From Candidatus Latescibacterota bacterium (lineage in GTDB: Bacteria; Krumholzibacteriota; Krumholzibacteriia; JACNKJ01), in assembly GCA_020633725.1 (NCBI GenBank), contig JACKDC010000004.1, positions 261,085 to 325,084 of the forward strand: a stretch of DNA of 64,000 nt, read 5' to 3'. The position numbers and the translations under genes are program-made. This document shows positions 1-64,000 of this stretch, one piece after another; within the stretch, counting starts at the first letter, position 1, and every line of letters begins with the position of its first letter. The notes beneath the pieces were generated by a model, which saw only the letters and a program-made list of their open reading frames with translations, ran no database searches and was not told where the DNA came from.

Positions 1-1
1 C

Positions 2-1669
2 TACACGCCCACCCTGCGCGTGGTGGACGCCCAGGGCCGCGAGGCGCGCCGCGCGCTGGAGGGCGGCGTGGAGATCGTCTTCGATGGCCCGCTCTGGACC
101 GTGGACGCCGCGGCCGGCGCCCCCGACGGCGACGGCAGCCCCGCGCGCCCCTTCGCCGACATCCAGCAGGCCATCAACGCCGCGGCGCCGGGCGACACGG
201 TGCGCGTGCTGCCGGGCGTCTACCGCGGCGCGATGAACACGGCCCTCGACAACGCCGGCAAGGCGCTGCTGCTGCTGGCCGCCGGCGAGCCGGGCGACGT
301 GCGCATCGACGGCGAGGGCGAGCATCGCCTGCTCCGACTCGACGCCGCCGGCACGCCGGTGGGCAGCGCGTCGCCGCTCGTACGCCTCGAGGGCTTCACG
401 CTGGAGCGCGGCGCCGATCCGCTGCGAGGCGGGGGCATCCTCGCCGAGGGCGTGAGCCTCGAACTCGTCGACTGCACTGTCGAGAACTGCCAGACGCTCA
501 AGGACGTCGGCGCCGGCGGCGCGATCTGGTGCGACCGCGATCTGCGCCTCGAGCGGTGCAGCTTCCTCGAGAACCGCAGCGGCGGCGACGGCGGCGCGAT
601 TTTCGCCGCCGGCGGCAGCGTGCAGCTCGACGGCTGCCGCTTCGACGCCAACGCCGCGGGCGCCGAGGGCGGCGCGCTCTGGCAGGGCGGCGGCGTGCTG
701 GCCGCGGCGCGCAGCGCCTTCGTGGACAACGCGGCGCTCCTGCGCGGCGGCGCGCTGGGTCTGCTCGGCGTGAACGCGGGCCTCGACGCCCTGCGCTTCA
801 CCGGCAACGTGGTCACGGCCCCCGCCGGCGACCTCCGCGGCGGCGGCGCGGTGGCCTGGGAGGCGCCCGGCGCCGACCTGCTCGTCACCAACTGCCTCTT
901 CACGGGCAACGAAGCCCCGGAGGGCGGCGCGCTGCGCGCCGACGGCGGACGCCTCAGCGGCGCACAGCTCACCTTCTGGGGCAACCGCGCCCTGCGCCGC
1001 GGCGGCGCCCTGGCGCTCATGGGGACGGGCGAGGCCGACCCCGTGATCGCGAACAGCATCCTCTGGGGCGACGCGGCGCCCGAGGGGTCGGAGTTCGCGG
1101 CGCCCGGCGGCGCGGAGTTCCGTCACTGCGTGCTGGCCGGCGGCGCCGGCGGCAAGCTCGTAATCGACCTCGACCCGCGCTTCCGCGACCCCGACGGCGG
1201 CGACTTCTCCCTCGACGACGACAGCCCCTGCCTCGGCGCTGGCGCCCGCGAGGGCGTGCCCGCCCTCGACCTCGACGGCGAACCCCGCCCGCAGCCCGCC
1301 GGCAGCCTGCCCGACCTGGGCGCGCTCGAGTCGCCGCTCACGGGGTCCACCGCCGCGCCCGAGACCGCGCCGAGCGGCCTCGTCTTCGGCGGCGCCTATC
1401 CCAACCCCTTCAATCCGCGCACGACCTTCAGCTTCTCGCTGCCCGCGCCCGGCGACGTGACGCTCCAGGTCTTCCAGTCCTCCGGCCGCCAGGTGGCCGA
1501 GGTGCTGGAGCCGCAGCCCCTGGCCGCCGGCGACCACAGCGTGCCCTGGGTCGCGCGCGACGAGGCCGGCCAGCCCCTGGCCAGCGGGATCTACCTCGCG
1601 CGGCTCTCGGTGCACTACGCCGACGGCGGCGAGGACCGCGCGATGCAGAAGGTGCTGCTGGTCAAATAG
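2..1669 (+). CDS. secreted right-handed beta-helix repeat protein with T9SS-type C-terminal sorting domain; 5' end probably lies outside the window
   Basis: Frame open to window edge (track M at 20 may be internal); repetitive Gly/Ala-rich beta-helix-like segments; C-terminus YPNPFNPRTTFSFSLP...GIYLARL...KVLLVK matches CTD of 7 other proteins in window. Confidence 0.6.
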   Translation, partial: YTPTLRVVDAQGREARRALEGGVEIVFDGPLWTVDAAAGAPDGDGSPARPFADIQQAINAAAPGDTVRVLPGVYRGAMNTALDNAGKALLLLAAGEPGDVRIDGEGEHRLLRLDAAGTPVGSASPLVRLEGFTLERGADPLRGGGILAEGVSLELVDCTVENCQTLKDVGAGGAIWCDRDLRLERCSFLENRSGGDGGAIFAAGGSVQLDGCRFDANAAGAEGGALWQGGGVLAAARSAFVDNAALLRGGALGLLGVNAGLDALRFTGNVVTAPAGDLRGGGAVAWEAPGADLLVTNCLFTGNEAPEGGALRADGGRLSGAQLTFWGNRALRRGGALALMGTGEADPVIANSILWGDAAPEGSEFAAPGGAEFRHCVLAGGAGGKLVIDLDPRFRDPDGGDFSLDDDSPCLGAGAREGVPALDLDGEPRPQPAGSLPDLGALESPLTGSTAAPETAPSGLVFGGAYPNPFNPRTTFSFSLPAPGDVTLQVFQSSGRQVAEVLEPQPLAAGDHSVPWVARDEAGQPLASGIYLARLSVHYADGGEDRAMQKVLLVK

Positions 1670-1677
1670 CCGCGCTC

Positions 1678-1732
1678 GCGAGTGCTTTGCCTCGCTTCGC
1701 ACGGACGTGAGGCGCTCGGCCAAAGCACTCGC
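1678..1732 (+). terminator. long stem-loop (14-bp stem 1678-1691/1719-1732) downstream of first CDS; no T-tract
   Basis: Inverted repeat gcgagtgctttgcc ... ggcaaagcactcgc read directly from sequence. Confidence 0.3.
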
Positions 1733-1773
1733 TCGCTGGCGTGGCACTCAAACTTGACTCGCCTGTCCTGAAA

Positions 1774-1791
1774 CCCGCCCCCGGGGGCGGG
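1774..1791. repeat. REP-like perfect palindrome CCCGCCCCCGGGGGCGGG (copy 1 of 7)
   Basis: Exact 18-nt self-complementary sequence; intergenic. Confidence 0.6.
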
Positions 1792-1830
1792 AGGCTGGGG
1801 CGCGCCGTGCGATTCCGTGCACTTGCCCCC

Positions 1831-1859
1831 TTGCCCCGCGAAGAAGAATACTATACATT
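1831..1859 (+). promoter_or_regulatory. sigma70-like promoter TTGCCC-N17-TACATT, part of duplicated conserved element (copy 1)
   Basis: AT-rich hexamer in 70% GC background; near-identical block atactatacatt and downstream leader conserved with copy at 18739-18790. Confidence 0.45.
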
Positions 1860-1950
1860 GGTATCCATGACAAGGGGTGGGATGCAGTTTCTTTCGAAGT
1901 CGGACGGAAGTTGCGACGGGACTGGCGGCCCTGCACGCGGGAGCTCTCCA

Positions 1951-1968
1951 CCCGCCCCCGGGGGCGGG
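1951..1968. repeat. REP-like palindrome CCCGCCCCCGGGGGCGGG (copy 2)
   Basis: Exact match; lies in leader between element promoter and CDS 1990. Confidence 0.6.
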
Positions 1969-1989
1969 TGGCCATGCTACAATTGGAGA

Positions 1990-3189
1990 ATGAAGCCGAC
2001 GATTGCCTCTGTTGGGAGTGCCTGGCTAGTCGTGATTGCCGTGCTGGGGGCGGGACCCGCGCGCTCTGCGACGCACCTGGTACCAGAGGGGCACTCGACG
2101 ATCCAGGGGGCACTGGCTGCTGCGGCGTCCGGCGACACGGTCAGCATCGCGCCGGGCACCTACTACGAGCACGACCTTGTGTGGCCGCCGGGGGTCCTGA
2201 TACTTGGCAGAGCAAGCAGCCCAGAACAGGTCGTGATCGATGGCCAGTTTCAAGGGCAGATCGTAGGTGGCGAGAACCTCGTCGGCGGGTCCGAGATCGG
2301 CTTTCTGACTCTCAGAGGTGGACTCGGGGCGGGGCTCTACGGCAGCGGGCTTCTGGCCAGCGGCGAAGCCTTCATCCATGACATCACGATCGAAGATTGT
2401 TCGGCCTCTCATGCGATCTACGGCATTGGCCTCTGTTCACTCGGCAAGATCACGATCTCGGACTGCACGCTGCGCCGAAACACCTCGACGGCTGCTGGTA
2501 CCCATGGCGGGGGGGCCTATCTGGCCAGCACAGGGCTAGGACTGACCTTCAGCATTTCGAATCTGGAAGTACATGAGAATGACGCGGAGCACGGGGCTGG
2601 AGTCTATGTGAACGGTTCACAGGGGACCATCTCCGGCCTGTACGCGCACGACAATCTTGGCTCCGGGCTCTCGGTATACGATGGGGACTGGGGGACCGGG
2701 CCCAGGGTCGAGAACTCCCTGTTCATCTCGAATGAGGGGTCGGGGGTCACCTTTGACGCAAGCCTGATCATGCAAAGTTGTACCGTGGTCGACAATGGTC
2801 CCGCGGGTTCCTGGATCGGCGGCATCAGTTGCGGTTCCACCTGGGACCATCCGCACAACCCGAGCATCACTCAGTGCATCGTGTTCGACAACAGAGGGTC
2901 GGGGATCAGCTGGTTGGATCCAACTTCGTTCGCGCTCAGCTGCAACGACGTCTACGGCAACGCCTACGCGAACTACGTCAACCTCGCCGACCAGACGGGG
3001 CTGAACGGCAACCTCTCCGAGGACCCGCGATTCTGCGGCCGCGGCGGCAGCCCCTACGCGCTCGCGGCCGACTCCCCCTGCGCGCCGGATAACAACGGCT
3101 GCGGCGTGCTGATGGGCGCCTTCCCGGTGGCCTGCGAGGGCACGGCCACGGAATCTCGCAACTGGAGCTCGATCAAGGCGCTGTACTGA
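1990..3189 (+). CDS. secreted right-handed beta-helix repeat protein (no CTD)
   Basis: ATG 1990 with GGAG 1985-1988 and/or TGCTACAAT 1973-1981 (possible leaderless start); signal peptide MKPTIASVGSAWLVVIAVLGAGPARSA; C-terminal NGNLSEDPRFC...DSPC..NNGCGV motif shared with CDS 60232. Confidence 0.7.
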   Translation: MKPTIASVGSAWLVVIAVLGAGPARSATHLVPEGHSTIQGALAAAASGDTVSIAPGTYYEHDLVWPPGVLILGRASSPEQVVIDGQFQGQIVGGENLVGGSEIGFLTLRGGLGAGLYGSGLLASGEAFIHDITIEDCSASHAIYGIGLCSLGKITISDCTLRRNTSTAAGTHGGGAYLASTGLGLTFSISNLEVHENDAEHGAGVYVNGSQGTISGLYAHDNLGSGLSVYDGDWGTGPRVENSLFISNEGSGVTFDASLIMQSCTVVDNGPAGSWIGGISCGSTWDHPHNPSITQCIVFDNRGSGISWLDPTSFALSCNDVYGNAYANYVNLADQTGLNGNLSEDPRFCGRGGSPYALAADSPCAPDNNGCGVLMGAFPVACEGTATESRNWSSIKALY

Positions 3190-3220
3190 TCCGCCGCCCG
3201 TGGCGCGCGAGCCGACGCAA

Positions 3221-3238
3221 CCCGCCCCCGGGGGCGGG
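3221..3238. repeat. REP-like palindrome (copy 3), 32 nt after stop of CDS 1990..3189
   Basis: Exact CCCGCCCCCGGGGGCGGG. Confidence 0.6.
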
Positions 3239-3252
3239 TGCGGCTCTACCCG

Positions 3253-3873
3253 CTAGCCCAGCGCCTCGCTGATCGCGCCGATGCCGCTGAACATCTCGCG
3301 GGCGGCGGCGACGAGCACGTCGGCGTCGGCCGGGGCGAAGCCGACGGCGTCCATGTCCCGCTTGAACTGCGCCCACTTGGCCGGCTGTTCGGCGCCGTAG
3401 GGGTCGAGGTAGCGCTGGCCGTGGCCGTTCAGTCCCAGGGCCGGGGCGAGCTGCCGCACGATGTAGCGGTTGCCGTTGTTGCTGCCCTCGAGGACGTAGT
3501 GGTAGCCGAGCAGGGCGAGGGGCGTCTCCGCGGCCGCGCGCTCGATGGACGCCACCAGGGCGGCCGTGGCGGGCAGGGGCGTCACGGCGGCGGGATCCTG
3601 ACCGAGGGCGTCCAGGTCCTCCAGCAGGTAGGGCTCCTGTAGCTGCTCCTCGCGGAGGGCGGCGAAGGCCGGGCTGCCCATCAGCGCGCGCAGCGGGGCC
3701 TCGAGCGCGCGGTGGACCAGGAGCATCTGGCCGAGCCAGCGGGCGTAGTCGTCGCGGGTGAGTTCGCCCTTCACCATGCGGCGCTGGAAGTCCTTGCCCT
3801 CGGCGCTGCTGTGCAGGTCGGCGGTCTCGGCGCGCAGGCGCTCCATGACGGTGGGTGCGGCGGACGCGGACAT
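3253..3873 (-). CDS. heme oxygenase-like protein (biliverdin-producing HO family)
   Basis: N-terminal pattern LRxETxxxHxxxE...F..G.LTRDDY..L..M..V and GSNNGNRYIVRQL resemble HO-1/HmuO signature regions; GGGAGG RBS 4 nt upstream of ATG 3873. Confidence 0.55.
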   Translation of the reverse strand: MSASAAPTVMERLRAETADLHSSAEGKDFQRRMVKGELTRDDYARWLGQMLLVHRALEAPLRALMGSPAFAALREEQLQEPYLLEDLDALGQDPAAVTPLPATAALVASIERAAAETPLALLGYHYVLEGSNNGNRYIVRQLAPALGLNGHGQRYLDPYGAEQPAKWAQFKRDMDAVGFAPADADVLVAAAREMFSGIGAISEALG

Positions 3874-3883
3874 CGATCCTCCC

Positions 3884-4024
3884 TCAGAAGCCCAGAAAGC
3901 CCCAGAACATGATCGCCAGGGGCACCAGCAGCCAGAGCAGACCCTTGATCAGGAAGAAGAGAAAGCCCAGTGCACCCAGGCGCTTGAGCCAGCGGCGGCC
4001 GTTGCGACGAGGCGTGGGTTCCAT
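3884..4024 (-). CDS. small hydrophobic membrane peptide (46 aa)
   Basis: ATG 4024 preceded by GGGGAG; sequence MEPTPRRNGRRWLKRLGALGFLFFLIKGLLWLLVPLAIMFWGFLGF; sits between pcm and heme-oxygenase genes on same strand. Confidence 0.4.
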   Translation of the reverse strand: MEPTPRRNGRRWLKRLGALGFLFFLIKGLLWLLVPLAIMFWGFLGF

Positions 4025-4083
4025 GGCATCTCCCCGGGGTGAGGCCGCCCTCGTGGCGGCGTCGGCGCAGAAGTTAGTCCAGC

Positions 4084-4749
4084 CTAAGCGCGGCTGCCAG
4101 GGTTTTCTTCCCCGCGCAGGGGGACGAAACGCACGGGCAGCAAGCGGCGTTCCCGCAGGCGGTGGCCGTCGCGCTCCACAAGCAGCAGCGACTGCACTTC
4201 GTCCACCGGGCCCACCGGGATGAGCAGGCGGCCGCCGTCGGCGAGCTGGTCGGTCAGCGCCGGCGGGACGCTTGCGGCCGCGGCCGTCACCAGGATCGCC
4301 GCGAAGGGGGCGGCCTCGGGCCAGCCGGCGCGGCCGTCGCCCACGCGCAGGTGGACGTCCCCGCAGCCGGCCTGGCGCAGGGTCTCGGCGGCGCGCGCGG
4401 CCAGAACCGGGTCCAGCTCCACGCTGTAGGTCTCCGCCCCCAGCTGCGCCAGCAGCGCCGCCTGGTAGCCCGAACCGGTGCCGATCTCGAGCACCCGGTC
4501 GCCGGCGTGCAGCGCGGCGGCCTCCAGCATGAGCGCCACGATGTAGGGCTGGCTGATCGTCTGGTCCGGCCCCAGGGGCAGGGGGCTGTCGGCGTAGGCG
4601 CGGTCGGCCCACTCGCGGGGGACGAAACGCTCCCGAGGCAACTCGCCCATGGCGGCGAGCACCCGGGGATCGGCGATGCCCCGGCCCGCTAGCTGCCGCG
4701 TGACCATGAGCGCCCGCGCGCGGTCGAAATCGGTGAACTTCTTGCCCAT
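4084..4749 (-). CDS. pcm: protein-L-isoaspartate O-methyltransferase
   Basis: TISQPYIVALMLE and VLEIGTGSGYQAALLA SAM-binding motifs typical of PIMT; start re-placed at ATG 4749 (MGKKFTDF). Confidence 0.85.
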   Translation of the reverse strand: MGKKFTDFDRARALMVTRQLAGRGIADPRVLAAMGELPRERFVPREWADRAYADSPLPLGPDQTISQPYIVALMLEAAALHAGDRVLEIGTGSGYQAALLAQLGAETYSVELDPVLAARAAETLRQAGCGDVHLRVGDGRAGWPEAAPFAAILVTAAAASVPPALTDQLADGGRLLIPVGPVDEVQSLLLVERDGHRLRERRLLPVRFVPLRGEENPGSRA

Positions 4750-4795
4750 AGTTGCGTAGACCCGGATGAATCCGCCACTTAGGCGCCGGGGCCAT

Positions 4796-4824
4796 TTGAC
4801 CTTCACCCCGGCATCCGGTAGATT
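4796..4824 (+). promoter_or_regulatory. sigma70-like promoter TTGACC-N17-TAGATT upstream of ABC operon
   Basis: Hexamers read from sequence; AGGAGG RBS at 4844-4849 precedes ATG 4861. Confidence 0.4.
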
Positions 4825-4860
4825 CTCCCTTTCCGCATCCTAGCAGGAGGTACCACGACG

Positions 4861-6723
4861 ATGAAGTTGGGACTGCGCGGCCTCGCCGTCACGCTGGTGT
4901 TGTTCTTCGCGGTGCAGGCGCAGGCCGAGCCCGGTGTCCCGGGCGTACCCCCCGAACTGGGCGGTCCCGGCTTCGAGGAGTGGGTGGCGGCGCACCCCGA
5001 GGAGGGGTGGGAGACCCGTGAGGCCACGGTGTCCGGCAACCCGAACGCGGTGAAGGGCGGCCGGCTGCGGATGTCCATCCCCGAGTTCCCCGCCACGCTG
5101 CGCACCGAGGGCAAGGACTCCAACAGCGTCTTCATCACCTCCGTGGCCGGACTGCTCTACGAACCCCTGCTCACCCTGGATTCGAACACGCTGGAGATCG
5201 TGCCCGTGCTGGCCACGCACTGGAAGACCTCCGAGGACAAGATGACCTTCAGCTTCCGCATCAACCCGGAGGCGCGCTGGTCCGACGGCGCCGCGGTGAC
5301 CGCCGACGACGTCACCGCCACCTGGCGGCTGCTCACCGACGAGGGCATTCTCATGCCCTACACGAACATCCTCTACGGCAAGTACGCGGAGCCGGTGGCG
5401 GTGAGCCCCTACCTCTTCAGCGTGACCACCACCGAGGAGAACTGGCGGCACTTCCTCTACTTCGCCATCTCCATGCGCATCCTGCCGGCGCACATCATCG
5501 GCGGACTCGACGGCAGCGAGTACCTCGAGGAGTTCCAGTTCAAGATGGTGCCCGGCACCGGCCCCTACCTGCTGAAGCAGGAGAACATCGACACGGGCCG
5601 CAGCCTCATGCTCACCCGGCGCACCGACTGGTGGGGCGCGAACCTGCCCGAGAACGCCGGCCTCTACAACTTCGACGAGATCGAGTGGCTCACGATCATG
5701 GACGAGCGCCTCGACCTGGAGAAGTTCAAGAAGGGCGAGCTGGACGTCTACGTGGTCAGCCGCGCGAGCTGGTGGGTGAACGAGTTCAACTACGACGAGG
5801 TGGAGCGCGGCGTCTGCCTCAAGCGGAAGGTCTACAACGAGAAGGTGCAGGGCATCGCCGGGCTGGCGTTCAACATGCGCGAGTGGCCCTTCGACGACAT
5901 CCGCATCCGCAAGGCCTTCGCCCACCTCTACGACCGCGACAAGCTCATCGACAAGCTCTTCTACAACGAGTACGAGAAGCTCTACTCCTACTTCCCGGCC
6001 AGCGTGTACGAGAATCCGAACAACGTGCACTACGAGTACGATCCCGAGCTGGCCAAGCAGCTCCTCGCCGAGGCCGGCTACAAGACCCGCAACGCGGACG
6101 GCTGGTTGCAGAACGACAAGGGCGAGATCATCGAGCTCACGCTCACCTTCGACACGCCGAGCTGGGAGCGCATCCACACGGTGCTGCAGGAGGATCTGCA
6201 GAAGGCCGGCATCAAGCTGAACCTGAAGCAGCTCACGTCGATCACGCAGTTCCAGAACAACATGGACCACAACTTCAAGCTGGCCTTCCAGAGCTGGGGC
6301 GGCCTCTTCTGGCCCAACCCGAACAGCTCCTTCCACTCCACCACGGCCGACCAGACGCCCTCGACGAACATCACCGGCGTGAAGGACGCCATGATCGACT
6401 CGCTGGCAACGCTCTACGACGAGGAGTACGACCCGGCCCTGCGCGTGGACTACATCAAGCAGATCGATCGCCGCCTCTCCGAGATCTGCCCCTACGGGCT
6501 CGCCTGGTACGGTCCCTTCCAGCGCGTGGTGTTCTGGAACAAGTTCGGCTACCCGGACGGCTACCTCGGCCGCACGGGCGACTACCTGGCCATCCAGACC
6601 TACTGGTACGTGGATCCCGCGAAGGAGAAGGCCATGGAAGAGGCCATCGCGGATCCGTCGAAGCGGCTGCCGACGGGCGAGGTCGAGGACAAGTACTGGC
6701 TGCGCAAGCTGGGCAAGCTCTAG
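4861..6723 (+). CDS. ABC transporter substrate-binding protein, family 5 (oligopeptide/dipeptide-type)
   Basis: Signal peptide MKLGLRGLAVTLVLFFAVQAQA; length and overall sequence resemble OppA/DppA/YejA-type SBPs; first of 5-gene operon. Confidence 0.8.
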   Translation: MKLGLRGLAVTLVLFFAVQAQAEPGVPGVPPELGGPGFEEWVAAHPEEGWETREATVSGNPNAVKGGRLRMSIPEFPATLRTEGKDSNSVFITSVAGLLYEPLLTLDSNTLEIVPVLATHWKTSEDKMTFSFRINPEARWSDGAAVTADDVTATWRLLTDEGILMPYTNILYGKYAEPVAVSPYLFSVTTTEENWRHFLYFAISMRILPAHIIGGLDGSEYLEEFQFKMVPGTGPYLLKQENIDTGRSLMLTRRTDWWGANLPENAGLYNFDEIEWLTIMDERLDLEKFKKGELDVYVVSRASWWVNEFNYDEVERGVCLKRKVYNEKVQGIAGLAFNMREWPFDDIRIRKAFAHLYDRDKLIDKLFYNEYEKLYSYFPASVYENPNNVHYEYDPELAKQLLAEAGYKTRNADGWLQNDKGEIIELTLTFDTPSWERIHTVLQEDLQKAGIKLNLKQLTSITQFQNNMDHNFKLAFQSWGGLFWPNPNSSFHSTTADQTPSTNITGVKDAMIDSLATLYDEEYDPALRVDYIKQIDRRLSEICPYGLAWYGPFQRVVFWNKFGYPDGYLGRTGDYLAIQTYWYVDPAKEKAMEEAIADPSKRLPTGEVEDKYWLRKLGKL

Positions 6724-6738
6724 TCCCGGCCGCGTACG

Positions 6739-8232
6739 ATGACCAGCTACTTCATCCGGCGCTTTCTGCTCATCATCCCCACCTTCCTGGGGATCACCGT
6801 GCTGGTGTTCACCATCATGCAGCTCGTGCCCGGCGGTCCGCTGGAGCAGGAGCTGCTGAAGCTGCAGGCCGGCATGATGATGGGCGGCGAGGCGGCGGGC
6901 GGCGGGGACATGAACCAGGTGGGCGGGATCGAGATCCCGCCGGCCGCGCTCGAGGAGATGCGGCGCTTCTACGGCTTCGACAAGCCGATCCACATCCGCT
7001 ATCTGCGCTGGCTCGGTCTCTGGCCACGGGAGATGGACGGCGTCACGCTCACCCCGAACGAGTGGAAGAAGATCAGCAAGGGCGTGCGGGCGCGCGCCGT
7101 GCCCACGGGCGCCGGCGATGGCGCCGACGCCTACCAGCTCGAGTGGGACTACAGCGACCTGCTCGAGCGCTGGCAGGTGGCCGAGGTCCTGCCGCCGGCG
7201 GAGGGCGCGAGCGACTCGACCGTGATCGTCGCCTGGCTCAAGTTCAAGGGTGCCTGGGTGCGCAAGATGGAGGACAGCACCGCCGTCCAGCCCGGCCACT
7301 GGACCACGCTGCCGGGCGAGGTCCGCGCCCGCGTGGATCGCGGCGACGAGGGCTGGAAGGTGACCCTCGACACCGACGCGGTGAACGCGAAGTGGAAGAT
7401 CACCGAGGTCACTCCCCCCGATGACAGCAATCCCGCACCGCGCATCGTCGTCGCCTGGACGCGCTTCAGCGGCCTGCTCACCGGCGACCTGGGCCGCAGC
7501 TACGTCTACGCGGAGCCGGTGGGGGCGGTCATCAAGAAGCGCTTCCCGGTGTCGATCTACTTCGGGCTGACGGGCTTCCTGCTCTCCTACCTCGTCTGCA
7601 TTCCCCTCGGCGTCTTCAAGGCCATCAAGCACACCAGCCGCTTCGACGTGGCCACCAGCGCCGTGGTCTTCCTCGGCTACTCCATCCCCGGCTGGGCGCT
7701 CGGCGCGGTGCTGCTGGTGCTCTTCGGCGGTGGAAGCTTCTGGAACGTCTTCCCGCTCGGCGAATTCCGCAGCGCGGGCTGGGAGACCTTCAGCACCTGG
7801 CACAAGATCACCGACCAGCTGCACCACACCATCCTGCCGGTGGTGGCCTACATGGTGGGCAGCTTCGCCACGCTGACCGTGGTGATGAAGAACTCGCTCC
7901 TGGAGAACCTGGGTCAGGACTACGTGCGCACGGCCTTCGCGAAGGGCCTGCACGAGCGGCGCGTGGTCTTCGTGCACGCCCTGCGCAACAGCCTCATCCC
8001 CATCGCCACGGGCCTGGGCCATCTGCTCAGCCTGATCCTGGCGGGGAGCTACCTCATCGAGAAGGTCTTCAACATCCAGGGCTTCGGCCTGCTGGGCTTC
8101 ACCAGCATCATCAAGCGCGACTATCCGGTGGTGCTGGGCATCCTCGTCATCGGCTCGCTGCTCAGGCTCTTCGGCAACATCTTCAGCGACATTCTCTACG
8201 CGGTCATCGACCCGCGCATCCGCTTCAAGTAG
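6739..8232 (+). CDS. ABC transporter permease (OppB/YejB-like with large periplasmic insertion)
   Basis: N-terminus MTSYFIRRFLLIIPTFLGITVLVFTIMQLVPGGP typical of OppB/DppB family; multiple TM segments. Confidence 0.85.
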   Translation: MTSYFIRRFLLIIPTFLGITVLVFTIMQLVPGGPLEQELLKLQAGMMMGGEAAGGGDMNQVGGIEIPPAALEEMRRFYGFDKPIHIRYLRWLGLWPREMDGVTLTPNEWKKISKGVRARAVPTGAGDGADAYQLEWDYSDLLERWQVAEVLPPAEGASDSTVIVAWLKFKGAWVRKMEDSTAVQPGHWTTLPGEVRARVDRGDEGWKVTLDTDAVNAKWKITEVTPPDDSNPAPRIVVAWTRFSGLLTGDLGRSYVYAEPVGAVIKKRFPVSIYFGLTGFLLSYLVCIPLGVFKAIKHTSRFDVATSAVVFLGYSIPGWALGAVLLVLFGGGSFWNVFPLGEFRSAGWETFSTWHKITDQLHHTILPVVAYMVGSFATLTVVMKNSLLENLGQDYVRTAFAKGLHERRVVFVHALRNSLIPIATGLGHLLSLILAGSYLIEKVFNIQGFGLLGFTSIIKRDYPVVLGILVIGSLLRLFGNIFSDILYAVIDPRIRFK

Positions 8233-8239
8233 GGGAGTG

Positions 8240-9301
8240 ATGGCCACGCGCACCGACGACAGGCAGCAGGTCAGCGTCTCGATCTTCCGGAAGCGCCTGC
8301 GCAAGTTCCGCAAGATCAAGCGGGGCTACTACTCCTTCGTGATCCTGCTCACGCTCTACGCCGTGAGCTTCCTGCTGCCCGTGCTCGTGAACAACAAGGC
8401 CATCGTGGTGCGCTACGAGGGCAAGACCTACTGGCCGCTGCTGCACTTCTACCCGTCGACGACCTTCGGTCTCGACAGCGGCGAAGAGCCGGACTACCGC
8501 GAACTGCGGGCGACCCTGGCAGAGAACGGCCGCGGCTTCGCGCTGATGCCGCCCTATCCGTTCCATCCCAACGAATCGCTGCTCGACCTGCCCGGCGAGC
8601 CGCCGCACCACCCCAGCCGCGCGCACTGGTGCGGCACGGACAACCGCGGCCGCGACGTCTTCGCGCGCCTGCTCTACGGCTTCCGCATCTCCATCAGCTT
8701 CGCGCTGATCACCACGCTGGTGGCCTACGCGGTGGGCATCTCGATCGGCGCCATGCTGGGCTACTTCGGCGGGCGCTTCGACATCACCGTGCAGCGCTTC
8801 ATCGAGATCTGGAGCTCGATGCCCTTCCTCTACACGATGATCATCATCAGCTCGATCCTGCAGCCCAACTTCGCGCTGCTGGTGCTGGTGCTGACGCTCT
8901 TCGGCTGGATGGGCATGACCTACTACGTGCGCGGCGAGTTCTATCGGGAGAAGGCGAAGGACTACGTGGCCGCGGCCATCGCCATGGGCGCGAGCAGCCG
9001 GCAGGTGATCTTCCGGCACATCCTGCCCAACGCGTTGACGCCGGTGGTGAGCTTCGCGCCCTTCGCGGTGGTGGGCTACATCGGCTCGCTGGTGAGCCTC
9101 GACTACCTGGGCTTCGGCCTGGCGCCGCCCACCCCGAGCTGGGGCCAGCTCGTGCAACAGGGCATGGACGACGTCACCACCGCCTGGTGGCTGGTCCTCA
9201 CGCCCCTGGCCGCGCTCTTCTTCACCCTGCTCATGGTGACCTTCATCGGCGAGGCCGTGCGCGAGGCCTTCGACCCCAAGGTCTTCTCGAGGTTGCGCTA
9301 G
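8240..9301 (+). CDS. ABC transporter permease (OppC/YejE-like)
   Basis: Binding-protein-dependent transport permease features; 7 nt after upstream stop (track start 8237 is GTG; ATG at 8240). Confidence 0.8.
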   Translation: MATRTDDRQQVSVSIFRKRLRKFRKIKRGYYSFVILLTLYAVSFLLPVLVNNKAIVVRYEGKTYWPLLHFYPSTTFGLDSGEEPDYRELRATLAENGRGFALMPPYPFHPNESLLDLPGEPPHHPSRAHWCGTDNRGRDVFARLLYGFRISISFALITTLVAYAVGISIGAMLGYFGGRFDITVQRFIEIWSSMPFLYTMIIISSILQPNFALLVLVLTLFGWMGMTYYVRGEFYREKAKDYVAAAIAMGASSRQVIFRHILPNALTPVVSFAPFAVVGYIGSLVSLDYLGFGLAPPTPSWGQLVQQGMDDVTTAWWLVLTPLAALFFTLLMVTFIGEAVREAFDPKVFSRLR

Positions 9302-9302
9302 C

Positions 9303-10306
<1,004 letters not shown>

Positions 10307-10310
<4 letters not shown>

Positions 10311-11347
10311 GCCGGGGCAAGCCTCAGGTCGCGACGTCGGGCGAGCTGCTGCGGGTGGAGAACCTGGACGTCCGCTATCCCATCTTCGGCGGCGTGATGC
10401 TGCGCAAGGTGGCCGAGGTCCACGCGGTGGACGACGTGAGCTTCGCCGTTCGACCGGGCGAGACGCTCGGTCTGGTGGGGGAGTCCGGCTGCGGCAAGAG
10501 CACGGTGGGGCGCGCGCTGCTGAACATCCTGTGGACGACGGCGCCGGACGTGGAGATCAAGGGCCACGCCTACTTCAACGCGGACGGCCGCGCGGTGGAC
10601 CTACTGCCGCTGAACCGACGGCAGATGCGGCCCTACCGCAGCGAGCTGCAGATGATCTTCCAGGACCCCTACAGCTCGCTGAATCCGCGCCTCACCGTTG
10701 GACAGATCATCGAGGAACCCCTGACCCTACACAGGTCCGGCATGGGGCGCGCCGAGCGCATCGAGCGCGTGGGCTGGCTGCTGGACAAGGTGGGCCTCAG
10801 CGCCGAGCAGAGCCACCGCTACCCGCACGAGTTCTCGGGCGGACAGCGCCAGCGCATCGGGTTTGCGCGCGCGCTGGCCACCAACCCCAAGCTCATCATC
10901 GCCGACGAGCCCGTCAGCGCCCTGGACGTGTCCATCCAGGCGCAGGTCATCAACCTGCTCATGGACCTGCAGCAGGAGTTCGGGCTCACCTACGTCTTCA
11001 TCGCGCACGACCTCAGCGTCGTGGTGCACATCAGCACGCGCATCGCGGTGATGTACCTGGGCTGCATCGTCGAGATCGGCGACGCGAAGGACGTCTACCA
11101 CCGCCCGCTGCATCCCTACAGCAAGGCGCTGCTCAGCGCCGTGCCGCGGCCGGATCCCAGCAAGGCGGGCAAGGCGAAGCGGATCATCCTCAAGGGCGAC
11201 GTGCCTACGCCCATCAACAAGCCCAGCGGCTGTGCCTTCCGCACGCGCTGTCCGATCGCGAAGCCCGACTGCGCCGCGGCGCGCCCGCCGCTGGTGGAGG
11301 TCAATCCCGGGCATTTCGCGGCGTGTCCGTACCACGCGGAGATGTAG
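10307..11347 (+). CDS. ABC transporter ATP-binding protein (OppF-like)
   Basis: Walker [10 protein letters not shown], signature FSGGQRQR, Walker [13 protein letters not shown]; GTG start overlapping upstream stop (GTGA). Confidence 0.9.
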
Positions 11348-11513
11348 GCGTAGGTACTACCAAGCAGTCGTCTTTGACCGTCTCCACGTCGGTAGGCAAC
11401 TCAGATGGCCCCAGCGATTGAATGATGGTCGAGCTTGCCAGCTCACTTTTGCGGTCTCGGCATGTGACGGAAGAAGGTCCAGGAGTAGCGGTAGACCCGG
11501 AGGCACCAGTGAG

Positions 11514-12335
11514 GTGACCACCCACGAACTCCATTTCGTGGCTCAACTTATTCTCTGCCTCTGCTGGACTGCAAGCACGGGCGCCGTCGCCCCATTGAGG
11601 GCCGCGGAGCAGAGCCGGCCCGTTCAAGCAGACACTTTGGCATTGAATACGTCTGGGTCAGGATTCGAGGCGACGGGCCTGAGGAACTACCGTGTCTTCC
11701 GGTGCGGCACAGCAGTCGATAGCGTGAAGAGCATCTTTCCTGGCTTGCTCAACCCTCAGAATGCCGACGCAGAAGGAAGCTACAGGCCGCTGAACGCCAT
11801 GATGGACATCAGGGTACCTGAGTTGGACTACATGCTGGATGGGTTCGATCCGGATTCGATTCTTCCTGGAACGAAAGCCTATCAAAGCATCCGCGGAGTG
11901 ATCATGGCGAGTCCCGAGATGCAGAACATCCTCGACGGAAACAGCCTCTTCTACCAGGTGTCGCTTGACCCGAACGCGATTTCATTCCAGGCATTCGAGG
12001 TGAGCTTCCCTTGGACGAGAAGTACTGTTAGTGCCAAGGGTGAAGCGTCCAATTGCGAGGAAAGTGTGCGGTTCACAAAGGCTGCATATGAAGCGGGTTG
12101 CGAGTTCGCGAAGACGATGAACCGTCGGGCGTGGTCCCCGGGGACGACTCTGGACTACAAACTCGCCAACGATGTGGATTTCTATTCGGTGTCGGCGCTC
12201 ACCAGGACCAGCAAGGACACTGCCGCCGGGACCGTATCCCTCTTGGTGTTACTCTACAGCGTAGAGGACGAGGCACTCGTTGCTGAGTCCATGCCAGCGG
12301 TTAGCTACCGGCGCCGTGCTTTCAGCCGCCCCTGA
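11514..12335 (+). CDS. hypothetical secreted protein encoded in a lower-GC island
   Basis: Long stop-free frame through a visibly AT-richer stretch (~11.4-12.3 kb); proposed GTG start 11514 with GGAGG 11499-11503; signal-peptide-like FVAQLILCLCWTASTGAVAPLRA; no family recognised. Confidence 0.4.
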   Translation: MTTHELHFVAQLILCLCWTASTGAVAPLRAAEQSRPVQADTLALNTSGSGFEATGLRNYRVFRCGTAVDSVKSIFPGLLNPQNADAEGSYRPLNAMMDIRVPELDYMLDGFDPDSILPGTKAYQSIRGVIMASPEMQNILDGNSLFYQVSLDPNAISFQAFEVSFPWTRSTVSAKGEASNCEESVRFTKAAYEAGCEFAKTMNRRAWSPGTTLDYKLANDVDFYSVSALTRTSKDTAAGTVSLLVLLYSVEDEALVAESMPAVSYRRRAFSRP

Positions 12336-12393
12336 GTTCGGCGGGCCAGATCGAGTGTCTTCAGCCCTGGGATCCCAGAACAACAGGCGCTCT

Positions 12394-12891
12394 CTACTCC
12401 CAGAACGTCACGACGCCCGCCGGCAGGCTGTCGGCGAAGGCCTCGAGGCGGAACTTGCCGCCGGGGCCGTCGGTGGCGCTCAGCCTGAGGCCGTAGACCA
12501 TGGGCTCGAGGCGGCCGAGGGCGAAGACGTCCTGCAGCGAGTCGTTCTCCGCGTAGATCTTGATCTCCAGCGCGCAGGTGTCGCGCACGAAGGCGAAGAC
12601 CGTGGGCATGCTGGAGAAGGGCGACGGGATCGTCTGGTAGCAGACCCGCGCCTTGGCCTCGAGGTCGTAGCCCTCGCAGGGAGGGTCGTAGTTGTGCAGC
12701 GCGGGGACCATGTTCACCGAGCCGAGGGTGACGTGGTGGGCGGCGCCGGTCGTGTCCACGAGCGTCGGGCCGAACATCGGGCCGCGGGGCTGGGCGAAGT
12801 CCCAGATGTCCGTGGAGTCCGGCGCCACCTCCGCGCCGGCCGCAGGCGACAGCAGGAGCAGGGGAAGCAGCGCGAGTAGCAGAGCCTTCAC
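12394..12891 (-). CDS. hypothetical secreted protein
   Basis: Signal peptide MKALLLALLPLLLLSPAAGA; 165 aa; no family recognised. Confidence 0.5.
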   Translation of the reverse strand: MKALLLALLPLLLLSPAAGAEVAPDSTDIWDFAQPRGPMFGPTLVDTTGAAHHVTLGSVNMVPALHNYDPPCEGYDLEAKARVCYQTIPSPFSSMPTVFAFVRDTCALEIKIYAENDSLQDVFALGRLEPMVYGLRLSATDGPGGKFRLEAFADSLPAGVVTFWE

Positions 12892-13049
12892 TGCGTGTCC
12901 TCCGGGTGTGGGCCTTCGAAGCCCCGCTGGCGTGGGATCCTAGGGACCGGGACTCCCGCGGTCAAGCGCCCTCGGCGCCGTCTGTCCAGGTCCATCCCAG
13001 CAAGGACTGTGCTACAATTGTGGCGAACCGCCGGACAGGGGGGACCACG

Positions 13050-15017
13050 ATGAAGCTCGGGCCGGCCATTCTCACGCTCTTGCTGGCAACCTCCGTGGCC
13101 ACCGCCGAGGCCCAGACCTGGGAGGCGGACGACGGGATCTTCAACCCCAGCGGCATTCCCTCGCTGACCTTCTCGCAGCCCCGGCTGGCGGATCTCGACG
13201 GCGACGGCGACCTCGACCTGATCCTCGGCAGCTCCGTCGACGCGCCGCTCTACTTCGAGAACGTCGGCACGCCCACCAGTCCGGCGTTCGCGCGCGGGGA
13301 CGACATCCTCGCTCCCATCGATCCCCTGGACGCCGAGATGGTCGTTGCGGGAGACCTCGACGGGGACGCCGACCTCGACCTCGTCACCGGGGGCTACCTG
13401 GGCCTGCAGCTCTTCACCAATGTCGGCGACCTGCACGCGCCAGCCTTCACGCGGGTCGACGGCTTCTTCGCCGGCCTCGCGGCGGGTTCGCTCCCCGTGC
13501 CGACCCTCGCCGATCTCGACGACGACGGCGACCTGGACCTGCTGGTCGGTCTCAGCGAGGATGGTCGCCTCAAGTTCTATCCCAACCTCGGGACGCCCGT
13601 CGCCGCCGTCTTCACCGAGGCCTCGGCCACGATCTGGTACGACGTCGGCCTCTACGCGTATCCCTGGTTCGCCGATCTCGACGGCGACGGGGACGTCGAC
13701 CTGCTCTCCGGTCGCGACCAGCACGGCTTCGTCTACTATCGCAACATCGGCAACCCGACCACGCCGATCTGGCAAAGCGCCGACGCGCTCTTCACGGGCC
13801 TCGGCGCCGCCACCTACTGGAACTCGCCCTGCCTGGTGGATCTCACGGGCGACGGCCGGCTCGACCTCATCCACGGCACCGACGCGGGGCCCCTGCAGTA
13901 CTACGTCAACACGGGCAGTCTCGAAGTGCCCGCCTGGACCGCGAACACGAGTCTCTTTGGCGGCGTGCTCGACGTCGGCGCGGCCAGCTCGCCGTTCTTC
14001 TTCGACTTCGACGGCGACGGCGACCTGGATCTGGCGAGCGGCAGCCAGCTCGGTGACATCAAGTACTTCGAGAACACCGGCACGGCGGCGGCGCCAGCCT
14101 GGCGCGCCGACCACGCCTACTTCGCCGGCATCGACCACTCGATCTACTCGGCAATCACCCTGGGGGACGTGAACGACGACGGCCTCGCCGACGCGGTTGC
14201 GGGCGACCTGAACGGCCAGCTGTTCTTCCACCCCAACACCGGCAGCGGCTTCGACTATGACGGCGCGGTCTTCACGGGAATCAACCTCGGCGGCTGGTCG
14301 GTGCCGCGCTTCGTGGACATGGACGGCGACCTCGACCTCGACCTGGTGGCCGGCAACGAGGCGGGACAGCTGACCTATCTCGAGAACCAGGGGACCGTCG
14401 CCGCGCCAGCGTGGGTTGTCATCCCCGGCTTCTTCGGCGGGCTCGACGTGGGCAGCAACTGCTCGCCGACCCTCGGCGACTTCGACGGCGACGGCGACCA
14501 GGATCTGATCACGGGGAACCTCTCGCACGCCGTGCGCTACTTCGCGCACGAGGGAGCAAGCTGGGTGGAGGACGCGAGCGTCCTGGCGGGGATCACCGCC
14601 GGCCAGAACGCGGCGCCGGCGCTCGCGGATCTCGACGGCGACGGGGACCTCGACCTCACGATCGGCAACTACGGCGGCACCTTCAACTACTACCGGAACC
14701 CGGGGCCCCCGACCTCCGTGCCGGAGGAGAGCGTGCCGGCCAAGGGGCTCGCGCTCGCCGCCTACCCCAACCCGTTCAACCCCACGACCGTCCTGCGCTT
14801 CCGCCTGAACGTGCCGGCGGCGGTGGAGCTCGCGATCTATGACCTGGCCGGACGCCAGGTCCGAACGCTGTCGACCGGCCCCCTGAGCGCGGGCGATCAC
14901 GAGGCGAAGTGGGACGGCCGCGACGCGCAGGGCACGCCCCTGAGTTCCGGCCTCTACTTTGCGCGCCTGCGCGCCGGCGGCGACCAGAGCGCGACGAAGC
15001 TCGTCCTCCTCAAGTAG
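13050..15017 (+). CDS. FG-GAP/VCBS-repeat protein with T9SS-type C-terminal sorting domain
   Basis: ATG 13050 with AGGGGGG RBS and upstream TGCTACAAT; signal peptide; >8 repeats of DLDGDGDLDL; C-terminus YPNPFNPTTVLRFRL...SGLYFARL...KLVLLK. Confidence 0.75.
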   Translation: MKLGPAILTLLLATSVATAEAQTWEADDGIFNPSGIPSLTFSQPRLADLDGDGDLDLILGSSVDAPLYFENVGTPTSPAFARGDDILAPIDPLDAEMVVAGDLDGDADLDLVTGGYLGLQLFTNVGDLHAPAFTRVDGFFAGLAAGSLPVPTLADLDDDGDLDLLVGLSEDGRLKFYPNLGTPVAAVFTEASATIWYDVGLYAYPWFADLDGDGDVDLLSGRDQHGFVYYRNIGNPTTPIWQSADALFTGLGAATYWNSPCLVDLTGDGRLDLIHGTDAGPLQYYVNTGSLEVPAWTANTSLFGGVLDVGAASSPFFFDFDGDGDLDLASGSQLGDIKYFENTGTAAAPAWRADHAYFAGIDHSIYSAITLGDVNDDGLADAVAGDLNGQLFFHPNTGSGFDYDGAVFTGINLGGWSVPRFVDMDGDLDLDLVAGNEAGQLTYLENQGTVAAPAWVVIPGFFGGLDVGSNCSPTLGDFDGDGDQDLITGNLSHAVRYFAHEGASWVEDASVLAGITAGQNAAPALADLDGDGDLDLTIGNYGGTFNYYRNPGPPTSVPEESVPAKGLALAAYPNPFNPTTVLRFRLNVPAAVELAIYDLAGRQVRTLSTGPLSAGDHEAKWDGRDAQGTPLSSGLYFARLRAGGDQSATKLVLLK

Positions 15018-15024
15018 ACTTGCC

Positions 15025-16416
15025 TCAGCGGCGCCGGACCATGCGCGTTGCGAGCGTCGCGATCCGCACCTTCGCGTACTGCTGCAGCGTGTAGAGCGCC
15101 TCGGCCGTGGACGGCACCTCGGGCTCGGCGATCCACAGCAGCGGGACCAGCGCCGTCCAGCGCAGCAGCCCGGTGAGCCCAAAGAGCACCTGCTCGCTCT
15201 GTAGCTGCAGCGAGCCCAGCGCGAGCGGCGGCGGCAGGAAGGCGCCCGACAGCAGCATGGTTGCCATCATGGCGAGCCCCGCGCACGCGCCGTAGACGCC
15301 CGAGTAGGCCTGCCGCCGTTCGGGCGGCGCGATGGCGAGCACGAAGTTCGTCCCCACCAGGCCCGCGCCCGCCCACATCGCCCCCGAGAAGAAGGCCTCC
15401 ACGAAGAGGATCCCGTAGCTCCCCGCGCTCACGAAGAGCCAGGCCTGGGGGATGAACCCGCCCATCACGATCGAGATCGCCATGGCCGTGCGGTTGCCCA
15501 GGCGGTCGACGATGCGTCCCCAGGCGTGCAGCGAGAGCAGCGCTGCCACCGTGCTGATGGTCGCGTAGATCTGTATCTGCACCAGCGGCATGGCGAGGTT
15601 GGCGATCATGAAGGGCTGCCAGAAGGGCGCGCCCACGCCGATGGCGAGCATCCACCACACGGTGAAGAGGATCAGCCGCCGAAAGTTGGGGTCGCCGAAG
15701 GGTGCGAGCAGCAGAGTGGCGGCGTTGTCGGTCTCGATCGCCTTGGGCAGCTCCGGCTGCCGCCAGAGCAGGAACTGGCCGACGACGCCGATCAGCGACG
15801 CGCCGGCGAATAGCGCGGCGAAGATCGGCAGCAGGTTGGCCTGCGTCGCCCAACCCGGCCGCGCGACGAGCGGCCAGTCGCCGGATGCCTGCACGCCGTC
15901 GAGCAGCAGGCCGAGCAGCGTGCCCGTGGCCGTGCCGGCGAGCAGCAGCCACTGCGAGCGCCGGGCGAAGAAACGCCCGCGGATCTCGCGCGGGATGAGA
16001 TCGCTGATCCACGCCACCCAGACGTTCGCGCTCACCGCCTGCGTCACCGCGCTGCCGAGGAGCAGCACGAGGAAGAGCGCCAGCGCCGCGCGGGCGGGCA
16101 GCAGCAGGGCCAGCACGCCGAAGCCGCCCACGAGCACGCGGCTCGCCAGCGCCCAGCCGACCACGGTGCCCTTGCGCGCCGTGCGCCGCCGCGTGAGCAA
16201 CGCACCGAGCGGCTGAAAGAGCAGCGCGAACTGGCCGATGGCCGCCAGCAGTCCGAACTGCAGCGGACTGGCGCCCAGCAAGACCGCGAACTTGGTGAGA
16301 AAGACGCTGCCCGGCGCCGCCACCGTGAAATGGATCTGCGCGAGCAGCCCCTCGGTGGTGGAGATGCGCGTGGTCCGGACGACCAGGGGATCGCGGCGTG
16401 GATCGTCCTGCTGCAA
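15025..16416 (-). CDS. MFS transporter
   Basis: About 12 hydrophobic segments, MFS-like composition; proposed TTG start 16416 with GGGAG 7 nt upstream (GTG at 16422 alternative); the upstream 780 codons of the track ORF are antisense shadow of CDS 16771..18627. Confidence 0.6.
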   Translation of the reverse strand: MQQDDPRRDPLVVRTTRISTTEGLLAQIHFTVAAPGSVFLTKFAVLLGASPLQFGLLAAIGQFALLFQPLGALLTRRRTARKGTVVGWALASRVLVGGFGVLALLLPARAALALFLVLLLGSAVTQAVSANVWVAWISDLIPREIRGRFFARRSQWLLLAGTATGTLLGLLLDGVQASGDWPLVARPGWATQANLLPIFAALFAGASLIGVVGQFLLWRQPELPKAIETDNAATLLLAPFGDPNFRRLILFTVWWMLAIGVGAPFWQPFMIANLAMPLVQIQIYATISTVAALLSLHAWGRIVDRLGNRTAMAISIVMGGFIPQAWLFVSAGSYGILFVEAFFSGAMWAGAGLVGTNFVLAIAPPERRQAYSGVYGACAGLAMMATMLLSGAFLPPPLALGSLQLQSEQVLFGLTGLLRWTALVPLLWIAEPEVPSTAEALYTLQQYAKVRIATLATRMVRRR

Positions 16417-16466
16417 GTTCACGCTCCCTGGCGCCAGGCCGCCGCCAGCGTCCTGCGGGGGACGGC

Positions 16467-16515
16467 GATGGCCATCCGAAGGCGAGCTTAGTATGAGAGC
16501 CTGAAGATGGCCATC
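16467..16515. promoter_or_regulatory. two copies of the 10-bp palindrome GATGGCCATC (16467-16476, 16506-16515) flanking an AT-richer core in the MFS/16771 divergent intergenic region; operator-like
   Basis: Read directly: ggcGATGGCCATCcgaaggcgagcttagtatgagagcctgaaGATGGCCATCgcc. Confidence 0.35.
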
Positions 16516-16770
16516 GCCGTCCTCGGCACGCTGCGGCGCGCGAGCTTCGAAGCGCGAGCGTAAAGGGGGGCGTCTGCCGCCGCAAGCACGCCCCTTGCAT
16601 GACCGGAGTCGTCCGTGGCGGCGCAAGACGGGCCCCCTTCCCAAGTGCAAGCCATCCAGCAGCTTGCCGGAAGCGCCCGCCGCCGGGGCGGAAGCCGGCG
16701 ATCGGTCCCACACCGCCGGCTGGACGAAAAGCGTCCACCGCCCTCGCCGCCCGCGCCAGGGGGTTCTCCG

Positions 16771-18627
16771 GTGCCGGCTCGCCAGCGACTCACCCGCCTC
16801 GCCGTCCTCGTCCTCTTCGCGCTCGTTCCGCTGCTCGGGATGAGCCCGACCGTCGACGCCAGCGCCGAATCCCCGTCGGGGGAGGCCGCCACGCCCGCCG
16901 TGAAGGCGCCCGACAGCGCCGCGCTGCTGGCGACGCAGCTCCAGGCGGAGCTCACGCGCCTCGGCGAGAACACCGCGGCCTTCGCGCGCAATCCGGTCTT
17001 CCGCCAGCAGGAGCACTGGTACCGCCCCTGGCAGGAGAATGCGATCGTCCTGCTCATGGATCGCGCGCTGGACAACTTCGACAACCTGCTGCTCACCGAG
17101 CTGGTGGATCTGCGCGGGCAGCTGGTGGCCGTCAATGCGCACGACGGCCAGGAAGCGCCGCTGTCCACGCACCTCCTCTATCTCGAGGACTACGGCCGCC
17201 GCCCCTGGTTCACCGCCATGGCCGGCGCCGGTCCCGACGCCGCGCCGCGTCTTGATGGCCCGCTGGCCGACCCGGACGTCTCGCGCATCTACCCGGGCGC
17301 CGCGCCCTGCCTGCGCGTCACGGTGCCCGTGACCGTGGACGGCGAGGTCGTCGCCCTGCTCAGCCACTGCCTGCGCTTCGCGCCGCTCAGCGAGAAGCTG
17401 TCGGCGGCCATGGCGGCGCCGGGCGCCGCACCGGGCCTCACGCTGGCCCTGCTCGCCGCCGACGGTCACCTGCTCGCCGGCACCGTGCCCGGCCTCGGCG
17501 TCAGCGAGAGCGCGCTGCACGAGTATCCCGTCGAGGCGCCGGGCATGAGCCCCTGGGTGCTGCGCGCCTACCTGCCGCAGACGGCGGGCTGGCGCAACAA
17601 GCTGGCCGGCATGCTGCCGCCCCTGCCCGACACCGCCACGCTGCTGCGCTGGCCGGGCCGCATCTTCGCGATCACGGGGACGCTGATCCTGCTGCTGCTC
17701 GGCGCCGGCCTGCTGCGCGCGCGGCGTGCGGCGGTTCGTCCGGCGAGTCCGGGCCGTCCGCCCATGGCCGTGCCCCGCGGTCCGCTGACGCCCGCCGAGA
17801 AGGCCCTCGAACTGCTCAACGCCTCCTTGGGCGCCATGCTCGGCACGCTGCACGCGCTGGCCGGCGGCAGCCAGGACCTGGCCGAGCGTCGCCTCGATCC
17901 CGCCATCGCCAGCGGGCCGGGCTCCACGCGCGGCGCCCTGCGCCGGGTGGCCGGCCTGCGCGAGCTGCTGGGCGGGCTGGACAAGCACGTGACGGGCTGC
18001 CGCGAGGGCGGTCTCGCCGCGCCGATGCGTCAGGCCGTGGACATCTTCGGCCGCGTGGGTCGCCAGATGGAGGCGCTGGTCGAGCCGCTGCTCGAGACCG
18101 AGCGCCGCCTGGCGAGCCTTCCGCGTCACGGCCTCCGGTCCGGCGCGGAGCTGGACAACTACCACGCGCTCAGCGCATCGGTGCACCGCACCCTCGGCGT
18201 GATGAGCGCGCTGCAGGGCGCGCTGGGACGTCTCCCGCGCAAGGTCCTGCGCGGCGAGTGGTCGCCCGGCGAGGCCGGCGCCAGCGACTGGCAGCGCGTC
18301 GTCGACGAACTCCACGAACTGCTGCTGCTGCTCGCCCGCCAGGTGGGCGCCACGCTCAAGCTCCTCGAGCTGATGCCCGCGAGCGCGGGATCGGTGATCG
18401 AGGTGCGCGACGTGAGCGCGGCCGTCCTGGCCGGCCGGTCGGCGCTGGCCGCGTCGGCGAGCGTCGGCGGGGCGGCGACCGTCGTCCTGGGCGGCGATGG
18501 GGACGGTGACTCCGCGGCGGCGGCCGAAGCGACCGCCGAGCCCGAGCCCCGCTATCACGAGGCGGCCGCCAGCGCGGCGGCGCCTTCCACCCCACGCTTC
18601 GAGGTGCTCGGCGGCAGCCGCAACTAG
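16771..18627 (+). CDS. hypothetical two-TM membrane protein with periplasmic sensor-like domain, no recognisable output domain
   Basis: Proposed GTG 16771 with AGGGGG RBS; N-terminal TM/signal LTRLAVLVLFALVPLLG, second TM IFAITGTLILLLLGAGLL, helical C-terminal region; no kinase/MCP motifs seen. Confidence 0.45.
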   Translation: MPARQRLTRLAVLVLFALVPLLGMSPTVDASAESPSGEAATPAVKAPDSAALLATQLQAELTRLGENTAAFARNPVFRQQEHWYRPWQENAIVLLMDRALDNFDNLLLTELVDLRGQLVAVNAHDGQEAPLSTHLLYLEDYGRRPWFTAMAGAGPDAAPRLDGPLADPDVSRIYPGAAPCLRVTVPVTVDGEVVALLSHCLRFAPLSEKLSAAMAAPGAAPGLTLALLAADGHLLAGTVPGLGVSESALHEYPVEAPGMSPWVLRAYLPQTAGWRNKLAGMLPPLPDTATLLRWPGRIFAITGTLILLLLGAGLLRARRAAVRPASPGRPPMAVPRGPLTPAEKALELLNASLGAMLGTLHALAGGSQDLAERRLDPAIASGPGSTRGALRRVAGLRELLGGLDKHVTGCREGGLAAPMRQAVDIFGRVGRQMEALVEPLLETERRLASLPRHGLRSGAELDNYHALSASVHRTLGVMSALQGALGRLPRKVLRGEWSPGEAGASDWQRVVDELHELLLLLARQVGATLKLLELMPASAGSVIEVRDVSAAVLAGRSALAASASVGGAATVVLGGDGDGDSAAAAEATAEPEPRYHEAAASAAAPSTPRFEVLGGSRN

Positions 18628-18647
18628 AGCTTCATGTTCCTCCCAAG

Positions 18648-18665
18648 CCCGCCCCCGGGGGCGAG
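18648..18665. repeat. REP-like palindrome CCCGCCCCCGGGGGCGAG (copy 4), 21 nt after stop of CDS 16771..18627; extra GGGGGCGGG half-site at 18694-18702
   Basis: Read from sequence. Confidence 0.55.
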
Positions 18666-18738
18666 TCGGATCTCCAGGGTCCGAGTCGCAGTCGGGGGCG
18701 GGTTCTCGCTTGCCTGCCGTTTTCTCCGCACTCGCCTC

Positions 18739-18767
18739 TTGACCTAGCCTCAATGATACTATACATT
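18739..18767 (+). promoter_or_regulatory. sigma70-like promoter TTGACC-N17-TACATT of duplicated element (copy 2)
   Basis: Same architecture and conserved atactatacatt block as 1831-1859. Confidence 0.45.
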
Positions 18768-18774
18768 AGCATCC

Positions 18775-18875
18775 TATGCAAGGGGTAAAGTCCCGGTTTT
18801 GTGGAGGTTGCACGGCAGCGCCTGGCCCGCACCTCCCGCCCCCGGGGGCGAGCAGGACCACCGGGTCCGGTTTTT
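18775..18875 (+). ncRNA. candidate small RNA (~100 nt): conserved 5' leader, REP palindrome, intrinsic terminator
   Basis: Starts ~7 nt after -10; conserved blocks shared with 1860-1968; ends in hairpin GGACCaccgGGTCC followed by TTTTT (18855-18875); no downstream + strand gene (convergent bat operon end). Confidence 0.3.
18835..18852. repeat. REP-like palindrome (copy 5) inside candidate sRNA
   Basis: CCCGCCCCCGGGGGCGAG. Confidence 0.55.
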
Positions 18876-18896
18876 CGATGGGGACGTCCGCGAGCG

Positions 18897-21539
18897 CTAG
18901 AGCGACGCGAAGCTGCCCTGGGGGATCCAGCCCTCGAGCTCGTCGCCGAGGTGGACGCGGACCCAGTTGCCGCGGGTCTCGTCGATGCGCAGTTCCGCGC
19001 CGGCGTGGATCTCGAAGAGTGTGAGGAAGTCCGTGCCGGGTCCGCTGGTCACGGACACCGTGGGCGAGAGGAGCACGGCCTCGCGGCCGCTCCAGTCGGT
19101 CCACTCCACGGCCCAGGCGGCGACGGACACCAGCGGCAGCAGCACGGCCAGTGCGATCAGCACGACGCGCAGCCGTCGCCAGGCGACGATCCGCAGCAGG
19201 CCCAGCAGCAGCAGCGCCGTGCCCAGCCAGAGCAGCACGAGCCCCAGCGCGGCGAGCTCGCCCGGCGAAACGTGCTGGCGCAACCAGCGCCACGCGCCGC
19301 TCCAGGCGCCGCCGCCGGTGCTGCGCGTGTCGCCGTCGGGTCGGCGAGAGCGCGCGAGGGCGAGGTTGTCGCGGACTTCGCTGTCGCGTGGGGCGAGGCG
19401 CTGCGCGCGACGGTAGTCGAGGATCGCGCGGCCCAGGTCGCCCTGCTGGTAGTAGGCGTTGCCGAGGTTGTACCAGAGATGGCTGTCCTCCACGCCTTCC
19501 CGCGCGAGGGACTCCCAGATGCCCGCCGCGGCCTGGAAGTCGCCGGCCTCGTAGCGCGCGGCGGCGTCGGCCATGCGCTGCAGCGTGTCGTCGGCGGCGT
19601 GGGCGGGCCGAGGCGCCAGCGCCAGCGCGAGCAGGAGGAGCGGCAGCAGGCCGCCCAGCAGGCCGGCGCCCTTGCGCGCCGGGCGCGTCTCGCGGTCGAG
19701 ACGCGGCAGCAGCGCGCGGGCCTGCTCGAGCAGCGTCGCCATGCGCGCGCCGCTGTGCTCGGCTGCGCCCGGAGCGTAGCGCGCGAAGTCGCAGGCGTCG
19801 AGCAGTCGGCGCGTCTCGGTGCAGGCCTCGTCGGAGGCGCCCGCGCGGCGCAGCGCGCCCTCGGCGACGTCCCCGGTCAGGCCCGCCGCCGACAGCTTCA
19901 GCCGGTCGGCCAGGTAGCCGCGCAGGCCGCTGGCCAGCTCGGCGCAGAAGCCGCCGAAGTCGCCCGCGGCGTGAGCCTTCTCCGCGGCGCGGAGACGTTC
20001 CTCGGCGCTCTTGCGCGCGCCGCGCGCACGGAAGCCCGCCGCGTCGGAGAGCTGCGCGTCGCGGCGGCGACGCCAGAACCAGGTGCCCGCCAGCAGCGGC
20101 CAGGGCAGCGCCAGCGCGGTCCAGAAGCCGGCCGAGCGGGGGAAGCGGGCGCCGTCGCCGGCGAGCGGCGGGTCGGTCTTGATGTGGTGGATGTCCCTGC
20201 CCAGCAGCTCCACGCGGTCGGGCGTGAGGTCGCTGAAGACCACGGGTTCGCTGGCCTCCGTCTTGCCCGGCGCCACCTGCAGCGTGACGCCCTTCGTCTC
20301 CACGCTGCGATAGCGGCGCTGATCGGGGTCGAACCAGGAGTAGCTCACGCCGGGCAGCGAGAGCTCGCCCTCGCGGCGCGGCACCACGACGCGGGTGTAG
20401 CGCTTCTGGACCTGGATGGCGTCGCCGTCCACCTGCGTGTCGCTCTGCAGCTCGGCGTCGTAGGCCTTGAAGTCGACGCCGGGATCGTAGTCCGGCTCGG
20501 CGAAGGCGCGCGGATTGCCGAAGCCGCTGAGCGTGAGCGTCACCGTGATCGGCTGGCCGACGGCGTAGGGGCCGGGGTCCGTCTTCAGGGACACGCTGAA
20601 CTGCTGCGCCACGGTGCCCTTGAAGCCGGCGGGGCGGCCCGCGTCGGGCAGGGGCAGCACCGTCACCGGCACGGGCGGCGTGCGCAGCACCTTCTCGGGG
20701 CCGGCGTCGAAGGCGAAGAACTCGAAGCGGCTGCGGTCGCGCAGGCGCAGCTGGATCTGCGCGGGGCCGATCTCCAGCTGGCCCGGCTCGCTGGGGAAGA
20801 GCGCCGCGCGCAGCTCGGTGGCGGCGTAGTTGACGCCGTCCACCTGGCGGTAGCCGCTGATCTCGTCGCCGAGGGGTTCGGACCAGAAGCCGGTGAAGTC
20901 GGGGGCGCCGTACTGCGGCTGGCCGATGAAGCTCACGGTCGGCCGGCGATAGAGCGCGAAGTGATGCGTGAGCTGCTGGCCCACGTAGACGGAATCCGCG
21001 TCCACCCAGGAGCGGATGAAGACGTCGCGGTTGCCCGCCGTGGCGCTCTCCTGCTGCACTGGCGGCGCGCTCGGCTGGCCGGCCGGCGGCACGCCCGCCT
21101 GCGGGGCGCCGGAGGTCGCGGGGCGCACGTTGACGCGCATCGCGCGCGTCTCGTAGATCTGCCCCTTCACGCGCACGGGGACGGCCGGAATCGTGAGCTC
21201 GCCGCTGCGCAGCGGCACCAGCGTGTAGCGGTAGGTCTTGCTGCTGCTCGCCTGGCCGTTGACCCAGGAGAAGTTACTGGAGCTGGAGCTGCCCACGAGG
21301 CCGAAGTCGTCGAGTTCGGGCAGCTCGGGCGCATCGCTGCCGCGCATCGCGCCGGAGACGACGATGGTATAGTTGAAGGACTCGCCCTCGCGGATGATGC
21401 CGCCGTCCAGGGTGGCCTCCACCTGGACGTCGTCGGCGAGGGCGCGCACGGGCCAGGCGCCTGCCACGGCGGTGGCGAACAGGACGGCGAGGCAGAGCGC
21501 CGGCGCCCTCCGCGTGATCCGCTCCAGCGTCGACATCAC
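18897..21539 (-). CDS. batD: BatD-like protein continuous with BatE-like TPR + SH3b region (apparent BatD-BatE fusion, ~880 aa)
   Basis: ATG overlaps batC stop (ATGA); N-terminal signal MSTLERITRRAPALCLAVLFATAVA, large periplasmic domain, TM FWTALALPWPLLAGTWFWRRRR; same frame continues without stop into TPR segment and C-terminal SH3b-like domain (…WVRVHLGDELEGWIPQGSF). Confidence 0.65.
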   Translation of the reverse strand: MMSTLERITRRAPALCLAVLFATAVAGAWPVRALADDVQVEATLDGGIIREGESFNYTIVVSGAMRGSDAPELPELDDFGLVGSSSSSNFSWVNGQASSSKTYRYTLVPLRSGELTIPAVPVRVKGQIYETRAMRVNVRPATSGAPQAGVPPAGQPSAPPVQQESATAGNRDVFIRSWVDADSVYVGQQLTHHFALYRRPTVSFIGQPQYGAPDFTGFWSEPLGDEISGYRQVDGVNYAATELRAALFPSEPGQLEIGPAQIQLRLRDRSRFEFFAFDAGPEKVLRTPPVPVTVLPLPDAGRPAGFKGTVAQQFSVSLKTDPGPYAVGQPITVTLTLSGFGNPRAFAEPDYDPGVDFKAYDAELQSDTQVDGDAIQVQKRYTRVVVPRREGELSLPGVSYSWFDPDQRRYRSVETKGVTLQVAPGKTEASEPVVFSDLTPDRVELLGRDIHHIKTDPPLAGDGARFPRSAGFWTALALPWPLLAGTWFWRRRRDAQLSDAAGFRARGARKSAEERLRAAEKAHAAGDFGGFCAELASGLRGYLADRLKLSAAGLTGDVAEGALRRAGASDEACTETRRLLDACDFARYAPGAAEHSGARMATLLEQARALLPRLDRETRPARKGAGLLGGLLPLLLLALALAPRPAHAADDTLQRMADAAARYEAGDFQAAAGIWESLAREGVEDSHLWYNLGNAYYQQGDLGRAILDYRRAQRLAPRDSEVRDNLALARSRRPDGDTRSTGGGAWSGAWRWLRQHVSPGELAALGLVLLWLGTALLLLGLLRIVAWRRLRVVLIALAVLLPLVSVAAWAVEWTDWSGREAVLLSPTVSVTSGPGTDFLTLFEIHAGAELRIDETRGNWVRVHLGDELEGWIPQGSFASL

Positions 21540-22327
21540 CAGTCCTTCTCCACGTCCGGGTTGCGCGGCTTCAGTTCCTTGCTGCGCTCGGCCTGCAGCT
21601 CCTTCTCCTCCTCGAGCATGGCGTCGAGGAGGCGCTGGGCGTCCTCGGGGCTCATCTGCTCGGTGTCGTCGGGCGCGGCCTGTTCGAGCTGATCCTGCTG
21701 CTGCTGCTCCTGCTCCTGCGGCTGCTGTTGATCCTGGGGCTGATCCTGCGAGTCGGGCTGCGGCTGCTGATCCTGCTGGCTCTGATCCTGCTGCTGCTGC
21801 TGATCCTGATCCTGGTCGCCCTCGCTCTGGTCCGGTTTCTCGCTCTGTTGCTGCTGCTCCTGCTGCTGCTCCTGCATCTGCTTGAGGACGATCTCGTAGT
21901 TGTGCCGCAGCTCCATGTCCTCGGGGTCGAGCAGCATGCCGGCCATGTAGGTCTGCAGCGCGGGCTCGAGCTGTCCCGAGGTCGCCAGCGCGTTGCCCAG
22001 ATCGTAGAGCGCGCCGGCGCGCGCCTGGGGCGTCTCGGCGAAGCGCACGGCCTGGCTGTAGGCGGCGAGGCCTTCCTCCATCTGGTTCGAGCGGGCGAGC
22101 GCCCCGGCGAGATTCTGCTGGAGGACCGGGTTCTCGGGCCGCTTCAGGGCCTCCTCGCGGTAGATCTTCGCCGCCTCGCCGTAGTCGCCCTTCTCCACCA
22201 GGGCGTTGCCCTTGGCGTTGGCGCGCACGGTGGCCAGCGGCGCCTTGGGGACGGCGGCGTCCTCGGCGTGGACCGCGCTCGCCCCCGCGAGCGCGAGCGC
22301 AGCCGCGACTAGAAGCGGCCGGACCAT
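21536..22327 (-). CDS. batC: BatC-like TPR protein with Gln/Glu/Asp-rich low-complexity tail
   Basis: Signal peptide, TPR-like helices, long QQQEQQ.. tail; position between batB and batD. Confidence 0.65.
   Translation of the reverse strand: MVRPLLVAAALALAGASAVHAEDAAVPKAPLATVRANAKGNALVEKGDYGEAAKIYREEALKRPENPVLQQNLAGALARSNQMEEGLAAYSQAVRFAETPQARAGALYDLGNALATSGQLEPALQTYMAGMLLDPEDMELRHNYEIVLKQMQEQQQEQQQQSEKPDQSEGDQDQDQQQQQDQSQQDQQPQPDSQDQPQDQQQPQEQEQQQQDQLEQAAPDDTEQMSPEDAQRLLDAMLEEEKELQAERSKELKPRNPDVEKDW
21655..21895 (-). repeat. CAG/CAA/GAG-rich low-complexity coding repeat (poly-Q/E/D tail of BatC)
   Basis: ctgctgctgctcctg... tracts on plus strand. Confidence 0.6.
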
Positions 22328-23361
22328 GTCTCGTCCTCCTTGCGGCGCTCGGACAGCGCGAAGTCCAGGCCCAGCGCGGCCAGGGCCAGGGCCACCACGA
22401 TCGGGTAGCGCTCGATGGGCTTGCGCGCCTGGCGGCCGGTGAGCTCGCGCGTCTCCATGCCGGAGATCGTCTCCTTGAGATGGTCGAGCTGCAGATCGCC
22501 GCCGCCGGACTCATAGTAAGCGCCGCCGGTCGCGGCGGCCACCTTCTGCAGCGTGGTGCGCGCGAGGCGCGTGAAGACGGGCTTCCCCGCACGGTCGCGC
22601 AGGTTCTCCTTGAGCACGCCGGTGTCCGGGTCGCGCAGCGGCACCGTGAAGCCCTCGGGCGTGCCGACGCCGATCGTGAAGATCACGACGCCCTCGTCTG
22701 CCGCCTCCTTGGCCGCCGCGAGCGCGTCGCCCTCGTGGCTCTCGCCATCGGTGACCAGGATCAGCACCTTGAAGCGCTTCTCGCGCGTGCCGAAGGCGGC
22801 CAGCGCGCGGCGGATGGCCTTGTCCAGGTTCGTGCCCGGCACCGGGACGCTGTTGACGGTGATGCCGTCGAGAAAGATCGAGGCCGCCGAGGCGTCCAGG
22901 GTCAGCGGGCAGCTGGTGATGCTCTCGCCGGCGAAGGTCACCAACCCCAGCCGGTTGCCGCGCAGAAGGCGGAAGAGGTCCTCCACCTCGCGCTTGGCCG
23001 CCTCGAGCCGGTTGGGCTTGAGGTCCTCGGCCAGCATGCTCTGGCTGGTGTCGAGGGCGACGATGACGTCCAGCCCGCGCCGCTTGACCTCCTGCAGCGT
23101 GGAGCCGATCTGCGGCCGCGGCAGCGCGAGGAGCACGAGCCCGAAGCCCAGGGCGAAGAGGAACACCTTCCAGCGCAGCCGCGCCGGATCGAAGCCGGGC
23201 ACGAGTCGCGCCAGCAGGCCGGCGTCCGCCAGGCGCCGCCGCGCCTTTGCCCGCGCGCGCCCGGCGACCCAGAGCAGCAGGGCCGCCACGGGCAACAGCC
23301 AGAGCAGCGCCAGCAGGCGCGGTTCACCGAAGCTCAGGGCGAGCAGGGGCAGCCGGGTCAT
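22309..23361 (-). CDS. batB: VWA domain protein BatB
   Basis: Start re-placed at ATG 23361 (MTRLPLLALSFGEPRLLALLWLL); MIDAS motif DVIVALDTSQSM, VTDGESH; two N-terminal TMs. Confidence 0.85.
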   Translation of the reverse strand: MTRLPLLALSFGEPRLLALLWLLPVAALLLWVAGRARAKARRRLADAGLLARLVPGFDPARLRWKVFLFALGFGLVLLALPRPQIGSTLQEVKRRGLDVIVALDTSQSMLAEDLKPNRLEAAKREVEDLFRLLRGNRLGLVTFAGESITSCPLTLDASAASIFLDGITVNSVPVPGTNLDKAIRRALAAFGTREKRFKVLILVTDGESHEGDALAAAKEAADEGVVIFTIGVGTPEGFTVPLRDPDTGVLKENLRDRAGKPVFTRLARTTLQKVAAATGGAYYESGGGDLQLDHLKETISGMETRELTGRQARKPIERYPIVVALALAALGLDFALSERRKEDETWSGRF

Positions 23362-24353
23362 GGCGCCCCCCGCAGGACGAAGCGCGCGATCAGCATCTCC
23401 AGCAAGAGCAGCAGCGCGGCCGGCAGGAGGAAGGGCAAGCTGGCCTCGTGGTAGTCCACGCGCTCGATGCTGCTCACCTCGGTGCGCTCGAGCTGGTCGA
23501 TCTCGTCGTAGATGCGCGCCAGCGACTCGGTGCTCTGGGCGCGGAAGTAGCGCCCCTTGGTGAGCGAGGCGATCTCGCGGAGGGTCTTCTCGTCGAGGTT
23601 GCTGGTCACGTACTGGTAGCGCTTGCCGAAGAGCATGTCGTTGACGGGATAGGGCACCTGCCCGTCCTTGCCCACGCCGATGGTGTAGATCTTGATGCCC
23701 ATCGCCGCCGCCGCCCGCGCGGCGGTCACCGGGTCGACGCTGCCCGCGTTGTTGTCGCCGTCGGTGAGCAGGACGATCACCTTGCTCTTGGCCTCGGTCT
23801 CCCGCAGGCGGTTGGTGGCCGTGGCGATGGCGCTGCCGATGGCGGTGCCGTCCTCCACCACGCCCATCTTCACCTGGACGAGGAACTGGTCGAGCAGAGC
23901 GTGATCCAGGGTCAGCGGACACTGGGTGAAGGCCTGGCCCGCGAAGACCACCAGGCCGATGCGGTCGTTCTCGCGTTTCGCGATGAACTCCGCCGCCTGC
24001 GCCTTCGCCTCCTCGAGCCGGTTGCGCGGGCGGAAGTCCTCGCCCTTCATCGAGGTGGAGACGTCCAGCGTCAGCACGATGTCCACGCCCTCGCTGGTGA
24101 CCTCGCGCGTGTGCGTGCCGGACTGGGGCCGCGCCAGCGCCAGCACCAGCAGCACCAGCGCGGCCACGCGCAGCACCGGCGGCAGAAAGCGCAGGTGGAC
24201 CCGACCGCGCCCGGCCTGCCGACGGTGAAGTCCGGCGTCGGACACCGTGAAGACGAGATTCTGCCGGCCCCGCTGCCGCCAGCGCCACAGCACGAGCAGC
24301 GCGGGGATGACGAGCGCGGTCAGCGCCCAGGGGTAGACGAAGCGCTCGATCAT
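23358..24353 (-). CDS. batA: VWA domain protein BatA
   Basis: Start at ATG 24353 (MIERFVYPWALTALVIPALLVLW); MIDAS DIVLTLDVSTSM, LLTDGDNN; C-terminal TM. Confidence 0.85.
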   Translation of the reverse strand: MIERFVYPWALTALVIPALLVLWRWRQRGRQNLVFTVSDAGLHRRQAGRGRVHLRFLPPVLRVAALVLLVLALARPQSGTHTREVTSEGVDIVLTLDVSTSMKGEDFRPRNRLEEAKAQAAEFIAKRENDRIGLVVFAGQAFTQCPLTLDHALLDQFLVQVKMGVVEDGTAIGSAIATATNRLRETEAKSKVIVLLTDGDNNAGSVDPVTAARAAAAMGIKIYTIGVGKDGQVPYPVNDMLFGKRYQYVTSNLDEKTLREIASLTKGRYFRAQSTESLARIYDEIDQLERTEVSSIERVDYHEASLPFLLPAALLLLLEMLIARFVLRGAP

Positions 24354-26509
24354 GCCGGCGCCTCCGCGGGGCGGGGGGCGGCGGGGTCGTCGCCGGGCGC
24401 GTGCTCGGCCGCGGGCGGCCGCGTCGCCATGACCAGTCGCTTGGCCGCCTGCATCGAGGCCTGGCACTCCGCGCGCGTGGGCTCGCGGCGCGCGAACTTC
24501 ACCAGGTCGCCGCGCTCGAGGTCGTCCATCAGCGGCTCCACGAGGGTGGGGTCCAGCTGCAGGCGCCGGGGCGCGAAGGGCGAGCCCTCGAGGGCGTCGC
24601 GGATCTCGTCGGTGGTCCAGTCGGCGAAGGGCAGCGCGTAGTGGCGGGTGAGATAGCGGCGCACGATCTGCGAGAGCTGGAAGTAGTACTCGGCCCAGGC
24701 GCCCTGCCCCGGGAGGTCGGCCTGCGCCAGCGCGTCGAGGGCGGCGAGGGCCTCCACGTCGGCGGGCGTCGGCGGGACTTCCGGCGCGAGGCGGCGCGCG
24801 CGACGCCGCAGCCACCACCACAGCGAGAGTGCGGCGGCCAGCAACAGCAGCAGCCCGGGCAGTCCCCAGCGCGCGAGCACGGGTGCCCAGTCGGCGCGCA
24901 GTGCGCCGGGCGCCTTCCAGTCGTGGAGCGCGCTGCTGTCGGGGCCCGCCGCGAGGGAGCTCACGCAGGCGAGCTCCAGCGGGTGCGTGACGAGCGCGCG
25001 CGGGGCGTCGTCGCCGGCGAGCCGGTAGCGGAAGGTCTGGCCGGGGATCTCGAAGGTGTCGGGGACGGTCACCGTGAAGGGCAGCTGGTAGACGAGCGTG
25101 TCGGCCCCGGCGCCGCGCAGCGTGTCCGCCTGCACGAAGTCGTGCAGGGCGAGGCGCTCGCCGGCGGCCTGCCGGGCGGCCAGCGCCTCGGCCTGGTCGA
25201 CGTCGCCGGTGCGGGGCAGCGGCAGGATCCGTCCCGGCGCGCCGAGGTCGAAGGCTAGGCTGTCGAGCGCGGCGCCCTCGGGGAGCACGACGCGCCAGCG
25301 CAGCGCGTTGGGCTGCCCGATCGCCTGCAGGTCGCGCTCGAGGCGGGTGTCGATGCGGAGGCCGTCCGCGTCCACCTGATCGAGACGCGGACGCCCCGCC
25401 CCGGTGAGCTGCGCCAGCGAGGGCAGCGCGAGGGAGTCGAGCGCCGCGCGCGGAATGATCGTGAAGGACGGCGCCTGCGCTTGCCCCGCCGGCCCCGGCT
25501 GTCCCTGCGGCATCGGCGGCGCCTGCTGGATCTGCGCGCGGGTCGGGCTCGTGCCCGCGGCCAGGGACGCCGCCAGCAGGGCCGGCAGCAGCCAGCCGCG
25601 CGCGCGGCCGATGCCCTTGGCGAGACGTTTCGCGCGCTTGCGGAAGAACTGCACCAGCGGGCGGGCGCAGTCCTCGGCGGGGTCGAGGCGGATTTCGTCC
25701 ACGCCGTTCTTGCCGCAGAGCTGGCTGAAGCGCGCGTCGCGCGCGGCGGCCTCCTCGGCGAAGTGCTTGCGCACCCAGCGATTGCTCGTGTCGAGCCAGA
25801 CGCGCTCGCCGCTCTCGGCGTCGCGGACCTGGAGCAGGCCCACGTCGGGCAGCTCGCCCTCCAGACGGTCGCGGATGTTCAGCGCCACCAGGTCGTGGCG
25901 GCGCGCCGCCAGGCGCAGGGGCGTCTCGAAGTCGGGGGCCATGAAGTCGCTCACCAGGAAGACCACGGCCTTGCGCTTGAGCAGGCGGCGCACGGTTTCC
26001 AGCGCGCCGCCGAGGTCGGTGCCGCTGCCCTCGGGCTTCACGTAGAGCAGCTCGCGGATGATGCGCAGGACGTGGCGGTGGCCCTTCTCCGGCGGGATGT
26101 ACTGCTCCACGCGATCGGTGAAGATCAGGCAGCCCACCTTGTCCTGGTTGCGGATGGCGCTGAAGGCCAGCACGCTGGCCACCTCGGCGATGACCTCGCT
26201 CTTGAGGCGCTCGCGGCTGCCGAAGAGGCCGCTGGCGCTGGCGTCCACTACCAGCAGCACGGTGAGTTCTCGCTCTTCGCGATAGCGCTTGATGAAGGGC
26301 CGGCCCATGCGCGCGGTGACGTTCCAGTCGATCGAGCGCACCTCGTCGCCCGCGGCGTACTCGCGGACCTCGTCGAACTCCATGCCGGTGCCCTTGAAGA
26401 CCGAGTGGTACGCGCCGCCGAAGAGGTCGTCCACCCGGTGGCGGGTGGCCAGCTCGATCTTCCGGACCTTGCGCAGGATCTCGGGGGGTATGCGCTCTTG
26501 CTCGGCCAT
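24350..26509 (-). CDS. DUF58 family protein whose frame continues without stop through a signal/TM + periplasmic region and a DUF4381-like TM segment (719-codon ORF; possible fusion or unresolved internal non-ATG starts)
   Basis: ATG 26509 (MAEQERIPPEILRKV) 5 nt after moxR stop; DUF58-like GDEVRSIDWNVTAR...LLVVDASASG; then WLLPALLAASLAAGTSPTRA and later LLLLAAALSLWWWLRRRARR + C-terminal helical domain; ATGA overlap with batA. Confidence 0.6.
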   Translation of the reverse strand: MAEQERIPPEILRKVRKIELATRHRVDDLFGGAYHSVFKGTGMEFDEVREYAAGDEVRSIDWNVTARMGRPFIKRYREERELTVLLVVDASASGLFGSRERLKSEVIAEVASVLAFSAIRNQDKVGCLIFTDRVEQYIPPEKGHRHVLRIIRELLYVKPEGSGTDLGGALETVRRLLKRKAVVFLVSDFMAPDFETPLRLAARRHDLVALNIRDRLEGELPDVGLLQVRDAESGERVWLDTSNRWVRKHFAEEAAARDARFSQLCGKNGVDEIRLDPAEDCARPLVQFFRKRAKRLAKGIGRARGWLLPALLAASLAAGTSPTRAQIQQAPPMPQGQPGPAGQAQAPSFTIIPRAALDSLALPSLAQLTGAGRPRLDQVDADGLRIDTRLERDLQAIGQPNALRWRVVLPEGAALDSLAFDLGAPGRILPLPRTGDVDQAEALAARQAAGERLALHDFVQADTLRGAGADTLVYQLPFTVTVPDTFEIPGQTFRYRLAGDDAPRALVTHPLELACVSSLAAGPDSSALHDWKAPGALRADWAPVLARWGLPGLLLLLAAALSLWWWLRRRARRLAPEVPPTPADVEALAALDALAQADLPGQGAWAEYYFQLSQIVRRYLTRHYALPFADWTTDEIRDALEGSPFAPRRLQLDPTLVEPLMDDLERGDLVKFARREPTRAECQASMQAAKRLVMATRPPAAEHAPGDDPAAPRPAEAPA

Positions 26510-26514
26510 GGAGC

Positions 26515-27498
26515 CTAGGGAACCTCGACTGTGTCGAAGATGCGGCGGATGACGGCGTCGCTGTCCAGCTCCTCCGCCTCGGCCTCGTAGCTGACGATGA
26601 TGCGGTGGCGGAGCACGTCCAGGCCCACCTTCTTCACGTCCTCGGGCGTGACGTAGCCGCGTCCGCGCAGGAAGGCGTGCGCGCGGCTCGCCGCGGCGAG
26701 GAAGAGCGTGGCGCGCGGGCTCGCGCCGTAGCTGATCAGCGGCTTGAGCGCGCGCGACGGCTCGCGCGTGGCGAAGACGAGCTCGATGATGTAGTCCTTC
26801 ACCTTCTCGTCCATGAAGATCTCGCTGACGAGCTTGCGCGCCTCGAAGATGCGCGACAGTTCGATCACGGGCGTGACGCGGGGCTGCTCCATCCCGCCCA
26901 TGCGCGCCAGGATCTCCTTCTCCTCGCCGCGGTTCGGGTAGTCCACCTTGACCTTGAGCATGAAGCGGTCGACCTGCGCCTCGGGCAGGGGGTAGGTGCC
27001 CTCCTGCTCGATGGGGTTCTGGGTGGCCAGCACGAGGAAGGGCTCCGGCAGCGGGTGGCTCTCCGCCCCCAGCGTGACCTGCCGCTCCTGCATCGCCTCG
27101 AGCAGCGCGCTCTGAACCTTGGCGGGGGCGCGGTTGATCTCGTCGGCCAGGATCAGGTTGGCGAAGATGGGCCCCTTGCGCGTGCTGAAGTCCCCGCTGC
27201 GGGGGTCGTAGATCTGGGTGCCGAGCAGGTCCGCGGGAAGGAGATCGGGCGTGAACTGGAGCCGCCGGAACTGGGCGCGGATGGCGCCGGCGAGACTGCT
27301 CACGGCCAGGGTCTTGGCCAGGCCGGGCAGGCCCTCGAGCAGGACGTGCCCGTTGCAGAGCAGGCCGATGAGCAGACGCTCCACGAGGTAGCGCTGGCCG
27401 ACGATCACCTTGCCCAGCTCGTCGCCGATCTCCCTGAGGAAGCGGCTTTCCCGCTCGACCCGTTCGTTCAGCACGTCGATGTCGTAGTTGCTCTCCAT
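26515..27498 (-). CDS. moxR: MoxR-family AAA+ ATPase
   Basis: Walker A GLPGLAKT, Walker B ILADEINRAP, ATQNP sensor motif; first gene of bat operon. Confidence 0.9.
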   Translation of the reverse strand: MESNYDIDVLNERVERESRFLREIGDELGKVIVGQRYLVERLLIGLLCNGHVLLEGLPGLAKTLAVSSLAGAIRAQFRRLQFTPDLLPADLLGTQIYDPRSGDFSTRKGPIFANLILADEINRAPAKVQSALLEAMQERQVTLGAESHPLPEPFLVLATQNPIEQEGTYPLPEAQVDRFMLKVKVDYPNRGEEKEILARMGGMEQPRVTPVIELSRIFEARKLVSEIFMDEKVKDYIIELVFATREPSRALKPLISYGASPRATLFLAAASRAHAFLRGRGYVTPEDVKKVGLDVLRHRIIVSYEAEAEELDSDAVIRRIFDTVEVP

Positions 27499-27889
27499 GA
27501 CGGCGCAGTCCCCTGTCTGAGCTTAAGTGTTTGCCATTTCGCGGATTGGATGTGAGGCACGGCGAGGAACTCAACGCCGGACCGGCGGCGAAGTTCCGGA
27601 AGATATATCACGGCGGGTGGGTGCGGACAAGTGATTCACCGTCAAGGGATTGGACGTCGCGGCGTGGGGGTCGGCGGTCGCATATGAGTTATTGAGCCTG
27701 TAACATGCGGAAGACCTTTTGCGGCGGCCTGTTTGCCGGCGCTAAGCCGGCCCGACGCTTGGACTTGTCCGGGGCCATTGGTGATGAAGCCGGGATGAAT
27801 TTTCCTCCCAAAATCCCCTTGTGCTGACCGCGGGGGGCGGGGCTATTGTGGCGATCGTGACAGCACCCCAGCGCAGAGAGGTTTCGTGC

Positions 27890-28213
27890 ATGGCCAGCAT
27901 CCAGGACGTGAGCAGTCAGCACTTCGATGCGGTGATCCAGGATTCGCAAGTCCCTGTCCTGGTTGACTTTTGGGCGGATTGGTGCGCTCCCTGCAAGGCG
28001 ATGGAGCCCATGCTCGAAGAGATGAGCACGCTCCTGGGCGGCCGGGTTCGCTTCGTGAAGGTGAACGTGGACGAGGCGCGTCAGATCGCCATCCGCTACC
28101 GCATTCAGAGCGTCCCCACGCTGCTGGTCTTCAACGAGGGGCGGCCCGTGGACTCGATCACGGGAGTTCCGCCTCGCATGAACCTGCAGGATCGCATCGA
28201 AAAACACTTGTGA
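27890..28213 (+). CDS. trxA: thioredoxin
   Basis: ATG 27890 with AGAGAGG RBS; active site WCAPC (variant of WCGPCK), VDFWADWCAPCK, 107 aa. Confidence 0.85.
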   Translation: MASIQDVSSQHFDAVIQDSQVPVLVDFWADWCAPCKAMEPMLEEMSTLLGGRVRFVKVNVDEARQIAIRYRIQSVPTLLVFNEGRPVDSITGVPPRMNLQDRIEKHL

Positions 28214-28253
28214 CCTCCTTGTCTCTCGGGATTGCATAAGGAAAGCGGAAGAA

Positions 28254-28284
28254 CGGGCGGCCTCAGCCGGGCCGCCCGTTTGCT
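28254..28284 (+). terminator. intrinsic terminator after trxA
   Basis: cgggcggcc-tcagccg-ggccgcccg hairpin followed by TTTGCTTG. Confidence 0.55.
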
Positions 28285-28357
28285 TGCGCGGCACAGAGGC
28301 GGGTGATAGGGTCCCGGCGATCCGCGCCCGGGCCGGGCGCCGACCCCAGGGACCGCC

Positions 28358-30241
28358 ATGCTCCGGATCTACACGCGCCTCCTCGGCTACCTGCGCCCCT
28401 ACTGGCGGCGGGTGGTGCTCGCCTTCGGCGCCATCGTCCTCTACGCCGTGCTCAGCGGGGCCTCCCTGACCCTGCTGGTGCCCTTCCTCGACAACCTCTT
28501 CCAGTCCGGCGGCGCGCCGCCGTCCACCGAGCAGATGGAGGCGCAGCCGGGCGGCGGCGACCTGGACGAGGTCCTGGCCGGCCGGCTGCCCTTCCTGGCC
28601 CGCGCCAAGGCCGGGATCGAGCGGAGGGTGGACGCGACCCGCGCCTGGCTGGACCGGGGCGACCCCTTCACGCGGCTGCGGCGGATCGTCGTGCTGATCG
28701 TGCTGGTCTTCCTGGCCAAGAACCTCTTCGGCTACCTCGATCCCTACCTGGTCAACTGGCTCGAGCAGCGCTGTCTCTTCGACCTGCGCCAGGACCTCTG
28801 CCGCGTCCTCCAGCAGCAGCCGCTGGGGTGGATCACCCGCCAGAAGACGGGCGAGCTGATCAGCCGCGTGGTGAACGACGTGAACATGCTCCGCGGCGCC
28901 ATCATCGGCGCCACGGCGACGCTGCTGCGCGAGGGGCTGCTGCTGGTGATCTTCCTGGGCTTCCTGCTGGTGCTCAACTGGCGGCTGGCGCTGGCTGCGC
29001 TGTTGGTGGTGCCGATCAACGCCTGGCTCATGCGCCGCCTGGGGCAGCTGCTGCAGCGCGACAGCACGCGCATCCAGGTGCGCATGGGCGACATGGCCGG
29101 TCACCTGCAGGAGACGCTGAGCGGCGCGCGCGTGGTGAAGGCCTTCGGTCGCGAACAGGACGAGATCGAGCGCTTCCGCCACTACAACTGGGACTACTTC
29201 CGCGGCTTCGTGCGCCTGCGCGGCCTGGGCGCGCTCAACGCCCCGGCCAGCGAGATGCTCTCCACGCTCTCGGTGGTCTTCATCGTCGGCTACGGCGGGC
29301 ACCAGGTGCTGCAGGGGAACATGAGCGCCAGCGCGCTGATCCTCTTCCTGGTGGCGGCCGTGTCGCTGGTGGGGCCCCTGCGCAAGATCTCCGAGTTGAA
29401 TCAGGTGCTCCAGGAGGGCCTGTCCGCCGGCCGGCGCGTCTTCGGTCTGCTCGACGAGGAGGGCGAGGCCGCGCTACTCACGGGCGGGGTCGCGCCGGGG
29501 CCGCTTGCCGAGGCAATCCGCTTCGAGCACGTGGGTTTCGCCTACGAGCCCGGCCGGCCGGTGCTGGCGGACGTCACCCTGGAGATTCCCAAGGGACAGG
29601 TGGTGGCCCTGGTGGGCCCGAGCGGCGGCGGCAAGAGCACCCTGGCGGACCTGCTGGCGCGCTTCCACGAGCCCGGCGAAGGCGCGATCCGCATGGACGG
29701 CCGCGACCTGCGCGAGTTCAGCCTGCGCGACTGGCGCGCGAAGCTGGGGATCGTCACGCAGGACGTGCTGCTCTTCAACGACTCGATCCGCAACAACATC
29801 GCCTACGGCCGACCGGACGCCACCGACGCGCAGGTGGAGGCGGCGGCGCGCGCGGCGCGGGCGCACGGCTTCATCGCGGCCACGGCCCAGGGCTACGACA
29901 CGGTGATCGGCGAACGCGGGCTGCAGCTCTCCGGCGGCGAGCGCCAGCGCCTGGCCATCGCGCGCGCCATCCTGCGCGATCCGGAGATCCTCATCTTCGA
30001 CGAGGCCACCAGCGCCCTGGACACCGAGAGCGAGCGACTCGTCCAGGAGGCCATCGAGCGGCTCATGAGCGGGCGCACCACGCTGGTGATCGCCCACCGG
30101 CTGTCCACGGTGCAGGGCGCGCATCGGATCGTCGCGCTGGCCGAGGGGCGCATCGTCGAGCAGGGCCGGCACGAGGAGCTGCTCGCGGCCGGCGGGCTCT
30201 ACAAGCAGCTCCACGAGCTCCAGTTCGCCGGCGGCGCCTAG
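28358..30241 (+). CDS. ABC exporter, fused permease/ATPase (MsbA-like)
   Basis: 6 TM N-terminal domain; Walker A GPSGGGKST, signature LSGGERQRLAIARA, Walker B ILIFDEATSALD. Confidence 0.9.
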   Translation: MLRIYTRLLGYLRPYWRRVVLAFGAIVLYAVLSGASLTLLVPFLDNLFQSGGAPPSTEQMEAQPGGGDLDEVLAGRLPFLARAKAGIERRVDATRAWLDRGDPFTRLRRIVVLIVLVFLAKNLFGYLDPYLVNWLEQRCLFDLRQDLCRVLQQQPLGWITRQKTGELISRVVNDVNMLRGAIIGATATLLREGLLLVIFLGFLLVLNWRLALAALLVVPINAWLMRRLGQLLQRDSTRIQVRMGDMAGHLQETLSGARVVKAFGREQDEIERFRHYNWDYFRGFVRLRGLGALNAPASEMLSTLSVVFIVGYGGHQVLQGNMSASALILFLVAAVSLVGPLRKISELNQVLQEGLSAGRRVFGLLDEEGEAALLTGGVAPGPLAEAIRFEHVGFAYEPGRPVLADVTLEIPKGQVVALVGPSGGGKSTLADLLARFHEPGEGAIRMDGRDLREFSLRDWRAKLGIVTQDVLLFNDSIRNNIAYGRPDATDAQVEAAARAARAHGFIAATAQGYDTVIGERGLQLSGGERQRLAIARAILRDPEILIFDEATSALDTESERLVQEAIERLMSGRTTLVIAHRLSTVQGAHRIVALAEGRIVEQGRHEELLAAGGLYKQLHELQFAGGA

Positions 30242-30247
30242 CGCGGC

Positions 30248-31798
30248 TCAGGGTTCGATCGTCAGCGTGGTGCTGATGTACACGTAGCCCGGCTCGCCGG
30301 GGCAGGAGTCGATGACGTAGCACTCCAGCGGGAACGTGCCGCTCGCGAAGGGCGTGCCGACGATCCTGCCATCCACGAACTCCATCGCCGGCGCGGCGAA
30401 CTCCAGCAGCGTCCAGGAGCGCTGCCCCTCGCCGCCCGTGACCGGCAGCGTGTAGTCGTAGGGCGCGTCGACGTGGGCCACCGGCAGCGGGGTGTCGGCG
30501 TAGACCAGCGGCGCGCAGCCGCCCCCCGGGTCGGTCACCGTGAGCGTCAGCGTCACGGGGAGCTCCTGATCGCCGTAGGGGCAGAAGTCCCTGACCGTGC
30601 CCGCGATGTCGTACACGCCGGCGAAGACCGGGCGGCCGACCAGATGATTGCCGCCGGAGCTGTCCTGGGTGATTCCCAGCGGCAACTGACCCACCCCGAA
30701 GCTCACGCGATAGGGCGGGGTGCCGCCGCTGATGGGGAAGCTGCCCGCGTAGGGTTCGCCCCGCACGGCCGTGGCGACGTCCAGCGCGCCGGCCTGCAAT
30801 GGCTCGCACTCTCCCGCGGCCGGCAGCACCGTGATCGTGCAGGGCTGATCCAGGACCTGCGCTCCGAGGGGGCAGCCGTCGGTGACGCGCATGACGTAGG
30901 TGTAGACGCCGGCCTGGGTCGGCGTCCCATGGACGACGTTCGAATTCACCTCGCTCTGGGCGAGCCCCGGCGGCAGGTTCTCCGGATCGAGCAACTCGAA
31001 GGTGAAGGGCTCGACGCCCAGCCCGATGAAGAGCGACACGCCGAACGGCTCGCCGACCACGGCGACGTCGGGCACCAGGGGCCGCGTCGTCAGGGGTTCG
31101 CAGAAGTCGGCCGACACCTCGATCGAGATGTCCGCCTCGACGGAGGAGCCCCCGTCGGGGCAGTCGTCCGAGAACCGCAGGCGGAAGTCGTAGACGCCCA
31201 CCGCGGACGGCGTGCCGAGCAGCAGGTCGCCCCCCGCGAGCCCGAGTCCGGGCGGCAGCATGCCGCTCACGACCTCGGCGTCGCGATGGCCGAACCCGCC
31301 TTCGAGCTGGAAGTGCACCCCGACGTAGGCGCCGAGGGTCAGGATGCTCCTGTCCAGGCCGAGGTAGGCGAGCGGGGGGCAGCTGCCGGGATAGATGACC
31401 GTCAGCTTGACGGTGACGTCGTCCGGGCGGGACCCCGCGCAGCTGTCCGTGACCCGCAGCGTGGCCTGGAAGATGCCGTCCTCGAGCGGGCTCCCGCTCA
31501 AGCGCAGCGTGTCCCCTTCCACGGTGACCTGGACACCCTCGGGCAGGGCGCCGGCGGCGACCGCGGCGGAGAAGGGCGGCAGGCCATCTTGGATGTGCCA
31601 CGCCGCGCTCCAGGCGCCCCCCGTGCTGACGATGGCACTGGCCCCAAAGCCGTCGATGTAAACGTCGTCGCAGTCCTCGGTATCGTCGGGAGGCGGCTGG
31701 CTGCCCTCGTCGTTGGCCAGCGGGCAGTTGGACCCGGAAAGGGCGAGGACGAGCAGCAGCAGCAGCGGCAGGGCGGGAAGGCGGCGAAGCCAGGACAT
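30248..31798 (-). CDS. lipoprotein/secreted protein with tandem Ig-like (cadherin-like) domains
   Basis: Signal + Cys (LALSGSNC); repeated GTP..AGVY.F...V.D modules; GGAGG RBS. Confidence 0.6.
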   Translation of the reverse strand: MSWLRRLPALPLLLLLVLALSGSNCPLANDEGSQPPPDDTEDCDDVYIDGFGASAIVSTGGAWSAAWHIQDGLPPFSAAVAAGALPEGVQVTVEGDTLRLSGSPLEDGIFQATLRVTDSCAGSRPDDVTVKLTVIYPGSCPPLAYLGLDRSILTLGAYVGVHFQLEGGFGHRDAEVVSGMLPPGLGLAGGDLLLGTPSAVGVYDFRLRFSDDCPDGGSSVEADISIEVSADFCEPLTTRPLVPDVAVVGEPFGVSLFIGLGVEPFTFELLDPENLPPGLAQSEVNSNVVHGTPTQAGVYTYVMRVTDGCPLGAQVLDQPCTITVLPAAGECEPLQAGALDVATAVRGEPYAGSFPISGGTPPYRVSFGVGQLPLGITQDSSGGNHLVGRPVFAGVYDIAGTVRDFCPYGDQELPVTLTLTVTDPGGGCAPLVYADTPLPVAHVDAPYDYTLPVTGGEGQRSWTLLEFAAPAMEFVDGRIVGTPFASGTFPLECYVIDSCPGEPGYVYISTTLTIEP

Positions 31799-31916
31799 CG
31801 GGATCCTCCGGGGACGGGGCGCCGAGGCGCCGTTACATGGAGCTGGGACGCGCCACGGCCGCGGAGAATCACGACAAAGCGTCGAATCTGTGAAAAACCG
31901 GCAACGCCGCCTCGGC

Positions 31917-31946
31917 TTGACAGGCGGGCGCGGGGAGGCGTATCAG
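31917..31946 (+). promoter_or_regulatory. sigma70-like promoter TTGACA-N18-TATCAG upstream of small CDS 32015
   Basis: Perfect -35 hexamer read from sequence. Confidence 0.35.
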
Positions 31947-32014
31947 GGTGAAAGCCGGATGAAGGCGCCGCCCGGCGCCGGGCGGCCGGCGTGTTGGCGA
32001 GGAGGTGCGACCGC

Positions 32015-32260
32015 ATGCCGAAGGCCAGGCCCTTTCAGCCGTCCGAGGAGGCGGTGCAGTCCCTGATCCGCCGCGCGGACGGGCACCCCCTGGGGCGGGG
32101 CTTCCTGCTCAAGGGCTCACTGGACGCCGTCGCCGCCACCTTCGGGGTTCACGCCTTCGTGGTGGATCGGGCGCGGGAATCGCTGGCCGCCGCCGACGCC
32201 GGCCCGGCGCGCCCCCCGGACGCGACGAAGACCCTCCACGTGCGGCGCAAGGGCGCCTGA
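32015..32260 (+). CDS. small hypothetical protein (81 aa)
   Basis: ATG 32015 with GAGGAGG 9 nt upstream; MPKARPFQPSEEAVQSLIRR...; no family recognised. Confidence 0.35.
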   Translation: MPKARPFQPSEEAVQSLIRRADGHPLGRGFLLKGSLDAVAATFGVHAFVVDRARESLAAADAGPARPPDATKTLHVRRKGA

Positions 32261-32296
32261 CCCCCTACCTGAGCGTCTGGCTGAATGCGACTGCGT

Positions 32297-34588
32297 TCAG
32301 CGCAGCAGGACCAGCTTCACGGCCTCGCTCACGCCGCCGCCCTCGAAGCGCGCGAAGTAGACGCCCGAGGCCAGCGCGGCGCCGTGCTCGTCGCGGCCGT
32401 CCCACTGCACGTTTCGCTCACCGGCCGGCAGGCTCCCCGCGAGGAGCTGGCGCACGCGGCGACCGTTGACGTCGTGGATGGCCAGGCTTCCCGCACCCGC
32501 CGACGGCATGCGCAAGGTCAGCGTGACCGTGGGGTTGAAGGGGTTGGGGTGTGGCGCGAGCAGGTGCCGCGCGGCGAGCACGGGCGTGTCCGGCGCCGCC
32601 GTCAGCCAGCAGGGCAGCGGTCCCAGCCGCATCGATCCGCCGCTGCTCCCCACGGCGATGAGGCAGTTGTCCGCGACGTGGACGAGGTCAAAGTGGCCCC
32701 GCAGCGTGGCGGCGATCCGCGGGTGTAGGGGCAGGCTCAGGTCCAGCAGGTAGAGCAGGTCGGGGTCGTAGCCGCCGCCCACGAGACCGAGCACGCCCCG
32801 GGCGTCGAAGGACTGCATTTCGCCGACCAGCCGGAGGCTGTCGGCTGGGATGGGCGCAGCCGGCTGGGCCAGGTCGACGGCGGCCAGCTCCGTGGCCCCG
32901 TAGGGCCCGCTCCAGTACATGTAGCCCGTACCGCCGAGGAGGCCGAGACCATTGAAGTTGTACTCCGCGTCGGGGTGCTCCCAGACCGCCGGGGCGGGGA
33001 TCGCCTGCGGATCGCTGACGTCGTAGGCGTAGAGCTCGGCGCGGGACATCACGAAGGCCGTGTCGCCGCGCAGGTCGACGTCGTTGCTGAAGTGGTCGAA
33101 GTGCGCGACCAGCGCCGGCTGCGCGGGATCGCTCACGTCGTAGACTTCGAAGCCGCGGGTGCCGGCGGCCAGGTAGGCGTAGCCATCGCGCAGCGCGCAG
33201 GCGAAGACGTGGCCGGAGTAGCCCCAGTCCGCCTGATGGACGATCTCCCAGTTCACCAGGTCGATCAGCGCGAAGCCCTGCCCGGAGCTGAGGGGGTCGA
33301 CGCCCACGCAGGCCAGGGAGCCGTCCACCGCCAGCGCTTCGCTGTAGTCGAGGGGCAGCTCGCGCAGCACGGAGACGGCGGCGGGGTCGCTGATGTCGAG
33401 CTCGACGAATCCGGTCGGGCCCACCGCGTAGTACAGCCCCGGTGTGGCGCCGGCGCAGATCGCGTTGGGCGAGACGGGGGCGGTCCAGGGCAGCGTGGCG
33501 TCCTGGAGATCCCCCAGCTGCAGCACCTGGACCTGAGAGACGGGCCACTCGGTGGGGGGGATGTCCCAGCCATCCGTGCCGCCGAGGACGATGGCGCAGG
33601 AGCCGTCGTCCAGGTTGAGGCAGCGGGGCAGCAGTGCATCGGTGTAGGACAGCGGCAGGTCGACGAGGCGCTGCGGATCTGCGGCGACGCTGACGTCCTC
33701 GACGTAGACGCCCCACTCGTTGCACATCGCCGCCAGATTCCCGTTCAGCTCGAGACTGCGGACGCGGACTCCGTAGCTGCTCAGCGGCACGCCGCCACGG
33801 ACTTCGAGCTGGCCGCCGCCCTGCCAGAGAAAGATCTTGAGGCCGTCGCCCGCCACGTAGACGTACCCGCCCTCCGCCTCCACCTCGGGGTAGCTGTCGC
33901 CCAGCGGCAGCGTGCCGACCAGCACCGGCGCGGACGGATCGGCGAGGTCGAGGATGCGGAGGTTGTCGATCTCGTCGCTCACGAAGGCGTAGCCCCAGGC
34001 CGCCGCCACGTCGAGCGGGGTTGAGGGCAAGGTCGCCGTGCCGAGGAGCTGGGGATCGGTGGGCGTGCTCACGTCGACCACGAGCATGGCGTTTGCGGCG
34101 CAGGTCACGAGGATGCGGTCACCGTCCGCGTCGAGGCAGAGCCGCCGCGCGTCCCCGGGCAGATCGATCCCGCCGGCGAGGAACTGCGGCGCGCCGGGAT
34201 CGCTGAGGTCGAGCACCATCAGCCGCGCCGGCGTGCTGTAGTACTCGCTGCGCAGGACGTAGGCCACGGTGCCGTGCAGGCGAACGTCGCGCGGCATGTG
34301 GACGTCGACGCTGCTCAGAAGGACCGGCGCGTCGGGGTCGGCGAGGGAGAAGACGTCCACGCCGTCCCAGAGCGGTCCGTGGCCGTCGTCCAGGCCGTTC
34401 ACCACCACCGCCAGATCGCCCGCGCGGTCCATGCGGAAGGGGACGCCGGTGCTGAAGATGCGGCCCGCGCCGAGGCGGAGGTGCTCGTCGTAGTCGCCGC
34501 AGTCCTGAGCACGCGCGCCGGCGGCCAGGGTCAGGCAAATCGCCGCCGTCAGGACGGCGCGGTGGACACGGAGCTTCCTTGCGAACAT
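32297..34588 (-). CDS. LVIVD-repeat beta-propeller protein with T9SS-type CTD
   Basis: GGGGAGG RBS; signal peptide; repeated ...YA(Y/F)(L/V)A.G..G(L/F).(I/V).D(V/L)S.P motifs; C-terminus HPNPFNPTVTLTLRMP...SGVYFARF...KLVLLR. Confidence 0.75.
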   Translation of the reverse strand: MFARKLRVHRAVLTAAICLTLAAGARAQDCGDYDEHLRLGAGRIFSTGVPFRMDRAGDLAVVVNGLDDGHGPLWDGVDVFSLADPDAPVLLSSVDVHMPRDVRLHGTVAYVLRSEYYSTPARLMVLDLSDPGAPQFLAGGIDLPGDARRLCLDADGDRILVTCAANAMLVVDVSTPTDPQLLGTATLPSTPLDVAAAWGYAFVSDEIDNLRILDLADPSAPVLVGTLPLGDSYPEVEAEGGYVYVAGDGLKIFLWQGGGQLEVRGGVPLSSYGVRVRSLELNGNLAAMCNEWGVYVEDVSVAADPQRLVDLPLSYTDALLPRCLNLDDGSCAIVLGGTDGWDIPPTEWPVSQVQVLQLGDLQDATLPWTAPVSPNAICAGATPGLYYAVGPTGFVELDISDPAAVSVLRELPLDYSEALAVDGSLACVGVDPLSSGQGFALIDLVNWEIVHQADWGYSGHVFACALRDGYAYLAAGTRGFEVYDVSDPAQPALVAHFDHFSNDVDLRGDTAFVMSRAELYAYDVSDPQAIPAPAVWEHPDAEYNFNGLGLLGGTGYMYWSGPYGATELAAVDLAQPAAPIPADSLRLVGEMQSFDARGVLGLVGGGYDPDLLYLLDLSLPLHPRIAATLRGHFDLVHVADNCLIAVGSSGGSMRLGPLPCWLTAAPDTPVLAARHLLAPHPNPFNPTVTLTLRMPSAGAGSLAIHDVNGRRVRQLLAGSLPAGERNVQWDGRDEHGAALASGVYFARFEGGGVSEAVKLVLLR

Positions 34589-34614
34589 CGCGAGACCTCC
34601 CCGGTGAGCGACGG

Positions 34615-36885
34615 TCAGCGAATCAGCGCGAGCTTGCAGGACGCGTGGAGCGTCCCCGCCTCCAGGCGGGCGAAGTACAGCCCCGAGGCGAGCGGGCGGC
34701 CGCGGTCGTCGGCGCCGTCCCAGTCGAGCTGGTTGAGCCCCGCGGGCAGCATCGCCCGTGTGAGCGTGCGCAGGTGGCGTCCCGTGACGTCATGGATGCT
34801 CACCGTGGCGAAGGCCGCCTCGGGCAGCGCGAAGCTCACGCGCGTCTTGGGGTTGAAGGGGTTGGGATGGGCGACGAGGAGCGGCGCGGCGAGCGGCGTG
34901 TCCTCGACCGCCGTGGGCTGGCACTGCACGGGGCCGACCTCGAGTCCGTCCACGAACGCGCCCCAGAGCCCCACGAAGAGTCGATCGCCCAGCGTGCGCA
35001 GGGAACTGGGGATGTTCAGGCAGTCGAGCTGCCCCACGCGCAGGGGGGCCGCCGGTTCCGTGGCGTCCAGCACCTCCACCTTGTTCATGAAGTAGCGGTT
35101 GTAGCCCGCGTAGACGATGTCGCCGTCCACCGCGAAGCAGCTCGGCGACGCCGGCAGCTCGATGCTGCTGGCCAGGGCCGGGGCGTCGGGATCGGCGAGG
35201 GAGTAGCAGCTCAGGCCGTAGCCGTCCTCGAGCCCGCCGACGTAGAGGTAGTCGCCGACGATCGCGAGCTCGCCGATGCGATCGAAGGGCATCGTGAGGT
35301 CGTCGAGCAGCACAGGCGCATCGGGGTCGCTCACGTCCACGGTCCAGAGGTGGTCGTTGGCGCTCAGGAAGTACTGCTGGATGTAGAGCCGGTCGCCGCG
35401 CTGAACGGCCTGGAAGATGCCCTCGCCGGCGAGGACGCCCCGCTGCACGGGCGCGAGCGGGTCGCTGTAGTCGTAGATCTGCAGCCCCGCGTCGTTGACC
35501 GAGAGGTAGGCCAGGTCGCCGTCCATGACGATGCCCTCGACGTAATCGCCCGGGTCGAAGTCGTGGACCGGCTCGAAGGGATCGAGCCCCACCGTGTAGA
35601 TGCCCACGTCGACGGTGGACGCCAGCAGGAAGCCGTTGCCGGCGGCCAGGGCGATGCCGTTGCCGTAGAGATCGACCAGGCCGGCCTGCGCGGTGGCGCC
35701 CGGTGCGCTCACGTCGAAGCGGACGACGTTGCCGCCGGACTGCGTGAGCAGGTAGAGATAGCCGTCGCTGCCCAGCGCCATCGCGCGCACGTTGCCCGAC
35801 GTCGGCAGGTACTCGCTCGTGGGCACCATGCTGCCGTCCGCGGGATCGAGAGTGAAGAAGGCCGAGTAGTAGCTGTCGAGCTGCGACTCGTGGGACACTC
35901 CCCAGACGAGGCCGTCCCGCAGCGCGACGCTCCGCAGCCCGCGGGTCGTGTTGGTGACGCCGAGCACGACCGGCGCCGCGGGATCGCTCAGGTCGAGGAG
36001 GTAGAGCTGGCCGCCGCCGCTGACGACGCCGCGGTTCCCCTCCACGCTCACGCTGAAGATCGTGTCGACGCCCGCCGGCGCGAAGCTGCCCAGCACCGTC
36101 AGCGCGCCGCCGCCGGCCGGCGCGCAGATCCGCAGGCCCTCGGTGCCGGCCGTGTAGACGAGACCGCCGGCCACGGTGACGTCGAGAATGTCGCCGGGCA
36201 CGGCGGGGTCGAGCAGGTGCACGGGCGCGGCGGGATTGCTCACGTCCACCACCTGCAGCCCCACGAAGGGTCCCGCGGCGAGGTAGGCGTAGTCGCCCAG
36301 GAGAGCGAGGGCGCGAGCGTCGCCGTAGCTGTCCGCGTAGCCGACGAGCGCGGGGGCGAGCGGATCGACGGCGTCGAGGATCTGCAGCCCCGCCTCGGAG
36401 ACGGCCGCGTAGACCAGATCGCCCACCTTCACGAAGTCCCGCGGCACGCCGGGCAGATCGAGCGTGGATAGCGGGACGATGGCGGCGGGGTCCGTCACGT
36501 CCAGCACCACCAGGTCCTGCCCGGTGATGCCCGCCCAGAGGACGTCGCCCAGGGGCAGGAGGCCGTTGACGTGGTCGAGGCCGTAGATGTCGGCGTCCGT
36601 GCCGGCCCAGGCGCCGAGTTCGCCGAGGTGCGCGGGATCGCTGGTGTCCACGACCATGATTCCGGCGCCCCACTCGTAGTAGGTGTTGGCGCGTCTGGCG
36701 ACGTAGGCGCGCCCGGCGACCGGGTCGAAGGCGAAGCCCTCGGACAGCCCGCTCGTGGCCTCCAGGGAGAGCAGGTCCATGTGGCCGTGGTAGTCGGCGC
36801 AGTTCTGGGCCATGGCAGCGCCCGTCCCGAGAGTGATCAGACCGCCCAGTACGAGCGACAGCATCCGCTTGCGAGCAGTAGTCAT
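34615..36885 (-). CDS. LVIVD-repeat beta-propeller protein with T9SS-type CTD (tandem paralog)
   Basis: ATG 36885 with GGGGGG RBS (track start 36903 is TTG); same repeat architecture and CTD HPNPFNPKTRVSFALP...SGLYFARL...KLALIR. Confidence 0.75.
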   Translation of the reverse strand: MTTARKRMLSLVLGGLITLGTGAAMAQNCADYHGHMDLLSLEATSGLSEGFAFDPVAGRAYVARRANTYYEWGAGIMVVDTSDPAHLGELGAWAGTDADIYGLDHVNGLLPLGDVLWAGITGQDLVVLDVTDPAAIVPLSTLDLPGVPRDFVKVGDLVYAAVSEAGLQILDAVDPLAPALVGYADSYGDARALALLGDYAYLAAGPFVGLQVVDVSNPAAPVHLLDPAVPGDILDVTVAGGLVYTAGTEGLRICAPAGGGALTVLGSFAPAGVDTIFSVSVEGNRGVVSGGGQLYLLDLSDPAAPVVLGVTNTTRGLRSVALRDGLVWGVSHESQLDSYYSAFFTLDPADGSMVPTSEYLPTSGNVRAMALGSDGYLYLLTQSGGNVVRFDVSAPGATAQAGLVDLYGNGIALAAGNGFLLASTVDVGIYTVGLDPFEPVHDFDPGDYVEGIVMDGDLAYLSVNDAGLQIYDYSDPLAPVQRGVLAGEGIFQAVQRGDRLYIQQYFLSANDHLWTVDVSDPDAPVLLDDLTMPFDRIGELAIVGDYLYVGGLEDGYGLSCYSLADPDAPALASSIELPASPSCFAVDGDIVYAGYNRYFMNKVEVLDATEPAAPLRVGQLDCLNIPSSLRTLGDRLFVGLWGAFVDGLEVGPVQCQPTAVEDTPLAAPLLVAHPNPFNPKTRVSFALPEAAFATVSIHDVTGRHLRTLTRAMLPAGLNQLDWDGADDRGRPLASGLYFARLEAGTLHASCKLALIR

Positions 36886-36936
36886 GTCATTCCCCCCCTG
36901 CAATGGCTTTCGGTGAGCGACAGCCGAGTCTAGTTA

Positions 36937-36966
36937 ATTATAGGGGAAGGGCGCGGGGCGGGGCAA
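36937..36966 (-). promoter_or_regulatory. sigma70-like promoter TTGCCC-N18-TATAAT for CDS 36885 (minus strand)
   Basis: Reverse complement of gggcaa ... attata read from sequence. Confidence 0.4.
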
Positions 36967-37079
36967 AGAACCCGCGGGGCAGCGGGCCGTGGAGGCGTGA
37001 CAAACGACGGCGGGGGGGCTATCTTGGTCTCGCCCGGACCCCTGCCCACCCGGCCGATTCCATCCAAGGGAGCCCTTCC

Positions 37080-38300
37080 ATGAGCGCGAGCAAGCACCCC
37101 GATCACGAGAGCATGGACACCCGCTGCGTGCACGCCGGCGTGGGCGACAACGAGCACCGGGCGGTGGTGCCGCCCATCTACCAGACCTCCACCTTCAAGT
37201 TCGACAGCGTGGAGCACGGCGCCGGGCTCTTCGCCGGGGGGAACGACCGGGGCGAGGGGTTCATCTACACGCGCCTGGGCAACCCCACGGTGCGGGCGCT
37301 CGAGCAGGCGCTGGCCGAGCTCGAGGGCGGCTTCATGGGCCTGGCCTGCGCCAGCGGCATGGCCGCCATCCACACGACTTTTGCGGCATTTCTCAAGACC
37401 GGCGACCACGTGGTCTGTAGCGAGTCCGTCTACGGCCCGGTGACGAGCCTGCTGAACGGCATGTTCGCCAAGCTGGGCGTCGAGACGACCTTCGTGGACA
37501 GCTCGGACCTCGCCGCGCTGAAGGCGGCGATCCGCAAAGACACAGCCGTGGTTCACATTGAGACGCCGGGCAATCCGACGCTGGCGGTCACCGACCTCGC
37601 CGCCGCGGCGGAGCTGGCCCACGCGGCCGGCGCGCGCCTGACCGTGGACAACACCTTCCTGAGCCCCGTGCTGCAGCGTCCGCTGGAGCTGGGGGCGGAC
37701 GTGGTCGTCCACAGCCTGACGAAGTTCCTCAACGGCCACGCCGACGTGGTGGGCGGCGCGATCATCCCGAGGACCGAGGCCGACTGGAAGCTGCTGCGCC
37801 CGGCGCTGAACCTGGCCGGCGGCACGCTGGCGCCCCACGACGCCTTCCTGGTGCACCGCGGCCTCAAGACCCTCAGCCTGCGCATGGCGCGGCACTGCGA
37901 GACCGCGCAGCGCGTGGCCGAGCGGCTCGAGCAGCACCCGGCGGTGGCCTGGGTGCGCTACCCCGGTCTCGCCAGCGATCCCGGCTACGCCGTGTCCAGG
38001 AAGCAGGCGAGCGGGGGCGGCGGGGTGATCAGCTTCGAGCTCAAGGGCGGCCTCGAGGCCGGCCGCGCGCTCATGGAGGGCGTGACGCTGGCCCAGCTCG
38101 CGGTGAGCCTGGGCGGCGTGGAGACCCTGATCCAGCACCCGGCCAGCATGACCCACGCCAGCATGAAGCCGGAACTGCGGCGGCAGGCGGGCATCACCGA
38201 CGGCCTCGTGCGCCTCAGCGTGGGCATCGAGGACGGCGACGAGATCCTCGCGGACCTGGAGACGGCGCTGGCGGCCCTGCCGGCGACCCAGACGGCCTAG
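37080..38300 (+). CDS. PLP-dependent Cys/Met-metabolism enzyme (methionine gamma-lyase / cystathionine gamma-synthase family)
   Basis: ATG 37080 with AAGGGAG RBS; YTRLGNPT, SLTKFLNGHADVVGG (PLP-Lys region) typical of the family. Confidence 0.8.
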   Translation: MSASKHPDHESMDTRCVHAGVGDNEHRAVVPPIYQTSTFKFDSVEHGAGLFAGGNDRGEGFIYTRLGNPTVRALEQALAELEGGFMGLACASGMAAIHTTFAAFLKTGDHVVCSESVYGPVTSLLNGMFAKLGVETTFVDSSDLAALKAAIRKDTAVVHIETPGNPTLAVTDLAAAAELAHAAGARLTVDNTFLSPVLQRPLELGADVVVHSLTKFLNGHADVVGGAIIPRTEADWKLLRPALNLAGGTLAPHDAFLVHRGLKTLSLRMARHCETAQRVAERLEQHPAVAWVRYPGLASDPGYAVSRKQASGGGGVISFELKGGLEAGRALMEGVTLAQLAVSLGGVETLIQHPASMTHASMKPELRRQAGITDGLVRLSVGIEDGDEILADLETALAALPATQTA

Positions 38301-38339
38301 ACCTTTCGCCCGGGCGCGCCCGGCAGAGTGAGGTGTGCG

Positions 38340-38579
38340 ATGACGGAGGCAACGCTGAACGATCGCGTCGAGGCGGCCCTGGACATCATCCGGCCGGCGC
38401 TGATGATGGACGGCGGCAACGTGGACCTGGTGGACGTGACCGAGGACGGCGTCGTCCTCGTCCGCCTGGTCGGCGCCTGCGACGGCTGCCCGGCCAGCAC
38501 CATGACCCTGCGCGCGGGCATCGAGGCCACGCTCAAGCAGCAGATCCCCGAGGTCACGCGGGTCGAGAGCGTCTACTAG
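38340..38579 (+). CDS. NifU-like Fe-S cluster assembly domain protein (Nfu-type)
   Basis: DGGNVDLVDV...VRLVGACDGCPAS CxxC motif of NifU C-terminal domain. Confidence 0.75.
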   Translation: MTEATLNDRVEAALDIIRPALMMDGGNVDLVDVTEDGVVLVRLVGACDGCPASTMTLRAGIEATLKQQIPEVTRVESVY

Positions 38580-38597
38580 CCCGCCCCCGGGGGCGGG
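38580..38597. repeat. REP-like palindrome (copy 6) immediately after NifU-like stop
   Basis: Exact CCCGCCCCCGGGGGCGGG. Confidence 0.6.
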
Positions 38598-38637
38598 TCG
38601 CATTGCCCGCGGCGATCGCTCCCGCTATGCTTGCGGC

Positions 38638-40419
38638 ATGGGCCGCCCACTCTTCCTTGTGCTGACGCTGCTCGCTGGTCTTGCCCAGAGAGCGACGCCG
38701 GCCACCGTGCTCGACGTGCAATGCCTGAGCCTGGTGCACGTCGCCGAGTCTGCGCCCCCTGATTCAATTGCGGTCGACGTCTACATCGCCGGCGGGGGAC
38801 TCGGCGGCTGCGCGGCCGCGCTTGCGGCCTGCGACGCCGGCTTGCGGGTCCTGCTCAGCGAGGAGACCCGGTGGCTGGGGGGACAAGCGACTGCCGAGGG
38901 CGTCTCCGCGTTGGACGAGAACTACTGGGTCGAAACTAGCGGCGCAACTCGCAGCTACCAGCGCTTCCGCGCGCTCATACGCGATCACTACCGCCCGCTC
39001 TGCCGCGCGACGCCGCCGCCCGCGCGACTGAACCCCGGCAACTGCTGGGCCAGTGCGCTGGCCTTCGAGCCTGCCGTGGGCGTTGCGGCCCTGGACAGCC
39101 TTCTGGCCCCGCACTGCGCAAGTGGAGCGCTGAGCATCCTCCGCCGCTGGAAGCCCTATCGCGCCGAGGTCGCGGGCGCGCGGGTCGTCGCGGTGGACCT
39201 GGTACAACTCGACTCCGCCGCCCGCTGTCGCGTTCGCTCGGCCTACTATCTCGACGCCACCGCCCTCGGCGACCTGCTGCCGCTGGTCGGCGCGCACTAC
39301 ACGGTTGGCGCGGAGTCCCGCAACGTCACCGGGGAGCCGAGCGCTCCAGCGCTGGCTGACTCGCGCTGCGAGGCGGCGTTCACCTACCCGTTCGTCGTCG
39401 AGGCGCGTCCGGGCGAAAGCCGCCCCTGGCCTGCGCCGCCCGACTACGCGCGCGTCGTGGCTGACGCCGGCTTCGACGACCCCTGGCCTCTGCCTCTCGG
39501 GAGCGCGTCTGGCGACGCCGGTCCCCCGACGCTGCACGCCACGCTCCCCGGCGCGCCGGGATCCCTCTGGACCTACCGTCGCCTGATTGACGCCACGCAG
39601 TTCGATCCCGCCGCCCACGCCTGCGCGCTGACTCTCGTCAACTGGCCGACCATGGACTACCGCGGGGGCGGACTGCTCAGCGCGGATCCCGAGCAGCAGT
39701 TGGCCGCCCTTCGTGAGGCGAAGGCGCTGAGCCTTGCCTTCTTCCACTGGATGCAGACCGCGATGCCCCGCGCCGACGGCGGTGTCGGCCATCCCGAGCT
39801 GCGCCTGCTCATCGCCGCCATGGGCTCCGACGACGGCCTCGCCCTCCACCCCTATGTCCGCGAGTCCAGGCGGCTTGCCGCCTGGACCACCCTGCGTGAG
39901 CAGGATGTCGCCAAGGCCCTGCTTCCCGGGCGACGCCGGGGCCGCTTCTTTCGGGACGCGGTCGCCATCGGGCACTACGGGCTGGACCTTCACCCCGGGC
40001 CCTGCGCCGAGACCATATCCTCCGAGGCCACGCGCCCCTTCCAGATCCCCCTGGTAGCGCTGGTCCCCGAGCGGATTGAGAACCTCCTCGCCGCGGGGCG
40101 CTGTCTCGGCGTCACGCACATCACGGCGAGTTGCACGCGCCTCCATCCCATCGAGTGGGCTATCGGTGAAGCGGCGGGGGCCGCCGCGGCCGAGTGCGTC
40201 GCCTCCGACCTGGCGCCGCGAGCGCTCCTGGCCGACCCTGCGGCCCTGCTGAGGATGCAGCGGCGTCTGGTGTCGCGAGGAGCGCCCATCGTCTGGTATG
40301 CCGATCTGGCCACTGACGACCCCCGCTTCCAGGAAGCCCAGCTCGCCCCCTTCGTGGGCGCGGACGGCGACTCCCTCCTCGAACTCAGCTCCAACTACGA
40401 CTCGGAGGCCTGGCAGTGA
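38638..40419 (+). CDS. secreted FAD-dependent oxidoreductase (PF12831-like)
   Basis: Signal peptide; Rossmann GxGxxG VDVYIAGGGLGGCAAALAA; 593 aa. Confidence 0.65.
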   Translation: MGRPLFLVLTLLAGLAQRATPATVLDVQCLSLVHVAESAPPDSIAVDVYIAGGGLGGCAAALAACDAGLRVLLSEETRWLGGQATAEGVSALDENYWVETSGATRSYQRFRALIRDHYRPLCRATPPPARLNPGNCWASALAFEPAVGVAALDSLLAPHCASGALSILRRWKPYRAEVAGARVVAVDLVQLDSAARCRVRSAYYLDATALGDLLPLVGAHYTVGAESRNVTGEPSAPALADSRCEAAFTYPFVVEARPGESRPWPAPPDYARVVADAGFDDPWPLPLGSASGDAGPPTLHATLPGAPGSLWTYRRLIDATQFDPAAHACALTLVNWPTMDYRGGGLLSADPEQQLAALREAKALSLAFFHWMQTAMPRADGGVGHPELRLLIAAMGSDDGLALHPYVRESRRLAAWTTLREQDVAKALLPGRRRGRFFRDAVAIGHYGLDLHPGPCAETISSEATRPFQIPLVALVPERIENLLAAGRCLGVTHITASCTRLHPIEWAIGEAAGAAAAECVASDLAPRALLADPAALLRMQRRLVSRGAPIVWYADLATDDPRFQEAQLAPFVGADGDSLLELSSNYDSEAWQ

Positions 40420-42377
40420 CCCGCACCGCGCGCCTTTGGTTGTGGGCTGGTCTCGTTGGACTCTCCCTCGGCCTGCGGCTGTACCTGCTGAACTGGGGTC
40501 TGCCCTTCGTCTTCGAGGAAGCCGTTCCTCTCAAGAAGGCCTGGTACATGTGGCGGTGGGGGCAGAGCACGCTCCACCTCGACCCCGAGTTCTTCAACTA
40601 CCCCAGCCTCACGCTCTACCTGCACCTCGCGCTCCAGGGCGCGGTCTTCGGCGTCCAGCGCCTCGCCGGCATGGTGGACTCGGCGACGGACTTCGCCGCC
40701 CACTACGTCGTGGATCCCAGTGCCGTCATGCTGGCGGGCCGCGCGCTGCAGGCGCTCTTCGGCGCGGCGACGGTCGCCCTCGCCTGGCCGCTGGGCCGCC
40801 GCCTCGGCGGGGCGCTCACTGCCGCGGGCGGCGCGGCGCTGCTGGCGCTGAGCACCACGCACATCGCGCGCTCGCAGATGATCGAGGTGGACGTTCCGCT
40901 CACCTGCTTCACGCTGCTCACCCTGCTCGCCCTGCTGCGGGCCGCCGAGCGGCCGAGCCTGCGCGCCTGGCTCGCGGCCGGCGCGGCGATGGGCCTGGCT
41001 GCCTCCACGAAGTACACGGGCGCGCTGCTGGCGCTGCCGCTGGGGGCGGCGGCGATCGTCGCGCGGCGCGAACACGGCGCGGCCCTGCGCGCGTGGTGGC
41101 CGGTGGCCGCGCTCGCTGCCGCGGCGCTGGTGTTCGCGGCAACTAGCCCCTACGTGCTCATCGACTTCGGCACCTTCCGCGAGCACTTCGGTTACGAGCA
41201 GCAGCATCTGAGCCTGGGGCAGTTCGGGCTGGCGGGGACGTCGAGCCTGGCCTACTACGGCCGCGTGCTGGCCGGCAGCTTCCTCGGCTGGCCGGCCGCG
41301 CTGCTCGCGCTCGCCGGCTTGACGCACGGCATTGCGCGGCGGCGCCCCGCGGCGCTGATCCTCGCCGCCTTCTTGCTGCCTTACCTGCTCGTAGTGAACA
41401 CCTGGACGCTCCACGCCGAACGGTACCTGCTGCCGGCGCTGCCCTTGCTGCTGCTCTTCGCGGCGGCGGGGGCGAAGGCGTTGCTGGATCTCCCCCGGCT
41501 CCGCGCCTTCGCCGCGCCCGCACGGGCGGGCCTGGCCGCGGCGCTACTCCTCGCAGCCGCGGCGCCCTCGCTCCTCGCCTACCCCGGCTACCTGCGGAGC
41601 ATCGGCAGCGACACGCGGGCCACGTCCACGCGCTGGATCGAGGCCAACGTGCCGCGCGGTTCGCTGGTGGTCAGCGAGCTCTACGGGCCCGAGCTGTCGG
41701 GACCGCAGCAGACGCTCTCGCTGCCCAGGGCCATCGGCGCGCGCGCCGAGGCGCTCGAAACGCGGCCCGACTTCGGCGCGCTCTTGATCCCCATGTACCA
41801 GGTCTACCCCGAGCGCACGGCCCCGCTCTACGACCTCGACCTCTACGCCATGGCCGACCTGCTCGTCACCTCGGACGCAGTGCGCGGCCGCTACGCGCGC
41901 GACCCGGCGCAGTTCGCCGCGCAGTGCGCGTTCTACGCGCGACTCGATCGCGACTGGGAGCGCGTGGCGGACTTCGCGCCCACGGGCGGCGGGCCGGAGA
42001 TCGTCGTCTACCGCAATCCGCGCTGGCAGACGCCCTTCGCCGAACGCGACGCGATTCCCGAACCTCCGGCGCTGCAACTGGGGCCGGCGGGACCCACGGG
42101 CTCCGAGGCGACCTTCTACTACGAGTGGGGGACGGTCTGCGAGGTCTACGGGCAGCTCGTCCCCGCCGTGGACTGCTACGGCCTCGGCCTGCGCTACCCC
42201 GTGCCGCGGGACTCGCTCTACCGCGCGCTGGTGCTGCGACGGGCCGCCTGCCTCATCGACCTGGGCCGCGGCCAGGACGCGCTGCTCTGGCTGGAGGGGC
42301 TGGCCCGCGCGGAGCAAGAGCCTGCGCGCGCCGACTACCTGCGCTGGCTGCGGGGGCAGGTGGAGTCGAACCTCTAG
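40416..42377 (+). CDS. glycosyltransferase family 39 (ArnT/PMT-like) polytopic membrane protein with C-terminal soluble domain
   Basis: GTG start overlapping upstream stop (GTGA); N-terminal GT-C fold TM topology resembling ArnT/dolichyl-phosphate-mannose transferases. Confidence 0.6.
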   Translation: MTRTARLWLWAGLVGLSLGLRLYLLNWGLPFVFEEAVPLKKAWYMWRWGQSTLHLDPEFFNYPSLTLYLHLALQGAVFGVQRLAGMVDSATDFAAHYVVDPSAVMLAGRALQALFGAATVALAWPLGRRLGGALTAAGGAALLALSTTHIARSQMIEVDVPLTCFTLLTLLALLRAAERPSLRAWLAAGAAMGLAASTKYTGALLALPLGAAAIVARREHGAALRAWWPVAALAAAALVFAATSPYVLIDFGTFREHFGYEQQHLSLGQFGLAGTSSLAYYGRVLAGSFLGWPAALLALAGLTHGIARRRPAALILAAFLLPYLLVVNTWTLHAERYLLPALPLLLLFAAAGAKALLDLPRLRAFAAPARAGLAAALLLAAAAPSLLAYPGYLRSIGSDTRATSTRWIEANVPRGSLVVSELYGPELSGPQQTLSLPRAIGARAEALETRPDFGALLIPMYQVYPERTAPLYDLDLYAMADLLVTSDAVRGRYARDPAQFAAQCAFYARLDRDWERVADFAPTGGGPEIVVYRNPRWQTPFAERDAIPEPPALQLGPAGPTGSEATFYYEWGTVCEVYGQLVPAVDCYGLGLRYPVPRDSLYRALVLRRAACLIDLGRGQDALLWLEGLARAEQEPARADYLRWLRGQVESNL

Positions 42378-42904
42378 GTCGCGGGATACTTCGCCACGAG
42401 TCGCCGCAGCGTGTTCAGCCCGCGGAAGGTGGCGCGCTGGCCGAGCGTCTTCTCGAAGACCGCGTTGGAGAACGTCGAGTCGCTCTGCTCTGCATCGCAG
42501 AGCCAGTGCAGCTCATGGCCGTGCAGGTGGAAGCGGTCGATGGCGGTCTCCAGGCCCGCGAGCGCGCGGCGCTGGGGCGCGGTGAGCGGCGCCTTGAGAA
42601 AGCCCACGTTGTGGGCCGTGGCCGCGGGCAGCGCGTCCGCATGCGCGACGATCGCCGCCAGCTCCACGTCGGTGCGCAGGAAGGTGGCCACGGCGTAGCC
42701 GAGGGCGGCCTCGAGGTGGCGTTCGATCTTCGTCTCCAGCGCGGGCAGCGAGCGCGCGCGGGTGGTGAAGATCACGTTGCCGCTGGCGATGAAGGTCTCA
42801 GGGGCGGCGATGCCCAGGTCGACGAAGTGGCCGCGCAGGGCGTCCATGGTGACGGTGTGACCGCCGACGTTGATGGCGCGGAGAAAGGCGATGCAGCGGG
42901 GCAT
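42374..42904 (-). CDS. DUF1697 family protein
   Basis: N-terminal AFLRAINVGG signature. Confidence 0.7.
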   Translation of the reverse strand: MPRCIAFLRAINVGGHTVTMDALRGHFVDLGIAAPETFIASGNVIFTTRARSLPALETKIERHLEAALGYAVATFLRTDVELAAIVAHADALPAATAHNVGFLKAPLTAPQRRALAGLETAIDRFHLHGHELHWLCDAEQSDSTFSNAVFEKTLGQRATFRGLNTLRRLVAKYPAT

Positions 42905-42950
42905 GGTCCTGCGGGTCCTTCGGCGCGGACGGTGGGTGTCCGGCGCGAGC

Positions 42951-43688
42951 TCAGTACAGCGACTTTACTGCAGAGAAGCTCGTGGGCTCTACGACGACGA
43001 TCCCGTCGCTCTCGATCTCCATCCCGAGGAGAATCTCGCCCATCCCGTAGTCGCTGAAGTAGATGCCTAGCGTATAGAGGTCGCGGTCCCCCGGAGGCTC
43101 GGGGGCAGGGGCGGTGTCTCGGCCAAACCATGTGTTTAGTATGGCAGACAGGTGCACATGGTCCGAGGATTGGTCTCGCCAAAGCATGGGATGGTGGCCG
43201 TCGGCACCTCCACCGGCGAGGGGCCGGATGAACACCCCGAAGGTCTCCTCCTCGTTCGAACCACCCAGCGCGAACCAGTGAAATACATCAAGCTCCTCCC
43301 AGCAGTAGTTGCAAGTGGTCGTATACTCGTTGAGTCGCTGAAAGGAAAAGCCCTCTGATCCGTCGCTGTAGCGAATCCGGTAGATCAGATGTACCTCATA
43401 GGGGATGCCAGACTCGGCGTAGTCGCCGCCATGGTAGAACCAGATCCGCTGAACGATGAAACCCTCGTCAAAGGTGTCGTCCGGCCAGGTCATGAAGTTC
43501 CCCACCACTGTAGTGCTGGTTGGCCCCCAGATCGGCGAGTAAGGGACGCCATCGTGGATGTCAATCGACAGAAAACCGCGTTCTGTCGGCGCGGCCGTGG
43601 CGCTGGAAGGAACTCCTAGGCCAAGGGCAGCAAGCATGGCCGAAAGCAAGATGGCGTAGCTAAAACTGAACGATCTGCAGATTCGCAT
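42951..43688 (-). CDS. hypothetical secreted protein (lower-GC island)
   Basis: ATG 43688 with GGAGG RBS; signal peptide MRICRSFSFSYAILLSAMLAALGLGVPSSATA; no family recognised. Confidence 0.45.
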   Translation of the reverse strand: MRICRSFSFSYAILLSAMLAALGLGVPSSATAAPTERGFLSIDIHDGVPYSPIWGPTSTTVVGNFMTWPDDTFDEGFIVQRIWFYHGGDYAESGIPYEVHLIYRIRYSDGSEGFSFQRLNEYTTTCNYCWEELDVFHWFALGGSNEEETFGVFIRPLAGGGADGHHPMLWRDQSSDHVHLSAILNTWFGRDTAPAPEPPGDRDLYTLGIYFSDYGMGEILLGMEIESDGIVVVEPTSFSAVKSLY

Positions 43689-44163
43689 TAGGGGCCTCCA
43701 CATCGACCGTGAGGACAACCGATTCCTCCTGTGGCGCAAGCCGAAGAAGCAGGCTGTCCCCAGGACACGGCAAGGAATCCAGCATCGCCAAAGGGCTCAA
43801 GTCGAATAGAATCTCTCGGTGTTCGCCGTCCTCCTTGGCGGGGAACAGGTCGAGGAGCTGGAGCATGGACACTTCGTCATCTCCGCTACGGCAAAGGACC
43901 TCAAGGCCGAGAAGGACATCGTCGTCACTCAGAGAAACCGGAGTGACGAGTAACCATTCTAGCACGATCTGCCGACCAGTCGCCACGATGCCTGCGCCGC
44001 CTACGACAGTCACGAACCCCCCGCTGCTGGCGTCCGCAGCAAAGGCAAGGGCCGTCTCCTCGATCTCGAGTGCTCTGCAGTGTGAGGAGTGAATGGAAGC
44101 TGTGGCAACGGCGACCACAAGAACGACCTTGCCCAACCTCAAGCTTCTGGGATTACTTGACAT
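43660..44163 (-). CDS. hypothetical secreted protein (lower-GC island)
   Basis: ATG 44163; signal-like MSSNPRSLRLGKVVLVVAVATASIHS; overlaps neighbours by 11 and 29 nt. Confidence 0.4.
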   Translation of the reverse strand: MSSNPRSLRLGKVVLVVAVATASIHSSHCRALEIEETALAFAADASSGGFVTVVGGAGIVATGRQIVLEWLLVTPVSLSDDDVLLGLEVLCRSGDDEVSMLQLLDLFPAKEDGEHREILFDLSPLAMLDSLPCPGDSLLLRLAPQEESVVLTVDVEAPNANLQIVQF

Positions 44164-47100
44164 AGATCACCTTCCCCTTGAGTGTCTTGGCTTCTCCGAC
44201 GATGCGGTACAGGTAGACTCCCGAGCTGACAGGCTGGCCCTGTTCGGAGTCGCCCCTCCAAATGAAGAGCTGATCACCGTTCTCGCCAATCGTTGCCGAG
44301 AGCCTCCGGACTTCCCGGCCAAGGATGTCAAAGACCTGGAGTCTTGCCGGAGCGCCGGGTGCCCTATAGCGGAAGTGAATCTGCCCGTTGAACGGGTTCG
44401 GCCAAGCGCCCTCAGGTGGTGGAGCCGCGGACTCTATACCGATGTAGAAACCGGGGTCAGTAGGACTCGTCCCGCAGGCGAAGAGAGAGTTCTGAGCGGT
44501 CCAGGGTCCGAAATCGACGCGCGTTGAATCGGGCTTGAAGAACGCGTCAGGGCACATGCAGTCAATCCCATAGTCCTCCCCAAAGCCCTCGCAGGTCCCC
44601 CAGGCATTGCCCTCCGCCGGAATGACGTTGGTCGTGGCGTTGTAGATGCGCACCATCTCAACTTCGGCAGCGTCCTCGTAGCAGGAAGCTGGTGTTCCCT
44701 GCACGTACGTCCAGCAGTCCGCACTGGTGGTTAGCGGCGCGATGAAGTTTCCGCCCGCGCTCTGACCCGGCGCGCCAAGGTCAACGGTACCGCTCCAGGC
44801 GTAGTTGATAACGCCGTAGTCACACAAGTGGATGTCGACGTGGTCCAGGCTGAGCTGGGCGGAGTCCCAGTTCTTAGCCCCGACCCGTGGACCCGCAATG
44901 TCGCAGTACTGGGCGTAGACTCTAGAACTCCCCCTGCATTGGATCCCGGTTTCAGGAGCAACTGCAGCTGAGTGCGGTTCGATCGTTAGGTTTGGCCCAA
45001 GGTACGCCATCGGCTGGTGCGGCATGAACTTCTCACCGATCTGAATGCCCGTCCTAAGGAAGTACATCTCCGTGTTGGATACACTGAGGGTACCCCTCAT
45101 GCAGTAGACCAGGGGAGGAGGCAGGGAGAGGAGAGACTGGAAGTTCTCCCGCTGAGAGATCGTACAATTCGCGATCTCAGCCGACCTGCCGACTCCCGAG
45201 TCGATCCAGATTCGATTGACACTCGGGATCTCGCAGTACTCCAGCGCGGGCTCCCGCGGGCCATTCTGAAGATCAAGGACGATTGCGTTGTCGTTGGTGT
45301 CGGCCAGATAGAGCGTGGAGTAGCTTATTCTCACGAGGGCGCTGTCGGCGACGATCTGCTCCGCGTCATTCAGCCGGCAGTAGTCGAGGTCCAATAGCCC
45401 GAGATTCTCTGCGAAAAGCCCTGCGTAGTCTGTGTTCGTGTCCCCCGGAAGAATCGACGGGAGAAACTCCACTGGCGCTTCGGCGGTGCCTCTCACCAGG
45501 AGGGAGCCTCCATCGGCCACGATTTTGGACGTAGCGTTTCGGAAGTAGACCCTGGCTCCCTCTTCAACCGTGAGGTCGCAACCCGGCAGGATCCGTACCT
45601 CACCGTCGACCCAGGCCGTTTCACCAGCTTCGACGACGACATGGCAGTCGGTACCACCAATCGTGTCGGGGAGGCTCACGACTGTGTCCGGAACGGTCTG
45701 AAAGCGGTACTCGTAGGGCAGCATGATGGGATTGAGGTTCCCCGCGACCCCTTCCTTGGGAACAAGCGTGAGCACTAGCGCAACAGCATCGCTATTCCCC
45801 TTGCCGAAGTCCGTCACGTTGAAATCAACGACCTGCCCTGGCGCAGGCTCGATCCAGTGGGTCTCGATGCTGCGCTTCCGTTCGCCGTACACATCCAGGC
45901 CATTGTCGCGTGGATCTAGGTCGTCCGGTGCGAAGGGCAGGTCATAGCCAATCAGATCCACGGCGAGTCGGACTTTGCCTTCGTACGCCGCCGTCACCGA
46001 TTGCAGTGCATAGGCGCTGTCTGGATCGGTGGGGCAGATCATGCAAGGATACTCATCGAGGAAGCGGAAGCTGACACTGAGGTCCACCCCAGAAGTGTCC
46101 GGGGGCTGGAACACAAGGTAGTTGCTAGCGAAGGTCTGGACCCCTACCAAGCGTCGCTTGTTCCACTCCGGAACGAACCAGCTGTAGTCATCCGCGTCGC
46201 AGTCCGTGGGCCAGTAATCTGAGCTGAACTGCCACCCGGACACCACCTGACGATCGGACGAGCACGTGTGGTAGGGAGGAAACGCCTGGATGTTGTCGTA
46301 GCAAACCCCGTTCGAGTCCTGAAGGAAGTTGTACAGCGCCTGAGGCTGGTAGCCATCGGGATCGTCGCCCTCTCCGAGCCACTGGTAGATTTCCTCATCC
46401 GATGTGGGACTCTGAAGGTTGAGAAACTTCGCGAGGCCATAGGCGCGGAAGACCTCGTTGACACGCTGGTGCGGGCTCGCACTGGAAGACGAGAAAAAGG
46501 CATCGAGGTCTGGGACATCCAGCGCAATCCCCAGTCCCGGGAAATTGTGCAAGTAGGTCCGATGGCCCTCATCTTCCGTGTAGGTGCGGATCCAGCGGTA
46601 GACCAGGCTGTCCTCTAGCGCTTCGCCGGGCAACGTGAATACGTTGTCCAGGTAGATCGCGAACATCGCCCAGTCATTGTAGACGTTGCCAAACCTCGAA
46701 AGGCACCCCGACCCGAGGAGGCTGTCCTGGGTCACGGGTACCGCGTTCTGGCAGGCCGAGGCGTAGTGAGAGCCGCTTCCGTTATTGCTGACCGGGGTAT
46801 CATAGGGAGACGTGTGCGTATCGGAGCCATCCAGGCCGTACTTGGATGCGGAAAGCACAGAGCACATTTCGTCGAAGCTCTCGAATATCGATGTGCTCCG
46901 ATCCACACGTTGCCAGCTGTGGTGGCAAACATGCTGCCACTCGTGTGCGAAGGCGTCGCGCGCGACCTCCCAAGGTGTCAAGAACTGCCCGTCTTGGCCC
47001 TCGATGTGGGCTGTCACGTACTCATGTGTCGCATTGATAACCCGGCAGGTGTCGAAGATGTAGATTCCGAAGTGGGTGTAGGTCGTGTCCTGCCCCGCGG

Positions 47101-47548
47101 GGGCACCAGTCTTGGTCTGGATTCCGAAGAGCGTATCGACGGAAGCGAACGCGTCCTCGCCGAAGTAGTCGAGGATCGACTTCGCCATTCCACTCACATC
47201 ACCCGCCAGCGAGTCGACGACGATGTTGGCAAACTCGCGCAAGTCGTCTTCGTCCCATCGGGAGCCAGGGGCCCCAGTGGCCCCAGGGGCGCCCGGCTCC
47301 CAGCAGAGGAAGACCGTGAAGTGCTTGTTGAAGATGGGGTTCCCGGCAAAGACCGTCGAGTCGACGGGCGCGAGAGAATCTCCATCGGCGCAAATCAGCT
47401 GGAGGCCATCATCGCAATCTCGGAACTGGGTCGCGTGGACCAGCGAAGAGAGGGAGAGCAGCGCTACCAAGCTCAAAGCGCGCAGGAGCCAAACAAAAAG
47501 CGCCAGCAGTTGCCGGCGCGAATTGGCGGGATTCGGTCCATTCGTCAT
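44153..47548 (-). CDS. large secreted protein with single HExxH zinc-metallopeptidase-like motif and T9SS-type CTD (lower-GC island)
   Basis: ATG 47548 with AGGAGGG RBS; signal peptide; FAHEWQHVCHH motif with downstream FESFDE; C-terminus WPNPFNGQIHFRYRAP...SGVYLYRI...KVIYVK; 1131 aa. Confidence 0.65.
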   Translation of the reverse strand: MTNGPNPANSRRQLLALFVWLLRALSLVALLSLSSLVHATQFRDCDDGLQLICADGDSLAPVDSTVFAGNPIFNKHFTVFLCWEPGAPGATGAPGSRWDEDDLREFANIVVDSLAGDVSGMAKSILDYFGEDAFASVDTLFGIQTKTGAPAGQDTTYTHFGIYIFDTCRVINATHEYVTAHIEGQDGQFLTPWEVARDAFAHEWQHVCHHSWQRVDRSTSIFESFDEMCSVLSASKYGLDGSDTHTSPYDTPVSNNGSGSHYASACQNAVPVTQDSLLGSGCLSRFGNVYNDWAMFAIYLDNVFTLPGEALEDSLVYRWIRTYTEDEGHRTYLHNFPGLGIALDVPDLDAFFSSSSASPHQRVNEVFRAYGLAKFLNLQSPTSDEEIYQWLGEGDDPDGYQPQALYNFLQDSNGVCYDNIQAFPPYHTCSSDRQVVSGWQFSSDYWPTDCDADDYSWFVPEWNKRRLVGVQTFASNYLVFQPPDTSGVDLSVSFRFLDEYPCMICPTDPDSAYALQSVTAAYEGKVRLAVDLIGYDLPFAPDDLDPRDNGLDVYGERKRSIETHWIEPAPGQVVDFNVTDFGKGNSDAVALVLTLVPKEGVAGNLNPIMLPYEYRFQTVPDTVVSLPDTIGGTDCHVVVEAGETAWVDGEVRILPGCDLTVEEGARVYFRNATSKIVADGGSLLVRGTAEAPVEFLPSILPGDTNTDYAGLFAENLGLLDLDYCRLNDAEQIVADSALVRISYSTLYLADTNDNAIVLDLQNGPREPALEYCEIPSVNRIWIDSGVGRSAEIANCTISQRENFQSLLSLPPPLVYCMRGTLSVSNTEMYFLRTGIQIGEKFMPHQPMAYLGPNLTIEPHSAAVAPETGIQCRGSSRVYAQYCDIAGPRVGAKNWDSAQLSLDHVDIHLCDYGVINYAWSGTVDLGAPGQSAGGNFIAPLTTSADCWTYVQGTPASCYEDAAEVEMVRIYNATTNVIPAEGNAWGTCEGFGEDYGIDCMCPDAFFKPDSTRVDFGPWTAQNSLFACGTSPTDPGFYIGIESAAPPPEGAWPNPFNGQIHFRYRAPGAPARLQVFDILGREVRRLSATIGENGDQLFIWRGDSEQGQPVSSGVYLYRIVGEAKTLKGKVIYVK

Positions 47549-47701
47549 ATCGGCCCTCCTGGCTAGTGGTAATCATAGCTCAGGAATCAGCACCTGTACA
47601 GGGGGGGGGCGGCGATTTGGCAATGAAAACATGCCGAGGCAGGCGGCCTGGTGGGCACGGGCGGTGTCGGCCTCGGGGGCGGACACCGGAATCGCCGGAC
47701 G

Positions 47702-49183
47702 CTATTCGCCGTCGATGATCCGCCGCACGGTGGCCACCAGCTCGCCGCGCGGGATCGTCACCTGCGCGGGGCGTTCTTCCTGCCACTGCTTGCGGTCGCT
47801 CATGCCCTGCGCGAGCTTGCGGCCCACGGCGAGGTCCTTCACCGACACCTCGTTCGACGCGAACTCGTTCTCGCCGCAGATCACCACGGCGGGCAGGCCG
47901 CGCCGGTCCGCGTAGCGCAGCTGGGCGCCCACGCGGCCTTCGCCCATGTAGAGCTCGGCGGCGACGCCCGCGGCGCGCAGCTCGGCGGCGAGGCCCATGT
48001 ACTCGGCCATGAAGTTCGGGTCCATCACGACGACGAGCACGGAGTCGGGGCCGCCGCCCGCCTCGGGACGCGCGAGTTCGAGCGCGGCGAGCAGGCGGTC
48101 CACGCCCATGGACGCGCCCGTGGCCGGCACGACCTTGCCGAGGAAGCGGTCGACGAGGTCGTCGTAGCGCCCGCCGCCGGCCACGCTGCCGAAGCGGGTG
48201 ACCTCGCCCTTCTCGTCCTTCACCTCGAAGGTGAGTTCGGCCTCGTAAACAGGGCCCGTGTAGTAGGCCAGGCCGCGCACGACCGTGGGGTCGAAGGTGA
48301 TGCGCTCGTCGCCCGCGCCCGCGGCCGTGAGCAGGCGGTCGATCTCGGCGAGTTCGGCCACGCCCTCCTCGCCCACCTTGGAGCCCGCGGTGAGCGCGCC
48401 CAGCGCGGTCACGAGCGCGCCGCGCTCCTGACCGACGAGCTGCAGGTAGCCGAGGATCGTGTCGATCTGGCCCGTGGCCAGCGCGGCGCCCTTGGTGAAG
48501 TCGCCGGACTCGTCCATGCGGCCCTTGCCGAGGAGCTGGGCGACGCCGTCAAGGCCCACGCGGTCGAGCTTGTCGATGGCGCGCAGCACGGTGAGCCAGG
48601 GGCCGGCCACGTCCTCGCGGGAGTCCGCGACGTTCAGCCCCGCCTTCTCCAGCACGCCGTTCAGCACCTTGCGGTTGTTCACGCGGATGCGGTAGTCGCC
48701 GGGCTGGAAGCCGAGGGCCTCCATCACGTCGCCCAGCACGCTGCAGACCTCGGCGTCGGCAAGCATGGAGGCCGTGCCCACCGTGTCGAAGTCGCACTGG
48801 ATGAACTCGCAGAAGCGGCCCGGGCCGGGCTTCTCGTCGCGAAAGACGGAACCCACCTGGTAGCGGCGGAAGGGCAGCGGCAGGTCGGGGTACTGCGCCA
48901 TGACCCGCGACAGCGGCGCGGTGAGGTCGTAGCGCAGGGCCAGCCACTCGTCGCGCTCGTCGCGGAAGGCGAAGACGCCGCCTTCGGGACGATCCGTGTC
49001 GGGGAGATACTTGCCCAGCGTCTCGAGGTACTCGACGATGGGCGTCTCGAGCGCGGTGAACCCGTAGCGGCGATAGACCGCGACGATGCGCTCGATCATC
49101 CGCTGGCGCTGCACCAGGGCGTCGCCGAAGACGTCGCGAAACCCACGGGGCAGGCGCGGTGTGGGACGTTCGGGCGCAGCCAT
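47702..49183 (-). CDS. hisS: histidine--tRNA ligase
   Basis: Class II aaRS motifs incl. LPRGFRD (motif 1), FRDEKPGPGRFCEF, GGGRYD (motif 3). Confidence 0.9.
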   Translation of the reverse strand: MAAPERPTPRLPRGFRDVFGDALVQRQRMIERIVAVYRRYGFTALETPIVEYLETLGKYLPDTDRPEGGVFAFRDERDEWLALRYDLTAPLSRVMAQYPDLPLPFRRYQVGSVFRDEKPGPGRFCEFIQCDFDTVGTASMLADAEVCSVLGDVMEALGFQPGDYRIRVNNRKVLNGVLEKAGLNVADSREDVAGPWLTVLRAIDKLDRVGLDGVAQLLGKGRMDESGDFTKGAALATGQIDTILGYLQLVGQERGALVTALGALTAGSKVGEEGVAELAEIDRLLTAAGAGDERITFDPTVVRGLAYYTGPVYEAELTFEVKDEKGEVTRFGSVAGGGRYDDLVDRFLGKVVPATGASMGVDRLLAALELARPEAGGGPDSVLVVVMDPNFMAEYMGLAAELRAAGVAAELYMGEGRVGAQLRYADRRGLPAVVICGENEFASNEVSVKDLAVGRKLAQGMSDRKQWQEERPAQVTIPRGELVATVRRIIDGE

Positions 49184-49230
49184 GACGGGAATCCTAGTTC
49201 ACTGTGGTCAGCGTGGCGCTCGCCACGAGG

Positions 49231-49304
49231 TACCGCCGACGGGACTTGAACCCATGACCTCCTGGGCCACAACCAGGCACTCTAGCCAACTGAGCTACGG
49301 CGGC
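49231..49304 (-). tRNA. tRNA-His (anticodon GTG)
   Basis: Reverse complement GCCGCCGTAGCTCAGTTGGCTAGAGTGCCTGGTTGTGGCCCAGGAGGTCATGGGTTCAAGTCCCGTCGGCGGTA folds as cloverleaf; anticodon loop TTGTGGC. Confidence 0.85.
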
Positions 49305-49438
49305 ATGTTTCAGTCACTTACGCACACGCAGTGACATCGAGGGCATAGTAAGCAAAAACCCGGGGCCGGTGTCAAGACGGCCGCAAGTCGCGGCCCGCCA
49401 GGGGTTTCGCGCCGCGCCCGCGCCTGCTAGGCTGGGGC

Positions 49439-50134
49439 ATGGCCACGATCCTCCTCGACATCGGCAACGTGCTCTGGAGCGACGACGACGGCGACGCCTT
49501 CACGCTGACCAACATCGGACGCGTGCTCGCCGCGCGCGGGCAGGCCGTGAGCGAGGGGGTGATCGCGGCGGCCCAGGCCCAGGCCGTGGCCGACTGGGCG
49601 CCCAGCGCCTGGCGCGCGGTGATCCACGGCCTGGCGCGCGACCCCGTCGAGGCGGCGGCCGTGACGCGCGAGGTCCGCGCCCGCTGGGACGCCCTCAGCG
49701 ACGACGACTACGCCGCCTTCACCACACCCTTTCCCTCCACCGCGCCGCTGCTGGAGTCACTCGCCGAGGGAGGCCACACACTCGTCCTCGCCAGCAACAA
49801 CTCGCCGCGGGCGCTCGCGCGCCTGGAGACGCTGGGTCTCTTGCGCCACTTCGCGGTGAAGGAGGTCTCCGAGACGCTGGACCTGGCCAAGCCCGATCCG
49901 CGCTTCTTCGAGGCGCTTCTCGCGGCGGCGGGCAACCCCGCGCGCGCGATCATGGTGGGGGACCGCATCGACAACGACGTCGCGCCGGCGCGTGCGCTCG
50001 GCCTCGCCACCGTGCGCCTGCGCCATGGCTCGCACATCGCTCAGGAGCCGCGGGGGCCGGAGTCCACGCCGGATCTCACCGTCGACGATCCCGCGGAGCT
50101 CTCGGTCGCGCTCGCGCGCTTTGTGGGCGTGTGA
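49439..50134 (+). CDS. HAD-superfamily hydrolase
   Basis: N-terminal DIGNVLW (motif I DxG/D-type), LASNNS (motif II), MVGDRIDNDV (motif IV). Confidence 0.7.
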   Translation: MATILLDIGNVLWSDDDGDAFTLTNIGRVLAARGQAVSEGVIAAAQAQAVADWAPSAWRAVIHGLARDPVEAAAVTREVRARWDALSDDDYAAFTTPFPSTAPLLESLAEGGHTLVLASNNSPRALARLETLGLLRHFAVKEVSETLDLAKPDPRFFEALLAAAGNPARAIMVGDRIDNDVAPARALGLATVRLRHGSHIAQEPRGPESTPDLTVDDPAELSVALARFVGV

Positions 50135-50287
50135 GGCCAGGACGTAGCCAGACGACTCGATCGACCCGATCCCGGATCCAGATAGCGGCTATAGGTTTTC
50201 TCCTTTGACGTCCCCGCGCCGTGCTAGGCTTCTGCCGGCCACAACAGCGACCAGGACCCGCTACCCCGCCACCAGGAGCCTCTCATC

Positions 50288-51520
50288 ATGAAGCTCTGCT
50301 CCCCCTCACTGCCAGTGCTCCTCGTCCTTCTCATGGCCGCCGCCGCTTTCGCCCAAGACTGGACGCCGGTACCACTGGGATCCGTGGGGGACATTCTCGC
50401 CATTCAGCAGACAACGTCCCCTGAGCATTGGCTGACCGGGCGCGCGGGACTCGTTGCTCGCTCCAACGCTGACCACACCGTCTGGACTCTCGTCGACGTC
50501 GGCACGAGCGCGGATCTGTTCTCGGTCGTCGAACCTGCCGTCAGTCAAGTCTGGGTCGGCGCCGGCGGTGGGGTCGTGCGGTATCTTGACAATGGAGTAT
50601 GGGCGCAGCGGGACATTCCCGATGCACAGGACTTCGTCCTTCACACGCGCGTCGTTGGTGAGGCTCTGGCAGTCGGTAGCCAGGGGGCGATCTACCATGG
50701 CACCGACTACGGCCAAACCTGGACGCCCGAGAGCAGCGGCACGCAGGCGGCTCTGCATGGTGCGACCGGTGTCACGACGGGCCCCGCCTGGGCGGTGGGA
50801 GACGACGGGCTGATCCTCAAGCTCGAGAGCGGTGCGACACAGTGGATCCCGCGGGTCAGCGGCACGACCGCCGACCTGCTTGCCATCGCCGAGAACCTGA
50901 ACCTCCTCTTCGTCGTTGGACAGGGGGGGACGATCCTGCGCAGCGCGGATGGTGGAGCGAGCTGGTCGCCGCGTATGAGCGCTACGGAGGCCACTCTACG
51001 CGCGATCAGCGTCAGCAAGAACGACTTCAACGTGATGGTCGCGGTCGGCGACGAGGGCGTGATCTTGAAGTCCGTTGATCGAGGTGAGACCTGGTGCCGT
51101 CTCTCGTCGATGACTACGGCGCGATTCAACGCAGTGGAGGCCGTCAGCACGATGGAATACCTCGTGGCCGGCGAGGGCGGTCTCCTGCTGCGAACAACCA
51201 CAGGCGGCGGCGACTGCCAGGATCCCCTCGCCGCGCTACCCCTTGCGATTCCGGGTGGCCTCAGGCTCTCGGCGCCGTCGCCCCAGCCGGCAACCGCACG
51301 CGTCGCGTTCGAACTGGACCTCGATCGGGATGGAAGCTACGCGGCGAGTCTAATCGACATGCAGGGGCGCGTCCTGCGCGAGGTCTTTCGTGGCCGATCT
51401 CTGGCCGCTGGGCGGCATCCGCTGCAGGTGGACACCTCGGAGCTCCCCGCGGGAGTCTATCTGCTCCAGGTGCGTACCGGCGACGCCAGCGCGGCGCGGA
51501 GGTTCGTCGTGCTCCATTGA
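50288..51520 (+). CDS. BNR/Asp-box repeat beta-propeller protein (Ycf48/sortilin-like) with T9SS-type CTD
   Basis: Signal peptide; Asp-box SxDxGxxW repeats (HGTDYGQTW, LRSADGGASW, LKSVDRGETW); C-terminal sorting-domain-like tail. Confidence 0.65.
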   Translation: MKLCSPSLPVLLVLLMAAAAFAQDWTPVPLGSVGDILAIQQTTSPEHWLTGRAGLVARSNADHTVWTLVDVGTSADLFSVVEPAVSQVWVGAGGGVVRYLDNGVWAQRDIPDAQDFVLHTRVVGEALAVGSQGAIYHGTDYGQTWTPESSGTQAALHGATGVTTGPAWAVGDDGLILKLESGATQWIPRVSGTTADLLAIAENLNLLFVVGQGGTILRSADGGASWSPRMSATEATLRAISVSKNDFNVMVAVGDEGVILKSVDRGETWCRLSSMTTARFNAVEAVSTMEYLVAGEGGLLLRTTTGGGDCQDPLAALPLAIPGGLRLSAPSPQPATARVAFELDLDRDGSYAASLIDMQGRVLREVFRGRSLAAGRHPLQVDTSELPAGVYLLQVRTGDASAARRFVVLH

Positions 51521-51544
51521 GCGAGCCGCTCGCAAGTTCACGCG

Positions 51545-52207
51545 CTACTCCAACCCCGTGAACCAGCGGTTCCAGCGCGGCAGGTAGTGGCGCTCGGGAT
51601 CGAGCGATCCCACCACGGCCTTCACCTGGCCCATGATCGCGTCGCGCTCCACGACGCCGAAGACGCGCGAGTCGGCGCTGTTGTCGCGGTTGTCGCCCAT
51701 CACGAAGTAGTGGCCCTCGGGCACCCGCACGGGGCCGAACTCGCGCAGGAAGGGCCGACGGTCGTCGCGCCGCACGGTGTGCGGATGGCCGGGCAGGTCC
51801 TCGCGCCAGAAGCTCCCCTCGATCGGGCTGTACTCCACCGCCGCGCCGTTGATGGACAGATGCCCGTCGCGCTGCTGCAGCAGGTCGCCCGGCAGCCCGA
51901 TGACGCGCTTCACCAGCCGCGTGCCGTCGGTGGGCGACTGCAGGATCACGATGTCCCCGCGCGCCGGCTCCGCCCAGCGGGCCAGGCGCACGCGCGTGAA
52001 GGGCACCTTGAGGTCGTAGGCCAGGCGGTTCACGGCGATGCGCTCGCCTTCGAGGATGGTGGGGCGCATGGAGCCGCTGGGGACGTCGTTCCAGTCGGCC
52101 ACGGCCGAGCGCACCGAGCCCAGGATCGCGGCCATGACGAGGAAGGTCAGCACCCACTCGCGCCCGGCGCGAAGCCAGCGGACGCGGCGGGAGGGCGTGC
52201 TGTTCAT
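51545..52207 (-). CDS. lepB: signal peptidase I
   Basis: SGSMRPTIL (catalytic Ser), KRVIGLPGD (Lys box), GDNRDNSADSR. Confidence 0.85.
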   Translation of the reverse strand: MNSTPSRRVRWLRAGREWVLTFLVMAAILGSVRSAVADWNDVPSGSMRPTILEGERIAVNRLAYDLKVPFTRVRLARWAEPARGDIVILQSPTDGTRLVKRVIGLPGDLLQQRDGHLSINGAAVEYSPIEGSFWREDLPGHPHTVRRDDRRPFLREFGPVRVPEGHYFVMGDNRDNSADSRVFGVVERDAIMGQVKAVVGSLDPERHYLPRWNRWFTGLE

Positions 52208-52324
52208 CGGGGCCTCCAGGTGGGGGACGCCAGGACTACGCCGGCCACCGCAGGGGGTTCCCGCCGGGCCCCGGCTGCGCTAGACTGGGCGCGCCGAAGG
52301 GAGTCCCCTCCGAAGGGAGCACAA

Positions 52325-53614
52325 TTGTTTCGCCGCGCCCTGCTGCTCGTCATCCTGGCCTTGCCGCTTCCAGCCCACGCCGCCGCCGACCTCGATGCAA
52401 GCACCCACGCGGTGGAAAGCCAGCTCATCGCCGACCGCCGCTGGCTGCACGCCCACGCCGAACTGTCCCTGCGCGAGGTCGAGACCCAGGCCTACCTGCG
52501 CGAACAGCTCGCGGCGCTCCCCGGCCTCGAACTCGTCGACGGCGACTGGGGCACCGGCCTCGTGGCCCTGATCCGCGGCGCGAAGCCGGGCCCGCTGGTG
52601 GCCTGGCGCGCCGACATGGACGGCCTGCCGCTGACCGAAGCCACCGGCCTGCCCTTCGCCTGCGAGCGCGTTGACACGCTGAGCGGCGGCCGCACGGCCG
52701 GCGTGATGCACGCCTGCGGGCACGATCTGCACATGGCCATCGGGCTCGGCGTGGCGCGGGTCTTCAGCGCGCTGCGCGCGGAGATGCCGGGCAGCCTGCT
52801 GCTCCTCTTCGAACCGGGCGAGGAGATCGGCGCGGGCGCGACGCAGCTGCTCGACGCCGGCGTCTTCGCAGACGGCCGCAAGCCCGACTGCATCCTCGCC
52901 CTGCACGATCACCCCACGCTGCCGCTGGGCGCCATCGGCTACTGCCCGGGCTGGGCCACGGCGAACGTCGACGGTTTCGTCCTCACGGTGAAGGGCGACG
53001 GCGGCCACGGCGCCTATCCGCACCGTGGCGTGGATCCGGTGACGCTCGCGGCGCGCATGGTGCTGGCCTTTCAGAGCATCGTCGCGCGCGAGATCGACGT
53101 GAACAGCCACGCCGTGATCTCCGTCGGCCGCATCGACGGCGGCGCGAAGAGCAACGTCATTCCCAGCGAGGTTGTAATCGAGGCCACCGTCCGCAGCCAG
53201 GACGACGCCACGCGCCAGGCCCTGGCCGAGAAGGTGAAACGCACCGTGGACGGCCTCGCCGCCGCGGCCGGCGCGCCCGAGCCCGTGCTCGAGTACTACT
53301 TCGGCACCGCGGCCGGCTACAACGACCCGGCGCTGGTGGAGCGCGTGGGGGGCGTGGTGCGTCGCCTGCTGGGCGACGCGGCCTGGGTGCAGTATCCGCC
53401 GGGCATGGGCGGCGAGGACTTCGGCTATTTCGGGCAGCAGGTGCCGGGCTTCCAGTTCCGCCTTGGCGTCGCGCCGCCGGGCGCCACCGATCCGCCCAGC
53501 CTGCACAGCTCCGGCTTCGACCCCGACGAGCGCGCCCTGCCCATCGGCCTGCGCGTGGCCGTGTCCGCGCTCTGGGATCTGCTGGAGCGCGGCGGCCCCA
53601 CCGGCGCGAAGTAG
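52325..53614 (+). CDS. M20D-family amidohydrolase (aminoacylase/hippurate hydrolase-like), secreted
   Basis: Proposed TTG 52325 with AAGGGAG RBS 5 nt upstream; signal peptide; MHACGHD metal-binding motif. Confidence 0.7.
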   Translation: MFRRALLLVILALPLPAHAAADLDASTHAVESQLIADRRWLHAHAELSLREVETQAYLREQLAALPGLELVDGDWGTGLVALIRGAKPGPLVAWRADMDGLPLTEATGLPFACERVDTLSGGRTAGVMHACGHDLHMAIGLGVARVFSALRAEMPGSLLLLFEPGEEIGAGATQLLDAGVFADGRKPDCILALHDHPTLPLGAIGYCPGWATANVDGFVLTVKGDGGHGAYPHRGVDPVTLAARMVLAFQSIVAREIDVNSHAVISVGRIDGGAKSNVIPSEVVIEATVRSQDDATRQALAEKVKRTVDGLAAAAGAPEPVLEYYFGTAAGYNDPALVERVGGVVRRLLGDAAWVQYPPGMGGEDFGYFGQQVPGFQFRLGVAPPGATDPPSLHSSGFDPDERALPIGLRVAVSALWDLLERGGPTGAK

Positions 53615-53625
53615 GAGGAGACGCC

Positions 53626-54117
53626 GTGCGCATGCTGCGCATGGATCACACGCGGCTGGGCGACGTCCAGCCCGCCGCCCCGCCCGCGGGCTATCACCTG
53701 CGCGACTTCGCGCCGTCCGACTGGGACGCCTGCGTCGCCCTGATGCTCGCCTGCCCCGATCCCGGCTACACGGCCGGTCCCTGGGACCGCGGGCTCTGCG
53801 AGCGCTGCATGGCCTTCGGCGCCGATCTCAACGGCGACTTTCCCGAGGGGCGCGGGCAGCTCGTCTACGCCGGCGACACGCTGGTGGCCCTCGCGCTCTG
53901 CTCCAGCGCGGGCTATCTGAACCAGGTCTACACGCTGGAGGCGCACCGGCGGCGCGGCCTGGCGCGCGCCGCGGTGACCCGGGTGCTCGCCGCGCTCCAT
54001 GCGCAGGGCATCGACCGCTGTTTCCTCATGGTCTTCGAGGAGAATCCCGCCGCGCGCCGCTGCTACGAAGCGCTGGGCTTCGAGCAGGTCTTTCCGCCGC
54101 TGGACCTGTGGGTCTAG
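53626..54117 (+). CDS. GNAT family N-acetyltransferase
   Basis: GGAGGAG RBS; Q/R-x-x-G-x-A motif region VYTLEAHRRRGLARAAV and C-terminal YEALGF. Confidence 0.7.
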   Translation: MRMLRMDHTRLGDVQPAAPPAGYHLRDFAPSDWDACVALMLACPDPGYTAGPWDRGLCERCMAFGADLNGDFPEGRGQLVYAGDTLVALALCSSAGYLNQVYTLEAHRRRGLARAAVTRVLAALHAQGIDRCFLMVFEENPAARRCYEALGFEQVFPPLDLWV

Positions 54118-54485
54118 GCGGACGCTTCCAGCGAGAACGCGTTGCCTTCGGGGTCGCGGCCCTTGGCGACGAGCGTCCCCGGCGCCGCCTCGAAGGGCTC
54201 GGCCAGCCGCGCGCCGGCGGCGCTGAGCGCCGCGCCGGCGGTGGCGAGGTCGTCGCAGCGGAAGACCAGGCTCGGCGCGTCCTCGCCGAAGCGCCGCCTG
54301 CCGCCGCCGTGCAGGGCGAGCGCGCAACCGCAGCCGAGGTCGAGCGTCACCCAGACTTCCCTGGCCAGCTCCGCGATGCCCGTGGGATAGGTGAGGGTGA
54401 GGCCGAGCGCGTCGCGGTAGAAGGCGACCATACGCTCCATGTCCTCGACGTAGAGGATCACCTTGTCGAAGCGGGCGACTACCAT
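54114..54485 (-). CDS. VOC/glyoxalase-bleomycin resistance family protein
   Basis: ATG 54485 (MVVARFDKVILYVEDMERMVAFYRDALGL) typical VOC N-terminal beta-alpha-beta. Confidence 0.65.
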   Translation of the reverse strand: MVVARFDKVILYVEDMERMVAFYRDALGLTLTYPTGIAELAREVWVTLDLGCGCALALHGGGRRRFGEDAPSLVFRCDDLATAGAALSAAGARLAEPFEAAPGTLVAKGRDPEGNAFSLEASA

Positions 54486-55018
54486 CCGACCAGCCCCTGG
54501 GCATGCGGTGGGGGAGTGTTCGCCCACCAGCGGGTCTGAACGCCGAGGGGCATGGGCTTGTGCTGCTCGGCCATCCAGGCGATCGGCAGTTCGACGTCGA
54601 GGCCGCCCGAGTCGCCGAGCCCCCAGCGCAGCCCGGGTGAGAAGAGCGGGAGCGTCAGCGTGCGCCAGTGGCCGGGGTTCTCGCGGGCGAGGAGCCCGAG
54701 CGCGCCCACGCTGAAGAGTCCCCAGCGGCCGGTGGGAGCGTCCTCCGATTGCGACGCGCCGTCGATGCGGAAGCGGTAGCTGCCGCCGGCTTGCAGGCCG
54801 AAGGCGGGGACGTCCGCGATGGCCCAGAGGAGCTCAGCGCGCAACGACAGGTGTTCCGTGGCGAGGCGCTCGATGCCCGCGCTCAGCATGACGTGCCCGC
54901 TCACGGTCACGCCGAGCACGAGGCGGGATCGGCCGTCGTAGTCGCTTCGAGGCGCCACGGTGGCGGCGGCGGTGTTCGCGATCAGCAGTGCCAAGAGCAG
55001 GCCAGCGACCCTTCTCAT
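54479..55018 (-). CDS. hypothetical secreted protein (179 aa)
   Basis: ATG 55018; signal peptide MRRVAGLLLALLIANTAAA; beta-rich composition. Confidence 0.45.
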   Translation of the reverse strand: MRRVAGLLLALLIANTAAATVAPRSDYDGRSRLVLGVTVSGHVMLSAGIERLATEHLSLRAELLWAIADVPAFGLQAGGSYRFRIDGASQSEDAPTGRWGLFSVGALGLLARENPGHWRTLTLPLFSPGLRWGLGDSGGLDVELPIAWMAEQHKPMPLGVQTRWWANTPPPHAQGLVGW

Positions 55019-55740
55019 TCCGATCCTCCTTCGCGCAGCAGCGCTACGCCGGTGATGATCGGGGGCGTGAGCAGGAGTGCGCCCCAGGAGAGGCGGAGCG
55101 AGGGCTCCGCCGTGCGGAGATTCAGCAGGGTCAGCAGGGCGAGCACCAGGAGCAGTGCGCCTGCCACCTGAGGATAGCGCCTTCCCACCAGCAGGGCAAG
55201 CAGCAGGCCCGCGCTGAAGCGCAGGTCGACGAGCACGCCGAGCCAGTCGGGGGCTTCGTCGAGGATCGCGCCCAGCGCGAAGAGCGCCGCCAGGGCCAGG
55301 AGAATCGAGGCGGCGCCGCGCCGCGCGCCCCAGTAGTCCTGGAGCGTGCTGCAGACGTAGGTGAGCAGCATCACCAGCAGCGCGGCGTTCAGCGGGAGCT
55401 TCGGCAGCTCGCGGCCGAAGGCCGGTGGCTGGGGCCAGGGCATGAAGTGCGCGAGGACCAGGAGCACAACACCCCCGGCGAGAAAGGCGCGCCAGCCGGC
55501 GCGCTGCGCCACCTGGCGCTGGAACTCGTCCTGATCGCGCAGGAGCCCTAGCTCGCGCAAGAGCCCCGGGCCGAAGAGGCCCGCCAGGATCAGCGCGCCG
55601 GCAAGGTGGTACAGGGGACGCTCGAGCGCCGGCTGGAGGAGGGTTCGCGTCACCGCCACCGCCGCGGCCAGCACGAGCAGCGCGAAGCCCACCCACGCCG
55701 ATCGCGGCAGGCCGGCCAGCAAGCGTGGATCACGACTCAT
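55015..55740 (-). CDS. hypothetical polytopic membrane protein (tandem paralog B)
   Basis: About 7 hydrophobic segments; shares GPGLLRELG(L/W)LRDQDEFQR motif with upstream paralog. Confidence 0.5.
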   Translation of the reverse strand: MSRDPRLLAGLPRSAWVGFALLVLAAAVAVTRTLLQPALERPLYHLAGALILAGLFGPGLLRELGLLRDQDEFQRQVAQRAGWRAFLAGGVVLLVLAHFMPWPQPPAFGRELPKLPLNAALLVMLLTYVCSTLQDYWGARRGAASILLALAALFALGAILDEAPDWLGVLVDLRFSAGLLLALLVGRRYPQVAGALLLVLALLTLLNLRTAEPSLRLSWGALLLTPPIITGVALLREGGSE

Positions 55741-56440
55741 CGGACACCTCCCGTCCCGTCAGGAGCGCCAGGCCGCCGGCGAGGAGTGGCCCGATGAAGA
55801 GCACCAGCACCGTGAGACGTCCCTTGGTCAGCGGATCGGGACCGAGCAACGCGCCCATGTCGAAGAACCAGCCCAGCCAGACGGCCACGCCCACCAGCAG
55901 CGCGCCCGCGAGGCGGGGCCAGCGCCGCGCGAGCCAGGCCAGCGCGAAGAAGGGCAGCGCCAGCAGGGACTGCATGAGCAGGGCCATCGCGCTGTCCAGG
56001 TTGCCGACGACGTTGAAGATCAGCCACACCACGCCGAAGGCGATGAGCAGGGTCTGCGCGCCGCGCCGCGGCCCCCAGTAGGCCAGCAGCCAGCTGAGGA
56101 ACCAGGTGAACCAGAGCAGCGAGAGGATGCCGTTCACCAGGGCGTCGTAGTGGGTCTCTGTGACCTCCGGAGTGCGGAAGGCGATCACCAGCAGGAAGAC
56201 GAGGAAGCCCGTCGCCAGGAAGGCGTGGTAGCCGGCGCGGTGGGCGGCGCGGCGCTGGAACTCGTCCTGGTCCCGCAGCCAGCCCAGCTCGCGCAGCAGG
56301 CCGGGGCCGAAGGTCCCGAGCGCGGCGAGCAGGAGGAAGGCGGAGTGGACCTGCATCAGCGCGAAGCCCAGCACGACCATGCCGCCGGCGACGAGAGTGG
56401 CCGGCGTGGGCCGGCGCCAGCGATCAGTCCAGGTGCTCAT
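55730..56440 (-). CDS. hypothetical polytopic membrane protein (tandem paralog A)
   Basis: ATG 56440 (MSTWTDRWRRPTPATLVAGGMVVLGFALMQ); overlaps XRE gene stop by 17 nt. Confidence 0.5.
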   Translation of the reverse strand: MSTWTDRWRRPTPATLVAGGMVVLGFALMQVHSAFLLLAALGTFGPGLLRELGWLRDQDEFQRRAAHRAGYHAFLATGFLVFLLVIAFRTPEVTETHYDALVNGILSLLWFTWFLSWLLAYWGPRRGAQTLLIAFGVVWLIFNVVGNLDSAMALLMQSLLALPFFALAWLARRWPRLAGALLVGVAVWLGWFFDMGALLGPDPLTKGRLTVLVLFIGPLLAGGLALLTGREVSDES

Positions 56441-56663
56441 CGTTGGGCGCTCCTTCCTCGAGGGAGAACAGCGACTCCACCGGCAGGCGGAACACCCTTG
56501 CCAGCTCGAGCGCCAGTTCAATCGAGGGCCGATAGCGCCCCCGCTCGATGCTGATGATGGTCTGCCGCGTCACGCCCACCCGGTCGGCGAGCTCCTGCTG
56601 CGTGAGCTCCGCCGCCTGCCGGTGGCGCTTGAGGTGAACCGTGATGCCCTTGCCCGGTGACAT
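56424..56663 (-). CDS. XRE-family helix-turn-helix transcriptional regulator (79 aa)
   Basis: LTQQELADRVGVTRQTIISIERGRYRPSIELALELARVF is a canonical Cro/C1-type HTH. Confidence 0.8.
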   Translation of the reverse strand: MSPGKGITVHLKRHRQAAELTQQELADRVGVTRQTIISIERGRYRPSIELALELARVFRLPVESLFSLEEGAPNDEHLD

Positions 56664-56764
56664 GCCAGGAGTGTACAGCGTGCTTTACAAAATGTCAAGG
56701 ACGCTTTTCACTGGCCAGTCCGGCCCGCCGGCGCTAGACTCCGCGGACCCGCGAAAGGAGCGCC

Positions 56765-57463
56765 ATGCGCAGCGTCCTCATCCTCGCCCTGCTCGGTGCG
56801 CTGGCCCTGGCCGACACGGCCGCCGCCCGCTGCAAGCCCGACACCAGCTACGCGCCGGTCATCGATCCCGCGCGTTTCGTGGACCAGGTGGACAACCCGC
56901 TCTGGCCCCTCGTGCCGGGCACGACGACCGTGCTGCGCGGCGGCGGTGAGGTCGTGACGATCACGGTGACCGACGAGACCCGAACCATCCTGGGCGTCCG
57001 CTGCGTCGTGGTGCGCGACGTGGTGACCGTGGACGGGGAGGTGGAAGAAGACACCGCCGACTGGTTCGCGCAGGACGTGGACGGCAACGTCTGGTACTTC
57101 GGCGAGGACAGCCGCGAGCTGCGCCACGGTCGCGTGGTGGGCCGCGAGGGCTCGTGGGAGGCCGGCGTCGACGGCGCCCAGCCCGGCATCGTGATGCACG
57201 CCGTCCAGCCGGAGCCCGGCGTGGCCTACCGCCAAGAGTACTACGCCTGCGAGGCCGAGGACATGGCAGAGGTCGTGGGCCTCGGCCGCAGTGTCACCGT
57301 GCCGGCCGGCAGCTACGAAAACTGCCTCGAGACGCGAGAGTACTCGCCGCTCGAGGCAGGGGTGTCGGAACACAAGTTCTACGCGCCGGGCGTCGGCCTC
57401 GTGCTCGAGGTGAACGCGCGCACCGGCGCCCGCACGGAGCTGGTGGAGCGCACCCAGCCCTAG
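56765..57463 (+). CDS. hypothetical secreted protein
   Basis: GAAAGGAG RBS; signal peptide MRSVLILALLGALALADTAAA. Confidence 0.5.
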   Translation: MRSVLILALLGALALADTAAARCKPDTSYAPVIDPARFVDQVDNPLWPLVPGTTTVLRGGGEVVTITVTDETRTILGVRCVVVRDVVTVDGEVEEDTADWFAQDVDGNVWYFGEDSRELRHGRVVGREGSWEAGVDGAQPGIVMHAVQPEPGVAYRQEYYACEAEDMAEVVGLGRSVTVPAGSYENCLETREYSPLEAGVSEHKFYAPGVGLVLEVNARTGARTELVERTQP

Positions 57464-58908
57464 CGGATCAGCGTGAGCCGCTGGCCGCTGGTCTCCTTCT
57501 CCGTCTCGGCGCGCAGCAGGTAGACGCCGGCCGGGAGCTTGCGGCCCGCGTCGTCGCGGCCGTCCCAGCTCAGATCCAGCGTGCCGGCCGCGGCGGGACC
57601 GGCGCGCAGCGTGCGCAGACGGCGGCCGTCGACGGCGTAGATGCCCACGTCCAGCCGCGCGCGCGGCGCGTCGAGGCTCAGCGCGACGCGGCTGCGCTCG
57701 GTGAACGGGTTCGGCGTCGCCGGGGCGAAGCGCAGGCCGTTCGGCAGCAGGTCGACGCCGGTCTGATCGCCGGTGTCGAGACGCCACAGCGAGCCGCCGG
57801 TGAGGATGTAGACCTCGCCCGCCGTGTCCTCGCCGAAGGAGAGCACGTTGCCCACGCTCTGATCCGTGAGGATGCGCTGGGCGATGTCGGTGTCGGGATC
57901 ATATGCCCAGACGAAGCCGGTGCAGTAGTCGCCGAAGAGGTACTTGCCCTGCAGCTCGGGCACGCTGCCGCGATAGAGATAGCCGCCCGTGATCGAGCAG
58001 TTGCCGCCGGAGTGGTTGTACTCGTGGACGGGCAGGGTGAGGCCGGTCTGGTCGCAGCCGCTGGGGGGATCGTAGCAGTGCGTCCCCTCCATGGTGTTCC
58101 AGCCGTAGTTCACGCCGCCGGCCGCGCCGGCGAGCTGGTGGTCGATCTCCTCCCAGTTGCCCTGGCCCACGTCGGCGATCCAGAGGTCGCCGGTGCCGCG
58201 GTCGAAGCTGAAGCGCCAGGGGTTGCGGAGGCCGTAGGCCCAGATCTCGTCGAGGCCGGCCGTGCCCACGAAGGGGTTGCTGGCGGGAACCGTGTAGGGC
58301 ATGGCGCCGTCCACGTCCAGGCGCAGGATCGAGCCCAGCGGCGTGTTGATGTTCTGGCCGTTCTCGTTGGGGTCGCCGCTGCCGCCGCCGTCGCCGAGGC
58401 CGGCGTAGAGGTAGCCGTCGGGCCCGAAGGCCAGCATGCCGCCGTTGTGGTTCGAGGCGGGCTGGGTGACCTCCAGCAGCTCCATCCGGCTGCCGGGATC
58501 GGCCACGTCGGGGTTCGCGCTCACGGAGTAGCGCGCGATCCAGCTGCAGCGGTTGCTGAGATCGCAGTCCGCGTTGTCCGCGCTGTGGTAGACGTAGAAG
58601 TAGCCATTGCTCGCGTAGTCGGGATGGAAGGCCAGGCCCAGGAGGCCCTGCTCCCCGCCGTAGTTGACGATGGCGCTGATGTCGAGGAAGGGCGAGGGCA
58701 GCAGGGTCTCCGTCGCCATGTCCATGACGCGGATCACGCCGCCCTGCTGGACGATGAAGAGCCGCTGGTCGTCACCTGCGGGCGCCGTGGCGAAGACGGC
58801 CGCGTTCAGGCCGTTCAGCACCTGGGTCGCTTCGTAGGCCTGAACGCCATTCACGGCGCCCAGGCTGAGCGCCAGTCCAAGGATCGTCGTCGCTGTCAAT
58901 CGAGTCAT
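57460..58908 (-). CDS. PQQ-dependent soluble sugar (glucose/sorbosone) dehydrogenase-like beta-propeller with T9SS-type CTD
   Basis: ATG 58908 (MTRLTATTILGLALSLGAVNG); ...GLLGLAFHPDY..., NHNGG, YGLRNPWRFSFD motifs of YliI/sGDH family; C-terminal sorting tail ...GVYLLRAETE...LTLIR. Confidence 0.75.
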   Translation of the reverse strand: MTRLTATTILGLALSLGAVNGVQAYEATQVLNGLNAAVFATAPAGDDQRLFIVQQGGVIRVMDMATETLLPSPFLDISAIVNYGGEQGLLGLAFHPDYASNGYFYVYHSADNADCDLSNRCSWIARYSVSANPDVADPGSRMELLEVTQPASNHNGGMLAFGPDGYLYAGLGDGGGSGDPNENGQNINTPLGSILRLDVDGAMPYTVPASNPFVGTAGLDEIWAYGLRNPWRFSFDRGTGDLWIADVGQGNWEEIDHQLAGAAGGVNYGWNTMEGTHCYDPPSGCDQTGLTLPVHEYNHSGGNCSITGGYLYRGSVPELQGKYLFGDYCTGFVWAYDPDTDIAQRILTDQSVGNVLSFGEDTAGEVYILTGGSLWRLDTGDQTGVDLLPNGLRFAPATPNPFTERSRVALSLDAPRARLDVGIYAVDGRRLRTLRAGPAAAGTLDLSWDGRDDAGRKLPAGVYLLRAETEKETSGQRLTLIR

Positions 58909-58976
58909 CGCGGGCCTCCTTGTCTGGAAAATCTTACTTCCACCAAGATAGCCGATCGCGAATCCCGTGCCAGGGG

Positions 58977-60113
58977 TCAGATCCCTCGAACGATGCGCCA
59001 GACCTTCCCGCCCCCCTCCATGACGTAGAGCTCCCCCCTGTGGTCGCGGCCGAAGGACGTCACCGGCCCCAAGTCCTTGAGAATCTCCAGAGTAGCTCCC
59101 GAAACGGGGTCGAAGGCCCACACCTTCCCCGCGCACCAGTCGGAGTAGAAGTAGTGCCCGGCCAGCTCCGGCAGCGCCGCGCCCCGGTAGACGTGCCCAC
59201 CGGTGATCGAGCAGCCCATCCGGTGCGAGTACTCGTGGACGGGGTCCACCAGGCCCGGGCGCTCGCAATCCTCGGGCGGGTCGTAGCAGTGGGCGCCCTC
59301 GCGCAGGCGCCAGCCGTAGTTGAGGCCGCCGGCGCCCGCGGGCTGGCGGTCGATCTCCTCCCAGGCCTTTTGACCCACGTCGGCGATCCAGAGCTCGTCC
59401 GTGGCCGGATCGAAGCTGAAGCGCCAGGGGTTCCGCAGCCCATACGCCCAGATCTCGGGCCGCGCGCCCGCGGTCTCCACGAAGGGGTTGTCCGGCGGGA
59501 TGCCGTAGGCCGCCCCCGGGGGCGGGTTGTCGACGTCCAGGCGCAGGATCTTGCCCAGCAGGCTGCCGAGGTCCTGCGCCCGGTTGCCGGGGTCGCCGGC
59601 GCCGCCGCCGTCGCCCATGCCGATGTAGAGGTAGCCGTCGGGGCCGAACTCCACCATGCCGCCGTTGTGGTTCGTGTTGGGCTGCTCGATGCTGAGGATC
59701 GTCCGCGCGCTGGCCGGGTCGGCGGCGCCCGGGCTCGCGGCCCGGAACTCGACGATCTGCGTGGTCCCGCGGCGGTCGGTGTAGTCCACCACGAAGCGCC
59801 GGTTGTCGGCGAAGCCCGGGTGGAAGGCGAGGCCGAGCAGGCCGCGCTCGCCGCCGCCCCGGGCGTCGGGGTCGAAGACCTCGCCGCTCAGGTCGAGGAA
59901 GGGCGCCTCGCGCAGGGCGTCGCCGACCATGACGCGGATCCGCCCGCTCTGCTCCACGATGAAGCTGCGCACGCTGTCGCCCGGGGCCTGGACCAGGTAG
60001 AGCGGCTTGTGGAGCGCGTCGGAGAGCAGTTCCGCGCGGTAGTCGCTGGCGGGGCTCGAGCAGGCGGCGGCGAGGGCGCAGCTCGCGGTCAGCAGGAGCG
60101 GGAGTCGTCGCAT
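58977..60113 (-). CDS. PQQ-dependent soluble sugar dehydrogenase-like protein (paralog without CTD)
   Basis: ATG 60113 (MRRLPLLLTASCALAAACSS); same GLLGLAFHP, NHNGG, YGLRNPWRFSFD motifs. Confidence 0.75.
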   Translation of the reverse strand: MRRLPLLLTASCALAAACSSPASDYRAELLSDALHKPLYLVQAPGDSVRSFIVEQSGRIRVMVGDALREAPFLDLSGEVFDPDARGGGERGLLGLAFHPGFADNRRFVVDYTDRRGTTQIVEFRAASPGAADPASARTILSIEQPNTNHNGGMVEFGPDGYLYIGMGDGGGAGDPGNRAQDLGSLLGKILRLDVDNPPPGAAYGIPPDNPFVETAGARPEIWAYGLRNPWRFSFDPATDELWIADVGQKAWEEIDRQPAGAGGLNYGWRLREGAHCYDPPEDCERPGLVDPVHEYSHRMGCSITGGHVYRGAALPELAGHYFYSDWCAGKVWAFDPVSGATLEILKDLGPVTSFGRDHRGELYVMEGGGKVWRIVRGI

Positions 60114-60177
60114 GGCTTCCTCCGGGTGGGGGACGACCGGAGGCAAGCATGTCGGCGGGCGCTTGCCAAGGGGACGT

Positions 60178-60206
60178 TTGGCGCTGGCCGCCGGCGCTGG
60201 TATAAT
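60178..60206 (+). promoter_or_regulatory. sigma70-like promoter TTGGCG-N17-TATAAT upstream of CDS 60232
   Basis: Perfect TATAAT 60201-60206 in GC-rich context; GGAGG RBS 60221-60225. Confidence 0.45.
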
Positions 60207-60231
60207 GATTTGCGATCCTGGGAGGTGCGTG

Positions 60232-63200
60232 ATGAGAACTGGCGCCGCGTTCTGCTGCCTGACCCTGGCTCTGGTGAGTCGCGCGCTTTCCGTGAACGCC
60301 ACCGTTCTGCGGGTCCCCGAGGATTTCACCTCGATCCAGTCAGCCATCACGGCCGCAACGGATGGGGACACGATCTCGGTCGCGCCCGGCAACTACAACC
60401 AGGTGAGCTTCTCGTTCGGCGGCCGGCAGATCGTCGTCAGAGGACGTTACGGCGGCGTCTGGCGTCCGATCCTCGATGGCCAGGACAGTCTGGGCAACGC
60501 GGTGTACTTCGGGTCGGGCGAAGGCCCGGCGGCTGTGCTCGAGAACTTCGTCATCCGCCGCTATCGCGCCTGGGATGCGAGCGCGGTGAGGTGCAGCGGA
60601 ACTTCGCCCACCCTCCGCGGCCTGCTGATCGAGGATTGCGGGGCCGATCCCATCGGCGACATCGTTTCCGGTGGCGGGGCGATCCGGTGCACGGACGGTG
60701 CCTCCCCTCGGCTGGAGGACTCGGTCATCCAGCGCTGCGAACAGGTATTCGGCGGCGCTGTCTACCTCGAGGATGACTCCTCGTTCACCTGTGTCGGCAC
60801 CACCTTCGAGGACTGCCGCGCGGAGCATGGAGGGGCCATCTGTGGCTACCTCCCGGACTACGTCAGCGCTCAGGTCACGCTACAGGGTTGCAGTTTCCAT
60901 CTGTGCAGGGCGATCGGCAGCGTGGACTTCCACAACAACTGGTACGGCGGCAACGGTGGGGCCCTCTACACCTATGCGGTGACCACGGTCAGCGGATGCA
61001 CTTTCGACACGTGCGGGGCGGCTTTCGACCCGGCTCAATCGGGAGCCGGCCGGGGAGGGGCCCTCTATCTCCTCGGCGAGAGCAGTGGGGTCGCCGACTG
61101 CGAGTTCAGGGGCTGTAGCGGCCGTTCCGGCGCCGCCATCTACGGTTGGTCTGTCGCATCCATCGAACGTGTCTCGATAGACGGTGGTTCGAACGTGAAC
61201 GGAGCGATCCATCTCGCGTCGGGCAGCTGCGCCATCGAGACCACGATCGTGTCCGACTGCGATGGCGAGGGGATCCATCTCGCGGGCGGGACAGTCACGG
61301 TCGCCTGCTCCGACGTCTTCGGCAACCTCGATGGCAACTACGCTGGCTTGTTGGAAGACCAGACGGGCATCAATGGCAACCTCAGCGAGGACCCGCTCTT
61401 CTGCACCGACGTGTTCAACCCAGATCAGCCCCTCGGCCTGGATGATGACTCGCCATGCGCTGCGGCCAACAACGGCTGCGGCGTGACCATCGGCCGGCAC
61501 GACGTGGGCTGCGACATCCTCTGGTTGCAGGTCTCCGGCCGTGTCGTCGACTTCTTCGGCGCGCCGGTTGAACTCGTCGAGCTCCTGGGCGCCTACGAGC
61601 CGGCGCAAACCGCCGCGGACGGAACCTACAGCTTCTCGGCGCCAGTTCATTGGTCGGGCACTGTCACTCCGATGCGCGAGGACCTTGGGTTCACACCCGC
61701 GTCGCGCACATACAACAATCTCGGCGACGATCACGCCGATCAGGACTACCAGGCCTACGATCACTTCACGATCAGCGGCGCCGTGTCATCCGCCACCGGC
61801 GTACCGCTCGCCAATGTTTCGCTCCTCGGTGGCCCCGAAGACTGCCTGACGGCAGTCGACGGCAGCTACTCCCTCGTGGTGGACCAAGGCTGGAGCGGCA
61901 CGCTCACGCCGGAGCGTGAGGGCCTCGCCTTCGATCCGCCGTCGCGAGACTACGTCGATGCACAGGTCGACTTTCTCGGGCAGGACTATCTCGGCACCGG
62001 CCGTGGCGTGTTGCATGTTCCCGGGGACTACCTCACGCTGGCGGCCGCGTTCGCGGCCTACGCACCCGGCGATACGATCCTGGTGGCGCCCGGCACCTAT
62101 GCCGGTCCGGGCTTCCGCAACCTCGAGTGGGGTGACCTCGACCTCGTGTTGATCTCCGAGGCCGGCGCGGCCCAGACGATCATCGACCTCGAGAACGACG
62201 GCCGCTTTGTGCGTATGGTTGACGCAGGTGACGACGAGACTCTGCGCGGCTTCACCCTCCGCAACGGCCGAGTCAACGGCGCGTACCCTGGCAATGGCCG
62301 CGGCGGCGCACTCTGCATGATCGACTCGTCCCCACGCTTGCAGGATCTGGTACTCGAGTCCTGCCGTTCCCTCAGCGCCGAGGGTGGTGCGATCTTCGGA
62401 GGAGGATCGAGCTTCACGCTCGAGGACGCCTGGCTCGAGAACAACGAAACTCTTGCGGGCGCAGGGGGGGCCATCTGCTGTCTCCAGTCCAGCGCGCCCA
62501 CGCTACGCCGCGTCGTGTGCGTCGGCAACGTGTCCGCGGATGCCGGCGGCGCTTTGGCCTTTGCTGACGGCGCGGTTGCCCTCCTGGAACAGGTGACCCT
62601 CCACCAGAACAGGGCCGAGGGAGCTGGCGGTGCCCTCCATGCCGGCAGCGGCAGCCTCGTGCAACTCGACGGCGTGCTGGCGACGCTGAACGTCGCGAGC
62701 GGGGGGGCTGGCGGGATCCACGCCGAGGATGCGGTGAGTCTGCCGGGGGTCTCGTGCAGCAACGTGTTCGGCAACACGCCGGGCAACTACGGCGGCGAGC
62801 TGGCGGACCAGACCGGGCTGAACGGCAACATCAGCGCCTGGCCGGCCTACTGCGACCTCGCTCTGCCCGACCTGCACCTCCTCGGAGAGTCCCCCTGCCT
62901 GCCCGGGAACAACAGCTGCGGCGTGCTCATGGGGGCACTCGGCAGCTGCGAGCCCACCGATGCTGCGCCCGCGACGTCTGCGGCGCTCACCTTGCAGGCA
63001 CATCCCAATCCCTTCAATCCCGCGACCACGCTGCGCCTGAATCTGCCCGCGGCAGGCAGCGTCACCCTGCGCGTGCTGGACGTGGCGGGGCGCCGCGTGG
63101 TCTCGATCCTCGACGGGGTGTCGCTCCCGGCCGGCGAGACGCGGCTGCAATGGCAGGCGGAGAACGACCACGGCCACGCCCTGCCCAGCGGTGTCTACTT

Positions 63201-63258
63201 CGCGGACTTGCAGGTCGCTGGAGAAAGCCGCAAGCTGAAGCTGCTGCTGCTGAAGTAG
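60232..63258 (+). CDS. secreted protein with two right-handed beta-helix modules, two CarboxypepD_reg-like domains and T9SS-type CTD
   Basis: ATG 60232; signal MRTGAAFCCLTLALVSRALS; each module ends in NGN(L/I)S..P.(F/Y)C...SPC..NN(G/S)CGV; C-terminus HPNPFNPATTLRLNLP...SGVYFADL...KLLLLK. Confidence 0.75.
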   Translation: MRTGAAFCCLTLALVSRALSVNATVLRVPEDFTSIQSAITAATDGDTISVAPGNYNQVSFSFGGRQIVVRGRYGGVWRPILDGQDSLGNAVYFGSGEGPAAVLENFVIRRYRAWDASAVRCSGTSPTLRGLLIEDCGADPIGDIVSGGGAIRCTDGASPRLEDSVIQRCEQVFGGAVYLEDDSSFTCVGTTFEDCRAEHGGAICGYLPDYVSAQVTLQGCSFHLCRAIGSVDFHNNWYGGNGGALYTYAVTTVSGCTFDTCGAAFDPAQSGAGRGGALYLLGESSGVADCEFRGCSGRSGAAIYGWSVASIERVSIDGGSNVNGAIHLASGSCAIETTIVSDCDGEGIHLAGGTVTVACSDVFGNLDGNYAGLLEDQTGINGNLSEDPLFCTDVFNPDQPLGLDDDSPCAAANNGCGVTIGRHDVGCDILWLQVSGRVVDFFGAPVELVELLGAYEPAQTAADGTYSFSAPVHWSGTVTPMREDLGFTPASRTYNNLGDDHADQDYQAYDHFTISGAVSSATGVPLANVSLLGGPEDCLTAVDGSYSLVVDQGWSGTLTPEREGLAFDPPSRDYVDAQVDFLGQDYLGTGRGVLHVPGDYLTLAAAFAAYAPGDTILVAPGTYAGPGFRNLEWGDLDLVLISEAGAAQTIIDLENDGRFVRMVDAGDDETLRGFTLRNGRVNGAYPGNGRGGALCMIDSSPRLQDLVLESCRSLSAEGGAIFGGGSSFTLEDAWLENNETLAGAGGAICCLQSSAPTLRRVVCVGNVSADAGGALAFADGAVALLEQVTLHQNRAEGAGGALHAGSGSLVQLDGVLATLNVASGGAGGIHAEDAVSLPGVSCSNVFGNTPGNYGGELADQTGLNGNISAWPAYCDLALPDLHLLGESPCLPGNNSCGVLMGALGSCEPTDAAPATSAALTLQAHPNPFNPATTLRLNLPAAGSVTLRVLDVAGRRVVSILDGVSLPAGETRLQWQAENDHGHALPSGVYFADLQVAGESRKLKLLLLK

Positions 63259-63293
63259 CCGCCCCCGGGGGCGAGTAGGACCGCTTGGTCCGG
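63259..63293 (+). terminator. REP-like palindrome (copy 7, CCGCCCCCGGGGGCGAG) followed by hairpin GGACCgcttGGTCC; terminator-like module after CDS 60232..63258
   Basis: Same two-hairpin arrangement as 18835-18875 but without T-tract. Confidence 0.4.
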
Positions 63294-63395
63294 ATTCTGC
63301 GCTTGCGGCGGGTTCGAGGTTTACGTCCACGCCGGGAAGCCGATAGACTCCCTTTCGCCATCCCAGTCCGGCGGTGGCGAAGGGGGGAGAGCGGC

Positions 63396-64000
63396 ATGCG
63401 CCAGCCGGCGCGACTCTGGAGACAGCGTCTGGGACTCCTCGCGGGACTGCTGCTCGCGGCGCAGGGCTGCGACAAGGGCGGCACGCCGTCCGCGCCGGTC
63501 ATCCCGCCGGTCGACCCCATCAGCTTCGGGGCGGGCCCCGAGGTCACGCCGCTGGGCCTCTTCGTCGACCAGAGCACCACGCTCACCTTCCGGGTGCAGC
63601 CGGAGCTGCTCGACGACTGGACGCTCACCGAGCTCCGCCTCTACACGGTGACCGCCGGGGGCGACAGCCTCGCCTACCTCGGCGGGCTCTACGACGACGG
63701 CGATCTCATCCACGGCGACGAGATCGAGGCCGACGGCGTCTACACGGGCCGCCTCTACGACGTGATCCACCACACGCCGCAGACCCTGCGCCTGCGCGTG
63801 CTGGCCTCGGCCGAGGGCGTCAACGGTGGCCGCGCGACCCTGTGGTCGGAGCTGCTGCAGATCCCTGTGGCCACGCAGCCCGACGCGACCGACCTGGACG
63901 CGATCCTCGCCCTGCTCGACCAGGCCGAGAGCGATTACACGGGCCTCGTCGAGGCCGGGACCGCGGACCACGTGGCCAAGGCGCAGCTCGCGAGCTGGCT
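63396..64000 (+). CDS. putative lipoprotein, 3' partial (runs out of window)
   Basis: ATG 63396 with AGGGGGGAG RBS; MRQPARLWRQRLGLLAGLLLAAQGC signal + Cys; frame open to window end. Confidence 0.45.
   Translation, partial: MRQPARLWRQRLGLLAGLLLAAQGCDKGGTPSAPVIPPVDPISFGAGPEVTPLGLFVDQSTTLTFRVQPELLDDWTLTELRLYTVTAGGDSLAYLGGLYDDGDLIHGDEIEADGVYTGRLYDVIHHTPQTLRLRVLASAEGVNGGRATLWSELLQIPVATQPDATDLDAILALLDQAESDYTGLVEAGTADHVAKAQLASW

What the first reader, a model, noticed from the sequence alone, without database searches (positions are those of the whole stretch)
42951..47580. Lower-GC island encoding a large HExxH metallopeptidase-like CTD protein plus two small secreted proteins
From about 42.95 to 47.58 kb the sequence is visibly AT-richer than its surroundings (by eye mid-50s % GC versus ~70%). 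It carries a 3-gene minus-strand unit: a 1131-aa secreted protein with a single FAHEWQHVCHH (HExxH) motif and the T9SS-type CTD, followed by two overlapping small signal-peptide proteins (167 and 245 aa) with no recognisable family. The island abuts hisS/tRNA-His. The composition shift plus secreted cargo suggests horizontal acquisition; the small proteins could be partner, inhibitor or immunity proteins for the putative protease.
Basis: partly seen in the sequence, partly recalled or inferred. Interest (0 to 1): 0.6.

Follow-up and report, generated by a model that had tools for sequence, protein, structure and literature searches.

The report
Low-GC operon encoding a secreted zinc protease
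A real low-GC patch in a Krumholzibacteria-like genome holds a conserved three-gene operon: a large secreted zinc protease of an unclassified family (fold closest to staphylococcal M30 enzymes) and two unknown secreted partner proteins, and related copies at every locus examined are just as GC-poor.

Summary
Window 42951-47548 has GC 0.60 against 0.70 for the rest. It carries three overlapping minus-strand genes: A (1131 aa), B (167 aa) and C (245 aa). They lie between DUF1697 and hisS/tRNA-His.

- **Proteins B and C.** They are fixed partners of A. The A-B-C order and the 11-nt A/B overlap recur in at least seven unrelated genomic contexts, including a second paralogous cassette in the same genome. 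Their functions remain unknown. B evolves fastest. C ends in a tag (SFSxVKSLY) shared with unrelated secreted proteins.
- **Composition.** Every copy examined is GC-poor: GC3 is 0.63-0.83 against 0.85-0.97 in neighbouring genes.

"Island" is therefore partly right. This is an accessory, probably mobile cassette, not a strain-specific insertion at the tRNA. No integrase or flanking repeats were found.

The parts
42951..47548 (-). The A-B-C operon, which is the low-GC island (GC 0.597 against 0.703)
44153..47548 (-). Gene A, 1131 aa, a multidomain secreted protein
   Evidence: 97% identical to P0001 (Ca. Krumholzibacteriia MAG).
47432..47548 (-). A aa 1-39: Sec-type signal peptide (RR, hydrophobic core, VHA|TQ), read by eye
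   Evidence: Sequence. Inference only; no signal-peptide predictor was available.
46223..47290 (-). A aa 87-442: M30-like gluzincin catalytic domain
46931..46945 (-). HEWQH (H202, E203, H206): zinc-binding and catalytic motif, invariant
46868..46870 (-). E227 (FDEM / NE motif, 20 residues after H206, on the next predicted helix): putative third zinc ligand, invariant
46652..46654 (-). Y299: invariant Tyr in a predicted helix, candidate transition-state stabiliser (inferred by analogy with M1)
45674..46222 (-). A aa 443-625: beta-rich (sandwich-like) domain with a conserved CxxC (C502, C505)
   Evidence: Low-confidence model; conservation
44744..45673 (-). A aa 626-935: right-handed beta-helix region, assigned by transitive homology
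   Evidence: Residues about 760-934 align to P0057 residues 732-898, which overlap its Pfam Beta_helix hit at 725-885. 18 of 46 relatives hit PF13229.
44801..45016 (-). About 215-bp mosaic patch (aa 845-916), roughly 70% identical to the otherwise identical relative
44414..44743 (-). A aa 936-1045: Cys-rich module with six invariant Cys
44156..44413 (-). A aa 1046-1131: T9SS type-A / FlgD_ig-like C-terminal sorting domain (PNPFNG ... KVIYVK)
   Evidence: TIGR04183 at 28.2 bits against cutoff 23. Pfam hits fall below their gathering scores.
43660..44163 (-). Gene B, 167 aa. Its ATG overlaps A's stop by 11 nt (TATGTCAAGTAA). Signal peptide read by eye; two conserved Cys (C91, C133); fastest-evolving member.
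42951..43688 (-). Gene C, 245 aa. Its start overlaps the end of B by 29 nt. Signal peptide read by eye. Conserved motifs DIHDG, WFYHGG, TTCNxCWE, LWRD, SDYGxGE.
42954..42980 (-). C-terminal tag SFSAVKSLY-COOH of protein C, shared with unrelated secreted proteins
47572..47600 (-). Sigma-70-like promoter candidate (TGTACA-17-TATGAT) upstream of A, with a GGAGG ribosome-binding site before the ATG
   Evidence: Consensus match only.
47601..47609 (.). G9/C9 homopolymer immediately 5' of the -35-like hexamer. It is the only G/C run of 8 or more in the 64-kb window.

Best explanation
The low-GC stretch is a self-contained accessory operon, A-B-C, of a Krumholzibacteria-like (FCB-group) bacterium.

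**Protein A.** It is exported by Sec and then probably handed to a type IX-like secretion system through its C-terminal sorting domain. It would end up on the cell surface or outside the cell. Its N-terminal domain is a zinc endopeptidase of the gluzincin type: HExxH on one helix, a Glu ligand on the next, and a conserved Tyr. The nearest solved fold is the staphylococcal M30 enzyme lugdulysin. The beta-sandwich, beta-helix and Cys-rich modules behind it most likely hold or select the substrate.

**Protein B.** It is translationally coupled to A and evolves fastest. The most plausible role is a cognate periplasmic binder, either an inhibitor or a chaperone, that keeps A inactive before export. 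This is inferred, not shown.

**Protein C.** It is a conserved secreted protein with several invariant His, Cys, Asp and Glu residues and its own short C-terminal tag. It is probably a co-secreted accessory factor. This too is inferred.

**Composition.** The operon is GC-poor and rich in host-rare codons at every locus examined. The best reading is that it belongs to the flexible, horizontally exchanged gene pool of these high-GC bacteria, and was not inserted once at this site.
For: **Shown**
- GC and GC3 deficit and rare-codon enrichment.
- The same A-B-C order in at least seven contexts with different flanks: window/L001, L002-4, L005-7/L094-95, L008-9, L010, the P0005 contig (gene table only), L102-103, and the distant L013. 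The 11-nt A/B overlap is conserved in all except L013.
- In each of the ten cassette loci with DNA, the cassette is 10-18 GC points below its flanks.
- A lone C gene (L011, GC3 0.68) and a distant A relative (L104, GC3 0.67) are also GC-poor against neighbours at 0.89-0.98.
- Two paralogous cassettes sit in one genome; their A proteins are 45% identical.
- An IS3-type transposase lies next to the cassette in L008/9.
- H202, E203, H206, E227, Y299 and W319 are invariant in 38 catalytic domains down to 17% identity.
- AlphaFold model pLDDT 82.6. HEWQH lies in helix 192-212 and E227 in the next helix, 225-237.
- The C-terminal domain passes TIGR04183.
- B shows 25-39% identity, against 36-60% for the catalytic domain and 37-64% for C.

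**Inferred**
- Secretion route, substrate-binding role of the beta-helix, B as inhibitor or chaperone, C as accessory factor.
Against: - No biochemical data exist. Zinc binding and proteolysis are inferred from motif and fold.
- No sequence HMM (Pfam M30 or any peptidase family) recognises the domain, even at E up to 10. Foldseek against the PDB gives nothing significant.
- C also occurs without A (L011/12 and the P0030 contig), so it may not act on A at all.
- No donor lineage in compositional equilibrium with the cassette was found. Horizontal exchange is therefore not demonstrated, and selection for rare codons could also maintain the low GC.
- T9SS machinery genes were not looked for.
Confidence: 0.6

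Rival explanations
1. This is a recent, strain-specific genomic island integrated at the hisS/tRNA-His locus from a lower-GC donor.
For: - GC, GC3 and codon anomaly with sharp edges at gene boundaries.
- tRNA-His lies 1.7 kb away.
- A strain-variable 1.44-kb gene insertion on the other side of the tRNA shows the neighbourhood is plastic.
Against: - hisS separates the island from the tRNA.
- No direct or inverted repeats flank it, and it carries no integrase or transposase.
- The only close relative has it at the same place, 100% identical outside one patch.
- A second, 45%-identical cassette in the same genome and all other cassettes share the low GC. Low GC therefore does not date an event at this site.
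- No plasmid or phage copies were found.
Confidence: 0.12
2. The low GC is maintained by selection rather than transfer. Host-rare A/T-ending codons, possibly together with a phase-variable homopolymer at the promoter, keep expression of a costly or dangerous surface protease low or conditional.
For: - The deficit persists across family members from 27% to 97% identical, and in two old paralogues within one genome. Amelioration should have erased it if it were neutral.
- Host-rare codons are five-fold enriched.
- The only G/C run of 8 or more in 64 kb sits at A's promoter. G11 and poly-G tracts lie upstream of A in L104 and L002.
Against: - Other secreted proteins with a C-terminal sorting domain in the same window (the LVIVD proteins at 32-37 kb) have normal GC.
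- GC1 also drops (0.60 against 0.74), which suggests a general compositional shift rather than codon choice alone.
- No expression data exist.
- The poly-G in L002 abuts an assembly gap and may be a sequencing artefact.
Confidence: 0.18
3. A-B is a polymorphic toxin-immunity-like pair. A would be a T9SS-delivered antibacterial protease and B the periplasmic immunity protein.
For: - B is secreted to the periplasm (signal peptide read by eye), translationally coupled to A, and the fastest-evolving member.
- There are several paralogous cassettes per genome.
- A carries a recombination patch.
- The composition is accessory-like.
Against: - The catalytic domain is the best-conserved part of A and lies at the N-terminus, unlike polymorphic toxins, which have variable C-terminal toxin domains.
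- No match to PADLOC or to known immunity families.
- No orphan immunity arrays were seen in the loci read.
- C is unexplained by this model.
Confidence: 0.1
4. A is a non-catalytic surface adhesin or beta-helix protein with a degenerate zincin-like domain.
For: - Large beta-helix and Cys-rich modules.
- No peptidase HMM match.
Against: All four canonical gluzincin residues plus a Tyr are invariant across 38 sequences down to 17% identity. That pattern is expected for an active enzyme, not for a relic.
Confidence: 0.04

Closest known systems
MEROPS family M30 (hyicolysin; lugdulysin, PDB 7bb8), clan MA(E) gluzincins
   Same: - HExxH on the active-site helix and a Glu on the following helix.
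- Secreted enzyme.
- The wider family's motif is HE[WFLY]QH, which I recall (own knowledge, not tested) resembles the M30 motif.
   Different: - 13% identity.
- Not detected by Pfam at E up to 10, nor by an HMM search of PDB sequences.
- Host is Gram-negative, FCB group.
- The catalytic domain is fused to a beta-sandwich, a beta-helix, a Cys-rich module and a T9SS C-terminal domain.
- It is encoded with two obligatory partner genes.
T9SS cargo proteases of Bacteroidota (for example T9SS-dependent M36 metallopeptidases NF038113, and gingipains)
   Same: - Sec signal peptide, enzyme domain and type-A C-terminal sorting domain.
- Many other genes in the window carry the same kind of C-terminal domain.
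   Different: - Different catalytic family and different phylum.
- The C-terminal domain scores as well on FlgD_ig as on Por_Secre_tail, and falls below both Pfam thresholds.
- Presence of T9SS machinery was not tested.
Secreted metalloprotease plus periplasmic inhibitor operons (serralysin/AprA with AprI/Inh; staphopain with staphostatin) - own knowledge
   Same: A small protein is encoded immediately downstream of, and co-translated with, a secreted protease. B carries a signal peptide (read by eye).
   Different: B shows no sequence similarity to any inhibitor family in Pfam or the PDB. Binding and inhibition are untested. The third gene, C, has no counterpart.
Other gluzincins with an NE..S..AEY-type glutamate helix (M1 aminopeptidases, M9 collagenases, M61)
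   Same: - The family consensus HExxH-x(about 20)-NExxSxxAEY resembles the M1 'NEGFA' helix (the resemblance is from own knowledge).
   Different: There is no M1 N-terminal or C-terminal domain and no GxMEN exopeptidase motif in the alignments, so an endopeptidase is more likely.

Membership tests
Zincin / gluzincin (clan MA(E)) | HExxH motif on an alpha-helix | tested here: met
   HEWQH at aa 202-206 is invariant in 38 sequences. It lies in predicted helix 192-212.
Zincin / gluzincin (clan MA(E)) | Third zinc ligand is a Glu on the next helix, about 18-25 residues after the second His | tested here: met
   E227 is 20 residues after H206, invariant, and lies in predicted helix 225-237.
Zincin / gluzincin (clan MA(E)) | Thermolysin-like fold (upper beta-sheet plus active-site helix plus lower helical subdomain) | tested here: met
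   [not shown]
Zincin / gluzincin (clan MA(E)) | Zinc binding and peptide-bond hydrolysis | not testable with these tools
   Needs biochemistry.
MEROPS M30 / Pfam PF10460 Peptidase_M30 | Significant match to the family sequence model | tested here: not met
   No hit for A at E up to 0.1, for 46 relatives at E up to 0.01, or for 38 catalytic domains at E up to 10. A profile search of PDB sequences does not retrieve 7bb8.
MEROPS M30 / Pfam PF10460 Peptidase_M30 | Closest three-dimensional fold | tested here: met
   [not shown]
T9SS type A cargo | C-terminal sorting domain above the model threshold | tested here: met
   TIGR04183 scores 28.2 bits against cutoff 23. Pfam PF18962 (19.9) and PF13860 (24.8) are below their cutoff of 27.
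T9SS type A cargo | T9SS machinery (PorK/L/M/N, Sov/SprA, PorU/V) encoded in the genome | not tested
Integrative genomic island | Integrase or transposase, flanking direct repeats, insertion directly at a tRNA 3' end | tested here: not met
   The island holds only A, B and C. No significant flanking repeats. hisS lies between the island and tRNA-His.
Integrative genomic island | Atypical composition | tested here: met
Integrative genomic island | Presence/absence polymorphism among close relatives | tested here: inconclusive
   The only close relative has the island. The GTDB scan with hisS found nothing closer than 58% identity and no synteny.
Right-handed parallel beta-helix (PF13229) | Match to the Pfam model | tested here: inconclusive
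   A itself has no hit. A residues about 760-934 align to the Beta_helix-positive region of P0057.
Diversity-generating retroelement target (considered for the hypervariable patch) | Substitutions confined to template adenines, plus a template repeat and a reverse transcriptase nearby | tested here: not met
   All substitution types occur, including synonymous changes and indels. No second copy of the patch exists in the window or the loci.
Known protease-inhibitor or immunity families (for B and C) | Match to any Pfam, NCBIfam, PADLOC or PDB sequence model | tested here: not met

The most novel reading that the evidence does not exclude
A-B-C is a previously unrecognised kind of mobile surface-protease module specific to Krumholzibacteria-like bacteria. 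It would combine four things:
- a new gluzincin family (M30-like fold, no sequence membership) delivered by a T9SS-type C-terminal domain;
- a fast-evolving cognate periplasmic inhibitor or immunity protein;
- an accessory protein routed by a new C-terminal sorting tag (E-x-S-S-[FW]-S-x-[VI]-K-[AS]-L-Y-COOH), which also marks other secreted proteins;
- a persistently AT-rich, rare-codon composition, a promoter homopolymer and recombination patches, reflecting frequency-dependent selection on a phase-variable, exchangeable surface weapon or feeding device.
Probability: 0.15. Interest if true: 0.75.

Novelty: new variant of a known kind. Interest (0 to 1): 0.48.

Why it matters
- **A new protease family.** It adds a structurally supported but sequence-orphan family of secreted zinc proteases. 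Only 66 relatives were found among 1.84 billion cluster representatives. The host is an uncultured phylum known only from metagenomes, whose extracellular proteolysis probably feeds carbon and nitrogen turnover in sediments.
- **A testable partnership.** The fixed link with two unknown secreted proteins gives a concrete handle on how such bacteria control or assist a surface protease.
- **A caution about low GC.** The family-wide GC deficit shows that "low GC" cannot be read as one recent transfer at the site. It is also a good test case for whether transfer or selection keeps accessory genes AT-rich in very GC-rich genomes.
- **A possible new export signal.** The short C-terminal tag on protein C, shared with unrelated secreted proteins and absent from NCBIfam, may be an undescribed sorting signal.

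Tried and rejected
- **Sequence libraries on A.** Pfam, NCBIfam and PDB searches recognised only the C-terminal sorting domain.
- **First structure model.** The whole N-terminal half (aa 38-628) with a 7-sequence alignment gave pLDDT 49.5 and was unusable. It was replaced by the catalytic region with 38 sequences.
- **Foldseek against the PDB.** Nothing significant. The afdb50 library was unavailable.
- **Synteny test with hisS in GTDB species representatives.** The nearest HisRS is 58% identical, mostly from Alphaproteobacteria, and no cassette, DUF1697 or PMT_2 lies nearby. The test was uninformative.
- **Diversity-generating retroelement for the hypervariable patch.** Rejected on the substitution spectrum and the absence of a template copy. 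Gene conversion from the paralogous cassette was also rejected, because it has no DNA match.
- **Prophage, defence-island or plasmid origin.** No PHROG, PADLOC, plasmid or phage matches.
- **Internal homology.** B and C are not homologous to any part of A by hhalign.
- **Profile searches for B and C.** PDB and Pfam at E up to 10 returned only noise.
- **Literature.** Searches on Krumholzibacteria/T9SS and on lugdulysin/M30 found nothing bearing on this family.
- **Flanking repeats.** Only short chance matches.
Full report
**1. The observation**

The composition profile shows GC of 0.57-0.61 in every 500-nt window from 43000 to 47500, against 0.70-0.75 on both sides. Over the island (42951-47548) GC is 0.597, and over the rest of the window 0.703. 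1-kb windows outside the island have mean 0.703 and sd 0.034.

The shift is strongest at third codon positions. GC3 is 0.75, 0.67 and 0.72 for the three island genes, against 0.85-0.95 for hisS, DUF1697, PMT_2 and an FAD oxidoreductase. GC1 also drops, from 0.74 to 0.60. Codons rare in nine host genes make up 10.6% of the island codons and 2.2% of host codons.

I call them A, B and C.
- A: 44153-47548, 1131 aa.
- B: 43660-44163, 167 aa. Its ATG overlaps A's stop by 11 nt (TATGTCAAGTAA).
- C: 245 aa from the ATG at 43688, overlapping the end of B by 29 nt.

The flanks are DUF1697 (42374-42904, -), hisS (47702-49183, -) and tRNA-His (49229-49304, -). The island is the longest low-GC stretch in the window but not the only one. 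11.5-12.5 kb reaches 0.595, and a peptide ABC-transporter region at 5-9 kb reaches 0.63-0.65.

**2. Organism and close relative**

A is 97% identical to a protein of a Candidatus Krumholzibacteriia MAG, GCA_041390085.1. That contig aligns with the window at 98.6-98.9% identity and has the same gene order: hisS, A, B, C, DUF1697, PMT_2.

The two sequences are 100% identical from 34153 to about 44750. That span covers all of B and C and most of A. The exception is a patch of about 215 bp (44801-45016, A aa 845-916) with 63 mismatches in one 250-bp bin plus small indels. The substitutions are of all types, synonymous and non-synonymous. This looks like a recombination import from a diverged allele, not a diversity-generating retroelement. 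The donor is not the paralogous cassette described below.

**3. Protein A is a gluzincin with a fold closest to M30**

Sequence libraries recognise only the C-terminal sorting domain. TIGR04183 scores 28.2 bits against a cutoff of 23. Pfam FlgD_ig and Por_Secre_tail fall below their thresholds.

A profile of the N-terminal half found only 66 proteins at E up to 0.001 among 1.84 billion cluster representatives. Most of them carry HE[WFLY][QGA]H, a Beta_helix region and a T9SS/FlgD_ig tail. None matches a Pfam peptidase family.

In a 38-sequence alignment of the catalytic region (identity to A as low as 17%), the invariant residues are H202, E203, H206, E227, Y299 and W319. That is HExxH, a Glu 20 residues further on within an NE/DE motif, and a Tyr.

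With this alignment AlphaFold gave a confident model of aa 87-442 (pLDDT 82.6, pTM 0.84). HEWQH lies in a long helix (aa 192-212) and E227 in the next helix (aa 225-237), behind a beta-sheet.

The sequence test for M30 membership is not met. I describe the domain as an unclassified gluzincin family with an M30-like fold.

The rest of A, in order:
- aa 443-625: a beta-rich domain (low-confidence model).
- aa 626-935: a beta-helix region assigned by transitive homology. A residues about 760-934 align to the Pfam Beta_helix-positive part of P0057.
- aa 936-1045: a module with six invariant Cys.
- aa 1046-1131: the C-terminal sorting domain.

**4. B and C are fixed partners of unknown function**

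The A-B-C arrangement recurs with different flanking genes at the following loci.
- L002-4: after an OmpA gene.
- L005-7 and L094-95: after an ECF sigma / anti-sigma pair, with C duplicated.
- L008-9: after an IS3-type transposase.
- L010.
- The P0005 contig (gene table only; no DNA was available).
- L102-103.
- L013: a distant cassette whose A is 27% identical.

The 11-nt A/B overlap is conserved in all except L013 (where B starts 18 nt after A's stop), and C overlaps B by 26-47 nt.

L094 comes from the same genome as the close relative, and its A is 45% identical to the window's A. This species therefore carries two paralogous cassettes.

B has a signal peptide (read by eye) and two conserved Cys. 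It is the fastest-evolving member, at 25-39% identity against 36-60% for the catalytic domain. Only three homologues were retrievable.

C is well conserved, with 29 family members. Its nearly invariant motifs are DIHDG, WFYHGG, TTCNxCWE, LWRD and SDYGxGE. Neither B nor C matches Pfam, NCBIfam, PDB sequences, PHROGs or PADLOC. Neither resembles any part of A.

C also occurs without A, in L011/12 and on the P0030 contig.

B as a periplasmic inhibitor or chaperone of A is the most economical reading of the translational coupling, the periplasmic location and the fast evolution. It is inference only.

**5. The composition anomaly belongs to the family**

In every one of the ten cassette loci with DNA, the cassette is 10-18 GC points below its flanks: 0.53-0.61 against 0.67-0.735. 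GC3 of cassette genes is 0.63-0.83, against 0.85-0.97 for neighbouring genes. The lone C gene in L011 (GC3 0.68) and the distant relative P0057 in L104 (GC3 0.67, against 0.98 for the gene upstream) follow the same pattern.

Low GC therefore cannot date an insertion at this site. Two explanations remain:
- The cassette lives in the horizontally exchanged, AT-richer flexible gene pool of these bacteria. In favour: varied contexts, an adjacent IS element, multiple paralogues and a recombination patch.
- Selection keeps it rich in rare codons.

I favour the first, but no donor in compositional equilibrium was found. No integrase, flanking repeats, plasmid or phage copies were found either. The synteny test in other relatives was uninformative, because the species-representative collection has no close relative.

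**6. Things found on the way**

- **A shared C-terminal tag.** The extreme C-terminus of C (E-x-[ST]-S-F-S-x-[VI]-K-S-L-Y) recurs as ...E-x-S-S-W-S-x-V-K-A-L-Y-COOH at the end of unrelated signal-peptide proteins in the same kind of genome. Two are in the fetched loci, and eight ORF ends lie on six metagenome contigs. Those genes have normal GC3 of about 0.95. No NCBIfam model covers the tag. It may be an undescribed sorting or anchoring signal.
- **A promoter homopolymer.** The only G/C homopolymer of 8 or more in the window (G9, 47601-47609) lies directly upstream of the -35-like hexamer of A's candidate promoter. This hints at phase variation and was not tested.
- **A strain-variable gene.** The window has a 1.44-kb segment (50101-51542) that the relative lacks. 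It encodes a BNR/Asp-box protein with a T9SS C-terminal domain.

**7. Verdict**

The peptidase and "partner proteins" parts of the interpretation are supported. The reading as an acquired island next to tRNA-His is only partly supported.

This is a new variant of a known kind: a T9SS-type secreted gluzincin from an unclassified, rare family with an M30-like fold, encoded in a conserved, GC-poor three-gene cassette with two orphan partners.

Noticed in passing
window 44801-45016 (A aa 845-916): A mosaic patch of about 215 bp at roughly 70% identity to GCA_041390085.1, inside 10.6 kb that is otherwise 100% identical. All substitution types occur, plus indels. It looks like a recombination import from an unsampled allele, in the beta-helix region of A.
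   Followed up: yes
window 50101-51542: A 1.44-kb segment present in the window and replaced by 24 nt in the close relative. It encodes a 410-aa BNR/Asp-box (PSII_BNR-like) protein with a T9SS C-terminal domain, GC about 0.66. It also alters the last residues of the adjacent HAD hydrolase gene. Mismatch density rises to about 14% just beside it (49750-50100).
   Followed up: partly
window 42954-42980; L008 7986-8903; L011 16843-17490(-); L096-L101: A short C-terminal tag, E-x-S-S-[FW]-S-x-[VI]-K-[AS]-L-Y-COOH, ends protein C and also unrelated signal-peptide proteins (PPC-like, DUF1080-like, a lipoprotein, jelly-roll-like). Eight further ORF ends on six metagenome contigs carry it. No NCBIfam model matches. 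It may be a new sorting or anchoring signal.
   Followed up: partly
window 47601-47609: G9 (C9 on the coding strand) is the only G/C homopolymer of 8 or more in the 64 kb. It abuts the -35-like hexamer of A's candidate promoter. A G11 tract lies upstream of the distant homologue in L104, and a poly-G plus assembly gap lies upstream of A in L002. Possible phase-variation switch, or a sequencing artefact in L002.
   Followed up: partly
L094 6601-11801 (GCA_041390085.1 contig JAWKQP010000003; same context as L005-L007): The same genome carries a second, paralogous A-B-C cassette. Its A is 45% identical to the window's A, and C is tandemly duplicated. It lies directly downstream of an ECF sigma factor / RskA-type anti-sigma pair, which may regulate it. 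GC is 0.60 against 0.69 for the flanks.
   Followed up: partly
L008 1449-2354 / L009 1536-2441: An IS3-family transposase (rve) lies immediately upstream of the cassette in one lineage. This is the only mobility gene seen next to any copy.
   Followed up: no
L011 versus L012, upstream of 10001: The same lone C gene and downstream genes are preceded by different large secreted proteins in two metagenomes: a 1203-aa beta-helix protein in one, and C25-peptidase proteins in the other. This indicates rearrangement at that point.
   Followed up: no
window 11232-12335 and 27689-29302: Other low-GC patches (0.595-0.64) hold ORFs of 367 and 537 aa with no Pfam match. The 5-9 kb peptide ABC-transporter genes are also GC-poor (0.63-0.65). 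GC heterogeneity is common in this genome.
   Followed up: partly
window 47702-49183 (hisS): The 493-aa HisRS has no relative above 58% identity among GTDB species representatives. Most of the 80 best hits listed are Alphaproteobacteria (Rhodobacterales, Hyphomicrobiales).
   Followed up: no
L002 14822-19957: Downstream of that cassette lie a 340-aa orphan, a 1017-aa FlgD_ig C-terminal-domain protein and a 301-aa orphan, all at normal GC (GC3 0.955 for the 1017-aa gene). They may form another secreted-protein module.
   Followed up: no
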